Shown in pieces: positions 1-64,000 of a stretch of DNA of 64,000 nucleotides. Every line of letters starts with the position of its first letter. Position 1 is the stretch's first letter. The translations under genes were made by a program, and so were the position numbers. The DNA is taken from IMG/VR virus record IMGVR_UViG_3300008111_000002, positions 62,001 to 126,000 of that record. One strand, given 5' to 3'. The notes beneath the pieces are model-generated. The model was not told the origin of the DNA. It saw nothing but the letters and a program-made list of their open reading frames with translations, and ran no database searches.

Positions 1-217
1 TGTGTATGTATTCTTTATCCCACTCTGGAACTACATAACTGAAATCGTAATCAATGACACAATCGTCATCAACTATCCATGCAAATTTTGTAAAGGTATG
101 TGATAATGCTTCTTGTACAGTTGCACGTTTTTGTGCGTGGGGAAATTTATTTTTTAATTGCTGCCATCTTTGATCAGAGGAGGGAGTTCTTTGATCTATA
201 AAAAATAAATCATACAT
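1..217 (-). CDS. Glycosyltransferase-like protein, N-terminal part (runs off the left edge; not in the ORF track)
   Basis: Manual translation from ATG at 217: MYDLFFIDQRTPSSDQRWQQLKNKFPHAQK...FAWIVDDDCVIDYDFSY; W-x-V-D-x-D motif like the neighbouring gene; start overlaps the upstream stop. Confidence 0.7.
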   Translation of the reverse strand, partial: MYDLFFIDQRTPSSDQRWQQLKNKFPHAQKRATVQEALSHTFTKFAWIVDDDCVIDYDFSYVVPEWDKEYIH

Positions 218-1103
218 TTTTAGTTGGGAAATAGTAAGTAGCACAGAGATCAAAAGTTTCTCTGTAAAGATCAGCAGTAAATTTACTTTGTTTTTCGTTT
301 AACCAAGGCCATTCAAAACCCAACTCTCTATGTATTTTTGTTCCAAGATCTTGAGCATCTTGTTCTACACTATCATGATTAACATTTTCTTCATAGATAT
401 TTTTTAAGATTTCAAAATCTCTTACATCAACATAGTTCCAGTTTGTACAATTAGTCATCCAGGTTCCCATACGAGCACCCAGAATAGCATACTTTCCGTT
501 TTCAATATGAGTTCCGACTGTACTCCATATCTTAAGACGGTGTATATTATGCCACCATATTTGTTGTTTGATTTCGGTAGGTTTAACCTTAACACCATCT
601 TTAAGAGTCATTTTAACTCCTTCGCGGAATCCTGCTCTCCATGCCTGAAATGGGGTGCAATTAATAACACTTTGACTAAAAGAACGAGGATGATTTTTAT
701 ATCCATCCTCCCAACAAAAATCTACCTGTGCTTGTGGTGTGTCCGCAGCTTCGTGAGTTTTCATATTAAGAATAAAATCTTTGTGCCAGATTTTAAGACC
801 ACCGTTACCATACCGTAGTCCGTTAACAGAATTTACACCACACCAACCATAGACTCTTATTTTTTCATTCGACATATCTAAATCCATGTCAAAAAAAGTT
901 GAATCTACTATATTATCTGCGTCGACTGTGATTAACCAGTCTGTTTCTGATTGATCTGCAGCAACTTTATGCGCAGCATCGCTGCCTTTAACTCCGTGTA
1001 CACGTTTAGCCCAAGGTACTTTTGTTAATAAATCTGCATAATTTTTTTCAGCATTTGGTTCATCATAACTGATAAAAACGGTATCAAACTCAATTACTTT
1101 CAT
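210..1103 (-). CDS. Glycosyltransferase-like (GT-A/DxD) phage protein
   Basis: 297 aa; FISYDEPNAE start, 'WLITVDADN' DxD motif, YGNGGLK motif. Confidence 0.65.
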   Translation of the reverse strand: MKVIEFDTVFISYDEPNAEKNYADLLTKVPWAKRVHGVKGSDAAHKVAADQSETDWLITVDADNIVDSTFFDMDLDMSNEKIRVYGWCGVNSVNGLRYGNGGLKIWHKDFILNMKTHEAADTPQAQVDFCWEDGYKNHPRSFSQSVINCTPFQAWRAGFREGVKMTLKDGVKVKPTEIKQQIWWHNIHRLKIWSTVGTHIENGKYAILGARMGTWMTNCTNWNYVDVRDFEILKNIYEENVNHDSVEQDAQDLGTKIHRELGFEWPWLNEKQSKFTADLYRETFDLCATYYFPTKNV

Positions 1104-1119
1104 TTTACCCCAATCTTAA

Positions 1120-1638
1120 TTAGAGTAAAGGAATCCAAAGAAGGAATCCTTGAGTTGCTAAAAGTGTAGCAAACCCCCCTAAAGATATTCCAATCCAATA
1201 CATACGTATACTAAATGTTAGCATAGAAGCTGCTAAAATAACAATAGCAATTTGATAGAATGCGTTAGCATATGTATACCAGGGGCTTCTTTTTTCTGCC
1301 ACTGCTCTTTCTGCTTCAATGGCTCTTGCTTTAGTCATTAATTCTTTTTTACCTTCCCCCGTTTTAGGATCAGATTCATATCTTTCAATTTTTTCTTTTA
1401 ATTTTTCTGCTTTTTTAGTTTCTTTTCTAAACACAGCATCATCATATGCAATTTCAGCTAACGATTGTTTTACAGATTTTGCTTGATAAAAAGACCAAAT
1501 GTTATTTGATTCGATTGTATTATTTAAAATTTGAGAAGAATTATCACCGTCTAATAAAGATGTTATAGCTAATAGTGCTGCTAATACTGTTATTATCCAA
1601 CCAGTGCGCTCTTTGATTTGTTCTTTATTGTCACTCAT
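1120..1638 (-). CDS. DUF4337-like membrane protein
   Basis: 172 aa; N-terminal TM segment, 'WSFYQAKSVKQ' motif, coiled region, two C-terminal TM segments. Confidence 0.65.
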   Translation of the reverse strand: MSDNKEQIKERTGWIITVLAALLAITSLLDGDNSSQILNNTIESNNIWSFYQAKSVKQSLAEIAYDDAVFRKETKKAEKLKEKIERYESDPKTGEGKKELMTKARAIEAERAVAEKRSPWYTYANAFYQIAIVILAASMLTFSIRMYWIGISLGGFATLLATQGFLLWIPLL

Positions 1639-1648
1639 AATTAAATCC

Positions 1649-2281
1649 TTATTTTACTTCAAAGTTTACTTTATCAAAAATTTTAATATAATAAATGCTA
1701 ATATCTTCTGGTAAAGTTGAACCATCAAATTCTACTTCAACCTCATTGTTATTAACTAACGTATTGGCCGAAACTACTATTGGACTTATTAATTCATTAG
1801 GATTATTATATTTTGTAATGTAAAAACGAATTCGAACTTCATCATCTGGATTAGAAATTAATGATTTAACATAATTTTTAGCACCATCAGTAATTAATGC
1901 AACTTTGAAAACTTTTTTCTCTAATAAAATAGATATTCTTGCATCTAAGAATGATTCATTTATATCGTTATCAAATTCTATTCTTACAAAATCTCCAAAC
2001 CCATCATTTTCGGTATCTAGTGGAATTGGTTCTATCTTAAATGTAGTTTTATTAATTCTATAATTGTATATTCCTTGAGCAAAAAGCTCCTCTATTAAAT
2101 TTAATTGATCTTCAGAAACCGGAATTACTTTTGAAGCTGGAATTAAATCTTCTGGATATTCTATCCTTGGATCTTTAGGCCATAAGCCACAAAGTTTAAA
2201 GTTTGCCTGGTAATAAGCAACATGCCAAATTGGTTTTGCACTTTCTATAAAATTTTCAAATTTTTCTTTAAAGTTTGCCAT
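1649..2281 (-). CDS. Hypothetical protein
   Basis: 210-aa ORF overlapping the upstream gene's end, co-oriented in the operon. Confidence 0.7.
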   Translation of the reverse strand: MANFKEKFENFIESAKPIWHVAYYQANFKLCGLWPKDPRIEYPEDLIPASKVIPVSEDQLNLIEELFAQGIYNYRINKTTFKIEPIPLDTENDGFGDFVRIEFDNDINESFLDARISILLEKKVFKVALITDGAKNYVKSLISNPDDEVRIRFYITKYNNPNELISPIVVSANTLVNNNEVEVEFDGSTLPEDISIYYIKIFDKVNFEVK

Positions 2282-3128
2282 CTTTTATCCTCTTACGAAT
2301 TATTCTTTTATACGTGTTAATTTCATCTATTGTTATTAATTCTTTTTGAACATAATGAACTATATCAGTCTGTTCATAGTTTCCAATTTTAAGTTCTGCA
2401 TTTCTATCAAAAGAAAATTTTAATTCTTTAGTCCAAACATCACTTAAATTAATACAATTTTGAATTCTAGACTTCATATGCACTATTCTAGGAAAAGGTA
2501 AATCTATTGAAATTTTATCCGCTATACCGAGCAGTTTGGCTGCTAGCCCAAAAATTTCATCTGTTCCTAAAATAGCTCCGTTGTCATTATCTAGAAGAAC
2601 ATTTCTAAACTCTACAGGATATTTAGTTATAATTTTTACCAGTTTAAAAAATTCCTTACTAATTTCAATATCTTTATCAAAATAAGTGAATGCAGAATAT
2701 AATATTGGAATATCATTAATTTTTTGTAATTTTCTATAATGATCACCAGTTGCAAATTCACCCTTAAAAGTTAATACTTTATTTGGAATATACAAAGAAG
2801 AAATTTCTCTAATTTTATCAATCCAATGACTATAGTCGGAAAAAAACAACATATCTGCATCTAAACAAACAGTTTGATCCCAGGGAGTAATTTCGTCCAT
2901 AAACGATCTTCCATCCCAGTGAGTTTCTTTATCCCAAAAAATTACTTTATCAAATGCCCAAATATTTTTTAATATAGGTATCCAATTTTTATTATCTGTA
3001 GCTATAGCAATATTATCGTAACCAAGCGGTTGAGTTTTTTTAATAGACAGTGCTAAGGCATGTGCTAATTGATGATAATTAGCAGTATTGCTTTCTGATA
3101 CTACAATTAAATAACCAAAAGTTTTCAT
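2268..3128 (-). CDS. Glycosyltransferase-like protein (GT8-like DxD)
   Basis: 286 aa; 'TVCLDADMLF' DxD motif, 'GTDEIF' motif, H-x-K near the C-terminus. Confidence 0.65.
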   Translation of the reverse strand: MKTFGYLIVVSESNTANYHQLAHALALSIKKTQPLGYDNIAIATDNKNWIPILKNIWAFDKVIFWDKETHWDGRSFMDEITPWDQTVCLDADMLFFSDYSHWIDKIREISSLYIPNKVLTFKGEFATGDHYRKLQKINDIPILYSAFTYFDKDIEISKEFFKLVKIITKYPVEFRNVLLDNDNGAILGTDEIFGLAAKLLGIADKISIDLPFPRIVHMKSRIQNCINLSDVWTKELKFSFDRNAELKIGNYEQTDIVHYVQKELITIDEINTYKRIIRKRIKDGKL

Positions 3129-3934
3129 AATACGGTAATGTGTTTTATTAAATCTTCTTTATTCATAAAATGAACATCAGAATTTTTAATGTCTATTACA
3201 TATGGGTCTTTATCAACATCAAATAAAATCTTTACACCAAAATTTTTATCTATGTGTAAAATTTTTGAATTAACTGCTACTGAATTTATTGTTGGCAGAT
3301 AATATATCGATGCACTTAAATGTCCATTAAGAATATGATCAGCAATACTAAATGCTATATCATTTCTATAAAGACGAGGATTGAAATTATATAATAAATT
3401 AAAATAAAGGTATTCTTGTCTAATAATATTAACGAGATCAAAATATAACTTTGATTCATTATTTTTTTTAAACATTATAGTAGTTGCCCATTTCATTGGA
3501 ATACCTTGATAAGAAACATACTTGTCAAGGTATCCAGAATTGCTTTCTAAGAAAAAATTTGATCCAGGAGAAATTAAAAAACTTTGATCAATATCCCAAT
3601 ATTCATTAAGTTTATTAGTAAAAACAAAATAATCAGCATCAATAATTAATGTATGATCGTATGGTGTTAAATCCCATGCAGTGTTTCTATTAGAATTTAA
3701 AAAAGATGAAATTTTTCCATTAGACGATCTTTTATTAGACAACTCTGGTTTTTCTATTGTTATTATTTTATCAAAAATAGTAACATCAGTTACAGAACTT
3801 AAAGATTCGCTATCAGAAATTAAACTAACAGGATAATTTAATTGTTCTTTAGCTAACTTTGCCGATACTTTAGCAAGTTCCACATAATTTATAATTTCGT
3901 TATTATGTGCATAAATCAGTATTCCGCGATTCAT
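3125..3934 (-). CDS. Glycosyltransferase-like protein (DxD), paralog of neighbour
   Basis: 269 aa; 'TPYDHTLIIDADYF' parallels 'TPWDQTVCLDADMLF' of 2268-3128; ATGA overlap coupling. Confidence 0.65.
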   Translation of the reverse strand: MNRGILIYAHNNEIINYVELAKVSAKLAKEQLNYPVSLISDSESLSSVTDVTIFDKIITIEKPELSNKRSSNGKISSFLNSNRNTAWDLTPYDHTLIIDADYFVFTNKLNEYWDIDQSFLISPGSNFFLESNSGYLDKYVSYQGIPMKWATTIMFKKNNESKLYFDLVNIIRQEYLYFNLLYNFNPRLYRNDIAFSIADHILNGHLSASIYYLPTINSVAVNSKILHIDKNFGVKILFDVDKDPYVIDIKNSDVHFMNKEDLIKHITVL

Positions 3935-4281
3935 AATTTTAACAAATCATCCGGAGATCGTTTTGATTTAATTTTATCAAATTCAATTAAGTATTCATTT
4001 GTACTATCAAAATAAACATCTAAAATTTTATTTTGAAAATCATTTACATTTTTAATGTTAATAGGATTATTGTTAATATCTAAAATTGGAATATTTTCAA
4101 CTCTAGAATTTTTAATAAGAAAATCAACAAAGACTATTAATGGTCTATCAACATAAAATATTCCACCATCATAGCCAATTGTTAAGTTAGCATGAAGTTT
4201 ATCTTTAATTGTTTTTTTTTGAACTTCTATATTTTTTCTAAAAGTAGAAAAACCTAAAGCTTTTTGAAGTGCGTCTTCCAT
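3931..4281 (-). CDS. Hypothetical protein
   Basis: 116-aa ORF, first gene after the late promoter at 4308-4314. Confidence 0.75.
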   Translation of the reverse strand: MEDALQKALGFSTFRKNIEVQKKTIKDKLHANLTIGYDGGIFYVDRPLIVFVDFLIKNSRVENIPILDINNNPINIKNVNDFQNKILDVYFDSTNEYLIEFDKIKSKRSPDDLLKL

Positions 4282-4307
4282 AAAATTCTCGTTGTTTAAT
4301 GTGAAAA

Positions 4308-4314
4308 TATTTAT
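4308..4314 (-). promoter_or_regulatory. T4-type late promoter ATAAATA
   Basis: ATAAATA on the minus strand about 27 nt upstream of the 4281 start. Confidence 0.6.
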
Positions 4315-4351
4315 GAGAGCGTTTTTAAAAATTTAAAATTTATGAAAAATA

Positions 4352-5347
4352 TTAACTTGAAGACCAATTACCGTAATTGTAACTTGAAGGACCGGGTGTA
4401 ACTACAACGTTTCTACTTTGTCTAATTGTTACGTTTGGAGTAATTCTAAGAGATATACTATCACCGTATCCAATTGCTCCGGCTCCGGAGCCGCTCGCTA
4501 CTCCGCCTGTATACTGAGATTCCAATGTTAACTGAATATATAAAATAGACGCATCACCGGCCTGTGCATTATCTTTTCTAGTTTCTAGAAGTGCCAAGTT
4601 TGAGGAATAAGCGCCGCCGCCGCCATCGCTATACCATTCAGCAGCATTAGTACCATATGTTGTATTATTTCTAGTATACCACTGTTGGGCACCAAAAAAT
4701 CTATAACTATTAGCCCCACCCTGCATACTTTGTATATTGGCTAACATATCTTCACTTTGTTTTCTAAATTCTCCAGACAAAGATCCAGTATGAACAACTG
4801 AAAAATTAATATTAACGCCGCCGCCTGCATTAAAAAAGCGATTAGCAGCGGCCGGACTGCTGAATGCTACCGATAGTTCCCATACTGCAGAACCGCCAAA
4901 TGTAAGAGATGTTTGTCTTGACGATACTGCCGAAGGTGTTGAATCAGAAGCTTGTTCAGGAACCACTACGGCCCATTTGTCCGCGATTATATCATCGGCA
5001 ACTGATTTATATTTGTTATAAATCACTGTAGTAATATCATCACCGGCGGTTACATCAAAAGAATTATTTGCACCTCCAGGGATATCATTTTGTAACCCTA
5101 AATTAGTTGCAACCCACGTAGTTCCTTTTTGATGTGTTCTCGCCTTAATCATATCAAGACGAATACTATCCCATTCAGAATCATCTATTTTTTGTTGACC
5201 TACATTCGATGTTAAAGATAAAGCAATACCATATCCGTATGTATAGTCATCTGCTACGTTAGAAAGATAAGTCGGACCATCGTCTAATACAGCGCCCACT
5301 TTAGTACGAATATCAACATTATACGAATCTCTAGTAATCTTTGACAC
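4352..5347 (-). CDS. Virion structural protein (tail-associated)
   Basis: 331 aa, G/S/T-rich; shares 'WD.IRLD.I.ARTHQ.G' and 'AN.FFNAGGG' with the adjacent gene. Confidence 0.65.
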   Translation of the reverse strand: MSKITRDSYNVDIRTKVGAVLDDGPTYLSNVADDYTYGYGIALSLTSNVGQQKIDDSEWDSIRLDMIKARTHQKGTTWVATNLGLQNDIPGGANNSFDVTAGDDITTVIYNKYKSVADDIIADKWAVVVPEQASDSTPSAVSSRQTSLTFGGSAVWELSVAFSSPAAANRFFNAGGGVNINFSVVHTGSLSGEFRKQSEDMLANIQSMQGGANSYRFFGAQQWYTRNNTTYGTNAAEWYSDGGGGAYSSNLALLETRKDNAQAGDASILYIQLTLESQYTGGVASGSGAGAIGYGDSISLRITPNVTIRQSRNVVVTPGPSSYNYGNWSSS

Positions 5348-5392
5348 GTTATTTCCTCTAAATTAGTTTTAATATATATCTATTTTATTGGA

Positions 5393-6319
5393 TTAAGGAT
5401 ATGTAACTGGTCCTGCGCCCACAGTCCATTGTGCATCATATGCCCAGGCAACAGGTTTTGGACTTATAACTGAGTTAACTGACTGGCGTTGTAAAAATGA
5501 TATTGCTGAACTACCGGTAATTTGATCTCCGTATCCTGTTGCACCCGCACCTGATCCCACTGGTGCTCCTTGATCGTAATCAGACGTTAATCTAACTTCG
5601 AATGTTAACTGAGCAGAATTTAGATGGGATCCTGAATCAACCCTTGTTGAATATTCTAATCTATTCCCTGCATAATTCCCTGCTGAGGATATCACTGTTC
5701 CAAGATTTCTAAAATTTGAAGTTGATTGTCTCCAATCGTCTATTCCAAAAAATCTTGACCCTAACTGTGAAGAAAGTACACCAAAATTTTGACCTTGATT
5801 TCCAGCAGGGCCAGGAATAGAATTGTTAAAAGAAAAAGAAATTAAAAATCCGCCGCCTGCATTAAAAAATTGATTAGCTTCTGCTGGATTATTCCAAGCT
5901 ACTGTGGTCCTATGATATGCAAAATTACTAAAACTTAACTGCAATATGGGATTTACTAATGTGGGAGGAACAACATCGGAATATTGACCAACTGCTACAC
6001 TATCTTTATTTGCTACCGTTAATTGAACTAATGTTAAATACTCCCCATAAATTGCTGTTGAAATTAGGTCTCCTTGAGCAACATCTGTAAGAGTAGGGAT
6101 ACCTGATTGATGAGTTCTTGCACGAATAATATCTAATCTTAAATTATCCCAATGTGCATCATCAACTAAGGGATATAAATTTGTAATAGGATCTCTAACA
6201 ATTGCCGAAGATAGCATAGAATAGCCATATCCAGTTTGTAGATCAGTTGGATCCGACTCCATTATTTTTTTTATAGGGTCTCTAAGATCTGTATTAAATG
6301 AACTTGCACTAATATCCAC
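5393..6319 (-). CDS. Virion structural protein, paralog of 4352-5347
   Basis: 308 aa; same motifs plus the shared 'GSGAGA.GYGD.I' segment. Confidence 0.65.
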   Translation of the reverse strand: MDISASSFNTDLRDPIKKIMESDPTDLQTGYGYSMLSSAIVRDPITNLYPLVDDAHWDNLRLDIIRARTHQSGIPTLTDVAQGDLISTAIYGEYLTLVQLTVANKDSVAVGQYSDVVPPTLVNPILQLSFSNFAYHRTTVAWNNPAEANQFFNAGGGFLISFSFNNSIPGPAGNQGQNFGVLSSQLGSRFFGIDDWRQSTSNFRNLGTVISSAGNYAGNRLEYSTRVDSGSHLNSAQLTFEVRLTSDYDQGAPVGSGAGATGYGDQITGSSAISFLQRQSVNSVISPKPVAWAYDAQWTVGAGPVTYP

Positions 6320-6331
6320 GGTTAATCCTTT

Positions 6332-8191
6332 TTATAATACTAATACTTCAATAACTTTAATATCTATGTTGTTGTTAGATTCTAAAGCAATAGCAAACAC
6401 ATCTCCAGAATGTGGAACTGCTGCTACTGCGGTTCCGTCATTTCCTGCGATCAATCTTTGTCCTTTACGAACAGCTCCAGTTACTTTACAAGGAACTCGA
6501 CCTTTTAGTGCAATATAAGTACCGCCTTCTAAATCTTTATTCATCATAAATGCAGGATTTGTAGAAACCACACCAATGGCACGCTGGCCCCATTGACATG
6601 CTTCAACTTCATGCTCTTCGTGTTCACAAATAGAAACTACAGTCCCTGGCTCATATTCTTTATCTGCTAGATATTTTTCTGCTAAGTCAGCGTATCGAGC
6701 TGCTGTTGCAGTACCATTCATAATATTAGCGTATATATCACCGTTATTATCCCTACTTACTACAGAAGTTTTATCCCCGCCAGCTGGCAAAGTAATTGAA
6801 GCAGAATAATAAGACGAAGCACCAACTTTTAATGTATCGGATTTTTCGGCAGTTCCTTTAAAAATTCTAGCGGTCAAATCACCAAGAGAATCTCTAGCTG
6901 CAATCGATGCAACACCGGTCGGAACTGTTGTAGTAGCAAATCTTGCAGAACCTGCATCGACAATTAACGATCCCGAAGAACCGGTACATGAACCAGTCAA
7001 TGATCCTACAACTTCAACAGGGGTGCCCTGTGCACCAACAGAACCAGTAAAGAATCCACTGAATGTGTTTGTTTGAGAATTGTATGCAATAGTATTATCG
7101 TCGGCCCAGACAGAACCATAAAATCTGCTGTTTGTGGAATCTACAATTGTCTTGATTCCAGATTGATCAATTAAATCACCTTGTAAATTTGAAAATACTT
7201 TTACTGCATATATATTTCTGTACTTACTATCAGATCTACCAATATCAAATACTGGAGATACAGCACCAGAAGGTAAGATCGGGTAGAAACCATCTTTGGT
7301 AACAACTATCGAATCCCTATCTGTTGTATTAGTTTTAATTCTTAATGTTATTGTTCCTGGATCTCCGCCGGGAACTGCACCAGCTTGATTTTGAATAATT
7401 GGAAATTCTCCACCTTCAATATAAATACGCAACGGTTTACTGCCAGGAAAACCAACTTCATAACCGTCATAAGGAAATGTCACCGGATTTGTAAAACTTG
7501 CTTGACTTGACTTAATGTAATCACCGGCAGGGAATCCACCCAATCTATCTGCATCTGCTGCTGTCCCCCAAAATTTCCAATTTAATGCAGTAACACCTGT
7601 AGTGCTATTGGCTTCTGGTAATGTAAATCCTTTCTTAACAACACTAAATCCAGGTATCGGATTAATAGTTGAATCAATAGTAAATTCTTCTTTACTTAAT
7701 ATTGCAATTACTTCGTCAGCTACTGATAATTTTACAATAGCATAATTAGTACCGCCGACTGCTTTAACAATACTTGCGGTAAATGTTGAAGTACCAAATC
7801 CAGGAGCGGTTTGAGGACCAACTAAAACAAACGCACTACCAGACCAACAATTTAATTGATTAGTACTGGTATTGAACCAAAGATCTCCGGTTTGTAGACC
7901 TGTGGGCGGAGTATCACTAATTTCGGCGCCACCGGCAGCTTTAAAAATAGTACCGTCAAAATATCTTAAACGTTTTTTACCGCTATCGTACCAAATCTGT
8001 CCAGTAATTCTTTTAGGTGGAGGTGTGGTATTTGCAAAGTTTTCTAGTAAATGTAAAAAATTTTCATTTTGAACTTCGCCGTAACCGGCATAGTTTTTAC
8101 CTACAAAACGTAAATCTGTAGTATTGTCAATTGTACCGTCTGGTACATTTGTTAAAAAAGTTCCGTTAAATTTGTCAACTTGATATGGCAT
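6332..8191 (-). CDS. Tail fibre/spike protein with C-terminal intramolecular chaperone (peptidase G2-like) domain
   Basis: 619 aa; shared N-terminal 'GKNYAGYGE..NENF..LLENFA' anchor; C-terminal 'ARYADLAEKY...EPGTVV...GVVSTNPAF...IALKGRVPCKV'. Confidence 0.75.
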   Translation of the reverse strand: MPYQVDKFNGTFLTNVPDGTIDNTTDLRFVGKNYAGYGEVQNENFLHLLENFANTTPPPKRITGQIWYDSGKKRLRYFDGTIFKAAGGAEISDTPPTGLQTGDLWFNTSTNQLNCWSGSAFVLVGPQTAPGFGTSTFTASIVKAVGGTNYAIVKLSVADEVIAILSKEEFTIDSTINPIPGFSVVKKGFTLPEANSTTGVTALNWKFWGTAADADRLGGFPAGDYIKSSQASFTNPVTFPYDGYEVGFPGSKPLRIYIEGGEFPIIQNQAGAVPGGDPGTITLRIKTNTTDRDSIVVTKDGFYPILPSGAVSPVFDIGRSDSKYRNIYAVKVFSNLQGDLIDQSGIKTIVDSTNSRFYGSVWADDNTIAYNSQTNTFSGFFTGSVGAQGTPVEVVGSLTGSCTGSSGSLIVDAGSARFATTTVPTGVASIAARDSLGDLTARIFKGTAEKSDTLKVGASSYYSASITLPAGGDKTSVVSRDNNGDIYANIMNGTATAARYADLAEKYLADKEYEPGTVVSICEHEEHEVEACQWGQRAIGVVSTNPAFMMNKDLEGGTYIALKGRVPCKVTGAVRKGQRLIAGNDGTAVAAVPHSGDVFAIALESNNNIDIKVIEVLVL

Positions 8192-8208
8192 TCTTAGCTC
8201 CGTTTATC

Positions 8209-8215
8209 TATTTAT
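8209..8215 (-). promoter_or_regulatory. T4-type late promoter ATAAATA
   Basis: Motif 18 nt upstream of the 8191 start. Confidence 0.6.
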
Positions 8216-8216
8216 T

Positions 8217-8567
8217 TTAAAGTAATTGTCCTTGTGCAGCCAGATCTCGCTGTCTTTCTAGCTCTAAGTATTCTGCCTGACTTAATGTTGTAGATTTACT
8301 CAAAGCTTGTTCTCTAATATGTCTTAAAATTTTCCAATCTGTGCTATTTAAGAATTCTCTATTTTGAGCGGCCTTTAGATAACTAGGTGTCATCTCCGAA
8401 GTTTTTTCTTTAATAATTTTTAAAGATGTATCAAAATAATGTGTATTCTTTTGTAATTGCCAAAAATCAGCATCAGAAATCTCATGAATTAATACTGTAG
8501 ATGGAACTTCTGGTCTGTAGTTTAATACAGATATAACATTATCGTTTTCTATACAAATATAATACAT
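8217..8567 (-). CDS. Tail fibre assembly chaperone-like protein
   Basis: Start reassigned to ATG 8567 (TAATG overlap with the fibre stop); 'FLNSTDWKILRHIREQ' motif typical of tail-fibre assembly chaperones. Confidence 0.65.
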   Translation of the reverse strand: MYYICIENDNVISVLNYRPEVPSTVLIHEISDADFWQLQKNTHYFDTSLKIIKEKTSEMTPSYLKAAQNREFLNSTDWKILRHIREQALSKSTTLSQAEYLELERQRDLAAQGQLL

Positions 8568-10522
8568 TATATTCCCCAAATTGCTAGCCAGTTGGCTGAC
8601 GGTGTCGATCTTTGTTCGGTATTTTGAACCCAAACTCTTATTCTATCAACTCGTTCTTCATATATACATCTCATGTTATCATCACTGTTTACATCTCCAG
8701 CAAAATATATATACGCAATCGATGGTATAAAAGCAATTAACTTTGCCATGGTTTTTCCTGTTGGAGGAAATACATCAAAATAATTTGATGCATCACTAAA
8801 ATTACCAACACTGTTCGAATATCCAACAGCGGCTGTTGTTCCATAGGTAAATGTAGTATTATTTGTAGAAGATAAAAATCCACTTATTGTATTGTTTACA
8901 GCAATTTGTATTGCAGAATCTGAGTCATCTACATATTTTTTAGTTGCAGCACCATTATCTACTGTAGGAGGTCCAGCTAAAATTAATAATCCAGTCATAG
9001 TTGAACCTGATTTGGCTACATACAACGAATCAACATATAACTTTGTTGCTGCGTGATAATTATTATCAGGATCTGAATGCAGTGTAAGAAACCCGGTTAA
9101 TGCTCCGCCACTTGTGGGAAGTTTTGTATTGTCAAAAACAGTTATATTAGCGGTACCATCAAAATTAATACCATTAATAGCCCTGGCTGTTTGTAATTTT
9201 GTTGCAGTATCTGCATTACCTTTAAAGCCTTGACTGGCTGTAATTTCTCTGGCGAAAATATCACTCTGAGCATTTCTAGCAACTAAGGTATTTGGAAGGC
9301 TGTTGATTTCTCCCTTAACGTTCCATGTAGCCGATGCGGTTCCGTCATATACTGAAGTTGAATCACCATATGTAATCACATCAATGTATGATCCTGCTGT
9401 TAGTCCACCGGTGGCTCCTGAGGTTATAGTAATATTTTGAGTGCCATCAAATGAAACACCATTTATAGTTCTAGACTGTAATAATCTTGATGATGTACTA
9501 GCGTTACCGGTTACATTACCGGTTACATTACCGGTAAATGTAGCATTCGCTCCAGTTGTTCCACTATCTAAAACAACTGTTCCGTTTGATGATTTTATAT
9601 CGCCGGTCAAATCTCCTGTTAAACTACCAATAAAAGATGTTGCGGTAATTTGACCTGCACTAAAATTACCGGAAATATCACGTGCTACAATTTTACCCCC
9701 AGTATTAGCATTTGTAGCATCTACACTAAAAGTGACATCGCTAGTACCATCGAATGATGTTGCTGTTCCAATTAAGTATGTTCCGCGAGACAATGATTTT
9801 GCTAAAGCTGCTGTAACAGTAATATTTGCAGTTCCGTCAAAATCAACACCGTTAATTTTACGTGAAATTTGAAGTTTGGTTGCTGATGCTGCATTGCCGC
9901 CAATACTGGCATTAAAATTTGCTGTAGATGATAGATTAAAACCTTTTGTAAGTGAAGTAAATCCCAGAATTGCATCTAATGCATTGATAGTAAAAATATC
10001 ACTAGACAGAATTGCTAACACATCACCGTTAACTGTCATTTTAATTATTGCATGATAATTTCCCGACAGATCCCTAACTTTGGTACTTACTAATCTAGTA
10101 ACACCAAATGGTATATCAGCTGATTCGGGCCCTACTAGTTGCCAACCATTAGCGGTATATGGCGATGTTCCATCATAGAAAAATAATTGTTTGGAAGATT
10201 GTTTAACCCAAAGATCACCTCTAGCAGGTGTTGTAGGGGGATTGTCAGCCACCAGTGCCGCCGACACAGGATTCCAGTCTGTACCATCGTAGACATTTAA
10301 AATTTTTGTTGCTGTATTATAATATATCTGTCCAGTAAGAGGTGTTGGTGGCGCACTATCTGCTGCAAAGTTTTCTAATAACCAAAGAAAATTTTCGTTT
10401 TGAACTTCGCCATATCCAGCATAATTTCTACCAACTAGTTTAACACTAGTAGTAGCATTAATTCTTCCATCTTCTAAAACAGTAAGTTCGTTACCGTTCC
10501 ATTTATTAATACGATATGGCAT
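8567..10522 (-). CDS. Tail fibre protein
   Basis: 651 aa; shared N-terminal anchor, three 'KLQ.AR.INGV.FDGT.NIT' repeats, 'AATK.YVD' repeats. Confidence 0.8.
   Translation of the reverse strand: MPYRINKWNGNELTVLEDGRINATTSVKLVGRNYAGYGEVQNENFLWLLENFAADSAPPTPLTGQIYYNTATKILNVYDGTDWNPVSAALVADNPPTTPARGDLWVKQSSKQLFFYDGTSPYTANGWQLVGPESADIPFGVTRLVSTKVRDLSGNYHAIIKMTVNGDVLAILSSDIFTINALDAILGFTSLTKGFNLSSTANFNASIGGNAASATKLQISRKINGVDFDGTANITVTAALAKSLSRGTYLIGTATSFDGTSDVTFSVDATNANTGGKIVARDISGNFSAGQITATSFIGSLTGDLTGDIKSSNGTVVLDSGTTGANATFTGNVTGNVTGNASTSSRLLQSRTINGVSFDGTQNITITSGATGGLTAGSYIDVITYGDSTSVYDGTASATWNVKGEINSLPNTLVARNAQSDIFAREITASQGFKGNADTATKLQTARAINGINFDGTANITVFDNTKLPTSGGALTGFLTLHSDPDNNYHAATKLYVDSLYVAKSGSTMTGLLILAGPPTVDNGAATKKYVDDSDSAIQIAVNNTISGFLSSTNNTTFTYGTTAAVGYSNSVGNFSDASNYFDVFPPTGKTMAKLIAFIPSIAYIYFAGDVNSDDNMRCIYEERVDRIRVWVQNTEQRSTPSANWLAIWGI
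9504..9535 (-). repeat. 12-bp tandem repeat (about 2.7 copies) encoding GNVT
   Basis: TTACCGGTTACA repeated on the + strand. Confidence 0.8.
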
Positions 10523-10536
10523 TTTTTAAATTCCTT

Positions 10537-12435
10537 TTATGGCTGTATTGTCCATACAGACGATATCAATCTAAATGTTTTTACTACTCTTGTAATTACA
10601 ATATCGCTAGTTGGTAAAGTTATTGGATTCAATGTTATATCTTGTAATGCCGTACCAAATGACGTCGGACTTACCGATGTTACATATGTTTCATATGATT
10701 TAATCAACTGGCCTGTGACTGTAAGAGTTTCTGTTGTATTTGTAAAGTATGAGCATAGAACTCGTAACGTTGTATTTTCCTGATGTTCTACCGCTGGAAA
10801 TAATTGTATTAAAAATCCAGAAATTGCATTATCTGTTATTGGATTTCCCGGATTACTTGGATCAGAAATATCCATAGCAAATGCTAACGGTGCTTTAGAA
10901 ACTGCATAATCAACATAGGCTTTTGGTGCAGCATCGTTCGGTAGACTTGGACTTTCTACAGAATTGGTAAAACTATTATAAACATATTTGACATCTTTAA
11001 TTTCTGTGCTGCTAACTCTAATTGCACCTGTACCGGACGGGTTTAATATTAAATCTGTGTTGGTAAATCTAGTTGATATTTCATTATCATTAAAAAACAA
11101 ATCATCAACAGTAAAAGTATCAAATGCTCCAAAATTAGTTAATCCAGAAGCAGTCTGAACTGTTGCACCAAGCGATGCAGCATCGAGTATTTTTACACCA
11201 TTAATTCTAATAGCAGCAGTTGGACTAGTTAAGTTAATATCGCCATTAAGATTCCAAGCCTGAGAAGATAGTGCTGGTAATTGATCTGTTGGTGCTTTTG
11301 CAGTAGTAGACCAAATAATTAATTTATCAGTTGTGCCTTTTAAAATAATTCCGCCGCCGTCGGCAGTTTCATCTGTAGGAGTAACAATCTTTCCTAATTC
11401 TATTAATTTGTCTTCAACTGTAACATTTACAGTATTCAATGTAAATGTATCACCAAGTACCGTTAAATTTCCAGCAATTTGTACATTGCCCCCAAATCTA
11501 GCTTCGCTTGTTGGAACACCATTATAAAAATCAATAATGTCTTGGGAAGTTTGAACACCTATAACTGTAGGAAAGGTAATATTATCCTTGTTTACAATAA
11601 TATCAATATTTTTTCCTTGTTCACGATTAGCTATGAGAAATGTCCCAATGCCGTTTACACTTAAATTAATTTGATTTTGAGAACCAAATGTATAACCTGC
11701 ATTAGAAGAACTAGTAATTGAACCAACCATTGTGACCGCAGGAACATCTGTTCTCATGAACGACGAAATTGATTGTCCTGCTAATTTTTCTGAATTTGCT
11801 GCGGTGGTATCAAATTTTACATCAAACGCCGGATTAGTTTCAAATCCAGGAAACTTTCCAGAATTAAAACCAATATTAATATCAGTGTTTAAAGGATATC
11901 CAACAATTTGATTTACTGGTCTAAATTTAGATTTACTAAAAATTCCAAGTAACGATCCTCCTGCATATAATAAAACAACTGTCTGATCCGATCCAAGACT
12001 ATCTTTAACCGTCTCAACGACAAATCCGCTTTTTGCCTGTGGTTTACTATAGGCTGGAGATACCAATAACGGTGTTGTTCCGTCATAAAAATACAATTGT
12101 TCTTTAGATGTATTGTACCAAAAATCTCCGGCACCTAGGCCAACTGGCTGAACTGAAGTTAATGCAGCCGAACCAACAGACTTAAACTCGTTACCTGTAT
12201 AAACCTTAATTCGTTGTTCGGCAGTGTCGTACCACAACTGTCCTCTTATAGATCTTAGAGGTGCGCTGTTATTTGCAAAATTTTCTAATAATTTTACAAA
12301 ATTTTCGTTTAAAAATTCTCCAAAACCGCTGTAATTTTTTCCAATAAGAGTTAGCGACGAACTTAATTGATCTACCTGTCCGTCGGGTACAGTTGCTAGT
12401 ATATTAGTATCGGTTTTGTTAACAATATATGCCAT
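10537..12435 (-). CDS. Tail fibre protein
   Basis: 632 aa; shared N-terminal anchor; 'VEDKLIEL...ADGGGI' fibre segment. Confidence 0.75.
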   Translation of the reverse strand: MAYIVNKTDTNILATVPDGQVDQLSSSLTLIGKNYSGFGEFLNENFVKLLENFANNSAPLRSIRGQLWYDTAEQRIKVYTGNEFKSVGSAALTSVQPVGLGAGDFWYNTSKEQLYFYDGTTPLLVSPAYSKPQAKSGFVVETVKDSLGSDQTVVLLYAGGSLLGIFSKSKFRPVNQIVGYPLNTDINIGFNSGKFPGFETNPAFDVKFDTTAANSEKLAGQSISSFMRTDVPAVTMVGSITSSSNAGYTFGSQNQINLSVNGIGTFLIANREQGKNIDIIVNKDNITFPTVIGVQTSQDIIDFYNGVPTSEARFGGNVQIAGNLTVLGDTFTLNTVNVTVEDKLIELGKIVTPTDETADGGGIILKGTTDKLIIWSTTAKAPTDQLPALSSQAWNLNGDINLTSPTAAIRINGVKILDAASLGATVQTASGLTNFGAFDTFTVDDLFFNDNEISTRFTNTDLILNPSGTGAIRVSSTEIKDVKYVYNSFTNSVESPSLPNDAAPKAYVDYAVSKAPLAFAMDISDPSNPGNPITDNAISGFLIQLFPAVEHQENTTLRVLCSYFTNTTETLTVTGQLIKSYETYVTSVSPTSFGTALQDITLNPITLPTSDIVITRVVKTFRLISSVWTIQP

Positions 12436-12448
12436 CTTTTATATCCTA

Positions 12449-14590
12449 TTAAGAATTGATTGGATCAAAGAAATCTCTACCGTATCTAATAATATAATTA
12501 ATAGTTTGATATGGATTCATAATCGAGAACGGTTGACTTAAGGTTGCAGACGATTGATCTTTAATTTTACCAGAACTTGGTAAACTTGCTAACTGACCGG
12601 CAACTGGTAAACCTCCAGGTCTTGAACTAGATCCAACATCAGTTGGACTAGCATTAGTTGCATTTACAGCATAATATTGATCCCCCGGTGTAACACCGTC
12701 CGCCCTCGTTCCTTGCATATTATGCTCATGCTGAGGTAAATTGGTAATTGCTAAAGTATATGATTGTGAACCGGATGTTCCCCCAACAGTTGCAGCAGCA
12801 GCACCTGTTACCACGTTAGCAGTACCTCCGCCGGCCGATTGACTGTTCGAAGATATCTGTAAACCATTTGCCATATTATCAGCACCTAACGGAAATCTAC
12901 CTCTAAAATCAGGTAATTTAAAATACAAATTAAAGTCTGATCCGGATCTCCAAGTATATCCAATAGGGACATAATTGTTAGCAATAATATCAAATAAATC
13001 AGCATATCTATTTTTTAAAATTTCGCTGCCATCACATAGAAGATATCCTGCAGGAACCGTTGTGCCGGCAAACGGCAAAATTGTTCCTACCGGTACTGCA
13101 AGTTCTCCTACAAAATTATCTCTAGTAATTCTTCCTAATTTATTAGATGCTGATGATCTTGGAAGATATATTAAAATATTTGTATCATATGTAGAACGTG
13201 TAATTAAATCCTGACTTTGAATTAGATCAACAGATAACACTGTATCAAATTCTTTAACTGTTGAGGTTCCTGATCCGTCAAATGAAACATCATTTCTTAA
13301 AGTTACTGCACCTTTAAATCTAAAAGTTGTTGGATTTTTAAGTGCATTAGCGGTGTCGGCATTTCCATTTATGTTACCAGTAAACGATCCATTAAATTCT
13401 TGAGCAGTAATTGTTTTGGCATAAATCTCTTTATATCTATTTGTTATAGATCCACCAATTGAATAAGTATCCGTTGCTGGAGGAACAATATTTCTTGTGG
13501 TCATTATTCCTTGGGAATCTATATTTCCTCCCACAACTAGTTTTTTCTTAATAGATGCACCGCCCGTAACCTGTAATGCTCCGCTGTTAACATTAACCGC
13601 ATCAGATTCAGATTTTATATAAAATGTTCCTGTTAATAATGCATTACCTGTTACATCTAACGATTCTTGAGGATCTAAAGAATTAATACCAACTCTATCG
13701 TTTTTAACTCTTAGTACAGTAGAAGGAAGATCCAATTTTGAAGTTTGAATATCAACAACAGCACCGGGTAACGAATTATAAATTTTTGCACCATTTGTGC
13801 CGTTTAAAATGTTTAATGTACTATCAGCGCCAACAGTAATACCTAAATTATTTCTAACATTGAACTGAAAATCAGTTGTATTAATTGTGTCCGATCTTAA
13901 AAATTTAGAAGATGCTACATTAGCATCGTTAATTCTTAAATTTTCAGCCGATGATGCTATTCCTAATAGTCTAGTCGGAAATCCTGTTAAAAAAGTTTCT
14001 GTAGTAATATTAATACCCGGTTTAATTCCATCTACAGTAAATCCAAAAATATCCGATTTAGGAAAGAATCTGTCTTTGCTAATAATAACCAATGGGCTGT
14101 CATCTACATAAAATGTAACTACAGTTTTTTCTGTGTTATCTTGATCAATGATAGTTTCAACAATTGGACCAGTTCGTTTTCCATCAATAGTACTAATATA
14201 CGGACCAACCAATATCCACTTACTTCCAGAAAAAATAGATAATTGTTGTTTACTAGTATTAACCCATAAATCGCCTTTTCTACTTGCACCAACCGCAGGT
14301 TCTGCAACACTAGTTTGTATATTAGAAGCTGCTTTCCAATCAACACTGTCCCATATTTTTAATTGTTCATTTGTAGTATCGTACCATAGTTGACCTTCAA
14401 CAGGATTTACAGGTCTACCAGGACCTGCAAAATTTTCTAAAAGTCTAACAAAATTTTCTGCAATAATTTGGCCGTATCCCGTCACATTACGACCTGGTAA
14501 TGTAAGACTAGTGTCAGTATTTGACGTATTGTCATATACTGTAATAGGTACTTTTTGATCTTTTTCAGTAAACGTTACAATATATGGCAT
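12449..14590 (-). CDS. Tail fibre protein with tail collar domain
   Basis: 713 aa; shared anchor; collar motif 'VPVGTILPFAG...PAGYLLCDGS...F.LPDFRGRFPLG'; C-terminal 'NPYQTINYII'. Confidence 0.85.
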   Translation of the reverse strand: MPYIVTFTEKDQKVPITVYDNTSNTDTSLTLPGRNVTGYGQIIAENFVRLLENFAGPGRPVNPVEGQLWYDTTNEQLKIWDSVDWKAASNIQTSVAEPAVGASRKGDLWVNTSKQQLSIFSGSKWILVGPYISTIDGKRTGPIVETIIDQDNTEKTVVTFYVDDSPLVIISKDRFFPKSDIFGFTVDGIKPGINITTETFLTGFPTRLLGIASSAENLRINDANVASSKFLRSDTINTTDFQFNVRNNLGITVGADSTLNILNGTNGAKIYNSLPGAVVDIQTSKLDLPSTVLRVKNDRVGINSLDPQESLDVTGNALLTGTFYIKSESDAVNVNSGALQVTGGASIKKKLVVGGNIDSQGIMTTRNIVPPATDTYSIGGSITNRYKEIYAKTITAQEFNGSFTGNINGNADTANALKNPTTFRFKGAVTLRNDVSFDGSGTSTVKEFDTVLSVDLIQSQDLITRSTYDTNILIYLPRSSASNKLGRITRDNFVGELAVPVGTILPFAGTTVPAGYLLCDGSEILKNRYADLFDIIANNYVPIGYTWRSGSDFNLYFKLPDFRGRFPLGADNMANGLQISSNSQSAGGGTANVVTGAAAATVGGTSGSQSYTLAITNLPQHEHNMQGTRADGVTPGDQYYAVNATNASPTDVGSSSRPGGLPVAGQLASLPSSGKIKDQSSATLSQPFSIMNPYQTINYIIRYGRDFFDPINS

Positions 14591-14592
14591 CT

Positions 14593-15243
14593 TTAAACCT
14601 CATTAAAACCAGTTAAACTCTGGATACGAACTGTGTAATCTATTTGCATTAATCTATTCAATGATTTTTGTACAGGATGAAAAACTACATGAGTTAATAA
14701 TTTTCCGTTGCCCGAAGGATCGTATCCTTTTAATCCAAGCTCGTCAAAAATAAAATTTCCATCCATTGTTTGGCTGTTATCAAATGCCTCTTGACCTGCA
14801 GGTTCTCCGTAATCTAAAAAACATGTAATTACAATATCTGAGTATGTTGCACCGCTAATATGACGAATTTCCATTTTATTTCTAATAGGATCTAAATTTT
14901 CTTTAGCTGTTTGATCAATTACTTTAGCGTATGTTTGATTATACAGACTTGAGTTAGTACCGGTCGTGTTCGGAGTTAGATACGTAATTAAACCAGTGGG
15001 GTCAACTGTTGTGCCCCCTGTACCAAAAACCATTTGATAAACTGTTCCTTTGCCTTGAGAGGATAAACTTTGGGCTAAAGCAACACTCATATTTTCATAA
15101 TGAATTGCATTTCTTTTGTCTCGAAAAACTTCTCCAGTTTTTGGATCCCAAATTTTAATATGTCCCTCGATGTAAAAACCCATGGTTTCGTTTGGTTTTG
15201 TCATAGTTGTTTTATCTTTATCTGTTAACATGATATTTCTCAT
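14593..15243 (-). CDS. Baseplate/tail structural protein
   Basis: 216 aa between the wedge and fibre genes; 'FDELGL' and 'IDYTVRI' segments like fibre-linker proteins. Confidence 0.55.
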   Translation of the reverse strand: MRNIMLTDKDKTTMTKPNETMGFYIEGHIKIWDPKTGEVFRDKRNAIHYENMSVALAQSLSSQGKGTVYQMVFGTGGTTVDPTGLITYLTPNTTGTNSSLYNQTYAKVIDQTAKENLDPIRNKMEIRHISGATYSDIVITCFLDYGEPAGQEAFDNSQTMDGNFIFDELGLKGYDPSGNGKLLTHVVFHPVQKSLNRLMQIDYTVRIQSLTGFNEV

Positions 15244-15247
15244 TTTG

Positions 15248-15254
15248 TATTTAT
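15248..15254 (-). promoter_or_regulatory. T4-type late promoter ATAAATA
   Basis: Motif just upstream of the 15243 start. Confidence 0.55.
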
Positions 15255-15259
15255 TTCTT

Positions 15260-18200
15260 CTATTTTGTACTCTTATTTCTTAAAAACTGTGCTACAACAG
15301 AATCATTGTTAATTAAAGTAATTCCGCTGGCCGCTGTTGATAATCCAGTATCGTAGAAAATATTACCGGTTTTACTAATAATTACAATTCTGCTACCTGC
15401 AGATATTGCAGTTGTTAGTCTGATATATGGAGTAGTGCCGTCTACTGAAAATTCTGCCTCAACATCGATATCAGCCAATGGGCTTGCTAGTCCATTAGTT
15501 TCTTGATAACGTTTATAAGGATTTTTTCTAAGTCGTTTTCCGTTAACAAATACTTCATATTGATCGTTCGGTCCGTGAGTTGCAGGTATTGTAGATCTGT
15601 ACCATACTGTATTTCTTGTAGACTTAATAGGAGTAGTCAGTAAAGGACCAATCAATAACGAGGTTCCGTCACTGATAAATTCTTCTTTATTTTGATATTC
15701 TCTATAAGGAAGAGATTCTCCAATTCCCACATCAACTACATCAGAATTAATATTGTGTTTTTCCGGAATCGATGTTCCCAAAATTCCTCTAGTTAACTGA
15801 GATAAAATGTTGCCATTTTTTTGATAATAATTAATTCTTTCACTGTTAATTGTAACAGTTCCGGGAATTTTATTAATTATATCTGGAACAAAGAGATAAT
15901 CACCGTTATCAACGGTAATTTGTGTATCATAATAATTTAATTCTTGTGTTAGTTTTACTTGCCCTATTATATATCTCTTATAATGAGTTAAATTTAACAT
16001 GTCTTTAAAAATCTCATATGCAAAGACTGGATTGTAATTTTCTTGTCCAAAAATAACCAACGTTATGTCATCTGTTGATAACGCTAAATTGGTTAATTTT
16101 ACAAAGTTATCTGTTAAATTAACTTCGTATTCAACTTCAGGAGCTAATCTAAAACCATTTTTATAAACCCACACTGTTGAAATATCAGTTACTTTTCTTC
16201 TTAATTTCATTACTCCGTAATTTCCAGGAAATCTGTCTTTTATTAAAGACATTGTTGGATATTCGCTAAACCAAATAACTTTAATAAGATCACCCGGGTT
16301 CAGAGACAATACTGGTAATAATCTAATTTCATTGTTTTCAATTTTATAAGAATTGTTTTGCGCAATTTCAATTCTGATTTCGTCTCCAATTATCAATGAT
16401 TTAGTAATTGTTAAAAGATTAGTCGATCCTTCTAAAATCCAATCTGAAATAAATTCAGTTTTTATTTCATTAATATATACAGATATATTTCTTACATCAA
16501 TACTGCCTGGACCAAAATACGGATCTTGTCCAATGATATTTGAATTGTTAGAACCATTATAAACAATAACTTGTGTATCGCCAGATGGTATTAATCTATT
16601 GTTAACTTCAACTAACATATTTCCAGCTGCCGAGCTTCTTTCTAAATTAACAAATTTGTCTAGGTCATAGAGTCTGGTGCTACCATCATGTATAATTATT
16701 TGTTCATTGATTCTAATTGCACTCTGACCGGAACTGTCTGCTTCTATAGATGTCCCAAGAACTAAAATTTTAACAACTTGATTAAAACTAGGCGGAACTG
16801 AGAATTCAATTACTGTTTCATCTTTATCGTTTAATAACCCTTTTGATGTTACAAACGATACAGGAACCTCTAATCCATTTACTGTAACTATTATATAAGA
16901 TGTTTCTACATATTGAGCTTTTGTTAAAAAATATCTTGTTGCACCATCTCCTACAAATTCAGAAAAATCAAGAATAGCATACCCGCCTGGCCCAATTGAA
17001 ACTATTTCAACAATTTTACCAGCAGGAGGAGTTACAAAAAATTCTATTTCACTATTTTTAAAATCTAAGTAATAATCATAAGAAATATTATAAAGATCTA
17101 AGCTCTGACCCTGTTTAACTTTATCAAGATACACAGAAACAGATTTTGATTCTAAAATTTTATTTGTAAATTTAAATCTTTTTGCAATTCCATCAGTAAA
17201 ATAAACATTACTCTTAACTTGTGCAGCTCCGACATATGTTCTATGAAAAGTTTTAATCGATACTGTATCTAATACCTGTCCTGGTACATTTTCCTCCGGA
17301 GAAGGAACTTGATCTGGGGAAATAAATTTATCCCCAGATACAACTATTTCTTCTGCGGTTAAACCGTTAGCAGTAGAATATATATTGTTGGTATTAAGTA
17401 ACGAACCACCACTTAAAAGAGTGTCTTGAACATTTGTATCAGTAATATTGACCGAACCGTCACTTGTGCTTGGACGGAAGATTAATATATCCCCGGCTTG
17501 TGTTGCTAATAATATAGGCAAGTCAATATCTTTAATCACTCCATTACCAATAAATGTATTCATTAATACCCCGGCAGGTGCTGATCTTTTACCATTTGGT
17601 TGAACTGTTGAACCATCATATACGTTATAGTAAGGATCATCGATGCGAGTAAATCTTCCAGTTTTATCTGGCAAGGTAGAAAAATCACCTCGTTTGATAT
17701 AAACATTAATTGCTTGCCCAATTGACGGAGTGTACGGTAACTGAATACTAGTAGTACTACCATCGGCTATAACATAGTAATCCGAGTTTGGTGTAACACT
17801 ATCCCAACTATCGCTAAACCAAGGCAATGCATCCCAACCTCCGGTTGAATTGAAAGAACTTCCCTGAATAATTACACCGCCAAAGTCAATGCCGGTCATT
17901 AACTGAGATGCATCTTTTCCAGTCATTCCATCTAACGGATTATAATATTTTTTAATCCTATCTACACTATCTAAAATTTCATCGTTCTTTGAATATATGA
18001 TTCTAATTACAGTCCCTGTAGCCGGAACTAATAAAAATTTAATTCTTCCTTGAATGAAAGTAAACCCATCAATCATTTGTTCAAATAAAGATAATTCATA
18101 CTCATTTGACAAAATCAATCCGTTGTTTAGATAAACAGTTATCTTTGATCTATCTCTTGATGGAGGATATTTTAAATTAAAAACAGAAGTAACTCCGCTG

Positions 18201-21200
18201 GCTACAATTGTTTCGTCTTGTACAAAAGAAGAATAAGTTCCATTTTTTGATATTCTATCAAATTTCATAGTAATATCAAAAGATCTAATTGTTCCTTTTC
18301 CAATTATAGCACTAGCTTTGGCTTGAGTTCCGGTATCAGAAAATCCGCCAACTAATGTAACTGTAGGTGCAGATGTATATCCTATACCCTCTTTAGTAAT
18401 AACAACTCCGGTTACACTACCGTTAGAAACATATGCCAATGCTTCGGCACCGCTGCCACCGCCGCCGTTAATTACAACAGTAGGAGGATTAATGTATCCA
18501 GAACCAGAATCATATACCGTTATCTCAATAACTTTGTAGGTATTATTATCTTTCCAAAGTTTCCAAGGATATGTGTTTAAAATTTCATTATTTGTTTTTA
18601 CTGGGATTAATTTACCTTCTGTATCTTCGTAATAAGGAGGAAGGTCAAAATCAGTCAGTAATGATTGTGTATTTTCTAAAGAATTATATGTACTAGTAAA
18701 TTCTCTAATTTTTGTTCTATAAGGTTTAACTTCTTTTAGATACTGTTCATAACTTTCAAGATTGTCATTCTTATAATGAGACTTTTGTTCAAGATCCCCA
18801 ATAGTATGTATTGCATTTAAAAAGCTTGTTTTAAAGGCCCAATCAACATATAATTGTTCAGAAAAAATAAAATGAATACTATTAAAAAATAGTTTATTCC
18901 AATAAAATTTAAATTCATCAATTAATATATTTTCTTTAATTGCTTTAATAATATTTCTTGTTTCGCTAACTGGCTGATTATCGTATGATATTAAATCATA
19001 TGTTCCAACATTATCGTATCCTACTTGATTTTGTGCATCATCGTAGATTAAAGAAGAAATTTCAATAGTTCCTCGGTATCTTCCAACTAATTCGTATTTT
19101 TCATTTATAGTAGTAGCAGAAAGATTTATTAATTTTAAAACAGCCCATCCGCCACTTCCATATTCGGAAACTTTTATTAAATCATTAACTTTTAAATCTA
19201 TTAATTTAGCTAATTGTGGTTCGTAATAAGTTCCTGGAATTTCGTCAATAATTTTATTTGAAGAATTATAACCTTGAGCCCACCAGTCAATATAAGACCA
19301 ATACTTTGTAGTATCAAAGTCTTGAGTTAAGGATCTGTAGAATGTTTTGTTTCTTTCATTAAATTGATAAATTGCCCAGTAATTTCTGTAGGTCTCGTCT
19401 GTTTTAACTAACACAGAAAAACCTCTTACATTTAAAATTACATTGTCATATTTTTTGCCTGGATTATTAATAACGTAACCTGTTACTTTACCAGAATTAT
19501 CAATTGTTAATGTAACTCTAGCACCAGATCCTGTCCCAACTATTGATACAGGGGGAGCTACTCTGTAACCAAATCCAGAATCAACAATATCAATCGATTC
19601 AATTTGTCCATCAATTAAATTAGCTCTTAATAATGCTGGTCTAACTCTTGCAGCATTAATTGTGATTAACTCTGCATATGTTTCGACAGAGACATCATAT
19701 AATTTTAATGTTTCGGTTGGAACTTCATCTATTGCATTTAAATTTGTAAAATCTAATGTTTCAGCAAATGGTTTTTCTCTTAATACTGCATTTACATCAT
19801 CAACAAAAATTTTAAGAGCAGTTGATTTGTTAACAAACATACTCTGTCTTGGTCTAAATAAAATTCCATATTTTTGTTTAGGGGCTAGATTTGGATCGGG
19901 AACTTTGTTACCAGCCTGATCATAGCCAATTAAACTATCAATCCATTTTTGTTCTAATTGTAAAGTAGGTACACTATCGCCCTGTCCCTCCGTTAACAGT
20001 TCATATTCATGATGTATTAAATTAATATTTTTATTAGAGTTATTGAATTTAATATTCAATACGGCACTTGTACTAGGAAGATATTTTTCAAAATTATATG
20101 CCAATAATCTATCTTGAGATATAAACCCAACAAAAGGAATTCCAGAACTAATTGGACTTGTAATATACAAGGCAACTTCTGCTGCTGATATTTTTCTATT
20201 ACTGCTATCCGGAACAACTACAGAATTTTTTACCCAGTAATAATAATAACTAGTGAGTACTGTTCCTGTTTTTTCATCATATACTTCTTTAATATTATAA
20301 ACAGTATCGTTGGCATATAACGGTTGTCCAGAAATGTTTAATGCCAAACCTTCAGTAGTATCGGCAATTAACGACCATTGAGACGGTAAAATTTTTGTTT
20401 CTACCCACTCGTACACATCCACTGACGACGAATCTGCTAATTCATTCCAATGACCAATTTTATAGGATAACTCTCCCTGTTCGTAGTTAGTCCATTTAAC
20501 TGTTTTAAAATTAACCCAAATCTTTCCTACATTAGTTTCATACCAAGTTCTTGAAGAATCAACAATAACCGAATCATTTCCTTTAGAATAAATTGCAGGA
20601 TCGTAGGGATTTTTAAAAGAAATTTCTTGTTCTACAATTCCTAAAAACTTATATTTGTAATGATCAACAATATCAACATCTGTAATTTTTTTATTATTTT
20701 CAACGTCGTATAACGCAAGACTCTTAATTAAATCTATTCTTGTCTGCGGTTCCTGTTGACCGATTGTTGACCAAGTTTTAGCTGTGGCAGAACGTTTAAA
20801 TTTTCTAACTTGACCAATAACTCCCTGAGCTGTTTTAAGTGTTGGAGAACCAACAACTATTACATTGTCATTAAGATCTAATGAGAACCCAAAACTTTCA
20901 TTAGGTATTAAATTTGGCGGATCTAATTCTTCGGCAAGGTAGTACTCTGTATCTTGTTTTTCATATACATAAACTCGACCGGTGTTTCCTCGTTTATCAA
21001 AAAATGTAGTGGTATTCTGATCAAATCTAGTTTTACTTAAATCGTACTTAATATTAAATTTTGTAATTGAATTTTGACCTGAAACTACTAATGAATTAGC
21101 ATCATTAGAAATTTTTACCTGTGTACCGTATAACTCAAAGTTTGATGCATCGGATCCACTAATTTTATTTGTTATAACGTATTTTTCATTTGTTCGAGAA

Positions 21201-24200
21201 TATTTAAAAACATAAACATATCCGTTGTCAACATAACCATAATCACCATACGGGGCCGATACAACCAAAGTGTCACCAGTAGCGTCAATGTCAACCGACG
21301 ATCCTAAACGATCTCCGGTTTCAATTATTTGAAGTCCGATATCACTTAATAACGATAGATTCTGATTGTTAATTGTTTGAAATAATCTATAAACTCCGAG
21401 ATCATTACGTTTATAAACAAATACTTTACCAAATTTTTTATTTGAACTATCGAAAGTACCAATATCAATTAGTGTCCAATTAATTCCTGTTGTTGGAATA
21501 TCGTTAATAGATGTAGAACCATTTACACGATAATAGTTAGACTCGTATCTAACAACATCGCCGCCCCCATAAAGTGTATAAGATTTCCACACACCCTTGT
21601 AATTAGTAAATGATCTATCATCCCCGTATGGCGACCCTACTATTAATGTAGATGCATCACTATTAAATGCAATTGAGGTACCAAACTGATCGCCTTGTTT
21701 GACAATTTCTGGTAATCTAAATATTGACGAATCCGGAAGTAACCCTACTTCTGAAATTGTACCGTCAGATACCATTGCAGCACTAGTCGGAAGAGAACTT
21801 TGTGTAATTGTATCTTCCATCTCGATCCAATCTGCAGAATTTACAGTAATTGTGCTACCATCGGCTTGCTGATTAGATTTTGCTTTCCATAACTTATTAG
21901 CGTAATAAACTATCGAACCTGCAATGTATTGTCTTGATGGATCATACACTCCCTGATACGATTCGTCTTCTATTAATTCCCAAATTGGATTATCATTGTC
22001 TGTATCATTTAATGTATAAAGATATACTGCTCCTGTGGCATTAACTGCTCCAGGAGCAGAAATAGCTAGATAATATTTTCCGTTTGAAATTCCGGAAGTT
22101 ATACTAAATCCAAATAATTCGTTTGGTTGAGGACGAGGACTTACAAACGATCCTTCATAATTCCATTGTTCTTCATACCATCTGTATATTGAAACCATAC
22201 CTTGTTCGATATAACCAGAATTTCCAGCGGTAGTTAACGCCCAATAAGTTTGATTGATTGGTAAATTGTTTGTAGTATTTTGTAAAGCAATATATGAAAA
22301 AATACCAAATTTAACTATAGAACCTTTTCTATAAAATCTGCTTGGATCATAAGAATCTTGATATGTATCTGCCGGAATATTATAAACATATTCCCAATCT
22401 GCAGATTCTAAAGTGATAGTACTTCCATCACCATTAAGATTACGTGTTGCTCTCCAAAGTTTGCCTGCAAACAATACTATATCATTTTGTTCGTAATCTT
22501 CTGTTTCAGAAAAAATTCCTTGAAAACGAGATCCTATGCCACTAACTAACGGTGAACCAACAAATAACCATTGTTCGTCAGATGTAGCATGTAACGAATA
22601 TCCAAACTTTCCTAGTAAGTTTGTTGTAAAAGAATCTGGAGCTATTAGAGTTTGAACATTTCTTAATGTTCCGTCAAAATTGTCTTTGTAAACTGCTACT
22701 CCATTTGATCCTGGGAGTGACGCAATAGTTTGATTTCTAAATGTTAAATGAATTACTGCTGTTCCTGCACCTCGGGGAATTGAATAACCATAATCACTAA
22801 TTTCATTCCTGGTGTAAATTGAACTTATTTTTTCTATTACTTCCCATCTATTGTTTTCGTCATTATCGATCCATAGTTTATCGCCTACTTTTAATTTTGC
22901 AATTTGAGGATCTGATAATTCTTTAGCTGTTGTTAGTCGTGAATCAACAAATATACCAACTGCTAATAATGAACTGTTATCTATTTCTGGATCGCCGCCT
23001 GTAGGTAATGCAACATTAAAAGTAAAAGGTTCAACTGAAATAATCTTATGATAACCGGATAATCTAGCTATTCCCTCAATTCCTATAATTTGATCGACTG
23101 TAAAATTATGTCTTACATTACAGGTTAATGTAACTATTTTATCTGAGTTATTAACTTCTAAACTATCAATTAAAATATTAGATCGTGTGTATCTAAAAAC
23201 TGACCATTGATCTGGTTCTACAAATGTAGTCCAAATATGATCACCGTAATTAATAGTATCTGCAGATAAACTGAGAACGTTTTCTAACTTTGCAGTTTTA
23301 AAATCTACTTGATCTTCTCTTACATATCCAGCGGTTCTATTTGGAACATTTTGATAAGCAACTGGAATTATATTTTTATCTGCACCGTAAGGTTTAATTA
23401 CAAAATCATTAATTGGAATTCGATAATATAAGTCATTGGTTTCAGAATATTCAATAGAGTTATTAATTAAAAGAGGCTGAGGAGTTAGTTTAAACTGACC
23501 TTTGTTTAGTGCAATTTCGTATTCTTTATATTGATCTGTTCCGCCAAAGTCACCTACTCTAAATGCCCATTCTTCTTTGAGAATTACACTATCAGTATTA
23601 TTTCTACTTAATTTGTCAAAGATTTTAGTAATAGCATTTTTTGTACCTTTTTCTCTAATAAATCCTTGATAGATTTTAAATTGAGAAACTGAATCTTCAC
23701 TTAGATTATTAAGATATTCTCTCGATTGATAACCAATAGAATGACGTGCTAGATCTCGTTGGCTTGATCCAAGGCCGTCTGAATCAAGATCATAATAATC
23801 TTCAAACTGATTAATGCGATAATCAAAGTTTGCTACCAAACCTTTGCTAGGAATGTTATCTAATTTAGTCCAGTTAGTTTCATTAAACTCTATTGTACCT
23901 TCTTGTTTTTTCTTACTAGTCCAGAAAAATTCTCTATAGCGTACAATATCACCCAAATTATAATCTGTATATTGTTGCCACGACTGTACATTAACATTGT
24001 CAAATATAAATCCAGGACTTGTGTAATCTCCGTCCCAGTCTGTGGTTCTAAAACCGATTACTTTAACTCTATCCTGTCTATATCCAGAAGTTTTATCGTA
24101 TAACACATCATTAAAAACAGTTTTATCATCAAATAATACTACATGTTCTTTTAATACAAAGTTAATATTTGCAAAATAGATTCCATCTAGAGTATCTGTT

Positions 24201-27200
24201 ACAGTAATAGAAAATTCTTGATAATCTCTGTTAACGTTAATAAACGAACTTGACAAAACTGTGCCATCACGCTTATAAATGGCATAATCATAAAAACTAT
24301 CTAATAAGTTATCAACTGAACCTAACCCAAATTTAATATGAAACTTGTATGCTGCCGGACTTAGAGTTATTAATTGTCCCTCTGCCCAATTATGCTTACT
24401 CCAAAACATAAATTCTTTAACTGAGGTGGTCCAATTATTAACCGTTTGAGTTTCATAATTGTATTGATCAAATATCATTCCTAAAGTTAATAGGTATTGA
24501 TCATATCCAAAAATAAAATTAGCAACAGATTGTAAAGTTGGTAATACTGTTCCGTAGGATAATTTTTTCAAAGTATTAAAATTAAAATTCTGTCTTTTTA
24601 AAACTTCGACTGCACCAACCTGCTCAAGTTTTGATATTTGTTTAAACAACTTTTCATCAAAGGATGTGATACTTTGATGTGATGATAAAACTTTAAAATA
24701 TTTGCCCTGATACTGAACTGTTTGACCAATTTGATAATTTTTGTTAGGTTCCCATACCAAGAAACTGTCAGTTACTCCACCAACTGTAATAAACGGATCT
24801 GTTTTAGATTCTACCGCTTCATAATAATTAAAGTAAGGATTTTTGTTGTCATACCCAGATAATCTCCATCCAGTATTAACTTTTTCAATTATTACGCCAC
24901 TATAGTTAATAGTTAAGAACGGTGTTCCAATGTTAAAAATTATATTATAATTTTCTTGAGGAATAAAAATACTGCTCGATTTTGATTTAGGATTTTTACT
25001 ATCTAAAAGATATTTTTGCTGAGTAGCATCGACGAATCCCCCCAGTTTATTTGATAATTTAATATCTAAATTTTTAATTTTTTTAGTTAATAACTCAGTA
25101 TCTTTATCTTGTCCTTTAATATAATCAATAATATAATTTAATAAACCTGTTGTTTGTAAACCATTTACCGATGGAATTAGTATTGAATTAATATCAATAA
25201 ATTTATTTGTTTCAGAATAAACTGTTTGTCCAATTATATTTGTTTTAACTCTAAATGAATCAAGAGACTTAGAAATAAATTCAAACGGTCTTAACAATGA
25301 TAGCGCAGACATTAAGGCAAATGGATACTGTGGACTCTTTCTCCATGCGGCTTCTGCAGGACTAATATCTCCAAACTTAAAATTACCTTTTGAATTAATT
25401 AATACAAAATCTTGTGCTAAATTTGCCTGCAACGGAGATAGCAACTGTCCTTGATCATTTACGGGTATATGAGATAAAATAGTAGATCGTCGATATCTTT
25501 GATGAGTGCCTGCACGAGATCCTCGACGAATTCTGCCATCACGAATATCCTCCCAAAGAATTAAATTATTTCTAGTATAAGGAGCAGGTCCATATTCTTC
25601 GTCCCACCAAATTGGTTTTTCACTAAACCCTAACATTTCCCAAGGACATGTATGTGGTCTATCAGTATCATAAACCCACTGATAAACACCTCTCCACCAA
25701 CCTACAAGATTTTTTTGCTGAGTAAAATCAGTCATTAAATTGTAAGTATAGGTAAATGTATTTTCAGAATCAAAGTATGTATTGTTTACATAATCTACAT
25801 TACCGCTAGTAATCCACGTTAAAAAATATGGTTCTAAAATTGAATCAACTTGTTCTTTAGTAAAAATACCCGTATTATAATAACCGCCCAATGTTGCATC
25901 AATATCAAAAACAGTACTTTCGTATTGAACTTTAATATTGTTATAAATTCTTCTTTCTAATTCTAATAACAAATCATCTCTAAAGTCATTAAAGGCAACT
26001 GTGATACTTCCATCATGTCCTTGTATAACTTTAGTTGGTGTTATGTATGTGTCGTCAATAAAAATTCTTGGAACATACTTTTTATAAAGTCCCAACTTAG
26101 TAGGAGTTGAGGGTATAAAATTAAACGAAGTGGTATTATATTCCCGCACTTCTAATACATCACCTTCATTTAAATTACCAGAAAAGTTTATGTAACCAAA
26201 GGTTTGATTAAATGTATAATCTGCTCCGTGCAATAATTGAACATTATTTTTGTAAACATAGACAGCTTTTCTTGATAAGGTGTCAAGACTAAATTTTTCA
26301 TTTAATGCAAATGTTTTAATTTGATCTTCAATTTTACAAATTACTTTTTTATATGAGCCAGATCCAATCATGTCAGAATCTGCAAACGAATTACTTGCAG
26401 TTTTAATTCTGCTCATTTCTGTAATAATTTGATCTACAAAATTAATTGGGTTTAAGTCATATGCTAATGTAACTGCTAGATTTAAAAAATTATTTCTAAA
26501 CTGATTATAACTTTTAGCAGCATAATCAATAGATTTAATAACATTGATTTCTTTGTCGCAGAGCAACATTAGTGATAATGCAGAAATTCCTTCGTGCTTT
26601 AATAATCTTCTGCCGTATTTTTGAAATCCTGAAATATCTCTAATATTACTATTGCCCGGATATAATCCAGTAAATCTTGTATCGAGTTCAAGCATAGTTC
26701 CTAAATGATCTAAAACTTGACCGTAGGTAAAAGATGTTAAATCTTGATTTAAAGGGTTTTTTTCTAATCCAACAGGAATTTCATAATATCCCTGATCTGG
26801 AGTTGCATCGGTATATACTTTAATTGTTATAACATCATTAACTGCAAAATTATTCGCAAATACAAAAGTTTGATTTCTATTTCCAGTTCTTGTAAACTGA
26901 TCTTTAAATAAGGAACCGTTTTTGTAAAAAATAATTCTTTCAGTAGTCGACTCGTTCCAGTTGACACTGTTAAATGTAATTGATTTAGTTACCGATGTTA
27001 TTACTTGACTATCAATTATTGGTTGTAAGAATTCTTTATCCGTTTTAATCCAAGTATTAGAATAGACTTCGCCGTTTAAAGTATTAAACTTTAAAAATCC
27101 GCTAGAAATTTTTAAAGTTTTAACTAACTGATTTTGATAGGTAAAAGAATCAACATCCCAATTTATTTCAAATAAAACGTCGCCAATATTATCAATATTA

Positions 27201-29155
27201 AGATAACTTAATGAAATTCCTATTTCAGAATCCACAATACCGTTGCCGAGTTTATAACTTAAAATTGTTGTTCCCTTAAAATTTGTAACAGGATATTTGG
27301 TAGAATTTCCAAAAGAAACTTTGTCAGAATCAAACACATCAAATAACGGACTTTGATTTACTGCTGTTTTTTCTTGACTCTTTGACCAAGCAGTTCCGTC
27401 ATAATGAAACATCTTTCCTCTATACTTTTTACCTTTGTTTATAAGAACACATTCGCCAGATTGACTAACTGCATCACTGGCTTCAACTAAACTAATTTGT
27501 CTACCAGTATTGCCACTATATTGTGTTGATATAAAATTAACAATATAAATTTTATTGTTAACTAGAGTATCTGTATCGGCAGTAACTAATAATCTTGCAC
27601 CATTGAATAGTGCCTCTCCGTCAATATTATAACCACTAGTTCCTTCGATAACACTGAAAATATCAGATGTGTAATTATCTATAAAATCAACTGACTTTTT
27701 AGAGGTAGAGCCGTGATTAAACAATTGAATATTAGGATGATATTCGATAATTGGTCTTTTTGCTCTTGATGATTCGTCTGCATCTGGAGACGAATTGTTA
27801 AGTTGATGAGCATATTCTATAACACTTTTATGAAACCATCTATTTGACCTAGACCAAGGATTATTATCATTACTAGCACGATTTGAAATAATATAATCTT
27901 TTACGCCAGGGTAAAAAGCTGCTTCATCAAAAGGAACGGTATCAAATCCCTCGTTATCAAAAATTATTTCAGGTTGATTATTAGAAGTAATTGGCGGGGT
28001 CAAATCGTCAAAATTTATTAGATTAATACCTTTACCAACACCTTCAATTATCCAACGTCCAGAATTATATTTTTCAGGATATGTTTTACCTAAAAAGGAA
28101 ATCATTAAACCATTAGTAAATTTTACATTATTACTACTAGTGTAGGCTAACTTTTGTAAGATTTCTTTTTCAACATCTATAAATGTATTTTCTGTAATAT
28201 CCTTGATAATAAATTGGCCTGTTCGCAAAGGCTCTTGATCGCTGACATAATATAGCATATCAGGAGAATCTACAGGTACTGTGAATGTAACAGTGCCAAC
28301 TTCAATACCGTTATTAATTACACCTTTATTATAATAGTTAACATCTATTAATTCAGTTAATTCCCAATCTTGTGAAAATTCATCAATAGTACTGCCGTCA
28401 CCGTAAACATCGACTTTTGCTTTCCATAGTTTATTATTAAATTCAACAACGTCGCCCGGTTGGTAATTCATTAATGGGTTAAATTCTCCCATTACAAGAT
28501 CTACTGAATTTGTTGTTCTAATTGAAAATTTATTTCTTGGAGAGTTAACCTCAAACTTATAAGTTTGGCCTCTATACAAAACTAATTTGGGATTAAATGT
28601 CAGTCCATCTGGATAAAACATCCATGACGGGACATCGCCTGTGTCATCAGATCTAACTCTATAAGTCGATTCTATCTGTTGTGCTTGACCTGCAACAGCT
28701 ACTAAGGGCGGTCCATTAACCTGCCAGTAATATTCTCTAAAATTAACAAATTTATCCCAGTCAATGGGAGGATCCCACGAGTAACACTGGCTTTGCGTAA
28801 TTAAATCATCTCTTTCTAATTTATTAAAAAAGAAGTTTAATTGATTTTTAAAATCTAAATAATCGTAAAAATTGTTTACTGATCCGTTGCCGTCAGTAAC
28901 AACCACTCCTGGTTCTAACTGATATCTACTTCTTAAAGTATTATCAGTATCAATATAAATGTCATTGCCGTTATAACTTTTACCGTATCTTCTCCCAATA
29001 AATCCAGAAATTTTTTCTAAAACTCCGGGCTGTATTAGTGGGTCAAAAACACCACCTAAAAATTTACTGTTGGCATCTGTCTTAAAAACAGAAGGAAGAA
29101 AATCCGTTGATCTTCTTATTGGTAATCCACTTTGATCAAAAACTTTATCTGTCAT
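15260..29155 (-). CDS. Giant baseplate wedge-like structural protein (4631 aa)
   Basis: Uninterrupted ORF immediately downstream of gp6; CBM5/12-like 'Y..GD.V.Y.G..W.A' modules, 'GSGY...P.V.I.G.GSGA' repeats, FG-GAP-like 'FG.S' propeller repeats. Confidence 0.75.
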   Translation of the reverse strand: MTDKVFDQSGLPIRRSTDFLPSVFKTDANSKFLGGVFDPLIQPGVLEKISGFIGRRYGKSYNGNDIYIDTDNTLRSRYQLEPGVVVTDGNGSVNNFYDYLDFKNQLNFFFNKLERDDLITQSQCYSWDPPIDWDKFVNFREYYWQVNGPPLVAVAGQAQQIESTYRVRSDDTGDVPSWMFYPDGLTFNPKLVLYRGQTYKFEVNSPRNKFSIRTTNSVDLVMGEFNPLMNYQPGDVVEFNNKLWKAKVDVYGDGSTIDEFSQDWELTELIDVNYYNKGVINNGIEVGTVTFTVPVDSPDMLYYVSDQEPLRTGQFIIKDITENTFIDVEKEILQKLAYTSSNNVKFTNGLMISFLGKTYPEKYNSGRWIIEGVGKGINLINFDDLTPPITSNNQPEIIFDNEGFDTVPFDEAAFYPGVKDYIISNRASNDNNPWSRSNRWFHKSVIEYAHQLNNSSPDADESSRAKRPIIEYHPNIQLFNHGSTSKKSVDFIDNYTSDIFSVIEGTSGYNIDGEALFNGARLLVTADTDTLVNNKIYIVNFISTQYSGNTGRQISLVEASDAVSQSGECVLINKGKKYRGKMFHYDGTAWSKSQEKTAVNQSPLFDVFDSDKVSFGNSTKYPVTNFKGTTILSYKLGNGIVDSEIGISLSYLNIDNIGDVLFEINWDVDSFTYQNQLVKTLKISSGFLKFNTLNGEVYSNTWIKTDKEFLQPIIDSQVITSVTKSITFNSVNWNESTTERIIFYKNGSLFKDQFTRTGNRNQTFVFANNFAVNDVITIKVYTDATPDQGYYEIPVGLEKNPLNQDLTSFTYGQVLDHLGTMLELDTRFTGLYPGNSNIRDISGFQKYGRRLLKHEGISALSLMLLCDKEINVIKSIDYAAKSYNQFRNNFLNLAVTLAYDLNPINFVDQIITEMSRIKTASNSFADSDMIGSGSYKKVICKIEDQIKTFALNEKFSLDTLSRKAVYVYKNNVQLLHGADYTFNQTFGYINFSGNLNEGDVLEVREYNTTSFNFIPSTPTKLGLYKKYVPRIFIDDTYITPTKVIQGHDGSITVAFNDFRDDLLLELERRIYNNIKVQYESTVFDIDATLGGYYNTGIFTKEQVDSILEPYFLTWITSGNVDYVNNTYFDSENTFTYTYNLMTDFTQQKNLVGWWRGVYQWVYDTDRPHTCPWEMLGFSEKPIWWDEEYGPAPYTRNNLILWEDIRDGRIRRGSRAGTHQRYRRSTILSHIPVNDQGQLLSPLQANLAQDFVLINSKGNFKFGDISPAEAAWRKSPQYPFALMSALSLLRPFEFISKSLDSFRVKTNIIGQTVYSETNKFIDINSILIPSVNGLQTTGLLNYIIDYIKGQDKDTELLTKKIKNLDIKLSNKLGGFVDATQQKYLLDSKNPKSKSSSIFIPQENYNIIFNIGTPFLTINYSGVIIEKVNTGWRLSGYDNKNPYFNYYEAVESKTDPFITVGGVTDSFLVWEPNKNYQIGQTVQYQGKYFKVLSSHQSITSFDEKLFKQISKLEQVGAVEVLKRQNFNFNTLKKLSYGTVLPTLQSVANFIFGYDQYLLTLGMIFDQYNYETQTVNNWTTSVKEFMFWSKHNWAEGQLITLSPAAYKFHIKFGLGSVDNLLDSFYDYAIYKRDGTVLSSSFINVNRDYQEFSITVTDTLDGIYFANINFVLKEHVVLFDDKTVFNDVLYDKTSGYRQDRVKVIGFRTTDWDGDYTSPGFIFDNVNVQSWQQYTDYNLGDIVRYREFFWTSKKKQEGTIEFNETNWTKLDNIPSKGLVANFDYRINQFEDYYDLDSDGLGSSQRDLARHSIGYQSREYLNNLSEDSVSQFKIYQGFIREKGTKNAITKIFDKLSRNNTDSVILKEEWAFRVGDFGGTDQYKEYEIALNKGQFKLTPQPLLINNSIEYSETNDLYYRIPINDFVIKPYGADKNIIPVAYQNVPNRTAGYVREDQVDFKTAKLENVLSLSADTINYGDHIWTTFVEPDQWSVFRYTRSNILIDSLEVNNSDKIVTLTCNVRHNFTVDQIIGIEGIARLSGYHKIISVEPFTFNVALPTGGDPEIDNSSLLAVGIFVDSRLTTAKELSDPQIAKLKVGDKLWIDNDENNRWEVIEKISSIYTRNEISDYGYSIPRGAGTAVIHLTFRNQTIASLPGSNGVAVYKDNFDGTLRNVQTLIAPDSFTTNLLGKFGYSLHATSDEQWLFVGSPLVSGIGSRFQGIFSETEDYEQNDIVLFAGKLWRATRNLNGDGSTITLESADWEYVYNIPADTYQDSYDPSRFYRKGSIVKFGIFSYIALQNTTNNLPINQTYWALTTAGNSGYIEQGMVSIYRWYEEQWNYEGSFVSPRPQPNELFGFSITSGISNGKYYLAISAPGAVNATGAVYLYTLNDTDNDNPIWELIEDESYQGVYDPSRQYIAGSIVYYANKLWKAKSNQQADGSTITVNSADWIEMEDTITQSSLPTSAAMVSDGTISEVGLLPDSSIFRLPEIVKQGDQFGTSIAFNSDASTLIVGSPYGDDRSFTNYKGVWKSYTLYGGGDVVRYESNYYRVNGSTSINDIPTTGINWTLIDIGTFDSSNKKFGKVFVYKRNDLGVYRLFQTINNQNLSLLSDIGLQIIETGDRLGSSVDIDATGDTLVVSAPYGDYGYVDNGYVYVFKYSRTNEKYVITNKISGSDASNFELYGTQVKISNDANSLVVSGQNSITKFNIKYDLSKTRFDQNTTTFFDKRGNTGRVYVYEKQDTEYYLAEELDPPNLIPNESFGFSLDLNDNVIVVGSPTLKTAQGVIGQVRKFKRSATAKTWSTIGQQEPQTRIDLIKSLALYDVENNKKITDVDIVDHYKYKFLGIVEQEISFKNPYDPAIYSKGNDSVIVDSSRTWYETNVGKIWVNFKTVKWTNYEQGELSYKIGHWNELADSSSVDVYEWVETKILPSQWSLIADTTEGLALNISGQPLYANDTVYNIKEVYDEKTGTVLTSYYYYWVKNSVVVPDSSNRKISAAEVALYITSPISSGIPFVGFISQDRLLAYNFEKYLPSTSAVLNIKFNNSNKNINLIHHEYELLTEGQGDSVPTLQLEQKWIDSLIGYDQAGNKVPDPNLAPKQKYGILFRPRQSMFVNKSTALKIFVDDVNAVLREKPFAETLDFTNLNAIDEVPTETLKLYDVSVETYAELITINAARVRPALLRANLIDGQIESIDIVDSGFGYRVAPPVSIVGTGSGARVTLTIDNSGKVTGYVINNPGKKYDNVILNVRGFSVLVKTDETYRNYWAIYQFNERNKTFYRSLTQDFDTTKYWSYIDWWAQGYNSSNKIIDEIPGTYYEPQLAKLIDLKVNDLIKVSEYGSGGWAVLKLINLSATTINEKYELVGRYRGTIEISSLIYDDAQNQVGYDNVGTYDLISYDNQPVSETRNIIKAIKENILIDEFKFYWNKLFFNSIHFIFSEQLYVDWAFKTSFLNAIHTIGDLEQKSHYKNDNLESYEQYLKEVKPYRTKIREFTSTYNSLENTQSLLTDFDLPPYYEDTEGKLIPVKTNNEILNTYPWKLWKDNNTYKVIEITVYDSGSGYINPPTVVINGGGGSGAEALAYVSNGSVTGVVITKEGIGYTSAPTVTLVGGFSDTGTQAKASAIIGKGTIRSFDITMKFDRISKNGTYSSFVQDETIVASGVTSVFNLKYPPSRDRSKITVYLNNGLILSNEYELSLFEQMIDGFTFIQGRIKFLLVPATGTVIRIIYSKNDEILDSVDRIKKYYNPLDGMTGKDASQLMTGIDFGGVIIQGSSFNSTGGWDALPWFSDSWDSVTPNSDYYVIADGSTTSIQLPYTPSIGQAINVYIKRGDFSTLPDKTGRFTRIDDPYYNVYDGSTVQPNGKRSAPAGVLMNTFIGNGVIKDIDLPILLATQAGDILIFRPSTSDGSVNITDTNVQDTLLSGGSLLNTNNIYSTANGLTAEEIVVSGDKFISPDQVPSPEENVPGQVLDTVSIKTFHRTYVGAAQVKSNVYFTDGIAKRFKFTNKILESKSVSVYLDKVKQGQSLDLYNISYDYYLDFKNSEIEFFVTPPAGKIVEIVSIGPGGYAILDFSEFVGDGATRYFLTKAQYVETSYIIVTVNGLEVPVSFVTSKGLLNDKDETVIEFSVPPSFNQVVKILVLGTSIEADSSGQSAIRINEQIIIHDGSTRLYDLDKFVNLERSSAAGNMLVEVNNRLIPSGDTQVIVYNGSNNSNIIGQDPYFGPGSIDVRNISVYINEIKTEFISDWILEGSTNLLTITKSLIIGDEIRIEIAQNNSYKIENNEIRLLPVLSLNPGDLIKVIWFSEYPTMSLIKDRFPGNYGVMKLRRKVTDISTVWVYKNGFRLAPEVEYEVNLTDNFVKLTNLALSTDDITLVIFGQENYNPVFAYEIFKDMLNLTHYKRYIIGQVKLTQELNYYDTQITVDNGDYLFVPDIINKIPGTVTINSERINYYQKNGNILSQLTRGILGTSIPEKHNINSDVVDVGIGESLPYREYQNKEEFISDGTSLLIGPLLTTPIKSTRNTVWYRSTIPATHGPNDQYEVFVNGKRLRKNPYKRYQETNGLASPLADIDVEAEFSVDGTTPYIRLTTAISAGSRIVIISKTGNIFYDTGLSTAASGITLINNDSVVAQFLRNKSTK

Positions 29156-29156
29156 T

Positions 29157-32100
29157 TTATTGGCTCGTATTACTAATAACTGAGGTAGCAGCTAAATTTA
29201 ATTCTGCTGCGGTAATACCTGTTACAATTTCTATATCATCCACTGTTGCTGCATTGGTAAAAATTTCATCTTGGCGAGATTGTATTTCAAACAAGCTTCC
29301 AAACTCTTGACTTATTTGTCTTGGAACAATAACAAAATTACTAATATCAGGAGATACTGAGTTAATAACATAAGTTGCTAATTCACTAAAATAAAATTTA
29401 TCTCCAAAATCCCAACCGTCAACATTAAAAAATTCATTAATAGCGCCAATAATTCTAACCTTTAAATCATTATCGCTAATAGTTTTATTAGGATTTTTTA
29501 CAACCTTAAACTGAGCTCTAAACTGAGAATCTGCTTTTGCTCCAAACAATGGTTTGAATTGTACGGGATGATAGATTATTTCATCACTGACTGATTTAAT
29601 AGAGCTTAGTTTAGATCCAAACTGTGTTCTTAATTCATTACTGTTTGGTGCTACTGGTTTGGTCCCGTCATTTCTTAACCAATTTACATAGGCAATTTCA
29701 TAGTTTTTTGTTAATAGATAAACATCGATAATATTACTTACACTAGGATCAATTCTTCTGTCTACTCCTGCATTATGGATGTATTGAAACTTTACTGAGT
29801 TTCTTCCAATGTTTGCTCTATAAGAACTATCAAGTTCAAAAGTTTTACTGCCAGTGCTGGTTTGAATAACTCGTTTGACTACTTCTTCAGACTGATCATA
29901 AAAATATATTAGTTGTCCAACATCATAGGCATTAATATTTCCTATCTCATTAGCTGTTTTGTCCTTAACTAAAATATTTCCATCGTCGCTACTTTCTATG
30001 TATTTGTAAATTTCTGCACCATATTCGTCGATGGTTCTTTGAAAAAATAGATATTTTAAATCTTTATCCTCGCCAGCAACTATTTCAAATGCATCTGGAT
30101 TATCAATGATCCCGTCATCATCAGAATCAAAAAATCCCAATTTTATAGAACTAGTACTTTGATATCCATCATTAAATCTTACGCTGTCTCTGATTTCAAA
30201 AGATATATCCTGTTTTAAAGGTGTAATTTTCGTATAATTAGAATTAATTCCAAGTATTTTAATTTGATCTTTAATTACTGCTGCATTTTTTGAATCATAA
30301 ATTTTTTCTTGATTATCAAAATAAAATCTATTTTGTTCTAAACTTTCAAAAATATAATCAAGCTCTCTAATATGAATTGAATACTGAACTCCTGTATAAA
30401 CAAACGCAACTATCCAAGATCCATCAAGATTGGTCCCAGAAGTATCACCACTTTGTGCAGAACTAAAAAATGTACTGTTAATATTAAGATTTGAAGAAGT
30501 AATGATTCTCCATTTTCTATCTTCAATACTATATCTTAAACCAAAATTTTGAAGATTAAACATTAGATTGGTTATTTCGGTTTCCAGTGCTGCATCAAAA
30601 TCTGTAATAAACTTTGGTACAATTCTTGATATTACAGCATCAGTAGGAACAACTTCACTAAAAGTAATTGGTCCTAACCCGTTCGCTAGTACACCTCGAT
30701 CGGCATTTGTTCCGTCGCCTACTGTATTAACTACTTTAACCCATAGTCTGTCTGTTTGAAACGGATCATTAACATTTGCTGTAACTAAGACTCCATTTTT
30801 AAATGCTTTACCGATTGGAGCTACAAATTTTACCAAAGAACCTGCTTCAAAAAATCTCATGTTAGTGGAAGTATAATTTCCCACTTTAATTTTTGTTTGA
30901 TCGTTGACATTACGAAAATATCCGGTAGATAAGTCTCTATCTTTGGTTACTTGTAGCCAGTGTATATTATTATCTGTAAACACCACTCTATCAAATCTTG
31001 TTAGATAAAAATTATAAACACTTGTTGAAGAAATTTCTTTTTCGATTGTGTTTCTTAAAAAATTAACAATCTGCGGACGATTAGAAAATTTAAAAGATAA
31101 TGCTTTTTCTATTTCGTTTTTATAAATTAAACCATCATCTGCAAAAACATTTACAGTAGAATATTTTCCAGTAGCATCAATAATATCAAAATTACGACTA
31201 ATACCGCTAGTAGTTCTGTTAACTGCTTTGACTTTTAAAATTTCTTGGGAAGCATCTAATGGAGCTAGATTATAATCTTCCGCAGTAATCATTCGATTTT
31301 GTGTATAATAAACTGCAGGTGCTTTTGATCTAATACTTTCGATATCTTCCGATGAGGAAGAATTTGATACCGTATATTTTAATCCTAATGATAGAGACAA
31401 TGTATTAGAAACACCCCTCTTATTAACATAAGGGATTTCAATACTAATTCCTCTCATTTCGCTTGGGCTTATAGAATAATTTAAACCGTTAGAAACTCTG
31501 TAATAAACTCTAAAACTTCCCTGCGGCAAATTTCCGTAAATACCATCACTAAACTGCAAATCAATTTTATCATCTGCCTTAGTTATTACACTATAGATAT
31601 TTCTAATATTTTTACTAACACTATTATAAAGAATATTGTTTCCAGATAAATTTGACACCTGAGTCCATTGTTCTCCTTGTGTGCCGTTTGCACCTAAAGA
31701 AAACAACCAAACATCGTCATTATTAATGTTTGCATTTTCTACAGACACTTTTTCATTTGTAGTTGGTTGAGGAATTGCAAAATCTGCTAACTCCATACTG
31801 CCTTGTTTAAACAACAGATAAAATCCTGTATTAGAGCTTGATGCTCCTTTACCGTCTGTTTTAAAAATAAATCCTAGTTGGGATCCGGGTGTCGGCGCTT
31901 CTTCTTTAATGATATTTTTTTCTGAATCAATTAGTGTACTTACTAATTCAAAAACTGTAGTTCTTGCAGCGGCTGTTTTAGTAAAAGAAAAAATTGGAAC
32001 ATCTAAAGAAAATGTATTGAACACATATTGCTGAGTCTTAATTCCATCAATAGTTGCTTCGCCTTGGCTTTTTCCAAATTCAGTGTTTGGAGTCATTGCA

Positions 32101-32585
32101 GAATTTAATATTAAAATAAATTGCTCATACCAATTAGAGTTTGTAGGATCGTTCCATACAATAGTTTGTTGTGCTAGATTCTTTCCATTACTGTCTATTA
32201 TGGGTTCTGTTGTGGTTATAGTATCAAACTTTAATAACCCTGAGGCTGCTATATTTCTTTTGGCATTATAAGAAAGCATTTTTGCTAATCTTAATACACT
32301 CTCTTTTCTATCTGCAAGATCAATGAAATTTTCTCTAGATGCAAGATCAATACGGAATGCTAGACTTTGACCTAAAAATGCAATAACATCAATAAGTGCA
32401 AGATATTCACTGCTTTCAATATAATCATTAAAGTCTTCTGGATAGTTTTCACGCAGATAGGTGATCATTACTCTGCGAAGATTTTCAAAGTCGTAGGATT
32501 TGAAATCAGCATTCTTAAATGTCTGATAAATTTTTGTCCAATCTTCAGCTAAAATTAAATTATTTTGTCTTGCAGTTGTAGTCAT
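29157..32585 (-). CDS. gp6: Baseplate wedge subunit, T4 gp6-like
   Basis: 1142 aa; 'YDFENLR..MITYL...EDFNDYIESS' and 'AP..YYTQNRMITAEDY' motifs; adjacent to gp25. Confidence 0.85.
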   Translation of the reverse strand: MTTTARQNNLILAEDWTKIYQTFKNADFKSYDFENLRRVMITYLRENYPEDFNDYIESSEYLALIDVIAFLGQSLAFRIDLASRENFIDLADRKESVLRLAKMLSYNAKRNIAASGLLKFDTITTTEPIIDSNGKNLAQQTIVWNDPTNSNWYEQFILILNSAMTPNTEFGKSQGEATIDGIKTQQYVFNTFSLDVPIFSFTKTAAARTTVFELVSTLIDSEKNIIKEEAPTPGSQLGFIFKTDGKGASSSNTGFYLLFKQGSMELADFAIPQPTTNEKVSVENANINNDDVWLFSLGANGTQGEQWTQVSNLSGNNILYNSVSKNIRNIYSVITKADDKIDLQFSDGIYGNLPQGSFRVYYRVSNGLNYSISPSEMRGISIEIPYVNKRGVSNTLSLSLGLKYTVSNSSSSEDIESIRSKAPAVYYTQNRMITAEDYNLAPLDASQEILKVKAVNRTTSGISRNFDIIDATGKYSTVNVFADDGLIYKNEIEKALSFKFSNRPQIVNFLRNTIEKEISSTSVYNFYLTRFDRVVFTDNNIHWLQVTKDRDLSTGYFRNVNDQTKIKVGNYTSTNMRFFEAGSLVKFVAPIGKAFKNGVLVTANVNDPFQTDRLWVKVVNTVGDGTNADRGVLANGLGPITFSEVVPTDAVISRIVPKFITDFDAALETEITNLMFNLQNFGLRYSIEDRKWRIITSSNLNINSTFFSSAQSGDTSGTNLDGSWIVAFVYTGVQYSIHIRELDYIFESLEQNRFYFDNQEKIYDSKNAAVIKDQIKILGINSNYTKITPLKQDISFEIRDSVRFNDGYQSTSSIKLGFFDSDDDGIIDNPDAFEIVAGEDKDLKYLFFQRTIDEYGAEIYKYIESSDDGNILVKDKTANEIGNINAYDVGQLIYFYDQSEEVVKRVIQTSTGSKTFELDSSYRANIGRNSVKFQYIHNAGVDRRIDPSVSNIIDVYLLTKNYEIAYVNWLRNDGTKPVAPNSNELRTQFGSKLSSIKSVSDEIIYHPVQFKPLFGAKADSQFRAQFKVVKNPNKTISDNDLKVRIIGAINEFFNVDGWDFGDKFYFSELATYVINSVSPDISNFVIVPRQISQEFGSLFEIQSRQDEIFTNAATVDDIEIVTGITAAELNLAATSVISNTSQ

Positions 32586-32603
32586 TTTACTGTCCCTATC
32601 ACA

Positions 32604-32610
32604 TATTTAC
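32604..32610 (-). promoter_or_regulatory. Late promoter variant GTAAATA
   Basis: About 20 nt upstream of the gp6 start. Confidence 0.45.
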
Positions 32611-32632
32611 CCAATAAAATTAAGTGCTATTA

Positions 32633-33073
32633 TTATCTAATAATATTATTTTCTTTATCAAAATTAAAAGTCATGCGTTCGTTAACATTAAAAGGCATAT
32701 AAACACAGTCTACTTCTATTCTCATTCCTTGATCTGTAGTGTCTATAGTAACTTTAGTAATTGTAATCCTTGGATCATAATTTACAATGTCTTCAACGTC
32801 TTTAGTTATTAATCTTTTATTTTCTTCAGTCATTGGTTCAAAAATCATATCCCATATAATTGTACCAAAATCAGGTTTTTCTAGTTTTTCACCTTTTCTA
32901 ATATGAAAGTGATTTATTAAATCTTGCTTGACAAGATCTATATCGTATAATTTAAATTTCTTTTTAGTTTGCTGACTACTAAATCCTTTATAGGTAAAGA
33001 AACTAGAATTGTTATCTCCGGTCGAAGCTTTGTTAATTGCAACGGTTTTTTGGTTATATAATTTGCTAGCCAT
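32633..33073 (-). CDS. gp25: Baseplate wedge/sheath-initiator protein, T4 gp25-like
   Basis: 146 aa; 'KQDLINHF.IRKGEK...PDFGTII...IFEP...YDPRI'. Confidence 0.85.
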   Translation of the reverse strand: MASKLYNQKTVAINKASTGDNNSSFFTYKGFSSQQTKKKFKLYDIDLVKQDLINHFHIRKGEKLEKPDFGTIIWDMIFEPMTEENKRLITKDVEDIVNYDPRITITKVTIDTTDQGMRIEVDCVYMPFNVNERMTFNFDKENNIIR

Positions 33074-33075
33074 AG

Positions 33076-34725
33076 TTAATCAAAGTCCCTATCGGTGTTT
33101 TCTTTGGTCCAAATTGTTGGAGCAAAATTTTCGTGTCCTAGCCAAGGTTCGTGCATGGGAACTCTACGCATAATGCTTGACAACGTTTTCGTATCTTGAT
33201 ATTTCTTTTCCCATCCAAGATTAGTATCGTTGATAAAATTCTCTCGTTTATTCAACGGTTGGGCTACTGTAGCTTCTGTAGCTTCTTTGGCTTTTGGACC
33301 ATTCATATCGATTCGTGCCGCTTGTTCTGTATAATTTTTACCAGACTTTACGTCAGTATTTCCTACGGTAGTAATCTTTGTATCTTTACCAACTTTTAAA
33401 TCGTAACCGCCTTGAACAGTAATTTTTTTGTCTTGAAGAACAACTTCATCACTATTACCATTTACTAATATTGTTCCATTTTTTCCAACTAATAAATTAT
33501 AATTTCCTGCAGCTTCAAGATGAATTCTTCCAGACTCACGCTTAGCCTCATCTCTAACAACACCATCACTGCCTGTTGTTGGAGTTCCATATAAATTTTT
33601 AGCACTTTTATATTGACCTGTAGCGGCCATATTAATATTTCTACCTGCTTCTAAATTAATGTCTCTATCGGCACGGATGTTTAAATCGTTATGTGTATGG
33701 ATGCTTATACTGTCATCTGCAAAAATATCAATTTTTCCATTGCTGGTTAATTCTATCCAGGTTGTGCCTTTGGCATTGCCAATATAAATTAAATCTTCGC
33801 TGTTGTGAAATAATAACTGATGACCTGTTCTAGTTCGTATTCTAAAGTACTCGCTGTAAGGAATATTATCTTGACCCTTTTCACCGTTTAGAGTATCGGC
33901 ATATTCTACTCCACCCTTGTCTGCCGAAGTTTTTCTAACATATTGATCATCTCCGTCGTCCATTACCAGCTGTGTACCACCTAATCTACTTACCGGAATT
34001 GGTTTAGGAGAATCGCCTATCTTTACTTTTTTACCTTTTTGATCTAAGGGACCAGGAGTTGAAATTCCAAATACCATATTTGGAAGATTGCGCCTAGCAG
34101 TTGATGGTGACGTTCCTCGACAATCATCTTCTAATAATCCCTGTTGTAAAAATCTATCCGCAATTGGATGGACTGGTTTGGGAATTTTTTCAACCTTAGT
34201 GGAATTTTTTAAATCATTTGCAATTCTATTAATTTCTGCTACAGGTAGCGGCATTTCTGTAGAATATCTTTTTTTATCTGCCGCATTAATATCTAATTCT
34301 AAACTACCGCCAATAGCTGGTATCATATGATTGGCAAATTTATCTGGTACACATGCCACCCAAAATCCATCATCTGGCTCGCCGTTGGCAAACATACATA
34401 GAACTGTTACGCCTACATCAGGAGGAACAAACCACATTCCGTAACTTTTTTGTGTATCATCAAATCCAGTTTGTGCATTTGTTTTAGCAGCAGTGTTTTG
34501 ACCTTGAAAATTAAAATCGGTTGATCCATAAAATGGTGTTGCACATTTGACAGAATATTGCTGTTTAACGTCAAATTTATCATTACCCTGCTCTCTTAAT
34601 AGACAAACACGCAATGTCCCCATATATGAAGGATCAACATGGCCTACTACAATAGCCTTGTATATTCCTGTTCCCATATTTCTACGAGAAGTATTTTCAG
34701 ACGATTCCCATATATCCTGACTCAT
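33076..34725 (-). CDS. gp5: Baseplate central spike, gp5/VgrG-like
   Basis: 549 aa; N-terminal OB-fold 'DPSYMGTLRV...SYGMWFVPPDVGVTVLCMF..G', 'RIRTRTGHQLLF' and beta-helix-like C-terminus; no lysozyme domain seen. Confidence 0.75.
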   Translation of the reverse strand: MSQDIWESSENTSRRNMGTGIYKAIVVGHVDPSYMGTLRVCLLREQGNDKFDVKQQYSVKCATPFYGSTDFNFQGQNTAAKTNAQTGFDDTQKSYGMWFVPPDVGVTVLCMFANGEPDDGFWVACVPDKFANHMIPAIGGSLELDINAADKKRYSTEMPLPVAEINRIANDLKNSTKVEKIPKPVHPIADRFLQQGLLEDDCRGTSPSTARRNLPNMVFGISTPGPLDQKGKKVKIGDSPKPIPVSRLGGTQLVMDDGDDQYVRKTSADKGGVEYADTLNGEKGQDNIPYSEYFRIRTRTGHQLLFHNSEDLIYIGNAKGTTWIELTSNGKIDIFADDSISIHTHNDLNIRADRDINLEAGRNINMAATGQYKSAKNLYGTPTTGSDGVVRDEAKRESGRIHLEAAGNYNLLVGKNGTILVNGNSDEVVLQDKKITVQGGYDLKVGKDTKITTVGNTDVKSGKNYTEQAARIDMNGPKAKEATEATVAQPLNKRENFINDTNLGWEKKYQDTKTLSSIMRRVPMHEPWLGHENFAPTIWTKENTDRDFD

Positions 34726-37079
34726 GCTTCGTCTCCATCTGTATTTGCAAAACCGGCATCTGATCGAAGATCTGGGTCTGGCTCTACTGTTACTCCATCA
34801 AATGTAACTACACCCGATTCTTGAACTTGTAGAGCCGACGAAAGATCTATTTTTGGTTGTGTTTCTATATTGTAATCTGTTGCTTGACCTGGCATTCTAT
34901 TCATCTTTAATAATTGAGTAAATTTTCCGTCGTTAAATTTGCTTTCGCAACTTAAAATTTTGTATATTCCGCTAAACCCACTAATTTTTCCTTCATTAGG
35001 AAAACCGTACAATCCCTTTCCTTCTAACACATCCGACGGAGTTCTAAAAGTAACATAGATATAAACATCACTACCTTCATAAGTAGGAGTTCCGTCTATG
35101 GTTACGGCATCATCAAATTTTGGAGCTATATAATTACCTATTCCGCTATCAATCAACCAAAAAGTATCTCCTAGCAGTTCAATATTACAGACAATCATAT
35201 CTCCACTGTTTAAGAAACTGCGTTGAAACGCTTCAGCAACTTTTTTCTCCGGACTCGAGTCACTACTACCTCCGGAATATTGCTTCCATAATAATGCAGG
35301 GTCATTTTTAATTGGAGCAACTCCAGATTTAGCTGTGATTGTTTCTACCCCAGCTTTTGGTTGTGTTACATATTTTGTAACTACTTTAGCAGCCGACGAT
35401 TGCGATCCTCGATTCTCAACTGCACCTGTCTTATCCGGTGGGGAGGGATTAGCACCTGAAAAGAACGCAGTATTAAACTGCATATCAAATTTTATTATAT
35501 TACTATTCTGACCAGTGTATATATAATCATATCTTTTGGCAATTTTCTTTTCTAATCCCGGATATCCGCCAACAGCAGAAGTTGGATTCATAAAGAAAGA
35601 ATAATGTACCCGATAAGGTACAATTCTATAAATTATTTTTTTAGCAAAATCTTTTGCCACAGTATCAAAATCAAGTAATTGAATTTGTACATCAATTTTA
35701 AACCAAGCAATCGTTCCGTCGGCTTCAGAGATTTTTTTAAACGTTTCTTGACCAAATTTACTACTAATAATGATTTGTGTTATAATATGAGTGATTGTTT
35801 GACCTTGCGTAAATTTAAATTCTCTCTTAGTTGCACTCATTTCAACTTTTGATTTATCTAATTTACCAGTATCAGGATTATATGATGATGATTCTCTTTG
35901 CATAGGGTATGTACCACCCGAGGCAGCATTGAATCCCATATCGCTGTTTCCAATTTCATTATTACCAAAATTTGTTGTAGCAGAAGGTGGAGAAATAACT
36001 TTTACCGGAATGTATTCAAATGGTGTAACAGTGGCTCCTCCGCTAACATCTGGCGTTTCAGCATCTAACCCAAAAGAATCATTTCCATCCTTGGGAAATA
36101 TAAAGACATATTGATTTTCTTTAGTTTGATGGTTACCATTTTTTACATTATTTTTTTGTTCTTCATTTAAAACTGCTGATAAAGATTGTTCGCCCGTAGC
36201 TAACAATTCTAATACACTTGAGCCAACTAGAGTAATATCCTTATAAATGGTATTAGTAACTTTACCCATCGCCTGATGATTAAAAGGTATTGCTTCAACT
36301 TTGTAAGAACTTCCTGATTCTGTTACATCAAATTTTACTGATAATAATTTACAGGTAAAATATTTTGATACTTTTAATTTTACCGGAGTACCGTCATCCT
36401 TATATCCTTGGAAGTCTAATTTTAAAAGGTAAGGTGTGTTGTCTAAGTAACTAGCATACCCTGCTTTTAATGCTGCATTTTGAAGACTTTGTAAAAATAA
36501 TCCCATCGAATAAGGTTCGTAAATGTCAAACGTAAATTTTATAGCGTTAGAATTTCCTGTTTTTTGATTGGGAGCAATAACTGATGTCATAACAAAGTTA
36601 TTAACAAAATATTCGGGAGCCCCGTATTCTGTTCCTACTCTATATTGATCATACCTACCAGCAGACGCAAATATTATACCAGACTGAATTACGTTGCCAA
36701 CTGGATCTACATATGCATCGCCGGCAAATGCTGCACCCGATCCTCTGTAGGAACGAGGATTGTTAAATTGTTTAGGAGTTAAAACTGCCAATGTCCATAA
36801 TGGCGAATAAGATGCAAAGCTATCTAATGGATTAGAAATTAATTCTGATTTATATGAGGGGCTATATGTAAAAACGCTATCGTTACTGCCACTACCGCTG
36901 GCATTAGAAGCGTTATTTGTATTAGCAGAAGACGGTGCCGCTGAAACTGATCCATCAGTATTTTGACCCACCTTTGTTGTAGCACTAGCCGGACGCTCAT
37001 TGGTAGTTTGAAATGCTGAACCTTTTTGTACCTTTGAAGCAGGTGCAGTTACCTTTGGACTATAAACGCTTAATGGCAT
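34722..37079 (-). CDS. Baseplate hub protein (gp27-like position)
   Basis: 785 aa directly upstream of gp5; C-terminal 'SGIYKIL..ES.F..GKFTQ.L' typical of hub proteins. Confidence 0.55.
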   Translation of the reverse strand: MPLSVYSPKVTAPASKVQKGSAFQTTNERPASATTKVGQNTDGSVSAAPSSANTNNASNASGSGSNDSVFTYSPSYKSELISNPLDSFASYSPLWTLAVLTPKQFNNPRSYRGSGAAFAGDAYVDPVGNVIQSGIIFASAGRYDQYRVGTEYGAPEYFVNNFVMTSVIAPNQKTGNSNAIKFTFDIYEPYSMGLFLQSLQNAALKAGYASYLDNTPYLLKLDFQGYKDDGTPVKLKVSKYFTCKLLSVKFDVTESGSSYKVEAIPFNHQAMGKVTNTIYKDITLVGSSVLELLATGEQSLSAVLNEEQKNNVKNGNHQTKENQYVFIFPKDGNDSFGLDAETPDVSGGATVTPFEYIPVKVISPPSATTNFGNNEIGNSDMGFNAASGGTYPMQRESSSYNPDTGKLDKSKVEMSATKREFKFTQGQTITHIITQIIISSKFGQETFKKISEADGTIAWFKIDVQIQLLDFDTVAKDFAKKIIYRIVPYRVHYSFFMNPTSAVGGYPGLEKKIAKRYDYIYTGQNSNIIKFDMQFNTAFFSGANPSPPDKTGAVENRGSQSSAAKVVTKYVTQPKAGVETITAKSGVAPIKNDPALLWKQYSGGSSDSSPEKKVAEAFQRSFLNSGDMIVCNIELLGDTFWLIDSGIGNYIAPKFDDAVTIDGTPTYEGSDVYIYVTFRTPSDVLEGKGLYGFPNEGKISGFSGIYKILSCESKFNDGKFTQLLKMNRMPGQATDYNIETQPKIDLSSALQVQESGVVTFDGVTVEPDPDLRSDAGFANTDGDEA

Positions 37080-37080
37080 C

Positions 37081-37380
37081 TTATACTCCTAAAAATGTAG
37101 AAAGATTAGATTTTTTAGGTAGATAAATTTGTGTTCCGGGTAAAAAATCAAATATAGGATCTTTTAAAATATTCATGTTTCGTTGTGTAAATACCCACCA
37201 CAGTTTACTATCATAGTATAAATCATAAGCTAAAAGATCTGGTCTATATTTGTACTGATTTTCAATAATGTATAAAAAATCATCTGGTTCAGATGGCACT
37301 GGTCTAATTCTTAAAGTTTCAAGATAAAGATTATTTTGTGTAGTTAAGGACCACGGACTATTATTATTGTAAATTGCCAT
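37081..37380 (-). CDS. gp53: Baseplate wedge protein, gp53/LysM-like
   Basis: 99 aa; 'YRPDLLAYDLY...LWWVF..RN...DPIFDF.PGT.I.LP'. Confidence 0.7.
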   Translation of the reverse strand: MAIYNNNSPWSLTTQNNLYLETLRIRPVPSEPDDFLYIIENQYKYRPDLLAYDLYYDSKLWWVFTQRNMNILKDPIFDFLPGTQIYLPKKSNLSTFLGV

Positions 37381-37381
37381 A

Positions 37382-38494
37382 TTATATTAATCCTACCTCT
37401 TTTCCTGCTGCAAAGTTTTGTAAACTAAACTTACGTAAACGTTCTCTGTTGTATACTGGCATTAGCGTTACAGTTAATGACGAAAGAACTGGCACCCATG
37501 TGCTTGTGCCGCCACGAAGTACTTCGATATAATTTACATCGTCTTTTAATTCTATTTGAAAGGATTTAACTACTACTGGTATATTGTTTAATAACTGAGG
37601 ACCGTATCCAGAAAGTGTACACACAATTGGAGGGTTACCAGCAAACGCTCCTTCACCATAAAACATTTTTGTTGCAGATCTTAAAAACATAGTAGCTTCT
37701 AAATAATATTCGCCATCTGTAGAAGTCTCTGCTGGAAAATCTCCGCTGATAGTTATATCATCTACTTGACTATTTTTATATGCTTGAAATGGAAAATTAC
37801 TGTGAACCGGATCAATTGATGAATAATTTGCCTTACTGGAAATATTCATATTTGGTGTAAAAGGGAATACCAATCCCCTAGTTAATCCTAATCTTGGAAA
37901 CGTACCGGCACCAAATAAAGTATCAAAATCACAATTAAGACGAACACGCCAGTCGCCCTCTAATGCCGGTGTTAGATTAATTCTTGCTGTTTGTTCAAAA
38001 AGTTCAGCACCACTAGGTAAGTTTTTTCCTCTGCCTCGACTTAAAATATTATTAAGTACGCCGGCGGCAGCAGATATTTGACCAGCGGCAGCAAGTATGC
38101 CAGAGCCAACTCCTCCTGAGCTAGCTTCTCCGCCAGTCAGAGCATTAATAACCCCTGCAGTATCCGATGCTGCGTTTGATATTACACCAGCAGCCGACCC
38201 GGCAAGACCTAACGCACCTCTAAAACCACCAACAATAGTCGATACACTACCATTAGTTCCATTAGTAGAACTAGCACCACCCAAGGACCTTTGAGAGTTA
38301 TTAGCTGCGCCGGCTGTAGTTGACCATGCTACGCCTGCTCCTCCGCTAGCTCTAGATACTTTATTATCTAAATCAGACTTAGAAGTACCAGCACCACCAA
38401 ATCCTAAAAATCCACTAACAGCATTAGTAGCTTTACTTGCGGCAGCAGATGCATCATTTAAAAATTTTGTAACTGGGTTAACTGATAGTGACAT
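37382..38494 (-). CDS. Tail tube initiator/baseplate protein (gp48/gp54-like)
   Basis: 370 aa; low-complexity G/A/S N-terminus; C-terminal tube-like domain 'FPFTP.M...ANY...PVHSNF...YKNS.V..I.I.G.F'. Confidence 0.55.
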   Translation of the reverse strand: MSLSVNPVTKFLNDASAAASKATNAVSGFLGFGGAGTSKSDLDNKVSRASGGAGVAWSTTAGAANNSQRSLGGASSTNGTNGSVSTIVGGFRGALGLAGSAAGVISNAASDTAGVINALTGGEASSGGVGSGILAAAGQISAAAGVLNNILSRGRGKNLPSGAELFEQTARINLTPALEGDWRVRLNCDFDTLFGAGTFPRLGLTRGLVFPFTPNMNISSKANYSSIDPVHSNFPFQAYKNSQVDDITISGDFPAETSTDGEYYLEATMFLRSATKMFYGEGAFAGNPPIVCTLSGYGPQLLNNIPVVVKSFQIELKDDVNYIEVLRGGTSTWVPVLSSLTVTLMPVYNRERLRKFSLQNFAAGKEVGLI

Positions 38495-38520
38495 TTTGGT
38501 GATCTTTCCTCTGTTTACTC

Positions 38521-38527
38521 TATTTAT
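38521..38527 (-). promoter_or_regulatory. T4-type late promoter ATAAATA driving the baseplate operon
   Basis: Motif 27 nt upstream of the 38494 start. Confidence 0.6.
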
Positions 38528-38540
38528 TATTATAAAAATG

Positions 38541-38549
38541 TGCTATTAT
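38541..38549 (+). promoter_or_regulatory. Extended -10 sigma70-type promoter (TGcTATTAT) for gp55
   Basis: TGn + TATTAT upstream of the GAGGA SD. Confidence 0.4.
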
Positions 38550-38572
38550 TATAAGTAGTAGAGGACTGATTA

Positions 38573-39427
38573 TTGATGAACACAACAATACCAAAAATAA
38601 AATATCTAACAAATAAAGATTTATTAAGAGAAATACACCTAAGCAAAAACACTTACTGCACATTTACAGATCCAACTTATTCAGAATATGATATGATTGT
38701 TACGGATCTTAGTAAAATTAACATTCGAACCATTGCAGAAGCCAAACGTAACAAAGCAGCTAAATTATCTAAGCAAGCACACGAAAGAGCTCAACTTACT
38801 GATAAAAAAGCATCGGCTAGAGATCATGAAATTGACTATAAAAAAGTAGCCAAATCTGATGTTGTGTTTAGGGTCATGACATTCGATCATGTTCCGCTTG
38901 CTCCTGGTCGTAAAAAGACTGTTAAGTCTAGAGCTGACAGTCACGAAAAAGTAAACTTTCCTCCTTTTCAACATTGGAAGTTTGATGAAAATGACAATCT
39001 AATTTGTGTGGGTAAAAGCCATTGGAAGGGCGATGTACAACTAGGCGAATTTAATAAAGAACACGGACAAATGACTAACAATCTGGCTCGTATGTTTATT
39101 AAATTGTGCGAACGATACGCTACCAGAGGTAACGTTAGAGGTTACACATACAACGACGAAATGCGGGGACAAGCTATTCTGCAACTAACACAGATAGGTT
39201 TACAATTTGATGAATCTAAATCTAATAATCCTTTTGCTTATTATACTGCTGCTGTCACTAACTCATTCGTGCGCATCATTAACATCGAAAAACGTAATCA
39301 AAATATTAGAGACGACATACTAGAAATGAATGGTATGAATCCTAGCTGGACCAGACAAAACAGTAGCGGTAACAATTACAGCGGCCCTGTAACAGACGGT
39401 AGTGGTGGCGGTGGCGATTGGGATTGA
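38573..39427 (+). CDS. gp55: Late-transcription sigma factor, T4 gp55-like
   Basis: 284 aa; 'YTYNDEMRGQAI...FDESKSNNPFAYYT...NSF.R.I..EKR'; start may be ATG 38576. Confidence 0.9.
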   Translation: MMNTTIPKIKYLTNKDLLREIHLSKNTYCTFTDPTYSEYDMIVTDLSKINIRTIAEAKRNKAAKLSKQAHERAQLTDKKASARDHEIDYKKVAKSDVVFRVMTFDHVPLAPGRKKTVKSRADSHEKVNFPPFQHWKFDENDNLICVGKSHWKGDVQLGEFNKEHGQMTNNLARMFIKLCERYATRGNVRGYTYNDEMRGQAILQLTQIGLQFDESKSNNPFAYYTAAVTNSFVRIINIEKRNQNIRDDILEMNGMNPSWTRQNSSGNNYSGPVTDGSGGGGDWD

Positions 39428-39452
39428 TTTTTAAATCCTGTTGTTATAAAAT
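39424..39452 (+). promoter_or_regulatory. Sigma70-type promoter for gp47
   Basis: TTGATT-17 nt-TAAAAT ending 6 nt before the ATG. Confidence 0.45.
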
Positions 39453-39458
39453 ACATCT

Positions 39459-40469
39459 ATGAATCTATTTAAAAAAGTAGCCTGCTTTACTGACATCCAT
39501 TTTGGACTCAAAGGCGGCAGTAGGGTCCACAATCAAGATTGTGAAGATTTTGTTACATGGTTTTGTGAAACAGCCAAAGCTAATGGTTGCGAAACAGCTA
39601 TATTTCTAGGCGATTGGCATCATAATAGATCAACTACTGATGTCAGTACAATGAATTATACTGTTAGTAATCTAGAAAAATTGAATAATTCGTTTGAACG
39701 TGTATATTTGATCCTAGGTAATCACGACGAGTACTATAAAGACAAACGAGAAATACACAGTTTAGAATTTGCTAGACTATTTCCTAACATTGTACCCATT
39801 AACAAAATACATACCGACGGTGATGTAACTATTATGCCTTGGTTAATTGGTGACGAATGGCAAAAAGTTTCTAAAATTAAAAGCCGCTATATGTTTGGTC
39901 ACTTAGAACTTCCGCACTTTTATATGAATGCCATGGTGCAGATGCCAGATCACGGACAGTTGCAGAGCACACATTTTCAAAATCAAGAATATGTGTTCAC
40001 TGGACATTTCCACAAGCGTCAGACCAGCAGAAATATTACCTACATTGGTAATGCATTTCCTCACAACTATGCAGATGCAGGCGACGATGATCGCGGCATG
40101 ATGATTTTAGAATGGGGCAAAGAGCCCGAATATCATACTTGGCCTGGACAACCTGTGTTTAGAGTCTATAAACTCAGTCAAATTGTAGAAGAGCATGAAA
40201 AGTATTTGCGTGAAAAAATGCACGTCAGGGTCAATATTGACATTCCTATTACGTTTGAGGAATCCAATTTCATCAAAGAAACATTTATTAAACAATACAA
40301 GCTACGAGAAATGATGCTGATTCCGCAAAAAGAAGAAATGCAAGACATAGAATTTACGGGTGATATTGCATTTGAAAGCGTAGACACTATTGTTGTTAAC
40401 CAGTTAACAGCCATTGACTCAGAAGCATACGATAAAAAACTGTTATTGGACATTTACCATAATCTATGA
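39459..40469 (+). CDS. gp47: Recombination nuclease, Mre11/SbcD-like (T4 gp47)
   Basis: Metallophosphoesterase motifs DIH, GD, GNHD, GH, GHFH. Confidence 0.92.
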   Translation: MNLFKKVACFTDIHFGLKGGSRVHNQDCEDFVTWFCETAKANGCETAIFLGDWHHNRSTTDVSTMNYTVSNLEKLNNSFERVYLILGNHDEYYKDKREIHSLEFARLFPNIVPINKIHTDGDVTIMPWLIGDEWQKVSKIKSRYMFGHLELPHFYMNAMVQMPDHGQLQSTHFQNQEYVFTGHFHKRQTSRNITYIGNAFPHNYADAGDDDRGMMILEWGKEPEYHTWPGQPVFRVYKLSQIVEEHEKYLREKMHVRVNIDIPITFEESNFIKETFIKQYKLREMMLIPQKEEMQDIEFTGDIAFESVDTIVVNQLTAIDSEAYDKKLLLDIYHNL

Positions 40470-42241
40470 TTAGAATTAAAAATTTAACTGTTAAAAACTT
40501 TATGAGCGTTGGAAATCAAACCCAAGCCGTAGATTTTGACAAAGGTCACCTAACTCTAGTGTTGGGCGAAAACATGGATCTAGGCGGAGACGATACTGGG
40601 GCACGTAACGGTACTGGTAAAACCACTATTATCAATGGTCTCAGCTATGCAATCTACGGCAATGCTTTAACTAACATTAAAAAAGATAACCTAATTAATA
40701 AAATCAACAACAAAAGTATGTTGGTTACTGTGACATTTGAAAAAGACGGATTAGAATATCACATAGAGCGTGGTCGTAAACCTAATCTATTAAAGTTTAG
40801 TATTAACGGACAAGAACTGCAGAGCATAGATCAAGACGAAAGTCAGGGAGATAGCCGAGAAACACAAAAGGCCATCGAAGATACTTTTGGAATGACTCAT
40901 GATATGTTTAAACATATTATGGCTCTTAACACTTATACTGAGCCTTTCCTAAGTATGAAGGCCGGGGATCAACGAGATATTATTGAACAACTGCTGGGTA
41001 TCACAATATTAAGTGAAAAAGCTGACAGTCTAAAAGAAAGTATTCGTCTTTCTAAAGAATTGATCACACAAGAAAATACAAAAATTGAAACTGTCAAACT
41101 CAGCAATCAAAAAATTCAACAGAGTATTGATGCGCTGCAAAGAAAACAAACACTTTGGCAGCAGACCAAAGAAGCAAACATCGATAGCCTAAATAAATCT
41201 ATCAAAAAACTCAGTTTGATAGACATTGAAAAAGAAATTCAAGCACATAAAGATCTTACAGAATGGTTAAAAACTAAGTCTGATATTGACAACGTTAATA
41301 GTCTTATCAGTAAGTTGAATATACAGCTGGAAAAAGAACAAAAAATTCTTGTTAGATCAGAATCTGAATTAGCTCAACTACTAGATCACAAATGTCATGC
41401 CTGTGGACAAGATATCCACGACAGTAAACATACAGACATGCTAGCACAAAAACAAGCAGCCGTAGAAGAAAGTCTACGTCTGGTACAGGAACATGAACAA
41501 GAATTTGCAGCTCTTAATGAAGCAAAGTCTATTCTTGGTGAATTGGGTCCACAACCTGCAACAAACTATGACAGTTTAGAGGAAGCACTCAATCATAAAA
41601 ATACTGTAGACAACTTGATCAAAGAAGTTGCTACTAAAACTAAAGAAGTAGATCCCTACACAGAACAAATTGAAGAATTAAAAAATACAGCACTACAAGA
41701 AATTGACTGGAATTCTGTAAACGAACTGACCCGTGTTAAAGAGCATCAAGAGTTTTTACTTAAATTGTTGACTAACAAGGACAGTTTTATTCGTAAAAAG
41801 ATTATTGATCAGAATCTAAGTTTCTTAAACAACAGATTAGGCTACTATCTTGATGCAATCGGATTACCTCATTCTGTTAAGTTCCAAAACGATCTTACTG
41901 TGCTGATTACACAGCTAGGGCAAGATTTAGATTTTGATAACCTATCAAGAGGCGAGCGTAATCGTTTAATTCTAAGTTTAAGCTTTGCATTCCGCGACGT
42001 GTGGGAAAACCTCTATCAAAATATCAACTTATTGTTTATTGACGAGTTAGTCGACAGTGGCATGGATGCTAGCGGTGTGGAAAGTTCTATTAAGATACTT
42101 AAGAAAATGACTCGTGAACGTGATAAGAATGTATTTTTAATCAGTCACAGAGATGATTTAACTAACAGAGTTAATCAAGTTCTTAAAGTTATCAAAGAAA
42201 ACGGGTTTACTAGCTACGCTACAGATGTAGAATTGGTATGA
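40466..42241 (+). CDS. gp46: Recombination ATPase, Rad50/SbcC-like (T4 gp46)
   Basis: Walker A NGTGKTT, coiled coil with CHAC zinc hook, signature LSRGE, Walker B LLFIDE. Confidence 0.95.
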   Translation: MIRIKNLTVKNFMSVGNQTQAVDFDKGHLTLVLGENMDLGGDDTGARNGTGKTTIINGLSYAIYGNALTNIKKDNLINKINNKSMLVTVTFEKDGLEYHIERGRKPNLLKFSINGQELQSIDQDESQGDSRETQKAIEDTFGMTHDMFKHIMALNTYTEPFLSMKAGDQRDIIEQLLGITILSEKADSLKESIRLSKELITQENTKIETVKLSNQKIQQSIDALQRKQTLWQQTKEANIDSLNKSIKKLSLIDIEKEIQAHKDLTEWLKTKSDIDNVNSLISKLNIQLEKEQKILVRSESELAQLLDHKCHACGQDIHDSKHTDMLAQKQAAVEESLRLVQEHEQEFAALNEAKSILGELGPQPATNYDSLEEALNHKNTVDNLIKEVATKTKEVDPYTEQIEELKNTALQEIDWNSVNELTRVKEHQEFLLKLLTNKDSFIRKKIIDQNLSFLNNRLGYYLDAIGLPHSVKFQNDLTVLITQLGQDLDFDNLSRGERNRLILSLSFAFRDVWENLYQNINLLFIDELVDSGMDASGVESSIKILKKMTRERDKNVFLISHRDDLTNRVNQVLKVIKENGFTSYATDVELV

Positions 42242-42474
42242 GTACAGAAGCGCACGACAGAATGATCTATGCTTTTCAGCAATATTTCAAATGGCAAACA
42301 CGTTTTGAGTACAAAAGATCAAAAGAGGCCGGAATTAAGGCACGATATTGGCTATCACAAATACGTAACGAGGCAAGCACAAGGCGAGTAGAAATACAAG
42401 ATAAACAAAATGAAAGAAAAGCGGCCAGAAAAGGCATAGTGGGGAGACCTCCAAACGTAAGTAAGGACATATGA
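42238..42474 (+). CDS. Small basic helical protein (Hc1-like nucleic-acid-binding candidate)
   Basis: 78 aa, K/R-rich; 'KEAGIKAR..LSQIR..A..RR.EIQ'; ATGA overlaps at both ends. Confidence 0.6.
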   Translation: MSTEAHDRMIYAFQQYFKWQTRFEYKRSKEAGIKARYWLSQIRNEASTRRVEIQDKQNERKAARKGIVGRPPNVSKDI

Positions 42475-42914
42475 CATGGACTTATCACGGACAAACTGTA
42501 GACCAATTACCTGAAGATTGTATAGGATTTGTTTACATCATCACTAATTTGATATCTGGGCGCAAGTACATAGGCAAAAAGCTGGCAAAATTTTCAAAAA
42601 CAACTTATAAAACAGTCAAACTTAAAAACGGCAACAAAAAGAAAAAGAAAATTCGCAGTAAAATTGATTCAGATTGGCGTGATTACTACGGGTCTAATCA
42701 AGAATTGCTAGCAGATGTACAAAATTTAGGCGCAGAAAACTTCACAAGAGAAATACTTTTTTACTGTAAATCCAAGGCAGAATGCAGTTATATTGAGGCT
42801 AGAGAACAATTTACGCAGAAAGTTTTGGAATCAAAAGACTATTATAACGGTCATATTCAAGTAAGAGTACACGGCTCACATATACTCAAGGCTCAAGAAA
42901 ACAAGGCAAAATAA
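42471..42914 (+). CDS. GIY-YIG endonuclease (Seg/endonuclease II-like), catalytic domain only
   Basis: 147 aa; 'GFVYIITN...RKYIGKK', 'YYGS', 'YIEAREQF', 'YYN'. Confidence 0.85.
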   Translation: MTWTYHGQTVDQLPEDCIGFVYIITNLISGRKYIGKKLAKFSKTTYKTVKLKNGNKKKKKIRSKIDSDWRDYYGSNQELLADVQNLGAENFTREILFYCKSKAECSYIEAREQFTQKVLESKDYYNGHIQVRVHGSHILKAQENKAK

Positions 42915-43283
42915 TGCGGTTTTTGGCTAGCGCAGGCCTAATTTCATGCGCTCTAAACCTGGTCTACGTGTACGCAGGGATGGAAATCTTCGCCGCAGAA
43001 GTACTCAGCAACTACCCATTTGGATGACGATCGCTAACTAAGCCCTGCGATTTTGCTGTTTGAAAAGAATATAAAAGGCAAAAAGAGGGGAGAAAAACCC
43101 CACGTGTGCGTTAGTGATAGCAGATTAACGTATACCGCCGTTGTGATAAGACGGAGCTCGTGGTACCGGACAACCGCCACTGTAATGCTCTACTGCTGTG
43201 TGACATTGTGCAACTCAGATAATGTTCATTTTTTTAGCCCGAGTCTGGGCTAAGTGTGACTGAACAATCTAGATAATATTTAA
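42915..43283 (+). ncRNA. Candidate large structured non-coding RNA (boundaries approximate)
   Basis: Dense nested helices, e.g. 42929-34/42947-52, 42973-79/43043-49, 43051-57/43077-83, 43087-90/43098-101, 43104-15/43124-35 (12 bp, 3 G-U), 43138-42/43150-54, 43160-63/43177-80, 43223-28/43261-66, 43234-41/43246-53; wobble pairs are G-U on the + strand. Confidence 0.65.
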
Positions 43284-43373
43284 AGTGCTTCGCACTAACA
43301 ATAAATTATAATTAAAAAAAGAAAAGTTGAGCTGATTGCGAAGCAACAGCGAAAGACGAAGCCTTGCTTCGTC
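43284..43373. other. Cluster of three short hairpins, two with GCGAAGC mini-hairpin cores
   Basis: AGTGCTTCGCACT 43284-96 (GCGAAGC on - strand); GCTGATTGCGAAGCAACAGC 43331-50; GACGAAGC-CTT-GCTTCGTC 43355-73. Confidence 0.7.
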
Positions 43374-43375
43374 AA

Positions 43376-43382
43376 ATAAATA
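43376..43382 (+). promoter_or_regulatory. T4-type late promoter ATAAATA
   Basis: About 28 nt upstream of the 43411 start. Confidence 0.6.
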
Positions 43383-43410
43383 AAGAATAACTTTAAGGAA
43401 TTGACCTTTT

Positions 43411-44802
43411 ATGAAAGTCAAAGATCTAATCGTCGAAAACAAAATAGACGAAGCACCGATGGGTACATTAAAATCGTTTGGATTAACATCACTATCAAAA
43501 GTTAGTCCTACAGCAAGTGGAAAATTACAATCGGGTACTATGGCTAATCAGTTGTCTGCTGATTTCAAAGAGTATCTTGGTAAAACAGGACAAACAGCCG
43601 AACCTGATATTGTATTGGCTTTCTTAAAGTCTAAAGGAATCCCTACAGATAGTGCTGAGAAAATTATTGCAGCAGGTCCAGACAAAGGTGTGCTTGCTAA
43701 AGGCATGGACGCTGTCAAGGGAATGTTTAAGGGCAAGCCAGGAGAACAACCTCAACAGGGAAATCAACCTACTCCTCAAGATACTAATCCTCAACCAAAA
43801 GGAAGAATTGAGCCTAAACTAGAACCAGAACAACCACAACCGAGTGCAGAAAAACAACCGGCGCAGAAACCCAACTTTAGTAATCAGCTAGGTGGAGGAC
43901 AACAAAAAATATCCACCGGCGGAGCAACTGCACCTGCAGGCGGATTACCGTCTACAACAGATCCTAGAACAGCAGTTAATAAGCCAGCTGCAGACACAAC
44001 AACTGCACCACAACAATCAACTGGTCGTAAGCAAGGCGGTGGAAAGGTTGCAGGCGTTCAAAGCCAATCACCGAGTGCAGTTCGTCGAAGAGAACAACGA
44101 GCAGCAGCTGGTAAATCCAGTAGTACTGGTGGAGCAATTGATCAGTTTGTTAAAACACAAACAGGTTCTAATCCTGTAACAATGAAAACAGAACCACAAC
44201 AAAATCCAGTACCTCAAAAACAAAAACAACAGCGTCAAAGAAAAAAGCCAGCTGGCAAAGTAGGTGATGCAGATTGGAGTCGTAATGCACAGCCTAGTTT
44301 TGGCGAAGCATTAGAATACGAATATAATCTGTTACTAGAAGCGTTAAGTAAAGGCCAATTAGATAAAATTTTTATGGCAGCAGCACAAGATGCAGCCAAA
44401 GCCGGAGTTCAAGGAGTTAGCAGTAAAGCACAAGGCGGTGCTCAATCCGCCGGCGGCACACAAGCCGGAGCACAGGCTAGCGGTGGTCAACAACAGGGCG
44501 GAGCAGGAGCATCAGGCGGTGGCGGAGCTCTTGGAGGATTTGCTAGAGGTCTAATGGGTCAAGATGACAGTGAAGGTGATGGAAAAGTCAAAGGCACATT
44601 AAATGTTAATCAATTAGCTTCGCTGTTACCAGGAGTTGATCCAAAATTGTTAGCACAAGCAATTACAGTTGTACGACAAGGAAAAAATCCTTCAAGAAAT
44701 CAAATGACAGCATTGGGAAATGCTATGATAGCAATTATTAAAGCTGACTCTCAAACAACTACTCAGGTAATGCAATTATTAAAAAGAGTTAGCCAACAAT
44801 GA
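43411..44802 (+). CDS. Hypothetical protein with long Q/P/G-rich linker; candidate internal head protein
   Basis: 463 aa; N-terminus 'MKVKDLIVENKIDEAP'; low-complexity middle. Confidence 0.6.
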   Translation: MKVKDLIVENKIDEAPMGTLKSFGLTSLSKVSPTASGKLQSGTMANQLSADFKEYLGKTGQTAEPDIVLAFLKSKGIPTDSAEKIIAAGPDKGVLAKGMDAVKGMFKGKPGEQPQQGNQPTPQDTNPQPKGRIEPKLEPEQPQPSAEKQPAQKPNFSNQLGGGQQKISTGGATAPAGGLPSTTDPRTAVNKPAADTTTAPQQSTGRKQGGGKVAGVQSQSPSAVRRREQRAAAGKSSSTGGAIDQFVKTQTGSNPVTMKTEPQQNPVPQKQKQQRQRKKPAGKVGDADWSRNAQPSFGEALEYEYNLLLEALSKGQLDKIFMAAAQDAAKAGVQGVSSKAQGGAQSAGGTQAGAQASGGQQQGGAGASGGGGALGGFARGLMGQDDSEGDGKVKGTLNVNQLASLLPGVDPKLLAQAITVVRQGKNPSRNQMTALGNAMIAIIKADSQTTTQVMQLLKRVSQQ

Positions 44803-45266
44803 GATTTTACGAATTTGATTTAATTAAACCTAAACATCCCGACGAACTTGTAGATAAAGGTGTATCGGCTGCAAAATCTGTGGCTAAAAAGACTATCAGC
44901 GGAACTAAAAGTGCATTAGGCATGGCCGGAAAAGGGTTAGCTAAAGTAACCGGGATGGTATTTAGAGATTTTGATCCAGCCATGCAAGATCTTTACAAAG
45001 ACGGTGATAGTAAACAAAATCAAACTCAAAAATCAGTATCTGACGACAGCAAAAAAAGATTTAAAAATACGTTGGGAAAAAGTTTAAACAATGAATTTTT
45101 AACTCAAGATGAAAGAAACGAATTAAAAATAGGTCTAACCCAGGGGTGGTTTCCAAGTATGCAATCACCTGAATTTAAAACAGCATTAGAAAAATTAATT
45201 AATAAAGAAAATCTTAACGGATCTGAATTAATATTATTAAAAAGAGTACACGCTAAACTTTTTTAA
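44799..45266 (+). CDS. Hypothetical protein
   Basis: 155 aa, ATGA-coupled to the upstream gene; starts MRFYEF. Confidence 0.7.
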   Translation: MRFYEFDLIKPKHPDELVDKGVSAAKSVAKKTISGTKSALGMAGKGLAKVTGMVFRDFDPAMQDLYKDGDSKQNQTQKSVSDDSKKRFKNTLGKSLNNEFLTQDERNELKIGLTQGWFPSMQSPEFKTALEKLINKENLNGSELILLKRVHAKLF

Positions 45267-45496
45267 AAAAATGGTAGTCCTGTTTTTTTAGTAGTTTCTA
45301 AATTATCTTTTACAATTTCACCAATTATTTTACGTTCTTCATAACTGAGGTGCATTGCTTCGGTGTAAGACATCCCGCGCATGTACCAACATAATTTAAG
45401 TACATCGCGTTTTATTTCCAGAGCCTGTTTGTCTAACTGATCAACATACTGTAAGATCTCCGGCTCTGATAGCTCTAAGACCTTACCGCGAAAAAA
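45263..45496 (-). CDS. -1 frame extension of the gp26-like gene (gp51-like/tail-assembly-chaperone GT-like segment); not in the ORF track
   Basis: Open -1 frame FFRGKVLELSEPEILQYVDQLDKQALEIKRDVLKLCWYMRGMSYTEAMHLSYEERKIIGEIVKDNLETTKKTGLPFF*; no ATG/GTG/TTG between the upstream in-frame TGA and the last 39 codons. Confidence 0.65.
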   Translation of the reverse strand, partial: FFRGKVLELSEPEILQYVDQLDKQALEIKRDVLKLCWYMRGMSYTEAMHLSYEERKIIGEIVKDNLETTKKTGLPFF

Positions 45497-46335
45497 TTTG
45501 ATTGATCCATTGTAATTGGGGTAGTAAACTCGTGTTCACAATGGCTACATTTAACTGATTGTGGTTTTAATTCGATTTCGTTTTTTAATTCACTTACATG
45601 TTCATGTATTTTTTCAAACACATCTTTAGAAGCATTGTTAATAAAATCAGTAATAAAGGTTCTGTCAACAACAGATCCTTGCGGGGTATCAATTCTAGTA
45701 ATACATCCTGATACTAAGTCAACTGTTAAATTAGTTAACTTAATAAATCCAGTTTGAAATTTTTCAATTTTTTCTTCATCACTGATCGTTTCGTCACTAG
45801 CAATTTGAACTAATTTTTGTTGTTCAAGTGTTTGTAAACTGGCTTTGGTTATTTCTTTATAAGCATACGGACGAATTTTAATAATTAACGGATCAACATT
45901 AACAGTATCTCTATATTGGAAATTATCAAATTGACCTAACCATAGTCGAAGATTCATAGAATATTCATTTTCGCCTTTGCACGAAGGGCAATCAACGGTA
46001 ATTTCCATTTCTTCGCCGTACGTTGCTAATCTTATTGCAATTAAACAAGCGTCAATATCGATAGATGGCATGTGCCATGGATCTTTAATAGCTGGAATAC
46101 AACTTTTAATAACTTCAACGGTACTCTGTCCAGATAATAGTGCATCGGGAGTTTTAAACAACAGCTCGTCTTTGGCAGTCATTGCATATACAGGATATTC
46201 GTCATTTGCACTTCGATCTAGACTTCCGTCAGGATACCAATGACCACTGGACGGTAATTTAATCCAAATTTTTGGTTGTCTGTAAAATTGTGACAACGGG
46301 TTTACATTTTTTTGTGTAGGCTGCATTTCTGCCAT
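45475..46335 (-). CDS. gp26: Baseplate hub assembly protein, T4 gp26-like
   Basis: 286 aa; 'NPLSQFYRQP..WIKLPS.G..Y...PVYAMTAKDEL..KTPDALL.G'; CxxC pairs CPSC and CSHC. Confidence 0.75.
   Translation of the reverse strand: MAEMQPTQKNVNPLSQFYRQPKIWIKLPSSGHWYPDGSLDRSANDEYPVYAMTAKDELLFKTPDALLSGQSTVEVIKSCIPAIKDPWHMPSIDIDACLIAIRLATYGEEMEITVDCPSCKGENEYSMNLRLWLGQFDNFQYRDTVNVDPLIIKIRPYAYKEITKASLQTLEQQKLVQIASDETISDEEKIEKFQTGFIKLTNLTVDLVSGCITRIDTPQGSVVDRTFITDFINNASKDVFEKIHEHVSELKNEIELKPQSVKCSHCEHEFTTPITMDQSNFFAVRS
45490..45496 (-). promoter_or_regulatory. Slippery heptamer U UUU UUC (candidate -1 programmed ribosomal frameshift)
   Basis: AAT TTT TTC GCG GTA AGG TCT TAG: X XXY YYZ pattern four sense codons before the stop. 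Confidence 0.65.
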
Positions 46336-46347
46336 TTTTAGTCTCCG

Positions 46348-46354
46348 ATAAATA
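46348..46354 (+). promoter_or_regulatory. Late promoter ATAAATA for the tape measure gene
   Basis: Motif upstream of the 46401 start. Confidence 0.6.
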
Positions 46355-46366
46355 CTATAAGCAGAA

Positions 46367-46373
46367 TATTTAT
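46367..46373 (-). promoter_or_regulatory. Late promoter ATAAATA for the gp26-like gene
   Basis: Motif 32 nt upstream of the 46335 start, inside a GCAGA...TCTGC inverted repeat. Confidence 0.55.
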
Positions 46374-46400
46374 CTGCGCACTTTTTGTGGAAAATACATA

Positions 46401-49070
46401 ATGGCAGTAATGATCGATATTCCTGGTGTTGGTAGCGTTGAAGCCAAAAACGCCGCTTCTGAACAGACTCTTAAAGAATTACTTAAGATTATGAAGAAGT
46501 GGGACCGCAAAATGGGCGGCGGTGGCGGCGGAGGCGGCAAGGGACCCGGCAGCGGAGGTAGTGGTGGCGGAAACGGCCCTTACGAAGAAAAAGGGGTTGT
46601 TGGACGTTCAATGAATCAGTTTGGATTAGCTCTAAATAGAGCCACCGGACTTACTATCAAACTTGCAGACGGTATTACTAACACACTAAGTCGATTAGCT
46701 AACATGGGTGACAGTGTTACAGGTGCAGCAGCAGTTTTTGAAAAAATTCCTATTATGGGAACTGTGTTTGCTGCTGTTGCAGGTGCAGTAGAAAAAACAA
46801 CAGCCGCTTATCAAAATGCTTCACAATCAGGTGCAACATTTGGCAACAGTGTAAACAATTTTGCCGCAGCCGCTAGTGCTGCAGGCATGACAATGGCAGA
46901 TTTTGGAAAATTAATTTCTCAAAATGGTGAATCATTACGATTACTTGGCGGCAATACAGAAAGTGGCGGAAAACGATTTGCAGACATTAGCAAAACATTA
47001 AGAGCTACCAGTCGTGACCTGTATAACATGGGCTATAGTACAGAAGAAGTTAATCAAGGATTAGCCAATTATACTAAGCTTACAGTACAGGGCGGTAGAA
47101 ATACTAACATGACTAATGCACAGTTAGTTGATGGTACTAGAAAATATCTTAAAGAGATGGATCTGTTAGCCAAGGTAACAGGTGAAACTCGTAAACAACA
47201 AGAAGAAGCACAGGCAAAATTAGCATCAGATGCGCAATATCAAGCTGCTATGGCCGGCATGAGTAAAGAAGTAGCCGACTCTTTTAGAAACACTGTAACT
47301 GGTCTTCCCGGACCTCTAAGAGATGTTGCTAAAGATATTATGGCAACTGGTTCTGCAACAACGGAAGAAAGCCAACGTTTTATGTCAATGATGCCGCAGT
47401 CTGCAGAAATGATGAGGCAATTTGCAGAAAAAACACAGCGCGGTGAAGAAATTAGTCTAGCAGAGCGTAACAAACTTAACGAAATGTTACGAGTTGAAGG
47501 TCAACAAGCAGCGTCGCAGTATAAAGACATTGGTAGATTTAGTGCAGATTTTGCCAAACAAACAAATATGTTTACTGCTGCTGCCGGTATTGGAAAAAAT
47601 GCGTTAGTAGATGGAGCAGTAGCACAAGAAGAAGCAGCTAAAACAACAGATGGTCAAGCCGCTGCTTTAGAAAGCATTAAACAACAATTAGCAGCCATTA
47701 GTAACGAATTTTTAATGATGCTATCTAGTTCTGGTATAATTGGAACAATGATGCAATTATTAGGAGCATTTGTTGCATTTGTTAGAGATTTTGTAGTACC
47801 AGCATTTCAAAATTATCTAGTACCTGCAGTCACGTGGATGGCAGAAACAATTATTAATTATGTGATACCTACTGTTAGATGGTTAGTAGAAGGTTTAATA
47901 TATTTAGGAAAAACAGTATATGATTTCCTTGTTCCTATTTTTTCTTGGTTAGGAAAAACTATTAAACATGTAATTCATGATTATGTTGTGCCAGCAATGT
48001 TAACCATTCGCGACATAATCCAAGATTACTGGAAACCGGTATTATTAGGAGTTGCTACAATAATTGCTTATAAACTTATTCCGCAATTTATTGCTATGAT
48101 ACCGGCCTTGTTGACGCAGGCTGCAACTTATATTAGTACAGCAATAGCTGTAGCTGCGGCATGGTTACCTGCAATAGCAATGGCTGCATTAGTCATAGGA
48201 GCCTTTATGGCTATTAAATGGGCTATGGATAAATTTGGTTTAGATGTAGGAATGGTAGGTGACGGATTTAAATGGCTATGGAGTTACATTAAAGAATTTG
48301 GAAATAATCTAGTACGTATATATTACGAAATAATGGATAAAATCACAGTAGGTGATGAGTATAAAGAAAAAATAAAACAAAAAGAAAAAGATATTGCCGA
48401 AAATCAACTCGAACGAGAAAAATTAGAACAAGAAATATCTGACAGAAGAAAACGAAATCTAGCTGAAAGAGAGAGAATAGAAAACGAAAGAAAGAATGAT
48501 CGATCAAAAGCGGCTGATGGAAAATATCTAGAAGCATTAACAGGGGTTAAGATGCCGAATTTTAATGGTCCAAAATTCGGCAATTATCATTTAGGTGGTG
48601 GCGGTGGCGGTGGCGGTTTCCTTCCCCCAGGCACCCAAATGCCAGGCGGTAATAGAACTATTGATGATTATAAACCGGGAGGTGCTGGCGCCGGAGGAGG
48701 TAGTAGTGCAGGCAGTCCGGGAAATATTGATCTTGGAAGTATGACCCCAGAACAATCTGCAAGATACGCTTATAGTCTAATGAATCCGTCAGCTGCTGGA
48801 GCAGATGCTCAAAGAAAACAATTAGAAGAGAAAGCCAAAACAGAAGCAGATGCTAAAGTTAAGGCAGAAGAGGATGCTAGAAAAAAATTAGAAGGTCAAA
48901 GAACATCAGCAGCACCGCCAGAATCTGCAGAATCGCTACTTGCTGGCTTAAATAACAAGATGGATCAATTAATTAAAATTAATAAATCAGTAGCCGATAC
49001 TGCAAATAGTCAATTAACTGTACAACGAGGTTTAGGAAACAATGTGTTTGCATCGCCAACGATGGCATAA
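46401..49070 (+). CDS. Tail tape measure protein
   Basis: 889 aa, Ala-rich helical; periodic 'Y/F-V-V-P...W' amphipathic repeats and hydrophobic segment; next to the gp26-like gene. Confidence 0.75.
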   Translation: MAVMIDIPGVGSVEAKNAASEQTLKELLKIMKKWDRKMGGGGGGGGKGPGSGGSGGGNGPYEEKGVVGRSMNQFGLALNRATGLTIKLADGITNTLSRLANMGDSVTGAAAVFEKIPIMGTVFAAVAGAVEKTTAAYQNASQSGATFGNSVNNFAAAASAAGMTMADFGKLISQNGESLRLLGGNTESGGKRFADISKTLRATSRDLYNMGYSTEEVNQGLANYTKLTVQGGRNTNMTNAQLVDGTRKYLKEMDLLAKVTGETRKQQEEAQAKLASDAQYQAAMAGMSKEVADSFRNTVTGLPGPLRDVAKDIMATGSATTEESQRFMSMMPQSAEMMRQFAEKTQRGEEISLAERNKLNEMLRVEGQQAASQYKDIGRFSADFAKQTNMFTAAAGIGKNALVDGAVAQEEAAKTTDGQAAALESIKQQLAAISNEFLMMLSSSGIIGTMMQLLGAFVAFVRDFVVPAFQNYLVPAVTWMAETIINYVIPTVRWLVEGLIYLGKTVYDFLVPIFSWLGKTIKHVIHDYVVPAMLTIRDIIQDYWKPVLLGVATIIAYKLIPQFIAMIPALLTQAATYISTAIAVAAAWLPAIAMAALVIGAFMAIKWAMDKFGLDVGMVGDGFKWLWSYIKEFGNNLVRIYYEIMDKITVGDEYKEKIKQKEKDIAENQLEREKLEQEISDRRKRNLAERERIENERKNDRSKAADGKYLEALTGVKMPNFNGPKFGNYHLGGGGGGGGFLPPGTQMPGGNRTIDDYKPGGAGAGGGSSAGSPGNIDLGSMTPEQSARYAYSLMNPSAAGADAQRKQLEEKAKTEADAKVKAEEDARKKLEGQRTSAAPPESAESLLAGLNNKMDQLIKINKSVADTANSQLTVQRGLGNNVFASPTMA

Positions 49071-49082
49071 TTTGGATAAAAC

Positions 49083-50789
49083 ATGAGCTGGAAAAAATAT
49101 TTTACACCTGTGAAGATTGATGGCCAAGGAGGTCAATTTAGTCCCCTTGGCAACGGAGGTGGAAAACCAGGTCCAGCTCGCACAAACTATTCAAATTATC
49201 TTCCTGATGTTTATGCAGGCACGCCTAATCGTGTAGAACGTTATATGCAATATAACACTATGGACATGGACAGTGAAATTAATGCTGCCCTCGATATTCT
49301 TGCAGAGTTCTGTACACAAAAGAACAGAGAAAACAGTACAGCATTTCAAATTTATTTTAAAGGTCAGCCTACTGCAACTGAAGTTAAATTATTAAAAGAT
49401 AGTTTACAAAAATGGGCTAAAATTCAGCAATTTGAAAATAGAGTTTTTAAAATTGTAAGAAACACTTTTAAATATGGAGATTGTTTTTTTGTTAGGGATC
49501 CAGAAAATTTAAAATGGTTTTATGTTGATCCTGCAAAAGTTAGCAAAATTATTGTAAATGAAAGTGAAGGTAAAGAACCGGAACAATATGTAATACAAGA
49601 TTTTAACTTTAATTTTAAAGAACTAGTAGCAACATCAATTCATCCCAACACCCACACCAGTCCTCAAGGTACTGCTAGTTATGTTAGCGGAGGTGCCCTT
49701 GGACGCGGCATGGTTGGAACAACTCCGCAAGCCACCGGAACTAGATTTTCAACGCAGGTAAACGAAGTTGCTGTTAATGCAAAAAACGTAATTCACATTT
49801 CACTAAGCGAAGGATTAGACAACAACTATCCTTTTGGTAATTCATTATTAGAATCGGTGTTCAAAGTCTACAAGCAGAAAGAATTACTTGAAGATGCTAT
49901 TATTATCTATCGTATACAACGTGCGCCAGAACGTAGAATTTTCTACGTTGACGTAGGCAACATGCCAGCACATATGGCTATGGGGTTTGTTGAGCGTGTG
50001 AAAAATGAAATACATCAGCGTAGAATTCCATCATCAACAGGAGGAGCCAGTGTTATCGATGCTAGCTACAATCCGCTGTCAATTAACGAAGATTATTTTT
50101 TCCCACAGACCGCAGAGGGACGAGGATCCAAAGTTGAGACCTTGCCTGGAGGGACAAATCTTGGTGAAATTGATGATTTAAAATATTTTACAAACAAGCT
50201 ATTCCGTGCTTTACGTATTCCAAGCAGCTACTTACCAACTGGTCCTGATGACAGTCAAATGTCATTCACTGATGGTAAAGTAGGTACAGCTTATATTCAA
50301 GAGTTACGTTTTAATGAATACTGTAAACGTCTACAGAGTCTCATTGTAGAAGAATTTGATTTAGAATTTAAAGTTTGGATTCAAAAACAAGGTATCAATA
50401 TTGATAATAGTTTATTTGAATTAAAATTTAATGCGCCACAAAATTTTGCAGCATACCGCCAAAGCGAACTTGATAATGCGAGAATAACTAGTTTTACCGG
50501 ATTACAAGAAGTTCCTTATATGAGCAAACGTTTTGCTTTAAAACGCTTCTTAGGATTAACTGAAGAAGAAATTAGAGAAAACGAACGTATGTGGAAAGAA
50601 GAAAATGGAGAGAAAGTTGCAGCAGCAGCAGATGCAGCTGGAGATATGCGTTCCATGGGAATTACTCCTACCGGTATTCAAACAGATATGGCTGATCAAT
50701 CTGCTGAAGCACCCGAGGATATGGCTGCACAGGCCGCTACAGGTGCTGAAGCAGAAGCTGGTGCAGCACCCGAAACACCAGCCCAGTAA
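49083..50789 (+). CDS. gp20: Portal protein, T4 gp20-like
   Basis: 'LLEDAIIIYRIQRAPERRIFYVDVGNMP', 'EDYFFP...GRGSKVETLPGG.NLGEIDD..YF'. Confidence 0.95.
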   Translation: MSWKKYFTPVKIDGQGGQFSPLGNGGGKPGPARTNYSNYLPDVYAGTPNRVERYMQYNTMDMDSEINAALDILAEFCTQKNRENSTAFQIYFKGQPTATEVKLLKDSLQKWAKIQQFENRVFKIVRNTFKYGDCFFVRDPENLKWFYVDPAKVSKIIVNESEGKEPEQYVIQDFNFNFKELVATSIHPNTHTSPQGTASYVSGGALGRGMVGTTPQATGTRFSTQVNEVAVNAKNVIHISLSEGLDNNYPFGNSLLESVFKVYKQKELLEDAIIIYRIQRAPERRIFYVDVGNMPAHMAMGFVERVKNEIHQRRIPSSTGGASVIDASYNPLSINEDYFFPQTAEGRGSKVETLPGGTNLGEIDDLKYFTNKLFRALRIPSSYLPTGPDDSQMSFTDGKVGTAYIQELRFNEYCKRLQSLIVEEFDLEFKVWIQKQGINIDNSLFELKFNAPQNFAAYRQSELDNARITSFTGLQEVPYMSKRFALKRFLGLTEEEIRENERMWKEENGEKVAAAADAAGDMRSMGITPTGIQTDMADQSAEAPEDMAAQAATGAEAEAGAAPETPAQ

Positions 50790-50798
50790 TCAAAACAG

Positions 50799-50805
50799 AT
50801 AAATA
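50799..50805 (+). promoter_or_regulatory. Late promoter ATAAATA
   Basis: Immediately upstream of the 50810 start. Confidence 0.55.
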
Positions 50806-50809
50806 CAAG

Positions 50810-51055
50810 ATGAAACTTTTAGAGTTCTTTTATTTTAACGACAAAAATAACAATTACAGCATTGACCGTAGGTATAGTGCTGAAAATGACATATCTGTTT
50901 TGGAAAAAGATGATAACAGAAAAGTAAGGTTAACCTTTAAACAAATAAATTTGTTACGTATGCAAAGCGAAGCACACGAAGCAGAAAAAGAAGCCGAACT
51001 AGGATTTGTAAGACAGATGTATGGTCAGCCACCAATCGCAGAACAGCCCCAATAA
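50810..51055 (+). CDS. Hypothetical head-module protein
   Basis: 81 aa; starts MKLLEFF. Confidence 0.7.
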   Translation: MKLLEFFYFNDKNNNYSIDRRYSAENDISVLEKDDNRKVRLTFKQINLLRMQSEAHEAEKEAELGFVRQMYGQPPIAEQPQ

Positions 51056-51647
51056 ACCCGCATTTGTATTAGGAAATGGACGTAGTCGTTTATCAGTTAA
51101 TGTAAACGATCTTACATCAACCGGCATTGTTTTTGCCTGTAATGCCATATACAGAGAAGCATCAGTTGATCATTTAATTGCAGTCGATGTAAAAATGGTT
51201 AACGAAATAGTATCATCTGGATACAATCAAACTAATACAGTTTGGACAAATCCAAATAAAGGTATTATAAATTCTTCTAATCTTAACTTTTTTGATCCGC
51301 ACAAAGGATGGAGTAGCGGTCCTACTGCACTTTGGTTAGCTGCAACTATGGGACACAGAGAAATATATATTTTAGGTTTTGACTTTGAAGGTGTTGAAGG
51401 CAAGTTTAACAATGTATATGCTGACACATTTAACTACAAAAAAAGTTGGGAAGTACCTACATTTTATGGTAATTGGGTAACACAGACAGAACGTGTTATT
51501 AAAGATTTCCCCTCAACTACTTTTTATAGATTAGTTGGAAATAAAAAATATTTTACACCTCCTGCATTGGCAGAGCAAAGAAATCTAATTCATATGAATT
51601 ACAATACTTTAGCTACAAATTTTGGATTATCCCTACAAAAATCCTAA
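51021..51647 (+). CDS. DUF115/MptE-like (sialyltransferase/Maf-like fold) putative transferase
   Basis: 'AFVLGNGRSR...FACNA...DHLIAVD...GWSSGPTAL.LA...EIYILGFDF'. Confidence 0.6.
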   Translation: MVSHQSQNSPNKPAFVLGNGRSRLSVNVNDLTSTGIVFACNAIYREASVDHLIAVDVKMVNEIVSSGYNQTNTVWTNPNKGIINSSNLNFFDPHKGWSSGPTALWLAATMGHREIYILGFDFEGVEGKFNNVYADTFNYKKSWEVPTFYGNWVTQTERVIKDFPSTTFYRLVGNKKYFTPPALAEQRNLIHMNYNTLATNFGLSLQKS

Positions 51648-51693
51648 AAATGATCAAAAACAGGTCATTTAAAGCCAATTTATAATATTAGTA

Positions 51694-51700
51694 TTAAATA
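51694..51700 (+). promoter_or_regulatory. Late promoter variant TTAAATA for the prohead genes
   Basis: Upstream of the GAGGAG SD of 51737. Confidence 0.5.
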
Positions 51701-51736
51701 AATCGACAGCCTAATTACCATTGAGGAGAACACACC

Positions 51737-52558
51737 ATGGCAGATAAAACAACTCTTGAGCAAATGCTCGAGCACCTAGTTAATGGCGAAACAGACAAAG
51801 CAGATGAGCTGTTTCACGAATATGTAGTAGGAAAATCACGCGAAATTTATGAAGGTTTAATCGAGTCTGAAATCGAAGATGAACAGACAGAAGAATCTAC
51901 AGAATCCGATGATGAAGCAGTAGAAGAAAATTTTGAAGATTTAGAAGTTTCCGAAGGAGACGACGAAGAAGGTGACGAAGAAGGTGACGAAGAAGGTGAC
52001 CCAACTGATAGCTTAATGAAAGACTTAGAAAGCGAAGACGACGAAGGCGACATGGACGAGCCGGCTACTAAACAAGACGTAGCAGACGGATTCGACGAAC
52101 TAATGGCTAAGTTTGATCAACTAGCATCAGAAGTTGGCAGCGGCGACATGGGCGATGACGACATGGGCGACATGCCAGATATGGATATGAAGGATGCGTT
52201 CGAACCAGAAATGGCAACTGTACGCGAATATGTAGAAAAAGTTGCTGGCGGGCACGGAGCTGAGAAAAAAGGTTCTGGCGAAGCAGCAGGTGCAAATACA
52301 AAAACACCAGTAGCAGGCAAAAATGATATGGGCGGTACAACCGCTAATATTGGTAAAGGCGGTGAAGGTTCAGATAAAGGAACTGCCGGCGGCCTAGCAA
52401 ACAACAAACCACAACAAATGAACACTGGTAATATTAATGTACCTGGTGGAAAAGCAGGTGGTGCATTTAATAAAAAAGAACCAGGACACGGCGCTGAAAA
52501 GAAAGGCGCTGGTGAACAAGGCGGTACAAACGCAGCTAGTTTGTTCCGTAACAAGTAA
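51737..52558 (+). CDS. Prohead core protein (gp67-like N-terminus, highly acidic)
   Basis: 273 aa between portal and protease; D/E-rich then G/K-rich. Confidence 0.65.
   Translation: MADKTTLEQMLEHLVNGETDKADELFHEYVVGKSREIYEGLIESEIEDEQTEESTESDDEAVEENFEDLEVSEGDDEEGDEEGDEEGDPTDSLMKDLESEDDEGDMDEPATKQDVADGFDELMAKFDQLASEVGSGDMGDDDMGDMPDMDMKDAFEPEMATVREYVEKVAGGHGAEKKGSGEAAGANTKTPVAGKNDMGGTTANIGKGGEGSDKGTAGGLANNKPQQMNTGNINVPGGKAGGAFNKKEPGHGAEKKGAGEQGGTNAASLFRNK
51962..52000 (+). repeat. 12-bp tandem repeat x3 (GACGAAGAAGGT) encoding DEEG
   Basis: Exact repeats seen in the sequence. Confidence 0.9.
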
Positions 52559-52567
52559 TCGGAGCCT

Positions 52568-53203
52568 TTGGTGAAAAATTACCTTAGCGAGCATCTGAGT
52601 TTTGACCAAGCTGGTCTAGTTCTTGAATCTGTCGAAGAGGGCGGAAACAAATCTTTACACCTTAATGGAATTTGTATTCAAGGTGATATTCGTAATGCGA
52701 ATCAAAGAATTTATCCAGTCTCCGAAATAGGTAGGGCTGTCAAAACCGTCAATGAACAAATAGCTGGTGGTTATTCAGTGCTAGGGGAAGTTGATCACCC
52801 TGCGGACCTACGCATTAATTTGGATCGAGTCAGTCACATGGTAACAAAGATGTGGATGGACGGTCCAAATGGATACGGAAAAATGAAGATTCTACCAACT
52901 CCCATGGGACAGTTAATTTCAACCATGTTGCAGAGTGGAGTCAAACTTGGCGTATCAAGCAGAGGTTCCGGTAATGTTGCTGAAGACGGTAGCGGAAAAG
53001 TAAGTGATTTTGAAATTATCACAGTTGACATTGTAGCTCAACCATCCGCTCCCGGAGCATATCCAACACCGGTTTACGAACATATTATGAATCAAACAGG
53101 CGGTTATAAAGCATTTAATATAGCAAGGGAAGTACAAGGCGATCCAAAGGCACAGAAATACATAGCAGAGAATCTTAAACAGATTATCTCTAAACTAAAA
53201 TAA
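52568..53203 (+). CDS. gp21: Prohead protease, T4 gp21-like
   Basis: 'GICIQGD.RN.NQRIYP', 'GEVDHP', 'RVSH', 'GVSSRGSG', 'DIVAQPSAPGAY'; GTG start. Confidence 0.93.
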   Translation: MVKNYLSEHLSFDQAGLVLESVEEGGNKSLHLNGICIQGDIRNANQRIYPVSEIGRAVKTVNEQIAGGYSVLGEVDHPADLRINLDRVSHMVTKMWMDGPNGYGKMKILPTPMGQLISTMLQSGVKLGVSSRGSGNVAEDGSGKVSDFEIITVDIVAQPSAPGAYPTPVYEHIMNQTGGYKAFNIAREVQGDPKAQKYIAENLKQIISKLK

Positions 53204-53217
53204 CGTAGGAGAATCAC

Positions 53218-54309
53218 ATGCTAGATTTAGTTAAACAACTCTTTGAAAATAATGTGATTTCCGAGGAAATGAAATCGGAGATTGAAACAGCTTGGCAAAC
53301 AAGAATTCAAGAAAACCGAGATCAAGTTACAGCAGAGCTACGTGAAGAGTTCGCACAAAAATACGAACACGACAAAGCAACAATGGTCGAAGCAGTTGAA
53401 ACAATGCTAGAAGATCGGTTGCAAGCAGAATTAGGTGAGTTGGCCGAAGACCGTCAAGGTTTAATTGAAGCTAAAGCCAAGTATGCTAAGAAAATGAAAG
53501 ATGATGCTAAAAAAATGGAAGAATTCGTTCTTCACAAATTAGTATCAGAACTTTCAGAACTTCACGAAGATCGCAAGAGAGTAGCATCAAATGTTGCCAA
53601 ATTAGAATCTTTTATTGTGGATAGTCTAGCCAAAGAAATAGCAGAGTTCCACATTGACAAAAAAGATTTAGCAGAAACCAAAGTAAAATTAGTTCGCGAA
53701 AGCAAAGCTAAATTTGCTGGTGTTAAGAAAGAATTCTTATCACGTTCTGCTGTGTTAGTTAAAGAAACAGTAGAAAAAACTCTACGTTCTGAAATTGGCC
53801 AACTAAAAGAAGACATTGAAGCTGCTCGCAAAAATGACTTTGGTCGCAGACTTTTTGAAAGCTTTGCCAGCGAGTACGCTGCATCTCATTTAAATGAGAA
53901 ATCTGAAACAGCTAAACTTCTAAAGGTTGTAAAAACCAAAGAAGCTGAATTAGAAGAAGCAGCAAAAATTGTAGCAGAACATCAAAGAATCGTTGAAAGC
54001 AAAGACAGAGAAATCCGCATTGCGAGAGATCTTGCTGTCCGTAAAGACATTATGAGTGAACTTTTAGGACCGCTTGCTGGAGACAAGAAAACAGTAATGA
54101 ATGAGTTGCTAGAAAGCGTAGCAACCGACAAACTCCGCGGAGCATACGACAAGTATCTACCAGCTGTAATAGCCGGCGAAGCTCCTAAGAAGAAGGCATT
54201 GACAGAAGGCAAAGAAATTACAGGCGATAAAGAGGCACATACACAAAGCAGCGAAGGGAAAGCTGCTGAAATTTTCACAATCCGCAAGCTTGCGGGACTT
54301 AAAGTTTAA
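53218..54309 (+). CDS. gp22: Prohead scaffolding protein, T4 gp22-like
   Basis: 363-aa E/K-rich coiled coil between protease and capsid genes. Confidence 0.8.
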   Translation: MLDLVKQLFENNVISEEMKSEIETAWQTRIQENRDQVTAELREEFAQKYEHDKATMVEAVETMLEDRLQAELGELAEDRQGLIEAKAKYAKKMKDDAKKMEEFVLHKLVSELSELHEDRKRVASNVAKLESFIVDSLAKEIAEFHIDKKDLAETKVKLVRESKAKFAGVKKEFLSRSAVLVKETVEKTLRSEIGQLKEDIEAARKNDFGRRLFESFASEYAASHLNEKSETAKLLKVVKTKEAELEEAAKIVAEHQRIVESKDREIRIARDLAVRKDIMSELLGPLAGDKKTVMNELLESVATDKLRGAYDKYLPAVIAGEAPKKKALTEGKEITGDKEAHTQSSEGKAAEIFTIRKLAGLKV

Positions 54310-54320
54310 GGAGAACTAAT

Positions 54321-55490
54321 ATGTCAGAACTACTCGAGTCACGCTGGCAGGAAACCAAAGAGGCACTATTAGAAGGCCTACAAGGAACTCGTCGTTCAGT
54401 AATGGCCACTACTTTAGAAAATACCCGCAAGTATTTGTCTGAGAGTGCCACTGCTGGTGCTACTTCTGCCGGTAATGTCGCAACCCTAAATCGTGTGATC
54501 CTTCCAGTGATCAGACGTGTAATGCCAACAGTCATTGCAAATGAACTAGTTGGTGTACAACCTATGACTGGCCCAGTTGGTCAAATTCATACTCTACGTG
54601 TTCGCTATGCAGATAGCGGTAATAACGTAGTAGCTGGTGAAGAAGCATTCAGCCCATTTAAAATTGCTGCTGCTTATTCTGGTAATGATACTGATTCAAC
54701 ACCAAAAGCTAATTCTACTGCAACCCTAGAAGGTCAAGCAGGTAAGAAAATGAGCATTCAAATCCTCAAGCAAACTGTCGAGGCAAAAACTCGTAAGTTA
54801 AGCGCACGTTGGACATTTGAAGCTGCTCAAGATGCACAAGCCCAACAAGGCATTGACATCGAAGCAGAAATTATGGCAGCTCTTGCACAAGAAATTACTG
54901 CTGAAATCGATCAAGAAGTTCTAGCTTCTTTACGCACACTAGCTGGTACAGCAACAGAAACCTATAATCAGGCTGCTGTTTCTGGTACAGCTACATTCGT
55001 TGGTGATGAACACGCTGCTTTAGCTGTTCAGATCAATCGTGTTGCTAACTTGATCGCTCAGCGTACACGTCGTGGTGCAGGTAACTATGCTGTTGTTAGC
55101 CCATTTGCGTTAACAATTCTACAGTCTGCAACTACTTCTGCGTTTGCACGTACCACTGAAGGTACTTTCGAAGCACCTACAAACACCAAGTTTGTTGGTA
55201 CATTGAACAGCGCAATGCGTGTTTATGTTGATGGTTACGCTGCTGATAGTACAGCAGTTCTAATTGGTTACAAAGGTTCTAGCGAATCTGATGCACCAGC
55301 ATTCTATTGCCCATACATTCCGTTGATGAGCAGTGGTGTTGTGTTAGATCCGTCAACATTTGAGCCAGTAGTTAGCTTTATGACCAGATATGGTTATGTT
55401 GAGTTAACAAACGTAGCATCTTCTTTAGGTAACGCAGCTGACTACCTAGGAAAAGTTGATATTACTAGCGGTAACGTTAAGTTTAGCTAA
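54321..55490 (+). CDS. gp23: Major capsid protein, T4 gp23-like
   Basis: 'LPVIRRVMPTVIANELVGVQPMTGP.GQI', 'VEAKTRKL.ARWT.E.AQD', 'FYCPYIPL'. Confidence 0.96.
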   Translation: MSELLESRWQETKEALLEGLQGTRRSVMATTLENTRKYLSESATAGATSAGNVATLNRVILPVIRRVMPTVIANELVGVQPMTGPVGQIHTLRVRYADSGNNVVAGEEAFSPFKIAAAYSGNDTDSTPKANSTATLEGQAGKKMSIQILKQTVEAKTRKLSARWTFEAAQDAQAQQGIDIEAEIMAALAQEITAEIDQEVLASLRTLAGTATETYNQAAVSGTATFVGDEHAALAVQINRVANLIAQRTRRGAGNYAVVSPFALTILQSATTSAFARTTEGTFEAPTNTKFVGTLNSAMRVYVDGYAADSTAVLIGYKGSSESDAPAFYCPYIPLMSSGVVLDPSTFEPVVSFMTRYGYVELTNVASSLGNAADYLGKVDITSGNVKFS

Positions 55491-55516
55491 TCAACTAAAA
55501 ACATTTTATATGTTTC

Positions 55517-55544
55517 AAAAAGGGTCTTTGGGCCCTTTTTGTTT
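55517..55544 (+). terminator. Rho-independent terminator after the capsid gene
   Basis: AAAAAGGGTC-TTTG-GGCCCTTTTT then GTTT. Confidence 0.8.
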
Positions 55545-55547
55545 GAC

Positions 55548-55554
55548 TTAAATA
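55548..55554 (+). promoter_or_regulatory. Late promoter variant TTAAATA
   Basis: Between the terminator and the 55559 start. Confidence 0.45.
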
Positions 55555-55558
55555 CCAG

Positions 55559-55828
55559 ATGCAGGTAGAAAGCGAACAAGATTTTTCTGAATTGCGCAAG
55601 AGAATTCAAGAATGGCGTAAACGCTTTCCTATGTTTGTACACGATGTTCATAAAATTGAGCATATTATAGAACAGCATATTCAAAATTTTTCTATTGCAG
55701 GAGTTCATTATCGACAATCTAAAAGTAAAAAATATTTAGAACTTGCACAAAAAGAATTAGACGAAATTAATAGAATAATAACAACCGTTGAAAAATTGGA
55801 ACTGATAGCATTACTATCCCAAAGATAA
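55559..55828 (+). CDS. Hypothetical protein
   Basis: 89-aa helical ORF. Confidence 0.65.
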   Translation: MQVESEQDFSELRKRIQEWRKRFPMFVHDVHKIEHIIEQHIQNFSIAGVHYRQSKSKKYLELAQKELDEINRIITTVEKLELIALLSQR

Positions 55829-55831
55829 ATA
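55825..55831 (+). promoter_or_regulatory. Late promoter ATAAATA
   Basis: Overlaps the upstream stop; precedes an 84-nt leader. Confidence 0.6.
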
Positions 55832-55846
55832 CATTGTCTAAGTGAG

Positions 55847-55924
55847 CTTGCATAGGGCAAGACTTATGCTGTAACCCGCAGCGTAGACCTAAAACGTCAT
55901 ATTAAGGAGAAACAAATGGGACGT
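55847..55924 (+). promoter_or_regulatory. Structured 5' leader (two hairpins plus possible pseudoknot)
   Basis: CTTGC/GCAAG 55847-61, TATGCTG/CAGCGTA 55865-85, loop TAGG 55853-56 complementary to CCTA 55888-91. Confidence 0.5.
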
Positions 55925-56299
55925 CCATTAAGAAAAGATGTAAACGGTGTTGATGTACTCAACACATACGCAGCAGCAAATACCGGTATTAGAGTTGAAT
56001 TCCATGATGGTACATCACTAAGAACAGACGGTATTTTAATCAAACAACGTGGTGCAAAAACATTTGTTTGCGCTAGAATTGGAACTCCGACAGTATTAAC
56101 TACCAGTGTTCTACAGAATACAACACCATCCGCAGTAGGTCAAATGAATCTATTTGGATATGTTGGTGGTAACGGCGGAGCAAAAGTAAATCTTGCAAAA
56201 ATAACCAAGCGTGTTGCAACTGACTTTAGTAACAATAGATATACTTGGATTTTACAAAACGATAGTTCAAACGACTATATTGTATTAACAGCAATTTAA
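55916..56299 (+). CDS. Virion structural protein
   Basis: 127 aa; strong AAGGAG SD; late promoter upstream. Confidence 0.7.
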   Translation: MGRPLRKDVNGVDVLNTYAAANTGIRVEFHDGTSLRTDGILIKQRGAKTFVCARIGTPTVLTTSVLQNTTPSAVGQMNLFGYVGGNGGAKVNLAKITKRVATDFSNNRYTWILQNDSSNDYIVLTAI

Positions 56300-56311
56300 T
56301 AAGAGATAAAA

Positions 56312-57568
56312 ATGGCACAGGTAGTACAAACTAACGGCAACTATACAATCAAAACTGCTAGTTCTGGTATTATTAAATTAGATACCGGCGCCGGTACAGG
56401 CGAAGTGAGAGTTACAGGCAACCTTGTAGTTGACGGTACTACCGTAACCATTGAAGCTGAAAATATTAATGTACAAGATAATATTCTTGTTTTAAATGCC
56501 GGTGAAACTGCTAATGGTGTTTCTTTAGGATATTCTGGTTTTGAAATAGATCGAGGATATGCTGCCGGAAATACAACTATTATTAATGTTACCGGTGCAT
56601 CATGGAGCAACGGTACAGCCACATTAACATTTTCATTAACTAATCCTCAACCATTTCAAGTTGGTGAAAGAGTTGTTATTAGCGGAATAAATCCATCGGG
56701 ATATAATTTAGGTGGAGTTTCTGTGGAGTTGACAACAGCAAACACTGTGTCTGTGTCTTATCCTGTTACAGCTAATCCAGGTGCGTATGTTTCGGGCGGA
56801 GTTATATCGGGAAGTTCAGCTAATTCTAGAGCATCTTTTGCATTTAATGAAGCAACTGATACTTTTGAAATTGCAAAAAGAACAGGTCCGGGTGTTTATA
56901 ATTTTTCGGACAGCGCCATTAAAACAAGATTTATTAGAACAGATCCTGCAATTGATGAAGGCGATTTAATTTTAATCGGTACCGGCAAAGGAGTAGTCAA
57001 GGTCACAGGTACAACAGATTATCTGACTGAAATTTTGTTAACTATTGCTAATCCAAGTAACCCGCCGGCATCTAGTGTAACAGCTACCTTGGCTGACGAT
57101 ATTTTAGCCAATGTAAAATATGTTAACTATGCTGTATTAAACAATCCAACGTATTTTTTAAGAGATAATGACACAACTGTTAGAGCATTGGACTCGTCAG
57201 ATAAAGCAAATTTGTTTGGCGGTGGTAGCAGTAGAGTTCGTGTAGATGTTGATGGTGTTATTGTTGCTCAATTCTTTAGAGACAATCTTGAAATGTACGG
57301 GCTTAATTTTAGTCCTAATAGAATTTCGTCTACGAACACTAATGAAAGTATTACTTTAGAAGCCAACGGAACTGGTAGAATTGTAGTTAACGCACCTTTA
57401 TCATTAGAAAATGAAGGGTCAACTCCGGCAACTCCGCCTGCTGGTAGAACATTAGTTTATTCCGCAACTCCGGGCACTGGAGATAGCGGTGTATTTTTTG
57501 TAAATACATCAAGAACTAACGAATTAACAAATAAAAATAGAGCATTACTTTGGAGTATGCTCTTTTAA
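56312..57568 (+). CDS. Virion structural protein (fibre-like) with inserted beta domain
   Basis: 418 aa; 'GNLVVDGTTVT...VQDNILVLN.GE..NGV' fibre segment. Confidence 0.7.
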   Translation: MAQVVQTNGNYTIKTASSGIIKLDTGAGTGEVRVTGNLVVDGTTVTIEAENINVQDNILVLNAGETANGVSLGYSGFEIDRGYAAGNTTIINVTGASWSNGTATLTFSLTNPQPFQVGERVVISGINPSGYNLGGVSVELTTANTVSVSYPVTANPGAYVSGGVISGSSANSRASFAFNEATDTFEIAKRTGPGVYNFSDSAIKTRFIRTDPAIDEGDLILIGTGKGVVKVTGTTDYLTEILLTIANPSNPPASSVTATLADDILANVKYVNYAVLNNPTYFLRDNDTTVRALDSSDKANLFGGGSSRVRVDVDGVIVAQFFRDNLEMYGLNFSPNRISSTNTNESITLEANGTGRIVVNAPLSLENEGSTPATPPAGRTLVYSATPGTGDSGVFFVNTSRTNELTNKNRALLWSMLF

Positions 57569-57581
57569 CGGACAAATATAA

Positions 57582-58166
57582 ATGATTCAATCAACACTGT
57601 TACTTTCTGCATACGATACAACAATTTATTCAAGCACCAATACGAATGCAATTACCACAATGGTGTTCTGTAACACAGCTACCCCTGATCCTGCAGATGA
57701 ATCAGTAAGAGCTGTATCTTTAGAAGTTCATTTAATTAAATCAACTAAAGCAAAACATGCTTCTAATACTATTATTAAAAATTTAATTATTCCTGCCGGT
57801 GAAACATTATTTTTTGATACTGAAAGAGTAGTGTTAGATAATGGTGATAGTATTCTAGCAACAGCAACAGGTACTAATAGACAGATTAGTATTACTGGGG
57901 TTAGTCAAGCTGCTCAAGCAGTTGTAACAGCAGTTGGACATAATTTAGAAGCAGGCAATTATATTAGTATTTCTGGAGTAAGTGGTATGGTAAACAATAG
58001 TAATCCTGCACTATCTATTAATGGCGGAACATATCAAGTTACTCAAATTAATAGTGGTAATGAATTTGTTATTAACTTTAACAGCACAGGTTACACTCCA
58101 TATACATCCGGTGGAACCGTCGATGTTGGTTACCTAGCAGCTACAATCAGTACATTAACAGTTTAA
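57582..58166 (+). CDS. Virion structural protein with E1-FCCH-like inserted domain
   Basis: 194 aa; insertion 'SITGVSQAAQAVVTAVGHNL..G..I.ISGVSGM...YTSGG'. Confidence 0.6.
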   Translation: MIQSTLLLSAYDTTIYSSTNTNAITTMVFCNTATPDPADESVRAVSLEVHLIKSTKAKHASNTIIKNLIIPAGETLFFDTERVVLDNGDSILATATGTNRQISITGVSQAAQAVVTAVGHNLEAGNYISISGVSGMVNNSNPALSINGGTYQVTQINSGNEFVINFNSTGYTPYTSGGTVDVGYLAATISTLTV

Positions 58167-58168
58167 TT

Positions 58169-58687
58169 ATGAAATTTTTAAAGACCAAGAATATATCTAA
58201 ATTTAGTGTAAGCGATAACGCATACATTCAGTATCCTTCTGGTCGTATAGATATTGATTCTACAAACAGTTTAAAAGTTCCTAAAGGCACAACAGCCCAG
58301 CAACCTCAGGTCAGTTTGAGAACCGGCGGAATGATTCGTTATAACACTAGTTCGGGTGCAGGAGCAAATCCAATTGCTGTAGCAATTGGTTTAGAAATTT
58401 ATCACGATGGTGCCTGGAGAACTGTTAGATTAAAAGGACCAAGCACAATTACTAAACAAACACTAGGTCCAGGTAATGCTACAGAAACTAAATTTGGTCC
58501 TTTGACTTTTGTACCTGCCAGTGCAGATAACATAATTGTTTTGGTTGAAAACGTTATTCAAATTTCTACATCAAACTTTACCATAGTAACAAATCCAGTA
58601 GGATACCCATCCGGCACGTATCTTAATTTTTTATCCGCAGTTCCCTTAGGTAAAGAAATCACAATCTACTACGGTTTTGATCAGTAA
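58169..58687 (+). CDS. Virion structural protein
   Basis: 172 aa; 'VPKGTTAQQP....G.IRYNT' motif shared with the next two genes. Confidence 0.7.
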   Translation: MKFLKTKNISKFSVSDNAYIQYPSGRIDIDSTNSLKVPKGTTAQQPQVSLRTGGMIRYNTSSGAGANPIAVAIGLEIYHDGAWRTVRLKGPSTITKQTLGPGNATETKFGPLTFVPASADNIIVLVENVIQISTSNFTIVTNPVGYPSGTYLNFLSAVPLGKEITIYYGFDQ

Positions 58688-58705
58688 AATCTATCTGCTC
58701 TTCCA

Positions 58706-58712
58706 ATAAATA
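58706..58712 (+). promoter_or_regulatory. Late promoter ATAAATA
   Basis: 17 nt upstream of the 58730 start. Confidence 0.6.
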
Positions 58713-58729
58713 GTTAAAAGGAAGAAGTC

Positions 58730-60223
58730 ATGTCAGATATCGGTAGAATTTCCGGCCCCATGCTTGCAGACAACCTGCTTAGACAGGATGTTGATCTCGC
58801 CTTTGATACAGACTTATTATATCTTGACGTAGGTCTTAATAGCGGTGCGGGAGGCATTGGTATCAATACCGATGCTTTCAGTAGAACTCTACAAATAGAT
58901 GGTAAAACTCGTACAGTTGAATTAATTGCTCCTCGTGCCACATTAGAAGGCATTATTGTTGAAAATGATCAATTAAAAACAATCAACGGACCGTTATATC
59001 TGCAAGCGGCCGGGGGACAAAATGGTGTTATCCTTATAGATCGAAATGAAACAGATGATCTATATTTTGATGGTAATGTCATTGGCTCAAAAAATAGTAA
59101 CGTTAATATTAATCTAGATCCATCCGGAACTGGCGATGTTAATTTTTATCAGCAATTGGATATTAACGGAAATCTATATCTATCTGGTAATATATTAGTT
59201 GACGGAGATGTATCTATAGGCGGCCAAATTGCTATTGGTGCGGATCCTAATGATACTGTAGCAATTAATCCGGTATTTTCACAAAACTTAAATCCATCTA
59301 CTACAGGAACTTATTCTTTAGGAATTCCAAATTTTAGATGGCGAACAGCATATCTTTCAGATTATATAGATTTAGAAAATATTAGAATTGAAGCCAACAC
59401 TATTAAAACTACTATCTCTAATTCTAACTTAGAATTATCTGGTAGTGCGACCGGCGGCGTTTTAGCAGAACAAATACGATTCACCAATAATGTAATTTCG
59501 AATAATGTTGGAACAACTGTAGTTTTTAATCCAACTGTTGTATTTGATAAAACTAACGCAATATTAGTACCTGTAGGCACTACTGGAGATCGATCATCAC
59601 TGAATGACGGAGAGTTTAGATTTAATTCTACAAAAAATAATTTTGAAGGGTTTGGTGGAACAGTTGTGGGATTTACTCAAGTTTCTGATCTTGACGGAAA
59701 CACACGAGTCTACATTGATGACATAAAATCTGTTAACAGTAATGTTATTAAATTTCAAATTAGTGGAGCAATAAAAACCACAATCGATCAAACAAAAATC
59801 AATGCAACCAAAATTTCTGTAAATGACACACTGTCGATTGAATCAACAGTTAGTAAAATCAGTACATCAGTACTTAACGGTGATATTAGGATCGAAGCGC
59901 AAGGTACTGGAGATTTAAGTGTTGAACAATTTAAATTTAGCGGCGACACAATTTTCAGCACCAATCAAAACATACTTTTAAATACTGTAGGCCGAGGGTA
60001 TTTTAAAATTGCTGGAACCAATGCGCTAGCTATTCCCAACGGTCCAACTATTACAACAGCCCCACCGGGTACTCAAACTGGCGACTTCCGTTTAAATACC
60101 GACACCGGTAATTTAGAAGTATTCAACGGAACCGAGTATGCTCTTATAATTGGACCAAGTTCGACTGTTACTCAAACTCAACTTGAAGAAATCATTGATC
60201 TTTACACCATCATCTTTGGTTAA
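58730..60223 (+). CDS. Virion fibre-like structural protein
   Basis: 497 aa; 'GRISGPML..NLLR..VDLAF.TDLL' N-terminus; repeated 'N.N..L.A.GTG' units. Confidence 0.75.
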   Translation: MSDIGRISGPMLADNLLRQDVDLAFDTDLLYLDVGLNSGAGGIGINTDAFSRTLQIDGKTRTVELIAPRATLEGIIVENDQLKTINGPLYLQAAGGQNGVILIDRNETDDLYFDGNVIGSKNSNVNINLDPSGTGDVNFYQQLDINGNLYLSGNILVDGDVSIGGQIAIGADPNDTVAINPVFSQNLNPSTTGTYSLGIPNFRWRTAYLSDYIDLENIRIEANTIKTTISNSNLELSGSATGGVLAEQIRFTNNVISNNVGTTVVFNPTVVFDKTNAILVPVGTTGDRSSLNDGEFRFNSTKNNFEGFGGTVVGFTQVSDLDGNTRVYIDDIKSVNSNVIKFQISGAIKTTIDQTKINATKISVNDTLSIESTVSKISTSVLNGDIRIEAQGTGDLSVEQFKFSGDTIFSTNQNILLNTVGRGYFKIAGTNALAIPNGPTITTAPPGTQTGDFRLNTDTGNLEVFNGTEYALIIGPSSTVTQTQLEEIIDLYTIIFG

Positions 60224-60235
60224 ATCCAATTTTGA

Positions 60236-60242
60236 ATAAATA
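60236..60242 (+). promoter_or_regulatory. Late promoter ATAAATA
   Basis: Precedes a 100-nt leader of the 60343 gene. Confidence 0.6.
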
Positions 60243-60248
60243 AACTAG

Positions 60249-60342
60249 TACAAGCGTAGACCAAATGCTTGTGTAATCAAACTGTGGTAAACCCGCAATG
60301 TAAGGTGGTTAACCGTGAAACACGGGGTATTGAGGAGAGCTA
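60249..60342 (+). promoter_or_regulatory. Structured 5' leader (three hairpins plus possible pseudoknot)
   Basis: ACAAGC/GCTTGT 60250-72, TGTGG/CCGCA 60283-97, CCGTG-AAA-CACGG 60313-25; loop GACCA 60259-63 can pair with TGGTT 60306-10. Confidence 0.55.
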
Positions 60343-61854
60343 ATGGCTGTTGGTCGTATTTCCGGTCCGCTCTTAAAGGCAAATTTGCTTCGTAACGGAG
60401 TAGATCTGGCTTTTGAGACCGATCTATTATTCTTAAAAGTGGCATCACCCACTAATGCAACTCCAAGAGTGGGCATCAACACGAATAATCCTCAATACGA
60501 TTTAGATGTTGCAGGTACTACACGTACCATAGATTTAGAAGTTGTTAACGAATCAAGAATAGCTAATCTAATTTTCAATGGCAACAATTTAAGTTCAACT
60601 ACAAACACTTTATCGTTGTTACCTGCTAACAATGACTTTACTGTTTATCAATCTAAGATTCAAGTTGATGATCTAGTAATTCAAAATAATCAAATTTCAA
60701 CTGCTGTTTCAAATTCAAATTTACAGTTTAGACCAAATGGTACTGGTAAAGTTGAAGTATTTTCTGATGCTAATGTATATGGTAATTTATATACAACAGG
60801 AAATATTACAGCAGACGGTAATATTAATATTGGTGGTAATATTACAATTGGTGATGAAGCAACAGATACCATTTCTATCGTTGCAGGTATTACCAGCAAT
60901 TTAAGACCAGAAACTACGGATACTTATACGCTAGGAACTCCGCAATTAAGATGGAAAAATCTTAATGCTAATAATATATTACTATCTGATATTGAAATAT
61001 TCGATAATGTTATTAGAACAATTACTTCAAACGCTAATTTAGAACTTAAAGCCAACGGTACCGGTGCTATAAGATTAGAAAAAATAGATATTAATGAAAA
61101 TGTAATTTCTACATGGGACAACAACGAAGATTTACTAATACGTCCTAACGGATCTGGGGTAGTTAGATTTGATACAACTCAAGCAATTACATTACCAAAA
61201 GGAACAATTGCTCAAAGACCATTCCCCGCTAGTCCGGGCATGATTAGATATAATACGGAAACTAGCAAATATGAAGGGTATGACGGATCAGCATGGTATG
61301 GATTATCGGGCGTAGAAGATGCCGACGGTAATACTAAAATTACAGCAGAACTAACACCGGGTGCAAATGACAATACTATTAGATTTTATGCAAATGGTTC
61401 GTTAGTTGCGGATATGAATACAACTAGATTTGACATTAAAAATTCGTTAACTGTCGGTAATATTAGTATTCAAGGTAATTTAATTACAACAACTGTAACT
61501 AATGAAAATTTCACTATTGAGGCCAACGGTACTGGCGCAGTTAGATTAGCAAATTTTGCATTTAATAACAATACTATTACAAACACTGTAAATGATGCAG
61601 TAAGTTTATTACAGCCAACAGGAAATGGATATTTTAAATTTCAAGGCACCAACGGATTTGTATTACCAGTTGGTACTAACTTAGAAAGGCCAACAGCATA
61701 TGCAGTAGTTGGTATGACTCGTTTTAACACCGATACTCAAGTTGTTGAAGTTTGGAACGGTTTACAATGGCAAAATCCATCCGGCGCTCAGGGTGCTATT
61801 ACTGAACAAACAGCAATTGACGTTGCAATTGAGAAAGTTATACAACTAGGATAA
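60343..61854 (+). CDS. Virion fibre-like structural protein, paralog of 58730-60223
   Basis: 503 aa; same N-terminus and repeat architecture. Confidence 0.75.
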   Translation: MAVGRISGPLLKANLLRNGVDLAFETDLLFLKVASPTNATPRVGINTNNPQYDLDVAGTTRTIDLEVVNESRIANLIFNGNNLSSTTNTLSLLPANNDFTVYQSKIQVDDLVIQNNQISTAVSNSNLQFRPNGTGKVEVFSDANVYGNLYTTGNITADGNINIGGNITIGDEATDTISIVAGITSNLRPETTDTYTLGTPQLRWKNLNANNILLSDIEIFDNVIRTITSNANLELKANGTGAIRLEKIDINENVISTWDNNEDLLIRPNGSGVVRFDTTQAITLPKGTIAQRPFPASPGMIRYNTETSKYEGYDGSAWYGLSGVEDADGNTKITAELTPGANDNTIRFYANGSLVADMNTTRFDIKNSLTVGNISIQGNLITTTVTNENFTIEANGTGAVRLANFAFNNNTITNTVNDAVSLLQPTGNGYFKFQGTNGFVLPVGTNLERPTAYAVVGMTRFNTDTQVVEVWNGLQWQNPSGAQGAITEQTAIDVAIEKVIQLG

Positions 61855-61857
61855 AAA

Positions 61858-62187
61858 ATGGCAACAGCATTTAAAAATACAGTTATACCAGAAATCGGAA
61901 CAACACCAACACAAGTTATTCAAACGGGAGCTTCTGCTAGAGTTACAATTATTGGATTTAGTATGACCAATTTGTTAGAGGAAGCAGTTCAGGTTAGTGT
62001 GTTAATGACAGATACATCTAGTACTACAGCATACTTTATTAAAGAAACAATTATTCCACCGTTTCAAACGTTAAGAGCAATCAATGGTGGAGAAAAATTA
62101 ATTTTAATGAGCGATAACGAAATGAAAGTTGTCAGTACAAAACCAGATTCTGTTGACGTTGTTGTAAGTTACGTAGAAATTACATAA
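61858..62187 (+). CDS. Small virion protein, distant paralog of 57582-58166
   Basis: 109 aa; 'IK...IP...TL....EK.IL...D' pattern. Confidence 0.65.
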   Translation: MATAFKNTVIPEIGTTPTQVIQTGASARVTIIGFSMTNLLEEAVQVSVLMTDTSSTTAYFIKETIIPPFQTLRAINGGEKLILMSDNEMKVVSTKPDSVDVVVSYVEIT

Positions 62188-62199
62188 GGAATTATAAAA

Positions 62200-62574
62200 A
62201 TGAGTCAAACATATTACGTTGGCGCACCAGATCTAGGCTCAATGCTTGGTGAAGGTAATATTAGATATTTTTACGGACTTCGTCGCGATGCAGAAGGTAA
62301 CATTTTTTTAAGTAAAGTTGACCAGGTCTTGGGAGACGATATAGTTCCTATTAATGTTGCCGGACCGTTTGACGAAAATTTTAATGATTTTGAATTTGGT
62401 GTTGATTTTTTTGATGGTACATTAGAAGATAAAACAAAACCATACCCAAATTTATATTTTGATCAATATAAGTGGGACGAGCGTAACATTTATTATTATA
62501 TCAATGAGAATGGTGAACTAGTAGCACGTATCAATAAAAAATACGATTATAGTTTAGTAGATGTTGGACAATAA
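62200..62574 (+). CDS. Hypothetical virion-module protein
   Basis: 124 aa, co-oriented, SD AAGGAA. Confidence 0.7.
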   Translation: MSQTYYVGAPDLGSMLGEGNIRYFYGLRRDAEGNIFLSKVDQVLGDDIVPINVAGPFDENFNDFEFGVDFFDGTLEDKTKPYPNLYFDQYKWDERNIYYYINENGELVARINKKYDYSLVDVGQ

Positions 62575-62577
62575 ATA
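62571..62577 (+). promoter_or_regulatory. Late promoter ATAAATA
   Basis: About 21 nt upstream of the ATG at 62599. Confidence 0.55.
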
Positions 62578-62598
62578 TAAAATTAACGAGGATTAACC

Positions 62599-64000
62599 AT
62601 GGCAGAGTTTAAATTAGGTAGATTGCGTTTTGTATGGAAGAATACATGGACAACATCTACTGCATATGTTAAAGACGATATTGTAAGATATGGTGGCAAG
62701 GCTTATGTGTGCGTATCAAGTCACACATCATCTGCAACCGTAGCAGGGGGCTTTTATAGCGATTTATCCACTAGATGGCAGTTAATGAATGACGGTATTC
62801 AGTGGGCACAAGCGTGGGCGACCAGTACATATTATAAAGTTGCCGACGTAGTCAAGTACGGAGGCCGCGCTTATATTTGTATTACTGGTCACACTTCTGC
62901 TGCTACCGCTGCACTGGGACTAGAACAAAACTCTGCCAACTGGGAAGTTTTAGTAGACGGTATTGCATTTGGCGGTGCATGGTCTTCTGCTGTAAGATAT
63001 AAAGTTAACGATGTTGTTAGTTATGGCGGACAGTTATACATCTGTAATTTACATCACACTAGTACATCAACATTTGATGTAGCTAAGTTCACATTATTTG
63101 CGTCTGGTCTACAATTTGAAGGAGCATATGCTGGAGGCACTTCATATCAACCAGGTGACGTTGTAACATACGGTTCAAACTCATATGTAGCAGTACAGAC
63201 CACATTAGGGAATTTGCCAACTGATCCAGTATACTGGACTGCAATCACAACCGGTGTTCAATTTAGAGGTGCTTACGCAGGAGGGACTGCATATAGAAAA
63301 GGTGATATTGTTAGTTTTGGAGCACATACGTTCGTTGCCAAACAAGATACCACAGGCAATGCTCCAAGTAATGCAACTTTCTGGGATACGCTTAATACTG
63401 GCTCTAAATTTAGCGGCACTTATGCCGGCGGAACAACTTATAATATTGGGGAAGTTGTTCAATACGGCGGATACCAATATATTGCAAAACAAACCACTAC
63501 AGGAAATCTTCCAACTAATGCAACCTATTGGGATGTACTAGTTAAAGGTTATACTTACGTTGGTACTTACAGTACTGCCGGTACTTATAAACCAGGTGAA
63601 TTAGTTGATTATGGTGGTAGTATCTATGCAGCCAAAGTTGATGTAGCAATTAATCAAGAACCATCAGATAATACCAAATGGGATTTATTTGCCAAAGGAT
63701 TCCAGTTTAGAGGAATATGGACAGGAGCTCCAGCACATCCGTATGTTCCAGGAGATTTAGTAAAATACGGCGGACATGTATATGTTAATATTTTAACAGC
63801 AACAAACCAAGTTCCGACAAATGCCACATATTGGACAAAATTTGTCGACGGTTTATCGTTTGTGGGAAATTACGCAAACGCTACAGCTTACAAACCAGGC
63901 GAAGCTGTTAGATACGGTGGTCGTGTTTATCTTTGTATCCTAGCGCACACATCAGATAACGCAACCAATATTGAACCACCAAATGCTACATACTGGGAAC
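62599..64000 (+). CDS. Large virion protein with tandem CBM5/12-like repeats (runs off the right edge; not in the ORF track)
   Basis: GAGG SD then MAEFKLGRLRFVWKNTWTTSTAYVKDDIVRYGGKAYVCVSSHTS...; repeated 'W...T.Y...D.V.YGG..Y.C...HTS' units, open to 64000. Confidence 0.85.
   Translation, partial: MAEFKLGRLRFVWKNTWTTSTAYVKDDIVRYGGKAYVCVSSHTSSATVAGGFYSDLSTRWQLMNDGIQWAQAWATSTYYKVADVVKYGGRAYICITGHTSAATAALGLEQNSANWEVLVDGIAFGGAWSSAVRYKVNDVVSYGGQLYICNLHHTSTSTFDVAKFTLFASGLQFEGAYAGGTSYQPGDVVTYGSNSYVAVQTTLGNLPTDPVYWTAITTGVQFRGAYAGGTAYRKGDIVSFGAHTFVAKQDTTGNAPSNATFWDTLNTGSKFSGTYAGGTTYNIGEVVQYGGYQYIAKQTTTGNLPTNATYWDVLVKGYTYVGTYSTAGTYKPGELVDYGGSIYAAKVDVAINQEPSDNTKWDLFAKGFQFRGIWTGAPAHPYVPGDLVKYGGHVYVNILTATNQVPTNATYWTKFVDGLSFVGNYANATAYKPGEAVRYGGRVYLCILAHTSDNATNIEPPNATYWE

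What the first reader, a model, noticed from the sequence alone, without database searches (positions are those of the whole stretch)
42471..43283. Minimal GIY-YIG nuclease immediately followed by a ~370-nt highly structured candidate ncRNA
Seen: the largest non-coding gap in this gene-dense window (42915-43410) starts at the GIY-YIG stop codon, is richer in GC than its surroundings and folds into about ten nested helices. These include a 12-bp helix 43104-15/43124-35 with three G-U pairs, a multi-branch domain closed by CGCAGGG/CCCTGCG, a nested GTGG..CGG-ACAA-CCG..CCAC arm, and a long arm flanked by a direct AGATAAT repeat (43217, 43271). Wobbles are G-U on the + strand and would be A-C on the - strand, which favours an RNA co-transcribed with the nuclease. 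The 147-aa protein is the catalytic domain only, with no C-terminal DNA-binding extension. Known: IscB/omegaRNA (HEARO) and TnpB/reRNA pair compact nucleases with adjacent RNAs; GIY-YIG genes also accompany group I introns. Inference: an uncharacterised nuclease-RNA pair (RNA-guided or RNA-regulated) or a new large phage RNA class. T4 endonuclease II is similarly short and needs no RNA, so adjacency could be incidental.
Basis: partly seen in the sequence, partly recalled or inferred. Interest (0 to 1): 0.85.

Follow-up and report, generated by a model that had tools for sequence, protein, structure and literature searches.

The report
Polynucleobacter-1 RNA beside a phage nuclease
The folded RNA next to the small phage nuclease is real, but its front third is an RNA family catalogued in 2010 whose function is still unknown.

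Summary
A GC-rich, + strand, heavily base-paired RNA starts at the stop codon of a 147-aa GIY-YIG gene.

It is not a new class. Positions 42925-43061 match Rfam RF01718 (Polynucleobacter-1 RNA) at 102.8 bits against a threshold of 37. The 2010 discovery paper already recorded a 3' tail with a pseudoknot and a position downstream of PSSM2_218-like genes. I show that gene family is this GIY-YIG.

What is new:
- The RNA runs to about 43373 (about 450 nt), with at least 13 helices and two covarying pseudoknots.
- It sits at a fixed locus (gp47-gp46-cargo-nuclease-RNA, then a convergent baseplate gene) in a large clade of freshwater T4-like phages; three related contigs are 262-355 kb.
- One lineage has a PD-(D/E)XK nuclease in place of the GIY-YIG.
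- Full-length homologs in freshwater Burkholderiales have no nuclease and pair with DUF6641 instead.
- Cultured phages with GIY-YIG homologs (37-52% identity) lack the RNA.

An RNA-guided nuclease is therefore poorly supported.

Two direct-repeat 7-mers (43217-23 and 43271-77) are identical in 97 of 100 phage homologs while the 7-mer itself changed about 31 times. No complementary partner exists in cis.

The parts
42238..42474 (+). 78-aa basic ORF, overlapping the GIY-YIG start (ATGA overlap)
   Evidence: ORF list. No family hit in Pfam, PHROGs, PADLOC or NCBIfam. A homolog at this position was detected in 34 of 113 related loci.
42471..42914 (+). 147-aa stand-alone GIY-YIG nuclease gene (phrog_447, often mislabelled 'NAD synthetase')
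   Evidence: PF19835, E=4e-33. phrog_447 matched full length. The GIY, YIG, Glu and Asn motifs are invariant in 87 homologs of 132-147 aa. Homolog of PSSM2_218.
42912..42924 (+). Conserved 5' leader motif (UAA-R-C-R-G-U-W) that contains the stop codon of the upstream ORF
   Evidence: The same motif precedes the RNA whichever ORF lies upstream: GIY-YIG or one of the inserted ORFs (L113 with the PD-(D/E)XK nuclease and L054 are at best weak matches). No shared -35/-10 motif was seen.
42925..43061 (+). 5' core = Rfam RF01718 Polynucleobacter-1 RNA. Helices: P1 42930-34/42947-51, P2 42958-61/42975-78, P3 42988-91/42998-43001, P4 43006-11/43053-58, P5 43016-17/43022-23, P6 43029-34/43047-52.
   Evidence: cmscan 102.8 bits, threshold 37, model positions 1-141. 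P1, P3, P4 and P6 are 98-100% paired against 14-66% when the partner is slid, with many compensatory changes.
43062..43199 (+). Tail domain. Helices: T0 43077-79/43137-39, T1 43087-90/43098-101, T2 43104-15/43124-35, T3 43154-57/43187-90, T4 43160-64/43176-80. Pseudoknots: PK-A 43118-23/43193-98 (T2 loop with a downstream strand) and PK-B 43140-44/43170-74 (with the T4 loop).
   Evidence: Unbiased covariation scan and RNAalifold. PK-A is 96%, PK-B 98% and T3 97% paired, against 16-72% when slid. A tail and 'tailpknot' are already present in the 2010 alignment.
43198..43233 (+). Repeat unit A: GUGUGAC, 11 nt, ACUC, then the 7-mer AGAUAAU at 43217-43223
43234..43254 (+). Conserved hairpin between the two units (8 bp)
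   Evidence: RNAalifold on the realigned sub-region; 51-73 of 73 sequences form a standard pair at each position (8 pairs).
43254..43296 (+). Repeat unit B: GUGUGAC, 9 nt, AUCU, then the identical 7-mer AGAUAAU at 43271-43277, followed by a UUC(G)-loop hairpin at 43284-43296
   Evidence: The 7-mers are identical in 97 of 100 homologs while 11 types exist. There are 39 same-branch co-changes. After shuffling, a mean of 10.8 of 73 are identical.
43326..43373 (+). 3' terminal domain: a hairpin at 43326-29/43344-47 with the conserved loop GAGC..GCGAA, then a final 7-bp hairpin at 43356-62/43366-72
   Evidence: Found in 63-67 of 99 phage loci with covarying stems, and in bacterial homologs. Only 0-4 U in the 6 nt that follow, so it is not a canonical intrinsic terminator.
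43375..43410 (+). T4-type late-promoter-like AATAAATA (43375-82) and AAGGA ribosome-binding site (43395-99) of the next gene. Not part of the RNA.
   Evidence: Read from the sequence. ATAAATA recurs after the final hairpin in many related loci. The promoter assignment rests on the known T4 late consensus TATAAATA and is an inference.

Best explanation
Shown: this is the phage version of the Polynucleobacter-1 RNA family. It is a multi-domain folded RNA of about 450 nt on the + strand with four parts: the RF01718 core, a doubly pseudoknotted tail, two repeat modules and a 3' hairpin pair.

Inferred: it is made as the last part of the gp47-gp46-cargo-nuclease transcript. It begins at the stop codon of whichever ORF lies upstream and ends before a late promoter.

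Inferred, my best guess: it acts as a free-standing RNA, a scaffold or sponge that binds a protein or nucleic-acid partner. Binding would go through its single-stranded repeated tags (the two identical 7-mers) and the conserved GAGCG..GCGAA loop. It does not act as a guide or cofactor of the GIY-YIG.

The small nuclease most likely belongs to the recombination module with gp46/gp47, as a nuclease that needs no sequence-specific DNA-binding domain. Its adjacency to the RNA is then operon architecture inherited within one phage clade.
For: Identity and structure:
- RF01718 hit.
- Nucleotide conservation across 42925-43285 in about 95 of 107 loci.
- At least 13 helices, most with compensatory changes, and slid-partner controls.
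- G-U far exceeds A-C.
- The 3' domain is conserved in phages and bacteria.

Independence from the nuclease:
- 26 bacterial full-length homologs have no GIY-YIG or PD-(D/E)XK. In 24 of 26 a divergent DUF6641 gene lies nearby instead.
- L054 carries the RNA in an unrelated context.
- Seven loci have an extra 228-334-aa ORF between GIY-YIG and RNA.
- Six cultured phages with GIY-YIG homologs have no RNA and no room for one.
- The 7-mer differs in 60% of pairs whose GIY-YIG proteins are 90-95% identical.

Operon-end position:
- Fixed synteny with a convergent baseplate gene.
- The stop codon lies inside the conserved 5' motif and no promoter is conserved.

Recombination-module reading: one lineage (7 loci) has a PF24608 PD-(D/E)XK nuclease (PHROG label 'RusA-like resolvase') in the same slot.
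Against: - No transcript data exist, so the RNA ends, any processing and co-transcription are all inferred.
- The GIY-YIG-RNA adjacency survives heavy gene turnover just upstream (radical SAM and 2OG-oxygenase cargo): 107 of 122 assessable loci keep it. Replacement by another nuclease at exactly this spot could equally mean the RNA needs a nuclease neighbour.
- No binding partner has been identified.
- The identity-coupled 7-mers are not explained by any tested model.
- Phage 7-mers (RGAURAW) differ from bacterial ones (WKCRAAW), so a single shared partner is unlikely.
Confidence: 0.55

Rival explanations
1. Nuclease-RNA partnership. The RNA guides, tethers or regulates the neighbouring small nuclease, which lacks a DNA-binding domain. 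The fast-evolving identical 7-mers would act as address elements.
For: - Adjacency in 107 of 122 assessable phage loci despite upstream gene turnover.
- A second nuclease family occupies the same slot in one lineage.
- Only 18 residues follow the catalytic domain.
- The 7-mers behave like programmable tags.
Against: - Bacterial homologs have no nuclease nearby.
- GIY-YIG homologs at 37-52% identity lack the RNA.
- Seven loci tolerate an ORF between the two.
- All phage cases come from one syntenic clade, so they amount to one evolutionary association rather than many.
- 7 nt is too short to specify a target, and no complement is enriched in the 64-kb window.
- There is no RuvC/HNH-type effector and no match to the HEARO ωRNA family in Rfam.
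Confidence: 0.12
2. Cis-acting 3'-UTR element. The structure protects or processes the 3' end of the early/middle operon mRNA, or couples translation termination to RNA fate, and has no function in trans.
For: - It starts at the upstream stop codon in every phage locus.
- It lies at a convergent junction.
- It ends in stable hairpins.
Against: - Bacterial homologs are stand-alone genes, divergent from DUF6641 with no upstream ORF on the same strand.
- About 450 nt with two pseudoknots, invariant junction nucleotides and identity-coupled tags is far more than a 3' stabiliser needs.
Confidence: 0.15
3. Selfish endonuclease next to a conserved landmark. The GIY-YIG and the PD-(D/E)XK are free-standing homing-type endonucleases that settled beside, and perhaps cut within, the highly conserved RNA gene.
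For: - SegE-type domain, with PADLOC and PHROG 'homing endonuclease' hits.
- The neighbourhood is plastic.
- One nuclease family was replaced by another at the same site.
Against: - The gene is present in nearly all members, with the catalytic motifs invariant in 87 homologs, rather than sporadically.
- It lacks the C-terminal DNA-binding region of Seg proteins.
- The variable cargo upstream consists of metabolic genes, not homing endonuclease genes.
Confidence: 0.1
4. Mimic or decoy. The phage copy imitates the RNA of host mobile modules (DUF6641 + 137-aa gene + RNA) in order to hijack or neutralise their protein partner.
For: - Host-side loci carry proteins plus RNA, whereas phages carry the RNA only.
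- DUF6641 falls in a phage-related family, phrog_31551.
- Copies lie near integrases and IS elements and occur more than once per genome.
Against: - Phage and bacterial 7-mers differ systematically.
- DUF6641 has no recognisable fold or defence annotation.
- The host of the phage is only inferred.
Confidence: 0.08

Closest known systems
Polynucleobacter-1 RNA motif (Rfam RF01718; Weinberg et al. 2010, PMC2864571)
   Same: The 5' 137 nt match the model end to end. The 2010 alignment already shows a 3' tail with a pseudoknot, and its text places most examples downstream of GOS11034/PSSM2_218-like genes.
   Different: - Rfam models only 141 nt, whereas the conserved RNA here is about 450 nt.
- The 2010 paper found no example in a sequenced phage and did not identify the upstream gene as a GIY-YIG nuclease.
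- The supplement passages I read do not mention the repeat modules, the identity-coupled 7-mers, the DUF6641 pairing or the phage clade. I did not read the whole paper.
Large orphan structured RNAs of phages and prophages (GOLLD, ROOL) - from my own knowledge
   Same: Large, elaborately folded, linked to phages or mobile elements, and of unknown biochemical function.
   Different: No sequence or structure match: cmscan found nothing beyond RF01718 in this region. No tRNA neighbourhood.
IscB-omegaRNA (HEARO) and TnpB-reRNA guided nucleases
   Same: A compact nuclease gene next to a large structured RNA.
   Different: - The effector here is a GIY-YIG, not RuvC/HNH.
- No HEARO hit.
- No terminal guide segment.
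- The RNA and the protein each occur widely without the other.
Satellite phage P4 immunity (seqA/seqC direct repeats targeted by CI RNA) and P1/P7 c4 RNA - from my own knowledge
   Same: Short direct repeats within one transcript that must stay identical to each other, yet differ between related elements and act as specificity tags.
   Different: In P4 the complementary seqB lies between the repeats in the same transcript. Here no complement of 5 nt or more exists in the RNA or within -700 to +1000 nt.
T4 Seg endonucleases and T4 endonuclease II (stand-alone GIY-YIG enzymes)
   Same: SegE-type GIY-YIG catalytic domain.
   Different: No Seg-type C-terminal DNA-binding region and no sporadic distribution. 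Homology to endonuclease II was not tested.

Membership tests
Polynucleobacter-1 RNA (RF01718) | Covariance-model score at or above the curated gathering threshold over the whole model | tested here: met
   102.8 bits against 37, model positions 1-141, + strand.
Polynucleobacter-1 RNA (RF01718) | Model helices kept by compensatory changes in homologs | tested here: met
   P1, P3, P4 and P6 are 98-100% paired with 25-80 compensatory cells each. P2 and P5 are invariant, so they say nothing either way.
Polynucleobacter-1 RNA (RF01718) | Optional 3' tail with pseudoknot, as in the original Stockholm alignment | tested here: met
   Tail helices and two pseudoknots covary. The tail sequence motifs are visible in the 2010 alignment. 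I did not compare the pseudoknots one to one with the 2010 annotation.
Polynucleobacter-1 RNA (RF01718) | Located downstream of a GOS11034/PSSM2_218-like gene | tested here: met
   The GIY-YIG protein hits PSSM2_218 (37% identity, tblastn).
RNA-guided nuclease systems (IscB-omegaRNA, TnpB-reRNA) | RuvC-type (with or without HNH) effector protein | tested here: not met
   The only domain is GIY-YIG, PF19835.
RNA-guided nuclease systems (IscB-omegaRNA, TnpB-reRNA) | RNA belongs to a known omegaRNA/reRNA family or carries a variable guide at one end | tested here: not met
   No Rfam hit other than RF01718. Both RNA ends are conserved motifs.
RNA-guided nuclease systems (IscB-omegaRNA, TnpB-reRNA) | Protein and RNA co-occur wherever either is found | tested here: not met
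   The RNA occurs without a nuclease in 26 bacterial loci and in L054. The nuclease occurs without the RNA in 6 cultured phages.
Group I intron carrying a GIY-YIG homing endonuclease | Group I ribozyme core interrupting a host gene, with the endonuclease ORF inside the intron | tested here: not met
   No Intron_gpI hit even at E<=10. The flanking ORFs are complete, separate genes.
Free-standing Seg-type homing endonuclease | N-terminal GIY-YIG catalytic domain | tested here: met
   PF19835, E=4e-33.
Free-standing Seg-type homing endonuclease | C-terminal DNA-binding region and sporadic presence among close relatives | tested here: not met
   18 residues follow the domain and homologs are 132-147 aa. 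The gene is present in 114 of 122 assessable loci: 107 adjacent to the RNA and 7 with another ORF between.
Free-standing Seg-type homing endonuclease | Site-specific cleavage of the endonuclease-less allele | not testable with these tools
   Needs enzyme assays or co-infection crosses.
Type III toxin-antitoxin RNA or CRISPR-like mini-array | Tandem near-identical repeat units (with a toxin gene downstream, or with variable spacers between) | tested here: not met
   Outside GUGUGAC and the 7-mer the two units differ consistently. The intervening hairpin is conserved and covaries. No toxin or cas gene is nearby.

The most novel reading that the evidence does not exclude
The two (in bacteria also two) identity-coupled 7-mers could be a programmable address read by a trans nucleic acid or a cognate protein. 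The family would then be an RNA-based specificity system: self/non-self recognition, immunity, or guidance of a neighbouring effector (GIY-YIG or PD-(D/E)XK in phages, DUF6641 in bacterial modules). A structural alternative that the data also allow is a parallel-stranded homo-base-paired helix between the two copies. Position k couples with position k, not with 8-k, which is what that geometry predicts. A helix of that kind is, to my knowledge, not known in a natural RNA.
Probability: 0.1. Interest if true: 0.9.

Novelty: new member of a known kind. Interest (0 to 1): 0.5.

Why it matters
Polynucleobacter-1 has been an orphan RNA since 2010. Within the paper library searched, the only paper naming it or RF01718 is the 2010 discovery paper.

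This work gives the family a natural home: a clade of freshwater T4-like phages (three related contigs are 262-355 kb), plus mobile modules in Limnohabitans and Polynucleobacter-type bacteria. It roughly triples the known length, provides a structure with two pseudoknots, and identifies two different conserved gene partners.

It also shows that a tempting 'new RNA-guided GIY-YIG nuclease' reading is mostly a rediscovery plus clade-wide synteny.

The new lead is the identity coupling of two direct-repeat 7-mers, with about 31 label changes and 39 joint substitutions. Ordinary RNA pairing does not produce that kind of covariation, so it gives a sharp, testable handle on what the RNA recognises.

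Tried and rejected
- blastn of the locus against 50,697 cultured phage records: no match.
- tRNA/tmRNA scan: none.
- Sensitive Rfam search of the tail and of the other apparent gap: nothing credible.
- Promoter and terminator scan: no + strand promoter before the RNA and no terminator.
- Single-sequence folding energy: not significant.
- A Watson-Crick partner for the 7-mers:
  - no aligned column;
  - no 7-mer complement within -700 to +1000 nt;
  - no 5-mer complement at a consistent position;
  - no syntenic complement in 889 kb of flanks;
  - no enrichment in the 64-kb window;
  - the one 10-mer complement, at 2586, lies inside a - strand ORF whose mRNA has the same sense as the RNA.
- The local helix 43215-20/43267-72 does not explain the coupling.
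- Co-evolution of the 7-mers with the GIY-YIG protein: the 7-mers change far faster than the protein.
- DUF6641: no literature, no NCBIfam or PADLOC hit. The AF2 model (pLDDT 80) has no PDB fold match with E<0.3.
- Homing-endonuclease hot-spot idea: the variable genes upstream are radical SAM, 2OG-oxygenase and SDR enzymes, not endonucleases.
- GIY-YIG against PDB sequences: only a marginal hit, E=0.29.
Full report
**What is there**

The window is part of a T4-related myophage. The gene order is:
- gp47 (39459-40469) and gp46 (40466-42241);
- a 78-aa basic ORF;
- a 147-aa GIY-YIG gene (42471-42914);
- a 496-nt gap;
- a low-complexity 463-aa ORF and a 155-aa ORF;
- a convergent T4-type baseplate gene.

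The closest cultured relatives by gp46 are jumbo phages such as PA5oct and Phosso (48% identity). Related IMG/VR contigs reach 262-355 kb. The gap is the largest non-coding stretch in the window, because the apparent 679-nt gap at 62575 is a CBM_5_12-repeat ORF that runs off the window end. The gap's conserved RNA stretch (42925-43285) has 45.7% GC against 35% for the window; the whole gap has 42.1%.

**The RNA is a known family**

cmscan places Rfam RF01718, Polynucleobacter-1 RNA, at 42925-43061 on the + strand. It scores 102.8 bits against a threshold of 37 and covers the full model. The discovery paper's supplement says three relevant things (PMC2864571):
- most examples lie downstream of GOS11034 genes with possible homology to PSSM2_218 of cyanophage P-SSM2;
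- no example was found in a sequenced phage.

Its Stockholm file contains a 'tail' and a 'tailpknot'. The GIY-YIG protein of the window hits exactly PSSM2_218, which is annotated 'NAD synthetase'. So the nuclease-RNA pair is the association reported in 2010, although the gene's nature was not recognised then. I found no later paper naming this RNA.

**Relatives**

A second pattern added 13 diverged ones. Synteny is fixed: gp47-gp46, then variable cargo, then a nuclease, then the RNA, then the convergent baseplate gene. Of the 122 assessable loci:
- 107 have the GIY-YIG (57-84% aa identity to the window's) ending just before the RNA;
- 7 have an extra unknown ORF of 228-334 aa between GIY-YIG and RNA;
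- 7, all one lineage, have a PF24608 PD-(D/E)XK nuclease instead of the GIY-YIG;
- 1 (L054) is an unrelated context.

The cargo between gp46 and the nuclease turns over. It holds radical SAM enzymes, a 2OG oxygenase and an SDR.

**Extent and structure**

Nucleotide conservation (70-85%) spans 42925-43285 in about 95 of 107 loci. A further conserved 3' domain lies at about 43326-43373. It is a hairpin with the loop GAGCG..GCGAA followed by a final 7-8-bp hairpin, and it is present in 63-67 of 99 phage loci and in bacterial homologs. The RNA is therefore about 450 nt.

I analysed 73 non-redundant sequences (alignment A1) with RNAalifold and with an unbiased pair scan. These recover the Rfam helices plus T0-T4 and two pseudoknots. 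PK-A joins the T2 loop to 43193-98. PK-B joins 43140-44 to the T4 loop. The helices are 87-100% paired, against 11-82% when the partner is slid. G-U outnumbers A-C by 440 to 65, which fixes the + strand.

- The 12-bp helix and the outer GTGG/CCAC stem are right.
- The CGCAGGG/CCCTGCG closing helix is not conserved.
- The GTTCA/TGAAC arm is not conserved.
- The 'ACAA loop' is in fact a pseudoknot strand.

Folding energy alone is unremarkable (z = -1.08).

**Is the nuclease needed?**

A genome scan found 29 real homologs in 37 hits. Three are phage-type contigs binned into MAGs. The other 26 are a 'bacterial type' in freshwater Burkholderiales:
- Limnohabitans sp. Bal53, with two copies;
- Polynucleobacter rarus;
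- Comamonadaceae MAGs.

These are full length, with tail, repeat modules and 3' domain recognisable. None has a GIY-YIG or PD-(D/E)XK gene nearby. Instead, 24 of 26 have a divergently transcribed DUF6641 gene (phrog_31551), and about half of these also have a 137-aa gene next to it. The DUF6641 gene starts about 240 nt upstream of the RNA. The flanks vary and integrases or IS elements are often close.

Conversely, GIY-YIG homologs in Melnitz (52% identity), ACP17, C48C1, phiN3, V45v66 and P-SSM2 have no such RNA, and in the five annotated genomes no room for one. The phage association is thus one inherited arrangement, not repeated independent coupling.

The upstream stop codon lies inside the RNA's conserved 5' motif whichever ORF precedes it, and no promoter is conserved. 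This points to read-through transcription. A late-promoter-like AATAAATA follows the RNA.

**The unexplained feature**

The 3' part holds two modules of the form GUGUGAC, about 10 nt, ACUC or AUCU, a 7-mer, a linker and a hairpin. The two 7-mers (43217-23 and 43271-77) are direct repeats.
- They are identical in 97 of 100 phage homologs, although 11 different 7-mers occur.
- Each variable position has its counterpart in the other copy as its top mutual-information partner (0.56-1.17 bits).
- Parsimony on a tree built without these columns gives 39 joint substitutions on the same branches and about 31 changes of the 7-mer.
- After shuffling, a mean of 10.8 of 73 are identical, against 70 observed.
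- The bacterial type shows the same coupling with other 7-mers: AGCGAAA, ATCGAAA, ATCAAAA and ACCAAAA.
- The 7-mer differs in 60% of pairs whose nucleases are 90-95% identical.
- No complementary partner exists in the RNA, its flanks or the window.

Coupling is between position k and position k. That fits either two sites for one trans partner or a parallel homo-paired contact. It does not fit an ordinary helix.

**Verdict**

It is a new, longer, phage-borne member of a known orphan family, not a new class.

The best reading (confidence 0.55) is an operon-terminal, independently acting structured RNA whose neighbour nuclease belongs to the gp46/gp47 recombination module. Non-orthologous replacement by a PD-(D/E)XK 'RusA-like' enzyme fits that reading.

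A nuclease-RNA partnership keeps about 0.12, a pure cis 3'-UTR role 0.15, a selfish-endonuclease landmark 0.10 and a host-RNA mimic 0.08. What is interesting here is the extended architecture, the two different gene partners and the identity-coupled tags.

Noticed in passing
window 55846-55918 (+): A second Rfam hit: freshwater-2 RNA (RF02980, 54.4 bits against a threshold of 49.9). It ends in AAGGAGA and the ATG of a 127-aa ORF (55916-56299) that has no Pfam family. It looks like a 5'-UTR cis-regulatory element.
   Followed up: partly
window 42238-42474 (+): A 78-aa lysine/arginine-rich ORF overlaps the start of the GIY-YIG gene, which lacks a DNA-binding domain (ATGA overlap, which suggests translational coupling). 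It could supply nucleic-acid binding in trans. A homolog was detected in 34 of 113 related loci, and no family hit was found.
   Followed up: partly
L113, L169-L173, L175 (about -600 to -82 nt relative to the RNA core pattern): One phage lineage has a 172-aa PF24608 PD-(D/E)XK nuclease (PHROG label 'RusA-like resolvase'), preceded by a 70-aa ORF, exactly where the other loci have the GIY-YIG.
   Followed up: yes
L128, L145, L124, L156 and 20 other genome loci: In freshwater Burkholderiales the RNA forms a conserved module of about 1.4 kb with a divergent DUF6641 gene and a 137-aa gene. Limnohabitans sp. Bal53 has two copies. The L128 copy loses similarity at about +190 nt of the RNA, and a block that lies upstream in other copies lies downstream here, so an insertion or rearrangement inside the RNA gene is possible.
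   Followed up: partly
GenBank and PHROG annotations of GIY-YIG homologs (e.g. NC_006883.2 PSSM2_218, phrog_447): This widespread family of ~148-aa phage GIY-YIG proteins (514 phage records hit) is commonly labelled 'NAD synthetase', which the domain evidence does not support.
   Followed up: yes
window 43411-44802 (+): A 463-aa ORF rich in Q, G, A and P, with no family hit. Weak tblastn matches (25-47% identity) turned up in only three other loci, besides L098, which is identical to the window. In most related phages the RNA is followed within about 150-250 nt by the end of the convergent baseplate gene.
   Followed up: partly
window 8192-8566: The second-largest stretch without an ORF of 60 aa or more (375 nt), between two - strand ORFs. 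No Rfam hit at gathering thresholds.
   Followed up: no
window 43330-43343 and the equivalent loops in related loci: The conserved 3' hairpin loop GAGCG..GCGAA contains the motif AGCGAA. In many bacterial homologs the same motif is also the sequence of the coupled 7-mers and of the T4 loop, giving up to 4-5 copies per RNA. This hints at a repeated binding motif.
   Followed up: partly

Follow-up and report, generated by a model that had tools for sequence, protein, structure and literature searches.

A known recoding cassette of long-tailed phages is the tail assembly chaperone pair gpG/gpGT of lambda (Levin, Hendrix and Casjens 1993; Xu, Hendrix and Duda 2004; reviewed in PMC5009743), in which a -1 slip at a G_GGA_AAG heptamer near the 3' end of a gene for a protein of about 140 aa, lying upstream of the tape measure gene, yields a short and a C-terminally extended isoform sharing the same N-terminal body. 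The contractile-tail phage P2 makes gpE/gpE+E' in a similar way, with a -1 frameshift, a short extension of 50-75 aa, and genes that lie directly upstream of the tape measure gene. The G-T frameshift is regarded as near-universal in long-tailed phages, with T4 as the stated exception (PMC5009743). T4 instead encodes the hub assembly proteins gp26 and gp51, listed as 'hub assembly chaperone' in PMC3004832, by two separate, adjacent, head-to-head genes, and their roles in hub assembly have been unclear since the 1970s. In cyanophages and KVP40-like phages, a small 'gp51' or 'baseplate hub assembly catalyst' ORF is annotated directly after gp26 as an independent gene starting from an internal Met. 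In a search that did not extend to subscription literature, no paper connecting gp26 or gp51 with frameshifting was found, although the annotation 'tape measure protein assembly chaperone' for both proteins in the GenBank record of phage Stupor suggests that some specialists may already suspect the functional analogy.

The window analyzed here is a stretch of 64,000 nucleotides (positions 62,001 to 126,000) of the IMG/VR virus record IMGVR_UViG_3300008111_000002, from a T4-like giant phage. An initial annotation proposed that its gp26-like gene is fused to an unannotated downstream ORF by a -1 programmed frameshift, and that this links gp26/gp51 to the G/GT paradigm. The underlying observation is confirmed, the proposal is supported, and all the comparative tests that it called for came out in its favor. 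The locus comprises the following features:

45475..46335, minus strand: gp26-like gene, 0-frame product of 286 aa (short isoform).
45490..45496, minus strand: slippery heptamer U_UUU_UUC in X_XXY_YYZ register (codons AAU UUU UUC).
45263..45490, minus strand: -1 frame extension of 75 codons (RGKVLELSEPEIL...GLPFF) plus TAA, the C-terminal domain of the inferred 357-aa long isoform.
45451..45486, minus strand: stem-loop starting 3 nt after the heptamer, with arms at 45486-45477 (GUAAGGUCUU) and 45460-45451 (GAGAUCUUAC) and a 16-nt loop, the likely frameshift stimulator.
46401..49070, plus strand: divergent neighbor of 889 aa, a probable tape measure protein.

The gp26-like gene ends AAT TTT TTC GCG GTA AGG TCT TAG, with the six T's at 45496-45491, the C at 45490 and the TAG at 45477-45475. 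Translation of the -1 frame gives IKFFRGKVLELSEPEIL...TGLPFF* with TAA at 45265-45263, that is, 75 codons after the slip and a fusion of 282 + 75 = 357 aa. The first ATG, GTG or TTG after the slip is found only at codon 37, and the ORF starting with ATG (45263..45382, minus strand) encodes just 39 aa. The 0-frame product is a gp26 homolog, matching Pfam PF12322 T4_baseplate (5e-18, 66 bits against a cut-off of 24.5, profile positions 22-218 of 219) and phrog_150 baseplate hub (1e-20). It carries an invariant CxxC...CxxC zinc-ribbon signature (C116, C119, C263, C266) and an invariant C-terminal Phe-Phe (F281, F282), and its AF2 model reached a pLDDT of 82. A megablast of the region against the phage collection gave no match, and a PDB sequence search with the gp26 profile found no solved relative.

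The arrangement is far more than chance. The same heptamer in the same register was found in 93 of 93 related loci, including 9 isolated jumbo phages, at 28-82% protein identity. Interestingly, the codon preceding it varies in amino acid (N, D, S, H, R, Y or T) but always ends in T, and G follows the heptamer in nearly all loci. Since the Phe-Phe is conserved even in T4, part of the heptamer conservation is amino-acid-driven. The heptamer also occurs in P-SSM2, OLIVR6, PhiW-14, AsFcp_1, ACG-2014i and PG216, with the variants T TTT TTT in Melnitz and T TTT TTG in RL2RES. An artefact, such as an assembly error in the homopolymer or a recently broken gene, is refuted by these data: although such runs are error-prone and T4 gp51 shows that a single-frame version can exist, four independent metagenome assemblies from four studies contain 45200-45700 without any indel, and the same frame arrangement recurs in more than 100 loci from distant lineages, with the 0-frame stop 1-11 codons after the heptamer.

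The -1 ORF is 70-77 codons long wherever the locus holds all of it, and the peptide is conserved from the first residue after the slip, including the part upstream of its MRG motif. Per-column entropy peaks at 0-frame position 3 upstream of the heptamer (1.46) and at -1-frame position 3 downstream of it (1.27), and is already at 1.24 within the first 8 codons. The extension has 1752 database homologs and was predicted by AF2 to be helical (pLDDT 92.8), but Pfam and PHROGs searches returned no family, only scattered chance hits, and Foldseek against the PDB found nothing below E 1.

It could be argued that the downstream ORF is an independent small gene, translated by its own initiation or by reinitiation coupled to the gp26 stop. 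It is annotated as a separate CDS in P-SSM2, Melnitz, OLIVR6, Phosso, Turkey5, CBB and others, gene callers predict ORFs of 67-95 aa in metagenomes, an ATG lies just after the slip site in some lineages (Atu_ph07, Phosso, Turkey5, P-SSM2), and Atu_ph07, Phosso and Turkey5 have an ATGA overlap with the gp26 stop. However, the first start codon falls anywhere from codon 2 to 41, PA5oct has no ATG, GTG or TTG in the entire ORF, and residues upstream of every candidate start are conserved. Moreover, an independent gene does not explain the invariant U_UUU_UUC with synonymous constraint, nor why T4 gp51 carries the domain fused in frame to a gp26-like body. This alternative is considered unlikely.

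The stem-loop, identified in the minimum free energy fold, is present in most loci of the clade. On 52 sequences, 89.6% of cells are paired, against 50% or less when the partner is slid, with 36 double-sided changes against 8.3 in shuffles (0 of 500), and the changes are synonymous in the -1 frame. The stem arms also encode conserved residues (K-I-L and E-I-L), so part of their conservation is protein-driven, and the 3-nt spacer of the window's clade is shorter than the usual 5-9 nt, while it is about 6-7 nt in the RaK2-like and some other clades. The covarying stem-loop and the strict codon register are hallmarks of ribosomal frameshifting. Transcriptional slippage, in which RNA polymerase would add one U in the T6 run, would give an identical product, so that protein sequence comparison cannot separate the two routes, and a T run of 6 (8 in Melnitz) is indeed conserved. 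Nevertheless, six is short, as efficient slippage by bacterial RNA polymerase generally appears to need runs of about 9 or more. The second Phe codon is TTC, not TTT, in all but two loci seen, which shortens the run but matches U_UU.C, the second most shift-prone tetramer in E. coli; U_UU.U_UU.C is among the more efficient heptamers (PMC4066793). This route seems improbable.

The same cassette is present in Kyanoviridae, Schizotequatrovirus, Angelvirus, Pootjesviridae, Ionavirus and Oliverocinquevirus. In cyanophages, KVP40-like vibriophages and relatives, the -1 ORF is the annotated small 'gp51', or is left unannotated as in ACG-2014i, and no record inspected annotates ribosomal slippage. The P-SSM2 extension finds 601 phage records, with matches that begin inside the end of gp26, and aligns to T4 gp51 residues 198-246 (E 2e-6), including residues before the annotated Met, with the alignment running across the junction. 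T4 gp51 residues 1-201 match PF12322 at 3.9e-52, and T4 gp26 and T4 gp51 both match the full profile. For the window's extension the link to the gp51 C-terminus is more tentative. A profile search of the whole T4 genome found nothing, and comparison with the single T4 gp51 sequence gave only a spurious 5% match; with the cyanophage bridge, hhalign against the T4-like and gp51 C-terminal profiles gave E 1.3e-4 and 2.5e-4 at moderate probabilities of 43-54%, to which exact positional equivalence can be added. The jumbo-phage extension also has a first helix about 13-15 residues longer than that of the small gp51 ORFs.

T4 has two PF12322 copies, whereas the frameshift-bearing PA5oct, RaK2, P-SSM2 and PG216 genomes have one each and one was found in the window's incomplete record. 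T4, Stupor and 60AhydR15PP lack the heptamer, T4 reading GAG TTC TTT GAG.

Taken together, the gp26-like gene is, with high confidence though on comparative evidence alone, best read as a recoding gene. Most ribosomes would read through U_UUU_UUC in frame and stop four codons later, giving the 286-aa protein, while a fraction, stalled by the stem-loop, would slip back one base with the two Phe tRNAs on UUU UUC and continue for 75 codons. In this model, the short form is the counterpart of T4 gp26, although the window's body is about 75 aa longer. The long form would be the counterpart of T4 gp51, with a gp26-like body followed by a 50-75-aa helical C-terminal domain containing the [LM][SP]xxER motif, fused in frame in T4. 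The cassette is shared by jumbo RaK2-, PA5oct- and Atu_ph07-like phages, cyanophages, KVP40-like phages and other T4-like lineages, while T4 and its close relatives carry two head-to-head paralogous genes and are inferred to have lost the slippery site.

By analogy with lambda G/GT, the two isoforms probably act together in a fixed ratio as assembly chaperones for the hub and tape measure and are not part of the finished virion. This role is inferred. Fold searches gave only weak hints of a tail-assembly-chaperone-like core: the HK97 structure 2ob9_A ranked 14 at E 0.72, an AFDB entry named 'Tail assembly chaperone' scored E 0.027 against residues 108-254, Xylella 140-aa proteins scored probability 0.85-0.91, and VIA-align found nothing above Z 8. 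As in lambda, the gene lies beside the probable tape measure gene and the products are, on indirect evidence only, apparently non-structural: the divergent neighbor is listed in the CBB virion proteome table as displayed and the gp26 homolog is not, and the PA5oct gp26 homolog carries no mass-spectrometry note while its neighbors do. The cassette is likewise conserved despite low protein similarity. Unlike gpG, the protein belongs to PF12322, is about 280 aa long and has a zinc ribbon, the heptamer is different, a downstream stem-loop is present, and the gene is divergent from, not upstream of, the probable tape measure gene; in KVP40-like PG216 it follows the tail tube gene. No sequence relationship to the P2 proteins was detectable. 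The tape measure assignment itself rests on an Atlas feature search hitting tape-measure families at 0.94, on the syntenic RaK2 gene annotated tape-measure-like, and on the syntenic PA5oct and CBB proteins, which are abundant virion proteins. BLAST gave only weak matches to the PA5oct and CBB neighbors (PA5oct gp335, E 0.017) and none to T4 gp29, and a search for the tail tube gene in the window's own genome gave only a sub-threshold hit.

A conserved frameshift producing gp26-like and gp51-like isoforms from one gene offers a concrete model that predicts a fixed-ratio chaperone pair for the hub and tape measure, explains the T4 paralog pair, and adds a well-conserved bacterial U_UUU_UUC plus stem-loop cassette for frameshift studies. 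It is somewhat more likely than not that T4 gp26 and gp51 are the two isoforms of an ancestral G/GT-like frameshift gene, resolved into two genes by an inverted duplication, whereas most T4-like phages still make them by a -1 frameshift. The 'small gp51' genes in hundreds of cyanophage, vibriophage and jumbo-phage genomes would then be mis-annotated C-terminal extensions of gp26. If so, T4-like phages are not an exception to the rule that long-tailed phages make a two-isoform tail chaperone: most keep the frameshift, and T4 gets the same two proteins from two genes.

The window is part of a 209.8-kb freshwater viral contig, whose closest isolated relatives are the jumbo myophages Phosso, Atu_ph07 and PA5oct and the RaK2-like group, at 30-36% identity for the gp26-like protein. 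The gene encoding this protein matches Pfam PF12322 (T4_baseplate, 5e-18) and phrog_150 (baseplate hub), and ends AAT TTT TTC GCG GTA AGG TCT TAG. The elements at its 3' end are as follows:

45475..46335, minus strand: gp26-like gene, 286 aa in the 0 frame
45496-45490, minus strand: heptamer U_UUU_UUC
From the C of the heptamer to TAA at 45265-45263, minus strand: -1 frame, 75 codons, reading RGKVLELSEPEIL...KTGLPFF
45486-45477 paired with 45460-45451, minus strand: predicted 10-bp stem starting 3 nt after the heptamer

The first ATG, GTG or TTG of the -1 frame is at codon 37, and no Shine-Dalgarno-like sequence was seen before it. A slip would therefore give a product of 282 + 75 = 357 aa. 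Four independent metagenome assemblies carry the stretch with no indel. Every element of the initial annotation, which had described this heptamer at the end of a gp26-like gene and an open -1 frame lacking a start codon over its first half, is correct.

In a tblastn search, the 76-aa -1 peptide found Phosso, Atu_ph07 and eleven PA5oct-like phages, and the match always lies directly after the gp26 homolog and in its -1 frame. All three phages read directly have T TTT TTC in the same register. The comparison was then extended to 80 IMG/VR relatives at 47-76% identity, out of at least 582, and to six RaK2-like and other jumbo phages. Among the 93 usable loci, the heptamer TTTTTTC sits in the same register in 93 of 93. 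The preceding codon encodes N, D, S, H, R, Y or T but always ends in T, the next base is G in nearly all, and the 0 frame stops 1-11 codons later. The -1 ORF is 70-77 codons in every locus that holds all of it. Given this recurrence and the agreement of the four assemblies, an artefact is excluded.

The extension could, in principle, be an independent small gene translated by its own initiation or by reinitiation. However, the first possible start codon lies anywhere from codon 2 to codon 41, and in PA5oct there is none. The -1 peptides nevertheless align from their first residue, with the pattern R-x-[KR]-[ILV]-L..PEIL..CWYMRG..ER..NLETTKK.GLPFF, so that residues upstream of the scattered starts are also conserved. 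Moreover, column entropy by codon position switches frame exactly at the heptamer. Upstream, the most variable position is 0-frame position 3 (1.46 bits against 1.03 and 0.70), while downstream it is -1-frame position 3 (1.27 against 0.66 and 0.43), and the same holds within the first eight codons alone (1.24 against 0.78 and 0.56). Independent initiation is contradicted by these observations, as well as by the in-frame fusion found in T4 gp51 (see below). Interestingly, in PA5oct (locus L001, 3226-3260) and PhiW-14 (locus L099, 1661-1696) a terminator-like hairpin with a T run lies right after the stop of the -1 ORF and not after the 0-frame stop, and the transcription unit therefore includes the extension. 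In the window, a convergent 155-aa ORF without any family match (44799-45266, plus strand) ends 4 nt inside the end of the -1 extension, so that the two stop codons overlap, and no terminator-like site lies between the two genes.

The stem downstream of the heptamer is predicted in most loci of the clade. On 52 distinct sequences, 89.6% of cells are paired, against 50% or less when the 3' partner is slid, and there are 36 double-sided changes against 8.3 in shuffles, with 0 of 500 shuffles reaching the observed value. The compensatory changes are synonymous in the -1 frame: AAG/AAA pairs with ATC/ATT, and AGT/AGC pairs with TTA/TTG. RaK2-like phages have an analogous GCUUCU/AGAAG stem about 7 nt after the heptamer. 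The 3-nt spacer is short, and the arms also encode conserved residues. Nucleotide-level conservation of the cassette is further shown by short contigs of other phages in two of the metagenomes, which match only 45476-45531. In two lake and freshwater metagenomes, the contig word depth spikes only over the heptamer-plus-stem stretch (45472-45522), where short contigs of other phages match just these 35-48 nt at 90% identity or more.

Among the gp26 genes of other T4-like lineages, the same cassette appears in P-SSM2 and ACG-2014i (Kyanoviridae), Melnitz, OLIVR6, PhiW-14, AsFcp_1 (Straboviridae, Angelvirus), RL2RES, and the KVP40-like phage PG216. All have a 57-66-codon -1 extension after the slip, and all end in T TTT TTC except for two variants: T TTT TTT followed directly by the 0-frame stop in Melnitz (locus L096, 1459-1465), and T TTT TTG in RL2RES (locus L102, 1441-1447), where the second codon encodes Leu, not Phe. 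In several of these phages the -1 ORF is annotated from an internal Met as "baseplate hub assembly catalyst gp51", whereas in ACG-2014i it is not annotated at all. None of the records inspected shows a joined CDS. The P-SSM2 extension finds 601 phage records, and where both genes are annotated the match overlaps both features. It aligns to T4 gp51 residues 198-246 of 249 (E 2e-6), and the alignment includes the residues that span the slip site (EFFRISM against DVFKLLV). T4 gp51 residues 1-201 match PF12322 over the whole profile (3.9e-52), as does gp26. T4 gp51 is thus a gp26-like body plus the extension domain, fused in frame.

T4, Acinetobacter phage Stupor, and Aeromonas phage 60AhydR15PP have no slippery site, and T4 reads GAG TTC TTT GAG. 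In all three, gene 25 follows gene 26 and a separate ~250-aa gene 51 lies divergent from it. PF12322 copy numbers fit this picture: T4 has two copies, PA5oct, RaK2, P-SSM2, and PG216 have one each, and one was found in the window's own record, which is about 60% complete. The window-clade extension profile, however, matches the T4-like/gp51 profile only moderately, with an hhalign probability of 54% (E 1.3e-4) in a first comparison and of 43% (E 2.5e-4 over 52 columns starting at residue 1) in a second. The two profiles share the [LM][SP]xxER helix, and the position is identical.

The extension is predicted with confidence (pLDDT 92.8) to fold into a small helical domain with no PDB analogue. 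The body (pLDDT 82) has no solved relative. An invariant CxxC...CxxC motif (C116, C119, C263 and C266) across jumbo-phage gp26 homologs and T4 gp26 suggests a zinc ribbon assembled from two distant parts of the chain. The only hints of a tail-assembly-chaperone-like core are weak: the HK97 chaperone 2OB9 at rank 14 (E 0.7), an AFDB "tail assembly chaperone" at E 0.027 against residues 108-254, and Xylella 140-aa proteins at probability 0.85-0.91, with nothing convincing from VIA-align. Other genes of the window are as follows:

46401..49070, plus strand: divergent neighbour of 889 aa, probably the tape measure protein
40466-42241: gp46/SbcC-like recombination nuclease gene
42471-42914, plus strand: SegE-like GIY-YIG homing endonuclease ORF (PF19835, 4e-33), directly after the nuclease gene
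15260-29155, minus strand: single 4631-aa ORF
29157-32585, minus strand: 1142-aa ORF following it

The last two ORFs, both upstream of a gp5-like gene region, are probably giant virion or fibre-type proteins typical of jumbo phages. The PA5oct and CBB counterparts of the divergent neighbour are virion proteins, while the gp26 homolog does not appear in the CBB virion proteome table as displayed and carries no mass-spectrometry note in PA5oct. A complex prediction of the neighbour with the extension gave no answer.

Taken together, the best explanation is a -1 ribosomal frameshift at U_UUU_UUC, stimulated by the stem-loop, which would yield a major gp26-like and a minor gp51-like isoform. U_UU.C is the second most shift-prone tetramer in E. 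coli, and U_UU.U_UU.C is listed among the more efficient heptamers used by IS elements (PMC4066793). Transcriptional slippage would give the same protein and cannot be ruled out in the absence of RNA data, but it is unlikely for a 6-T run whose length is capped by a conserved C, and it is not expected to depend on codon register or on a downstream stem.

The similarity of the small ORF to the gp51 C-terminus (in a note to the PG216 record) and the shared Pfam family of gp26 and gp51 are already on record. The frameshift reading that unites them appears not to be, as searches of an open-access library for gp26, gp51 or baseplate hub together with frameshift returned nothing relevant, although subscription literature was not covered.

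That the isoforms act like lambda G/GT, with a fixed ratio, a chaperone role for the tape measure and hub, and absence from virions, is an inference. It rests on the architecture, on T4 genetics (gp26 and gp51 are listed as "hub assembly chaperone" in PMC3004832), and on the GenBank annotation of Stupor gp26 and gp51 as "tape measure protein assembly chaperone". Likewise, it is inferred from the distribution across families, and not from a phylogenetic tree, that the frameshift is ancestral and the T4 two-gene state derived. Intriguingly, T4 genes 26 and 51 (locus L004, 5803-6429, minus strand, and 6480-7229, plus strand) are adjacent, head-to-head paralogs of one Pfam family, which is consistent with an inverted duplication that replaced the frameshift.
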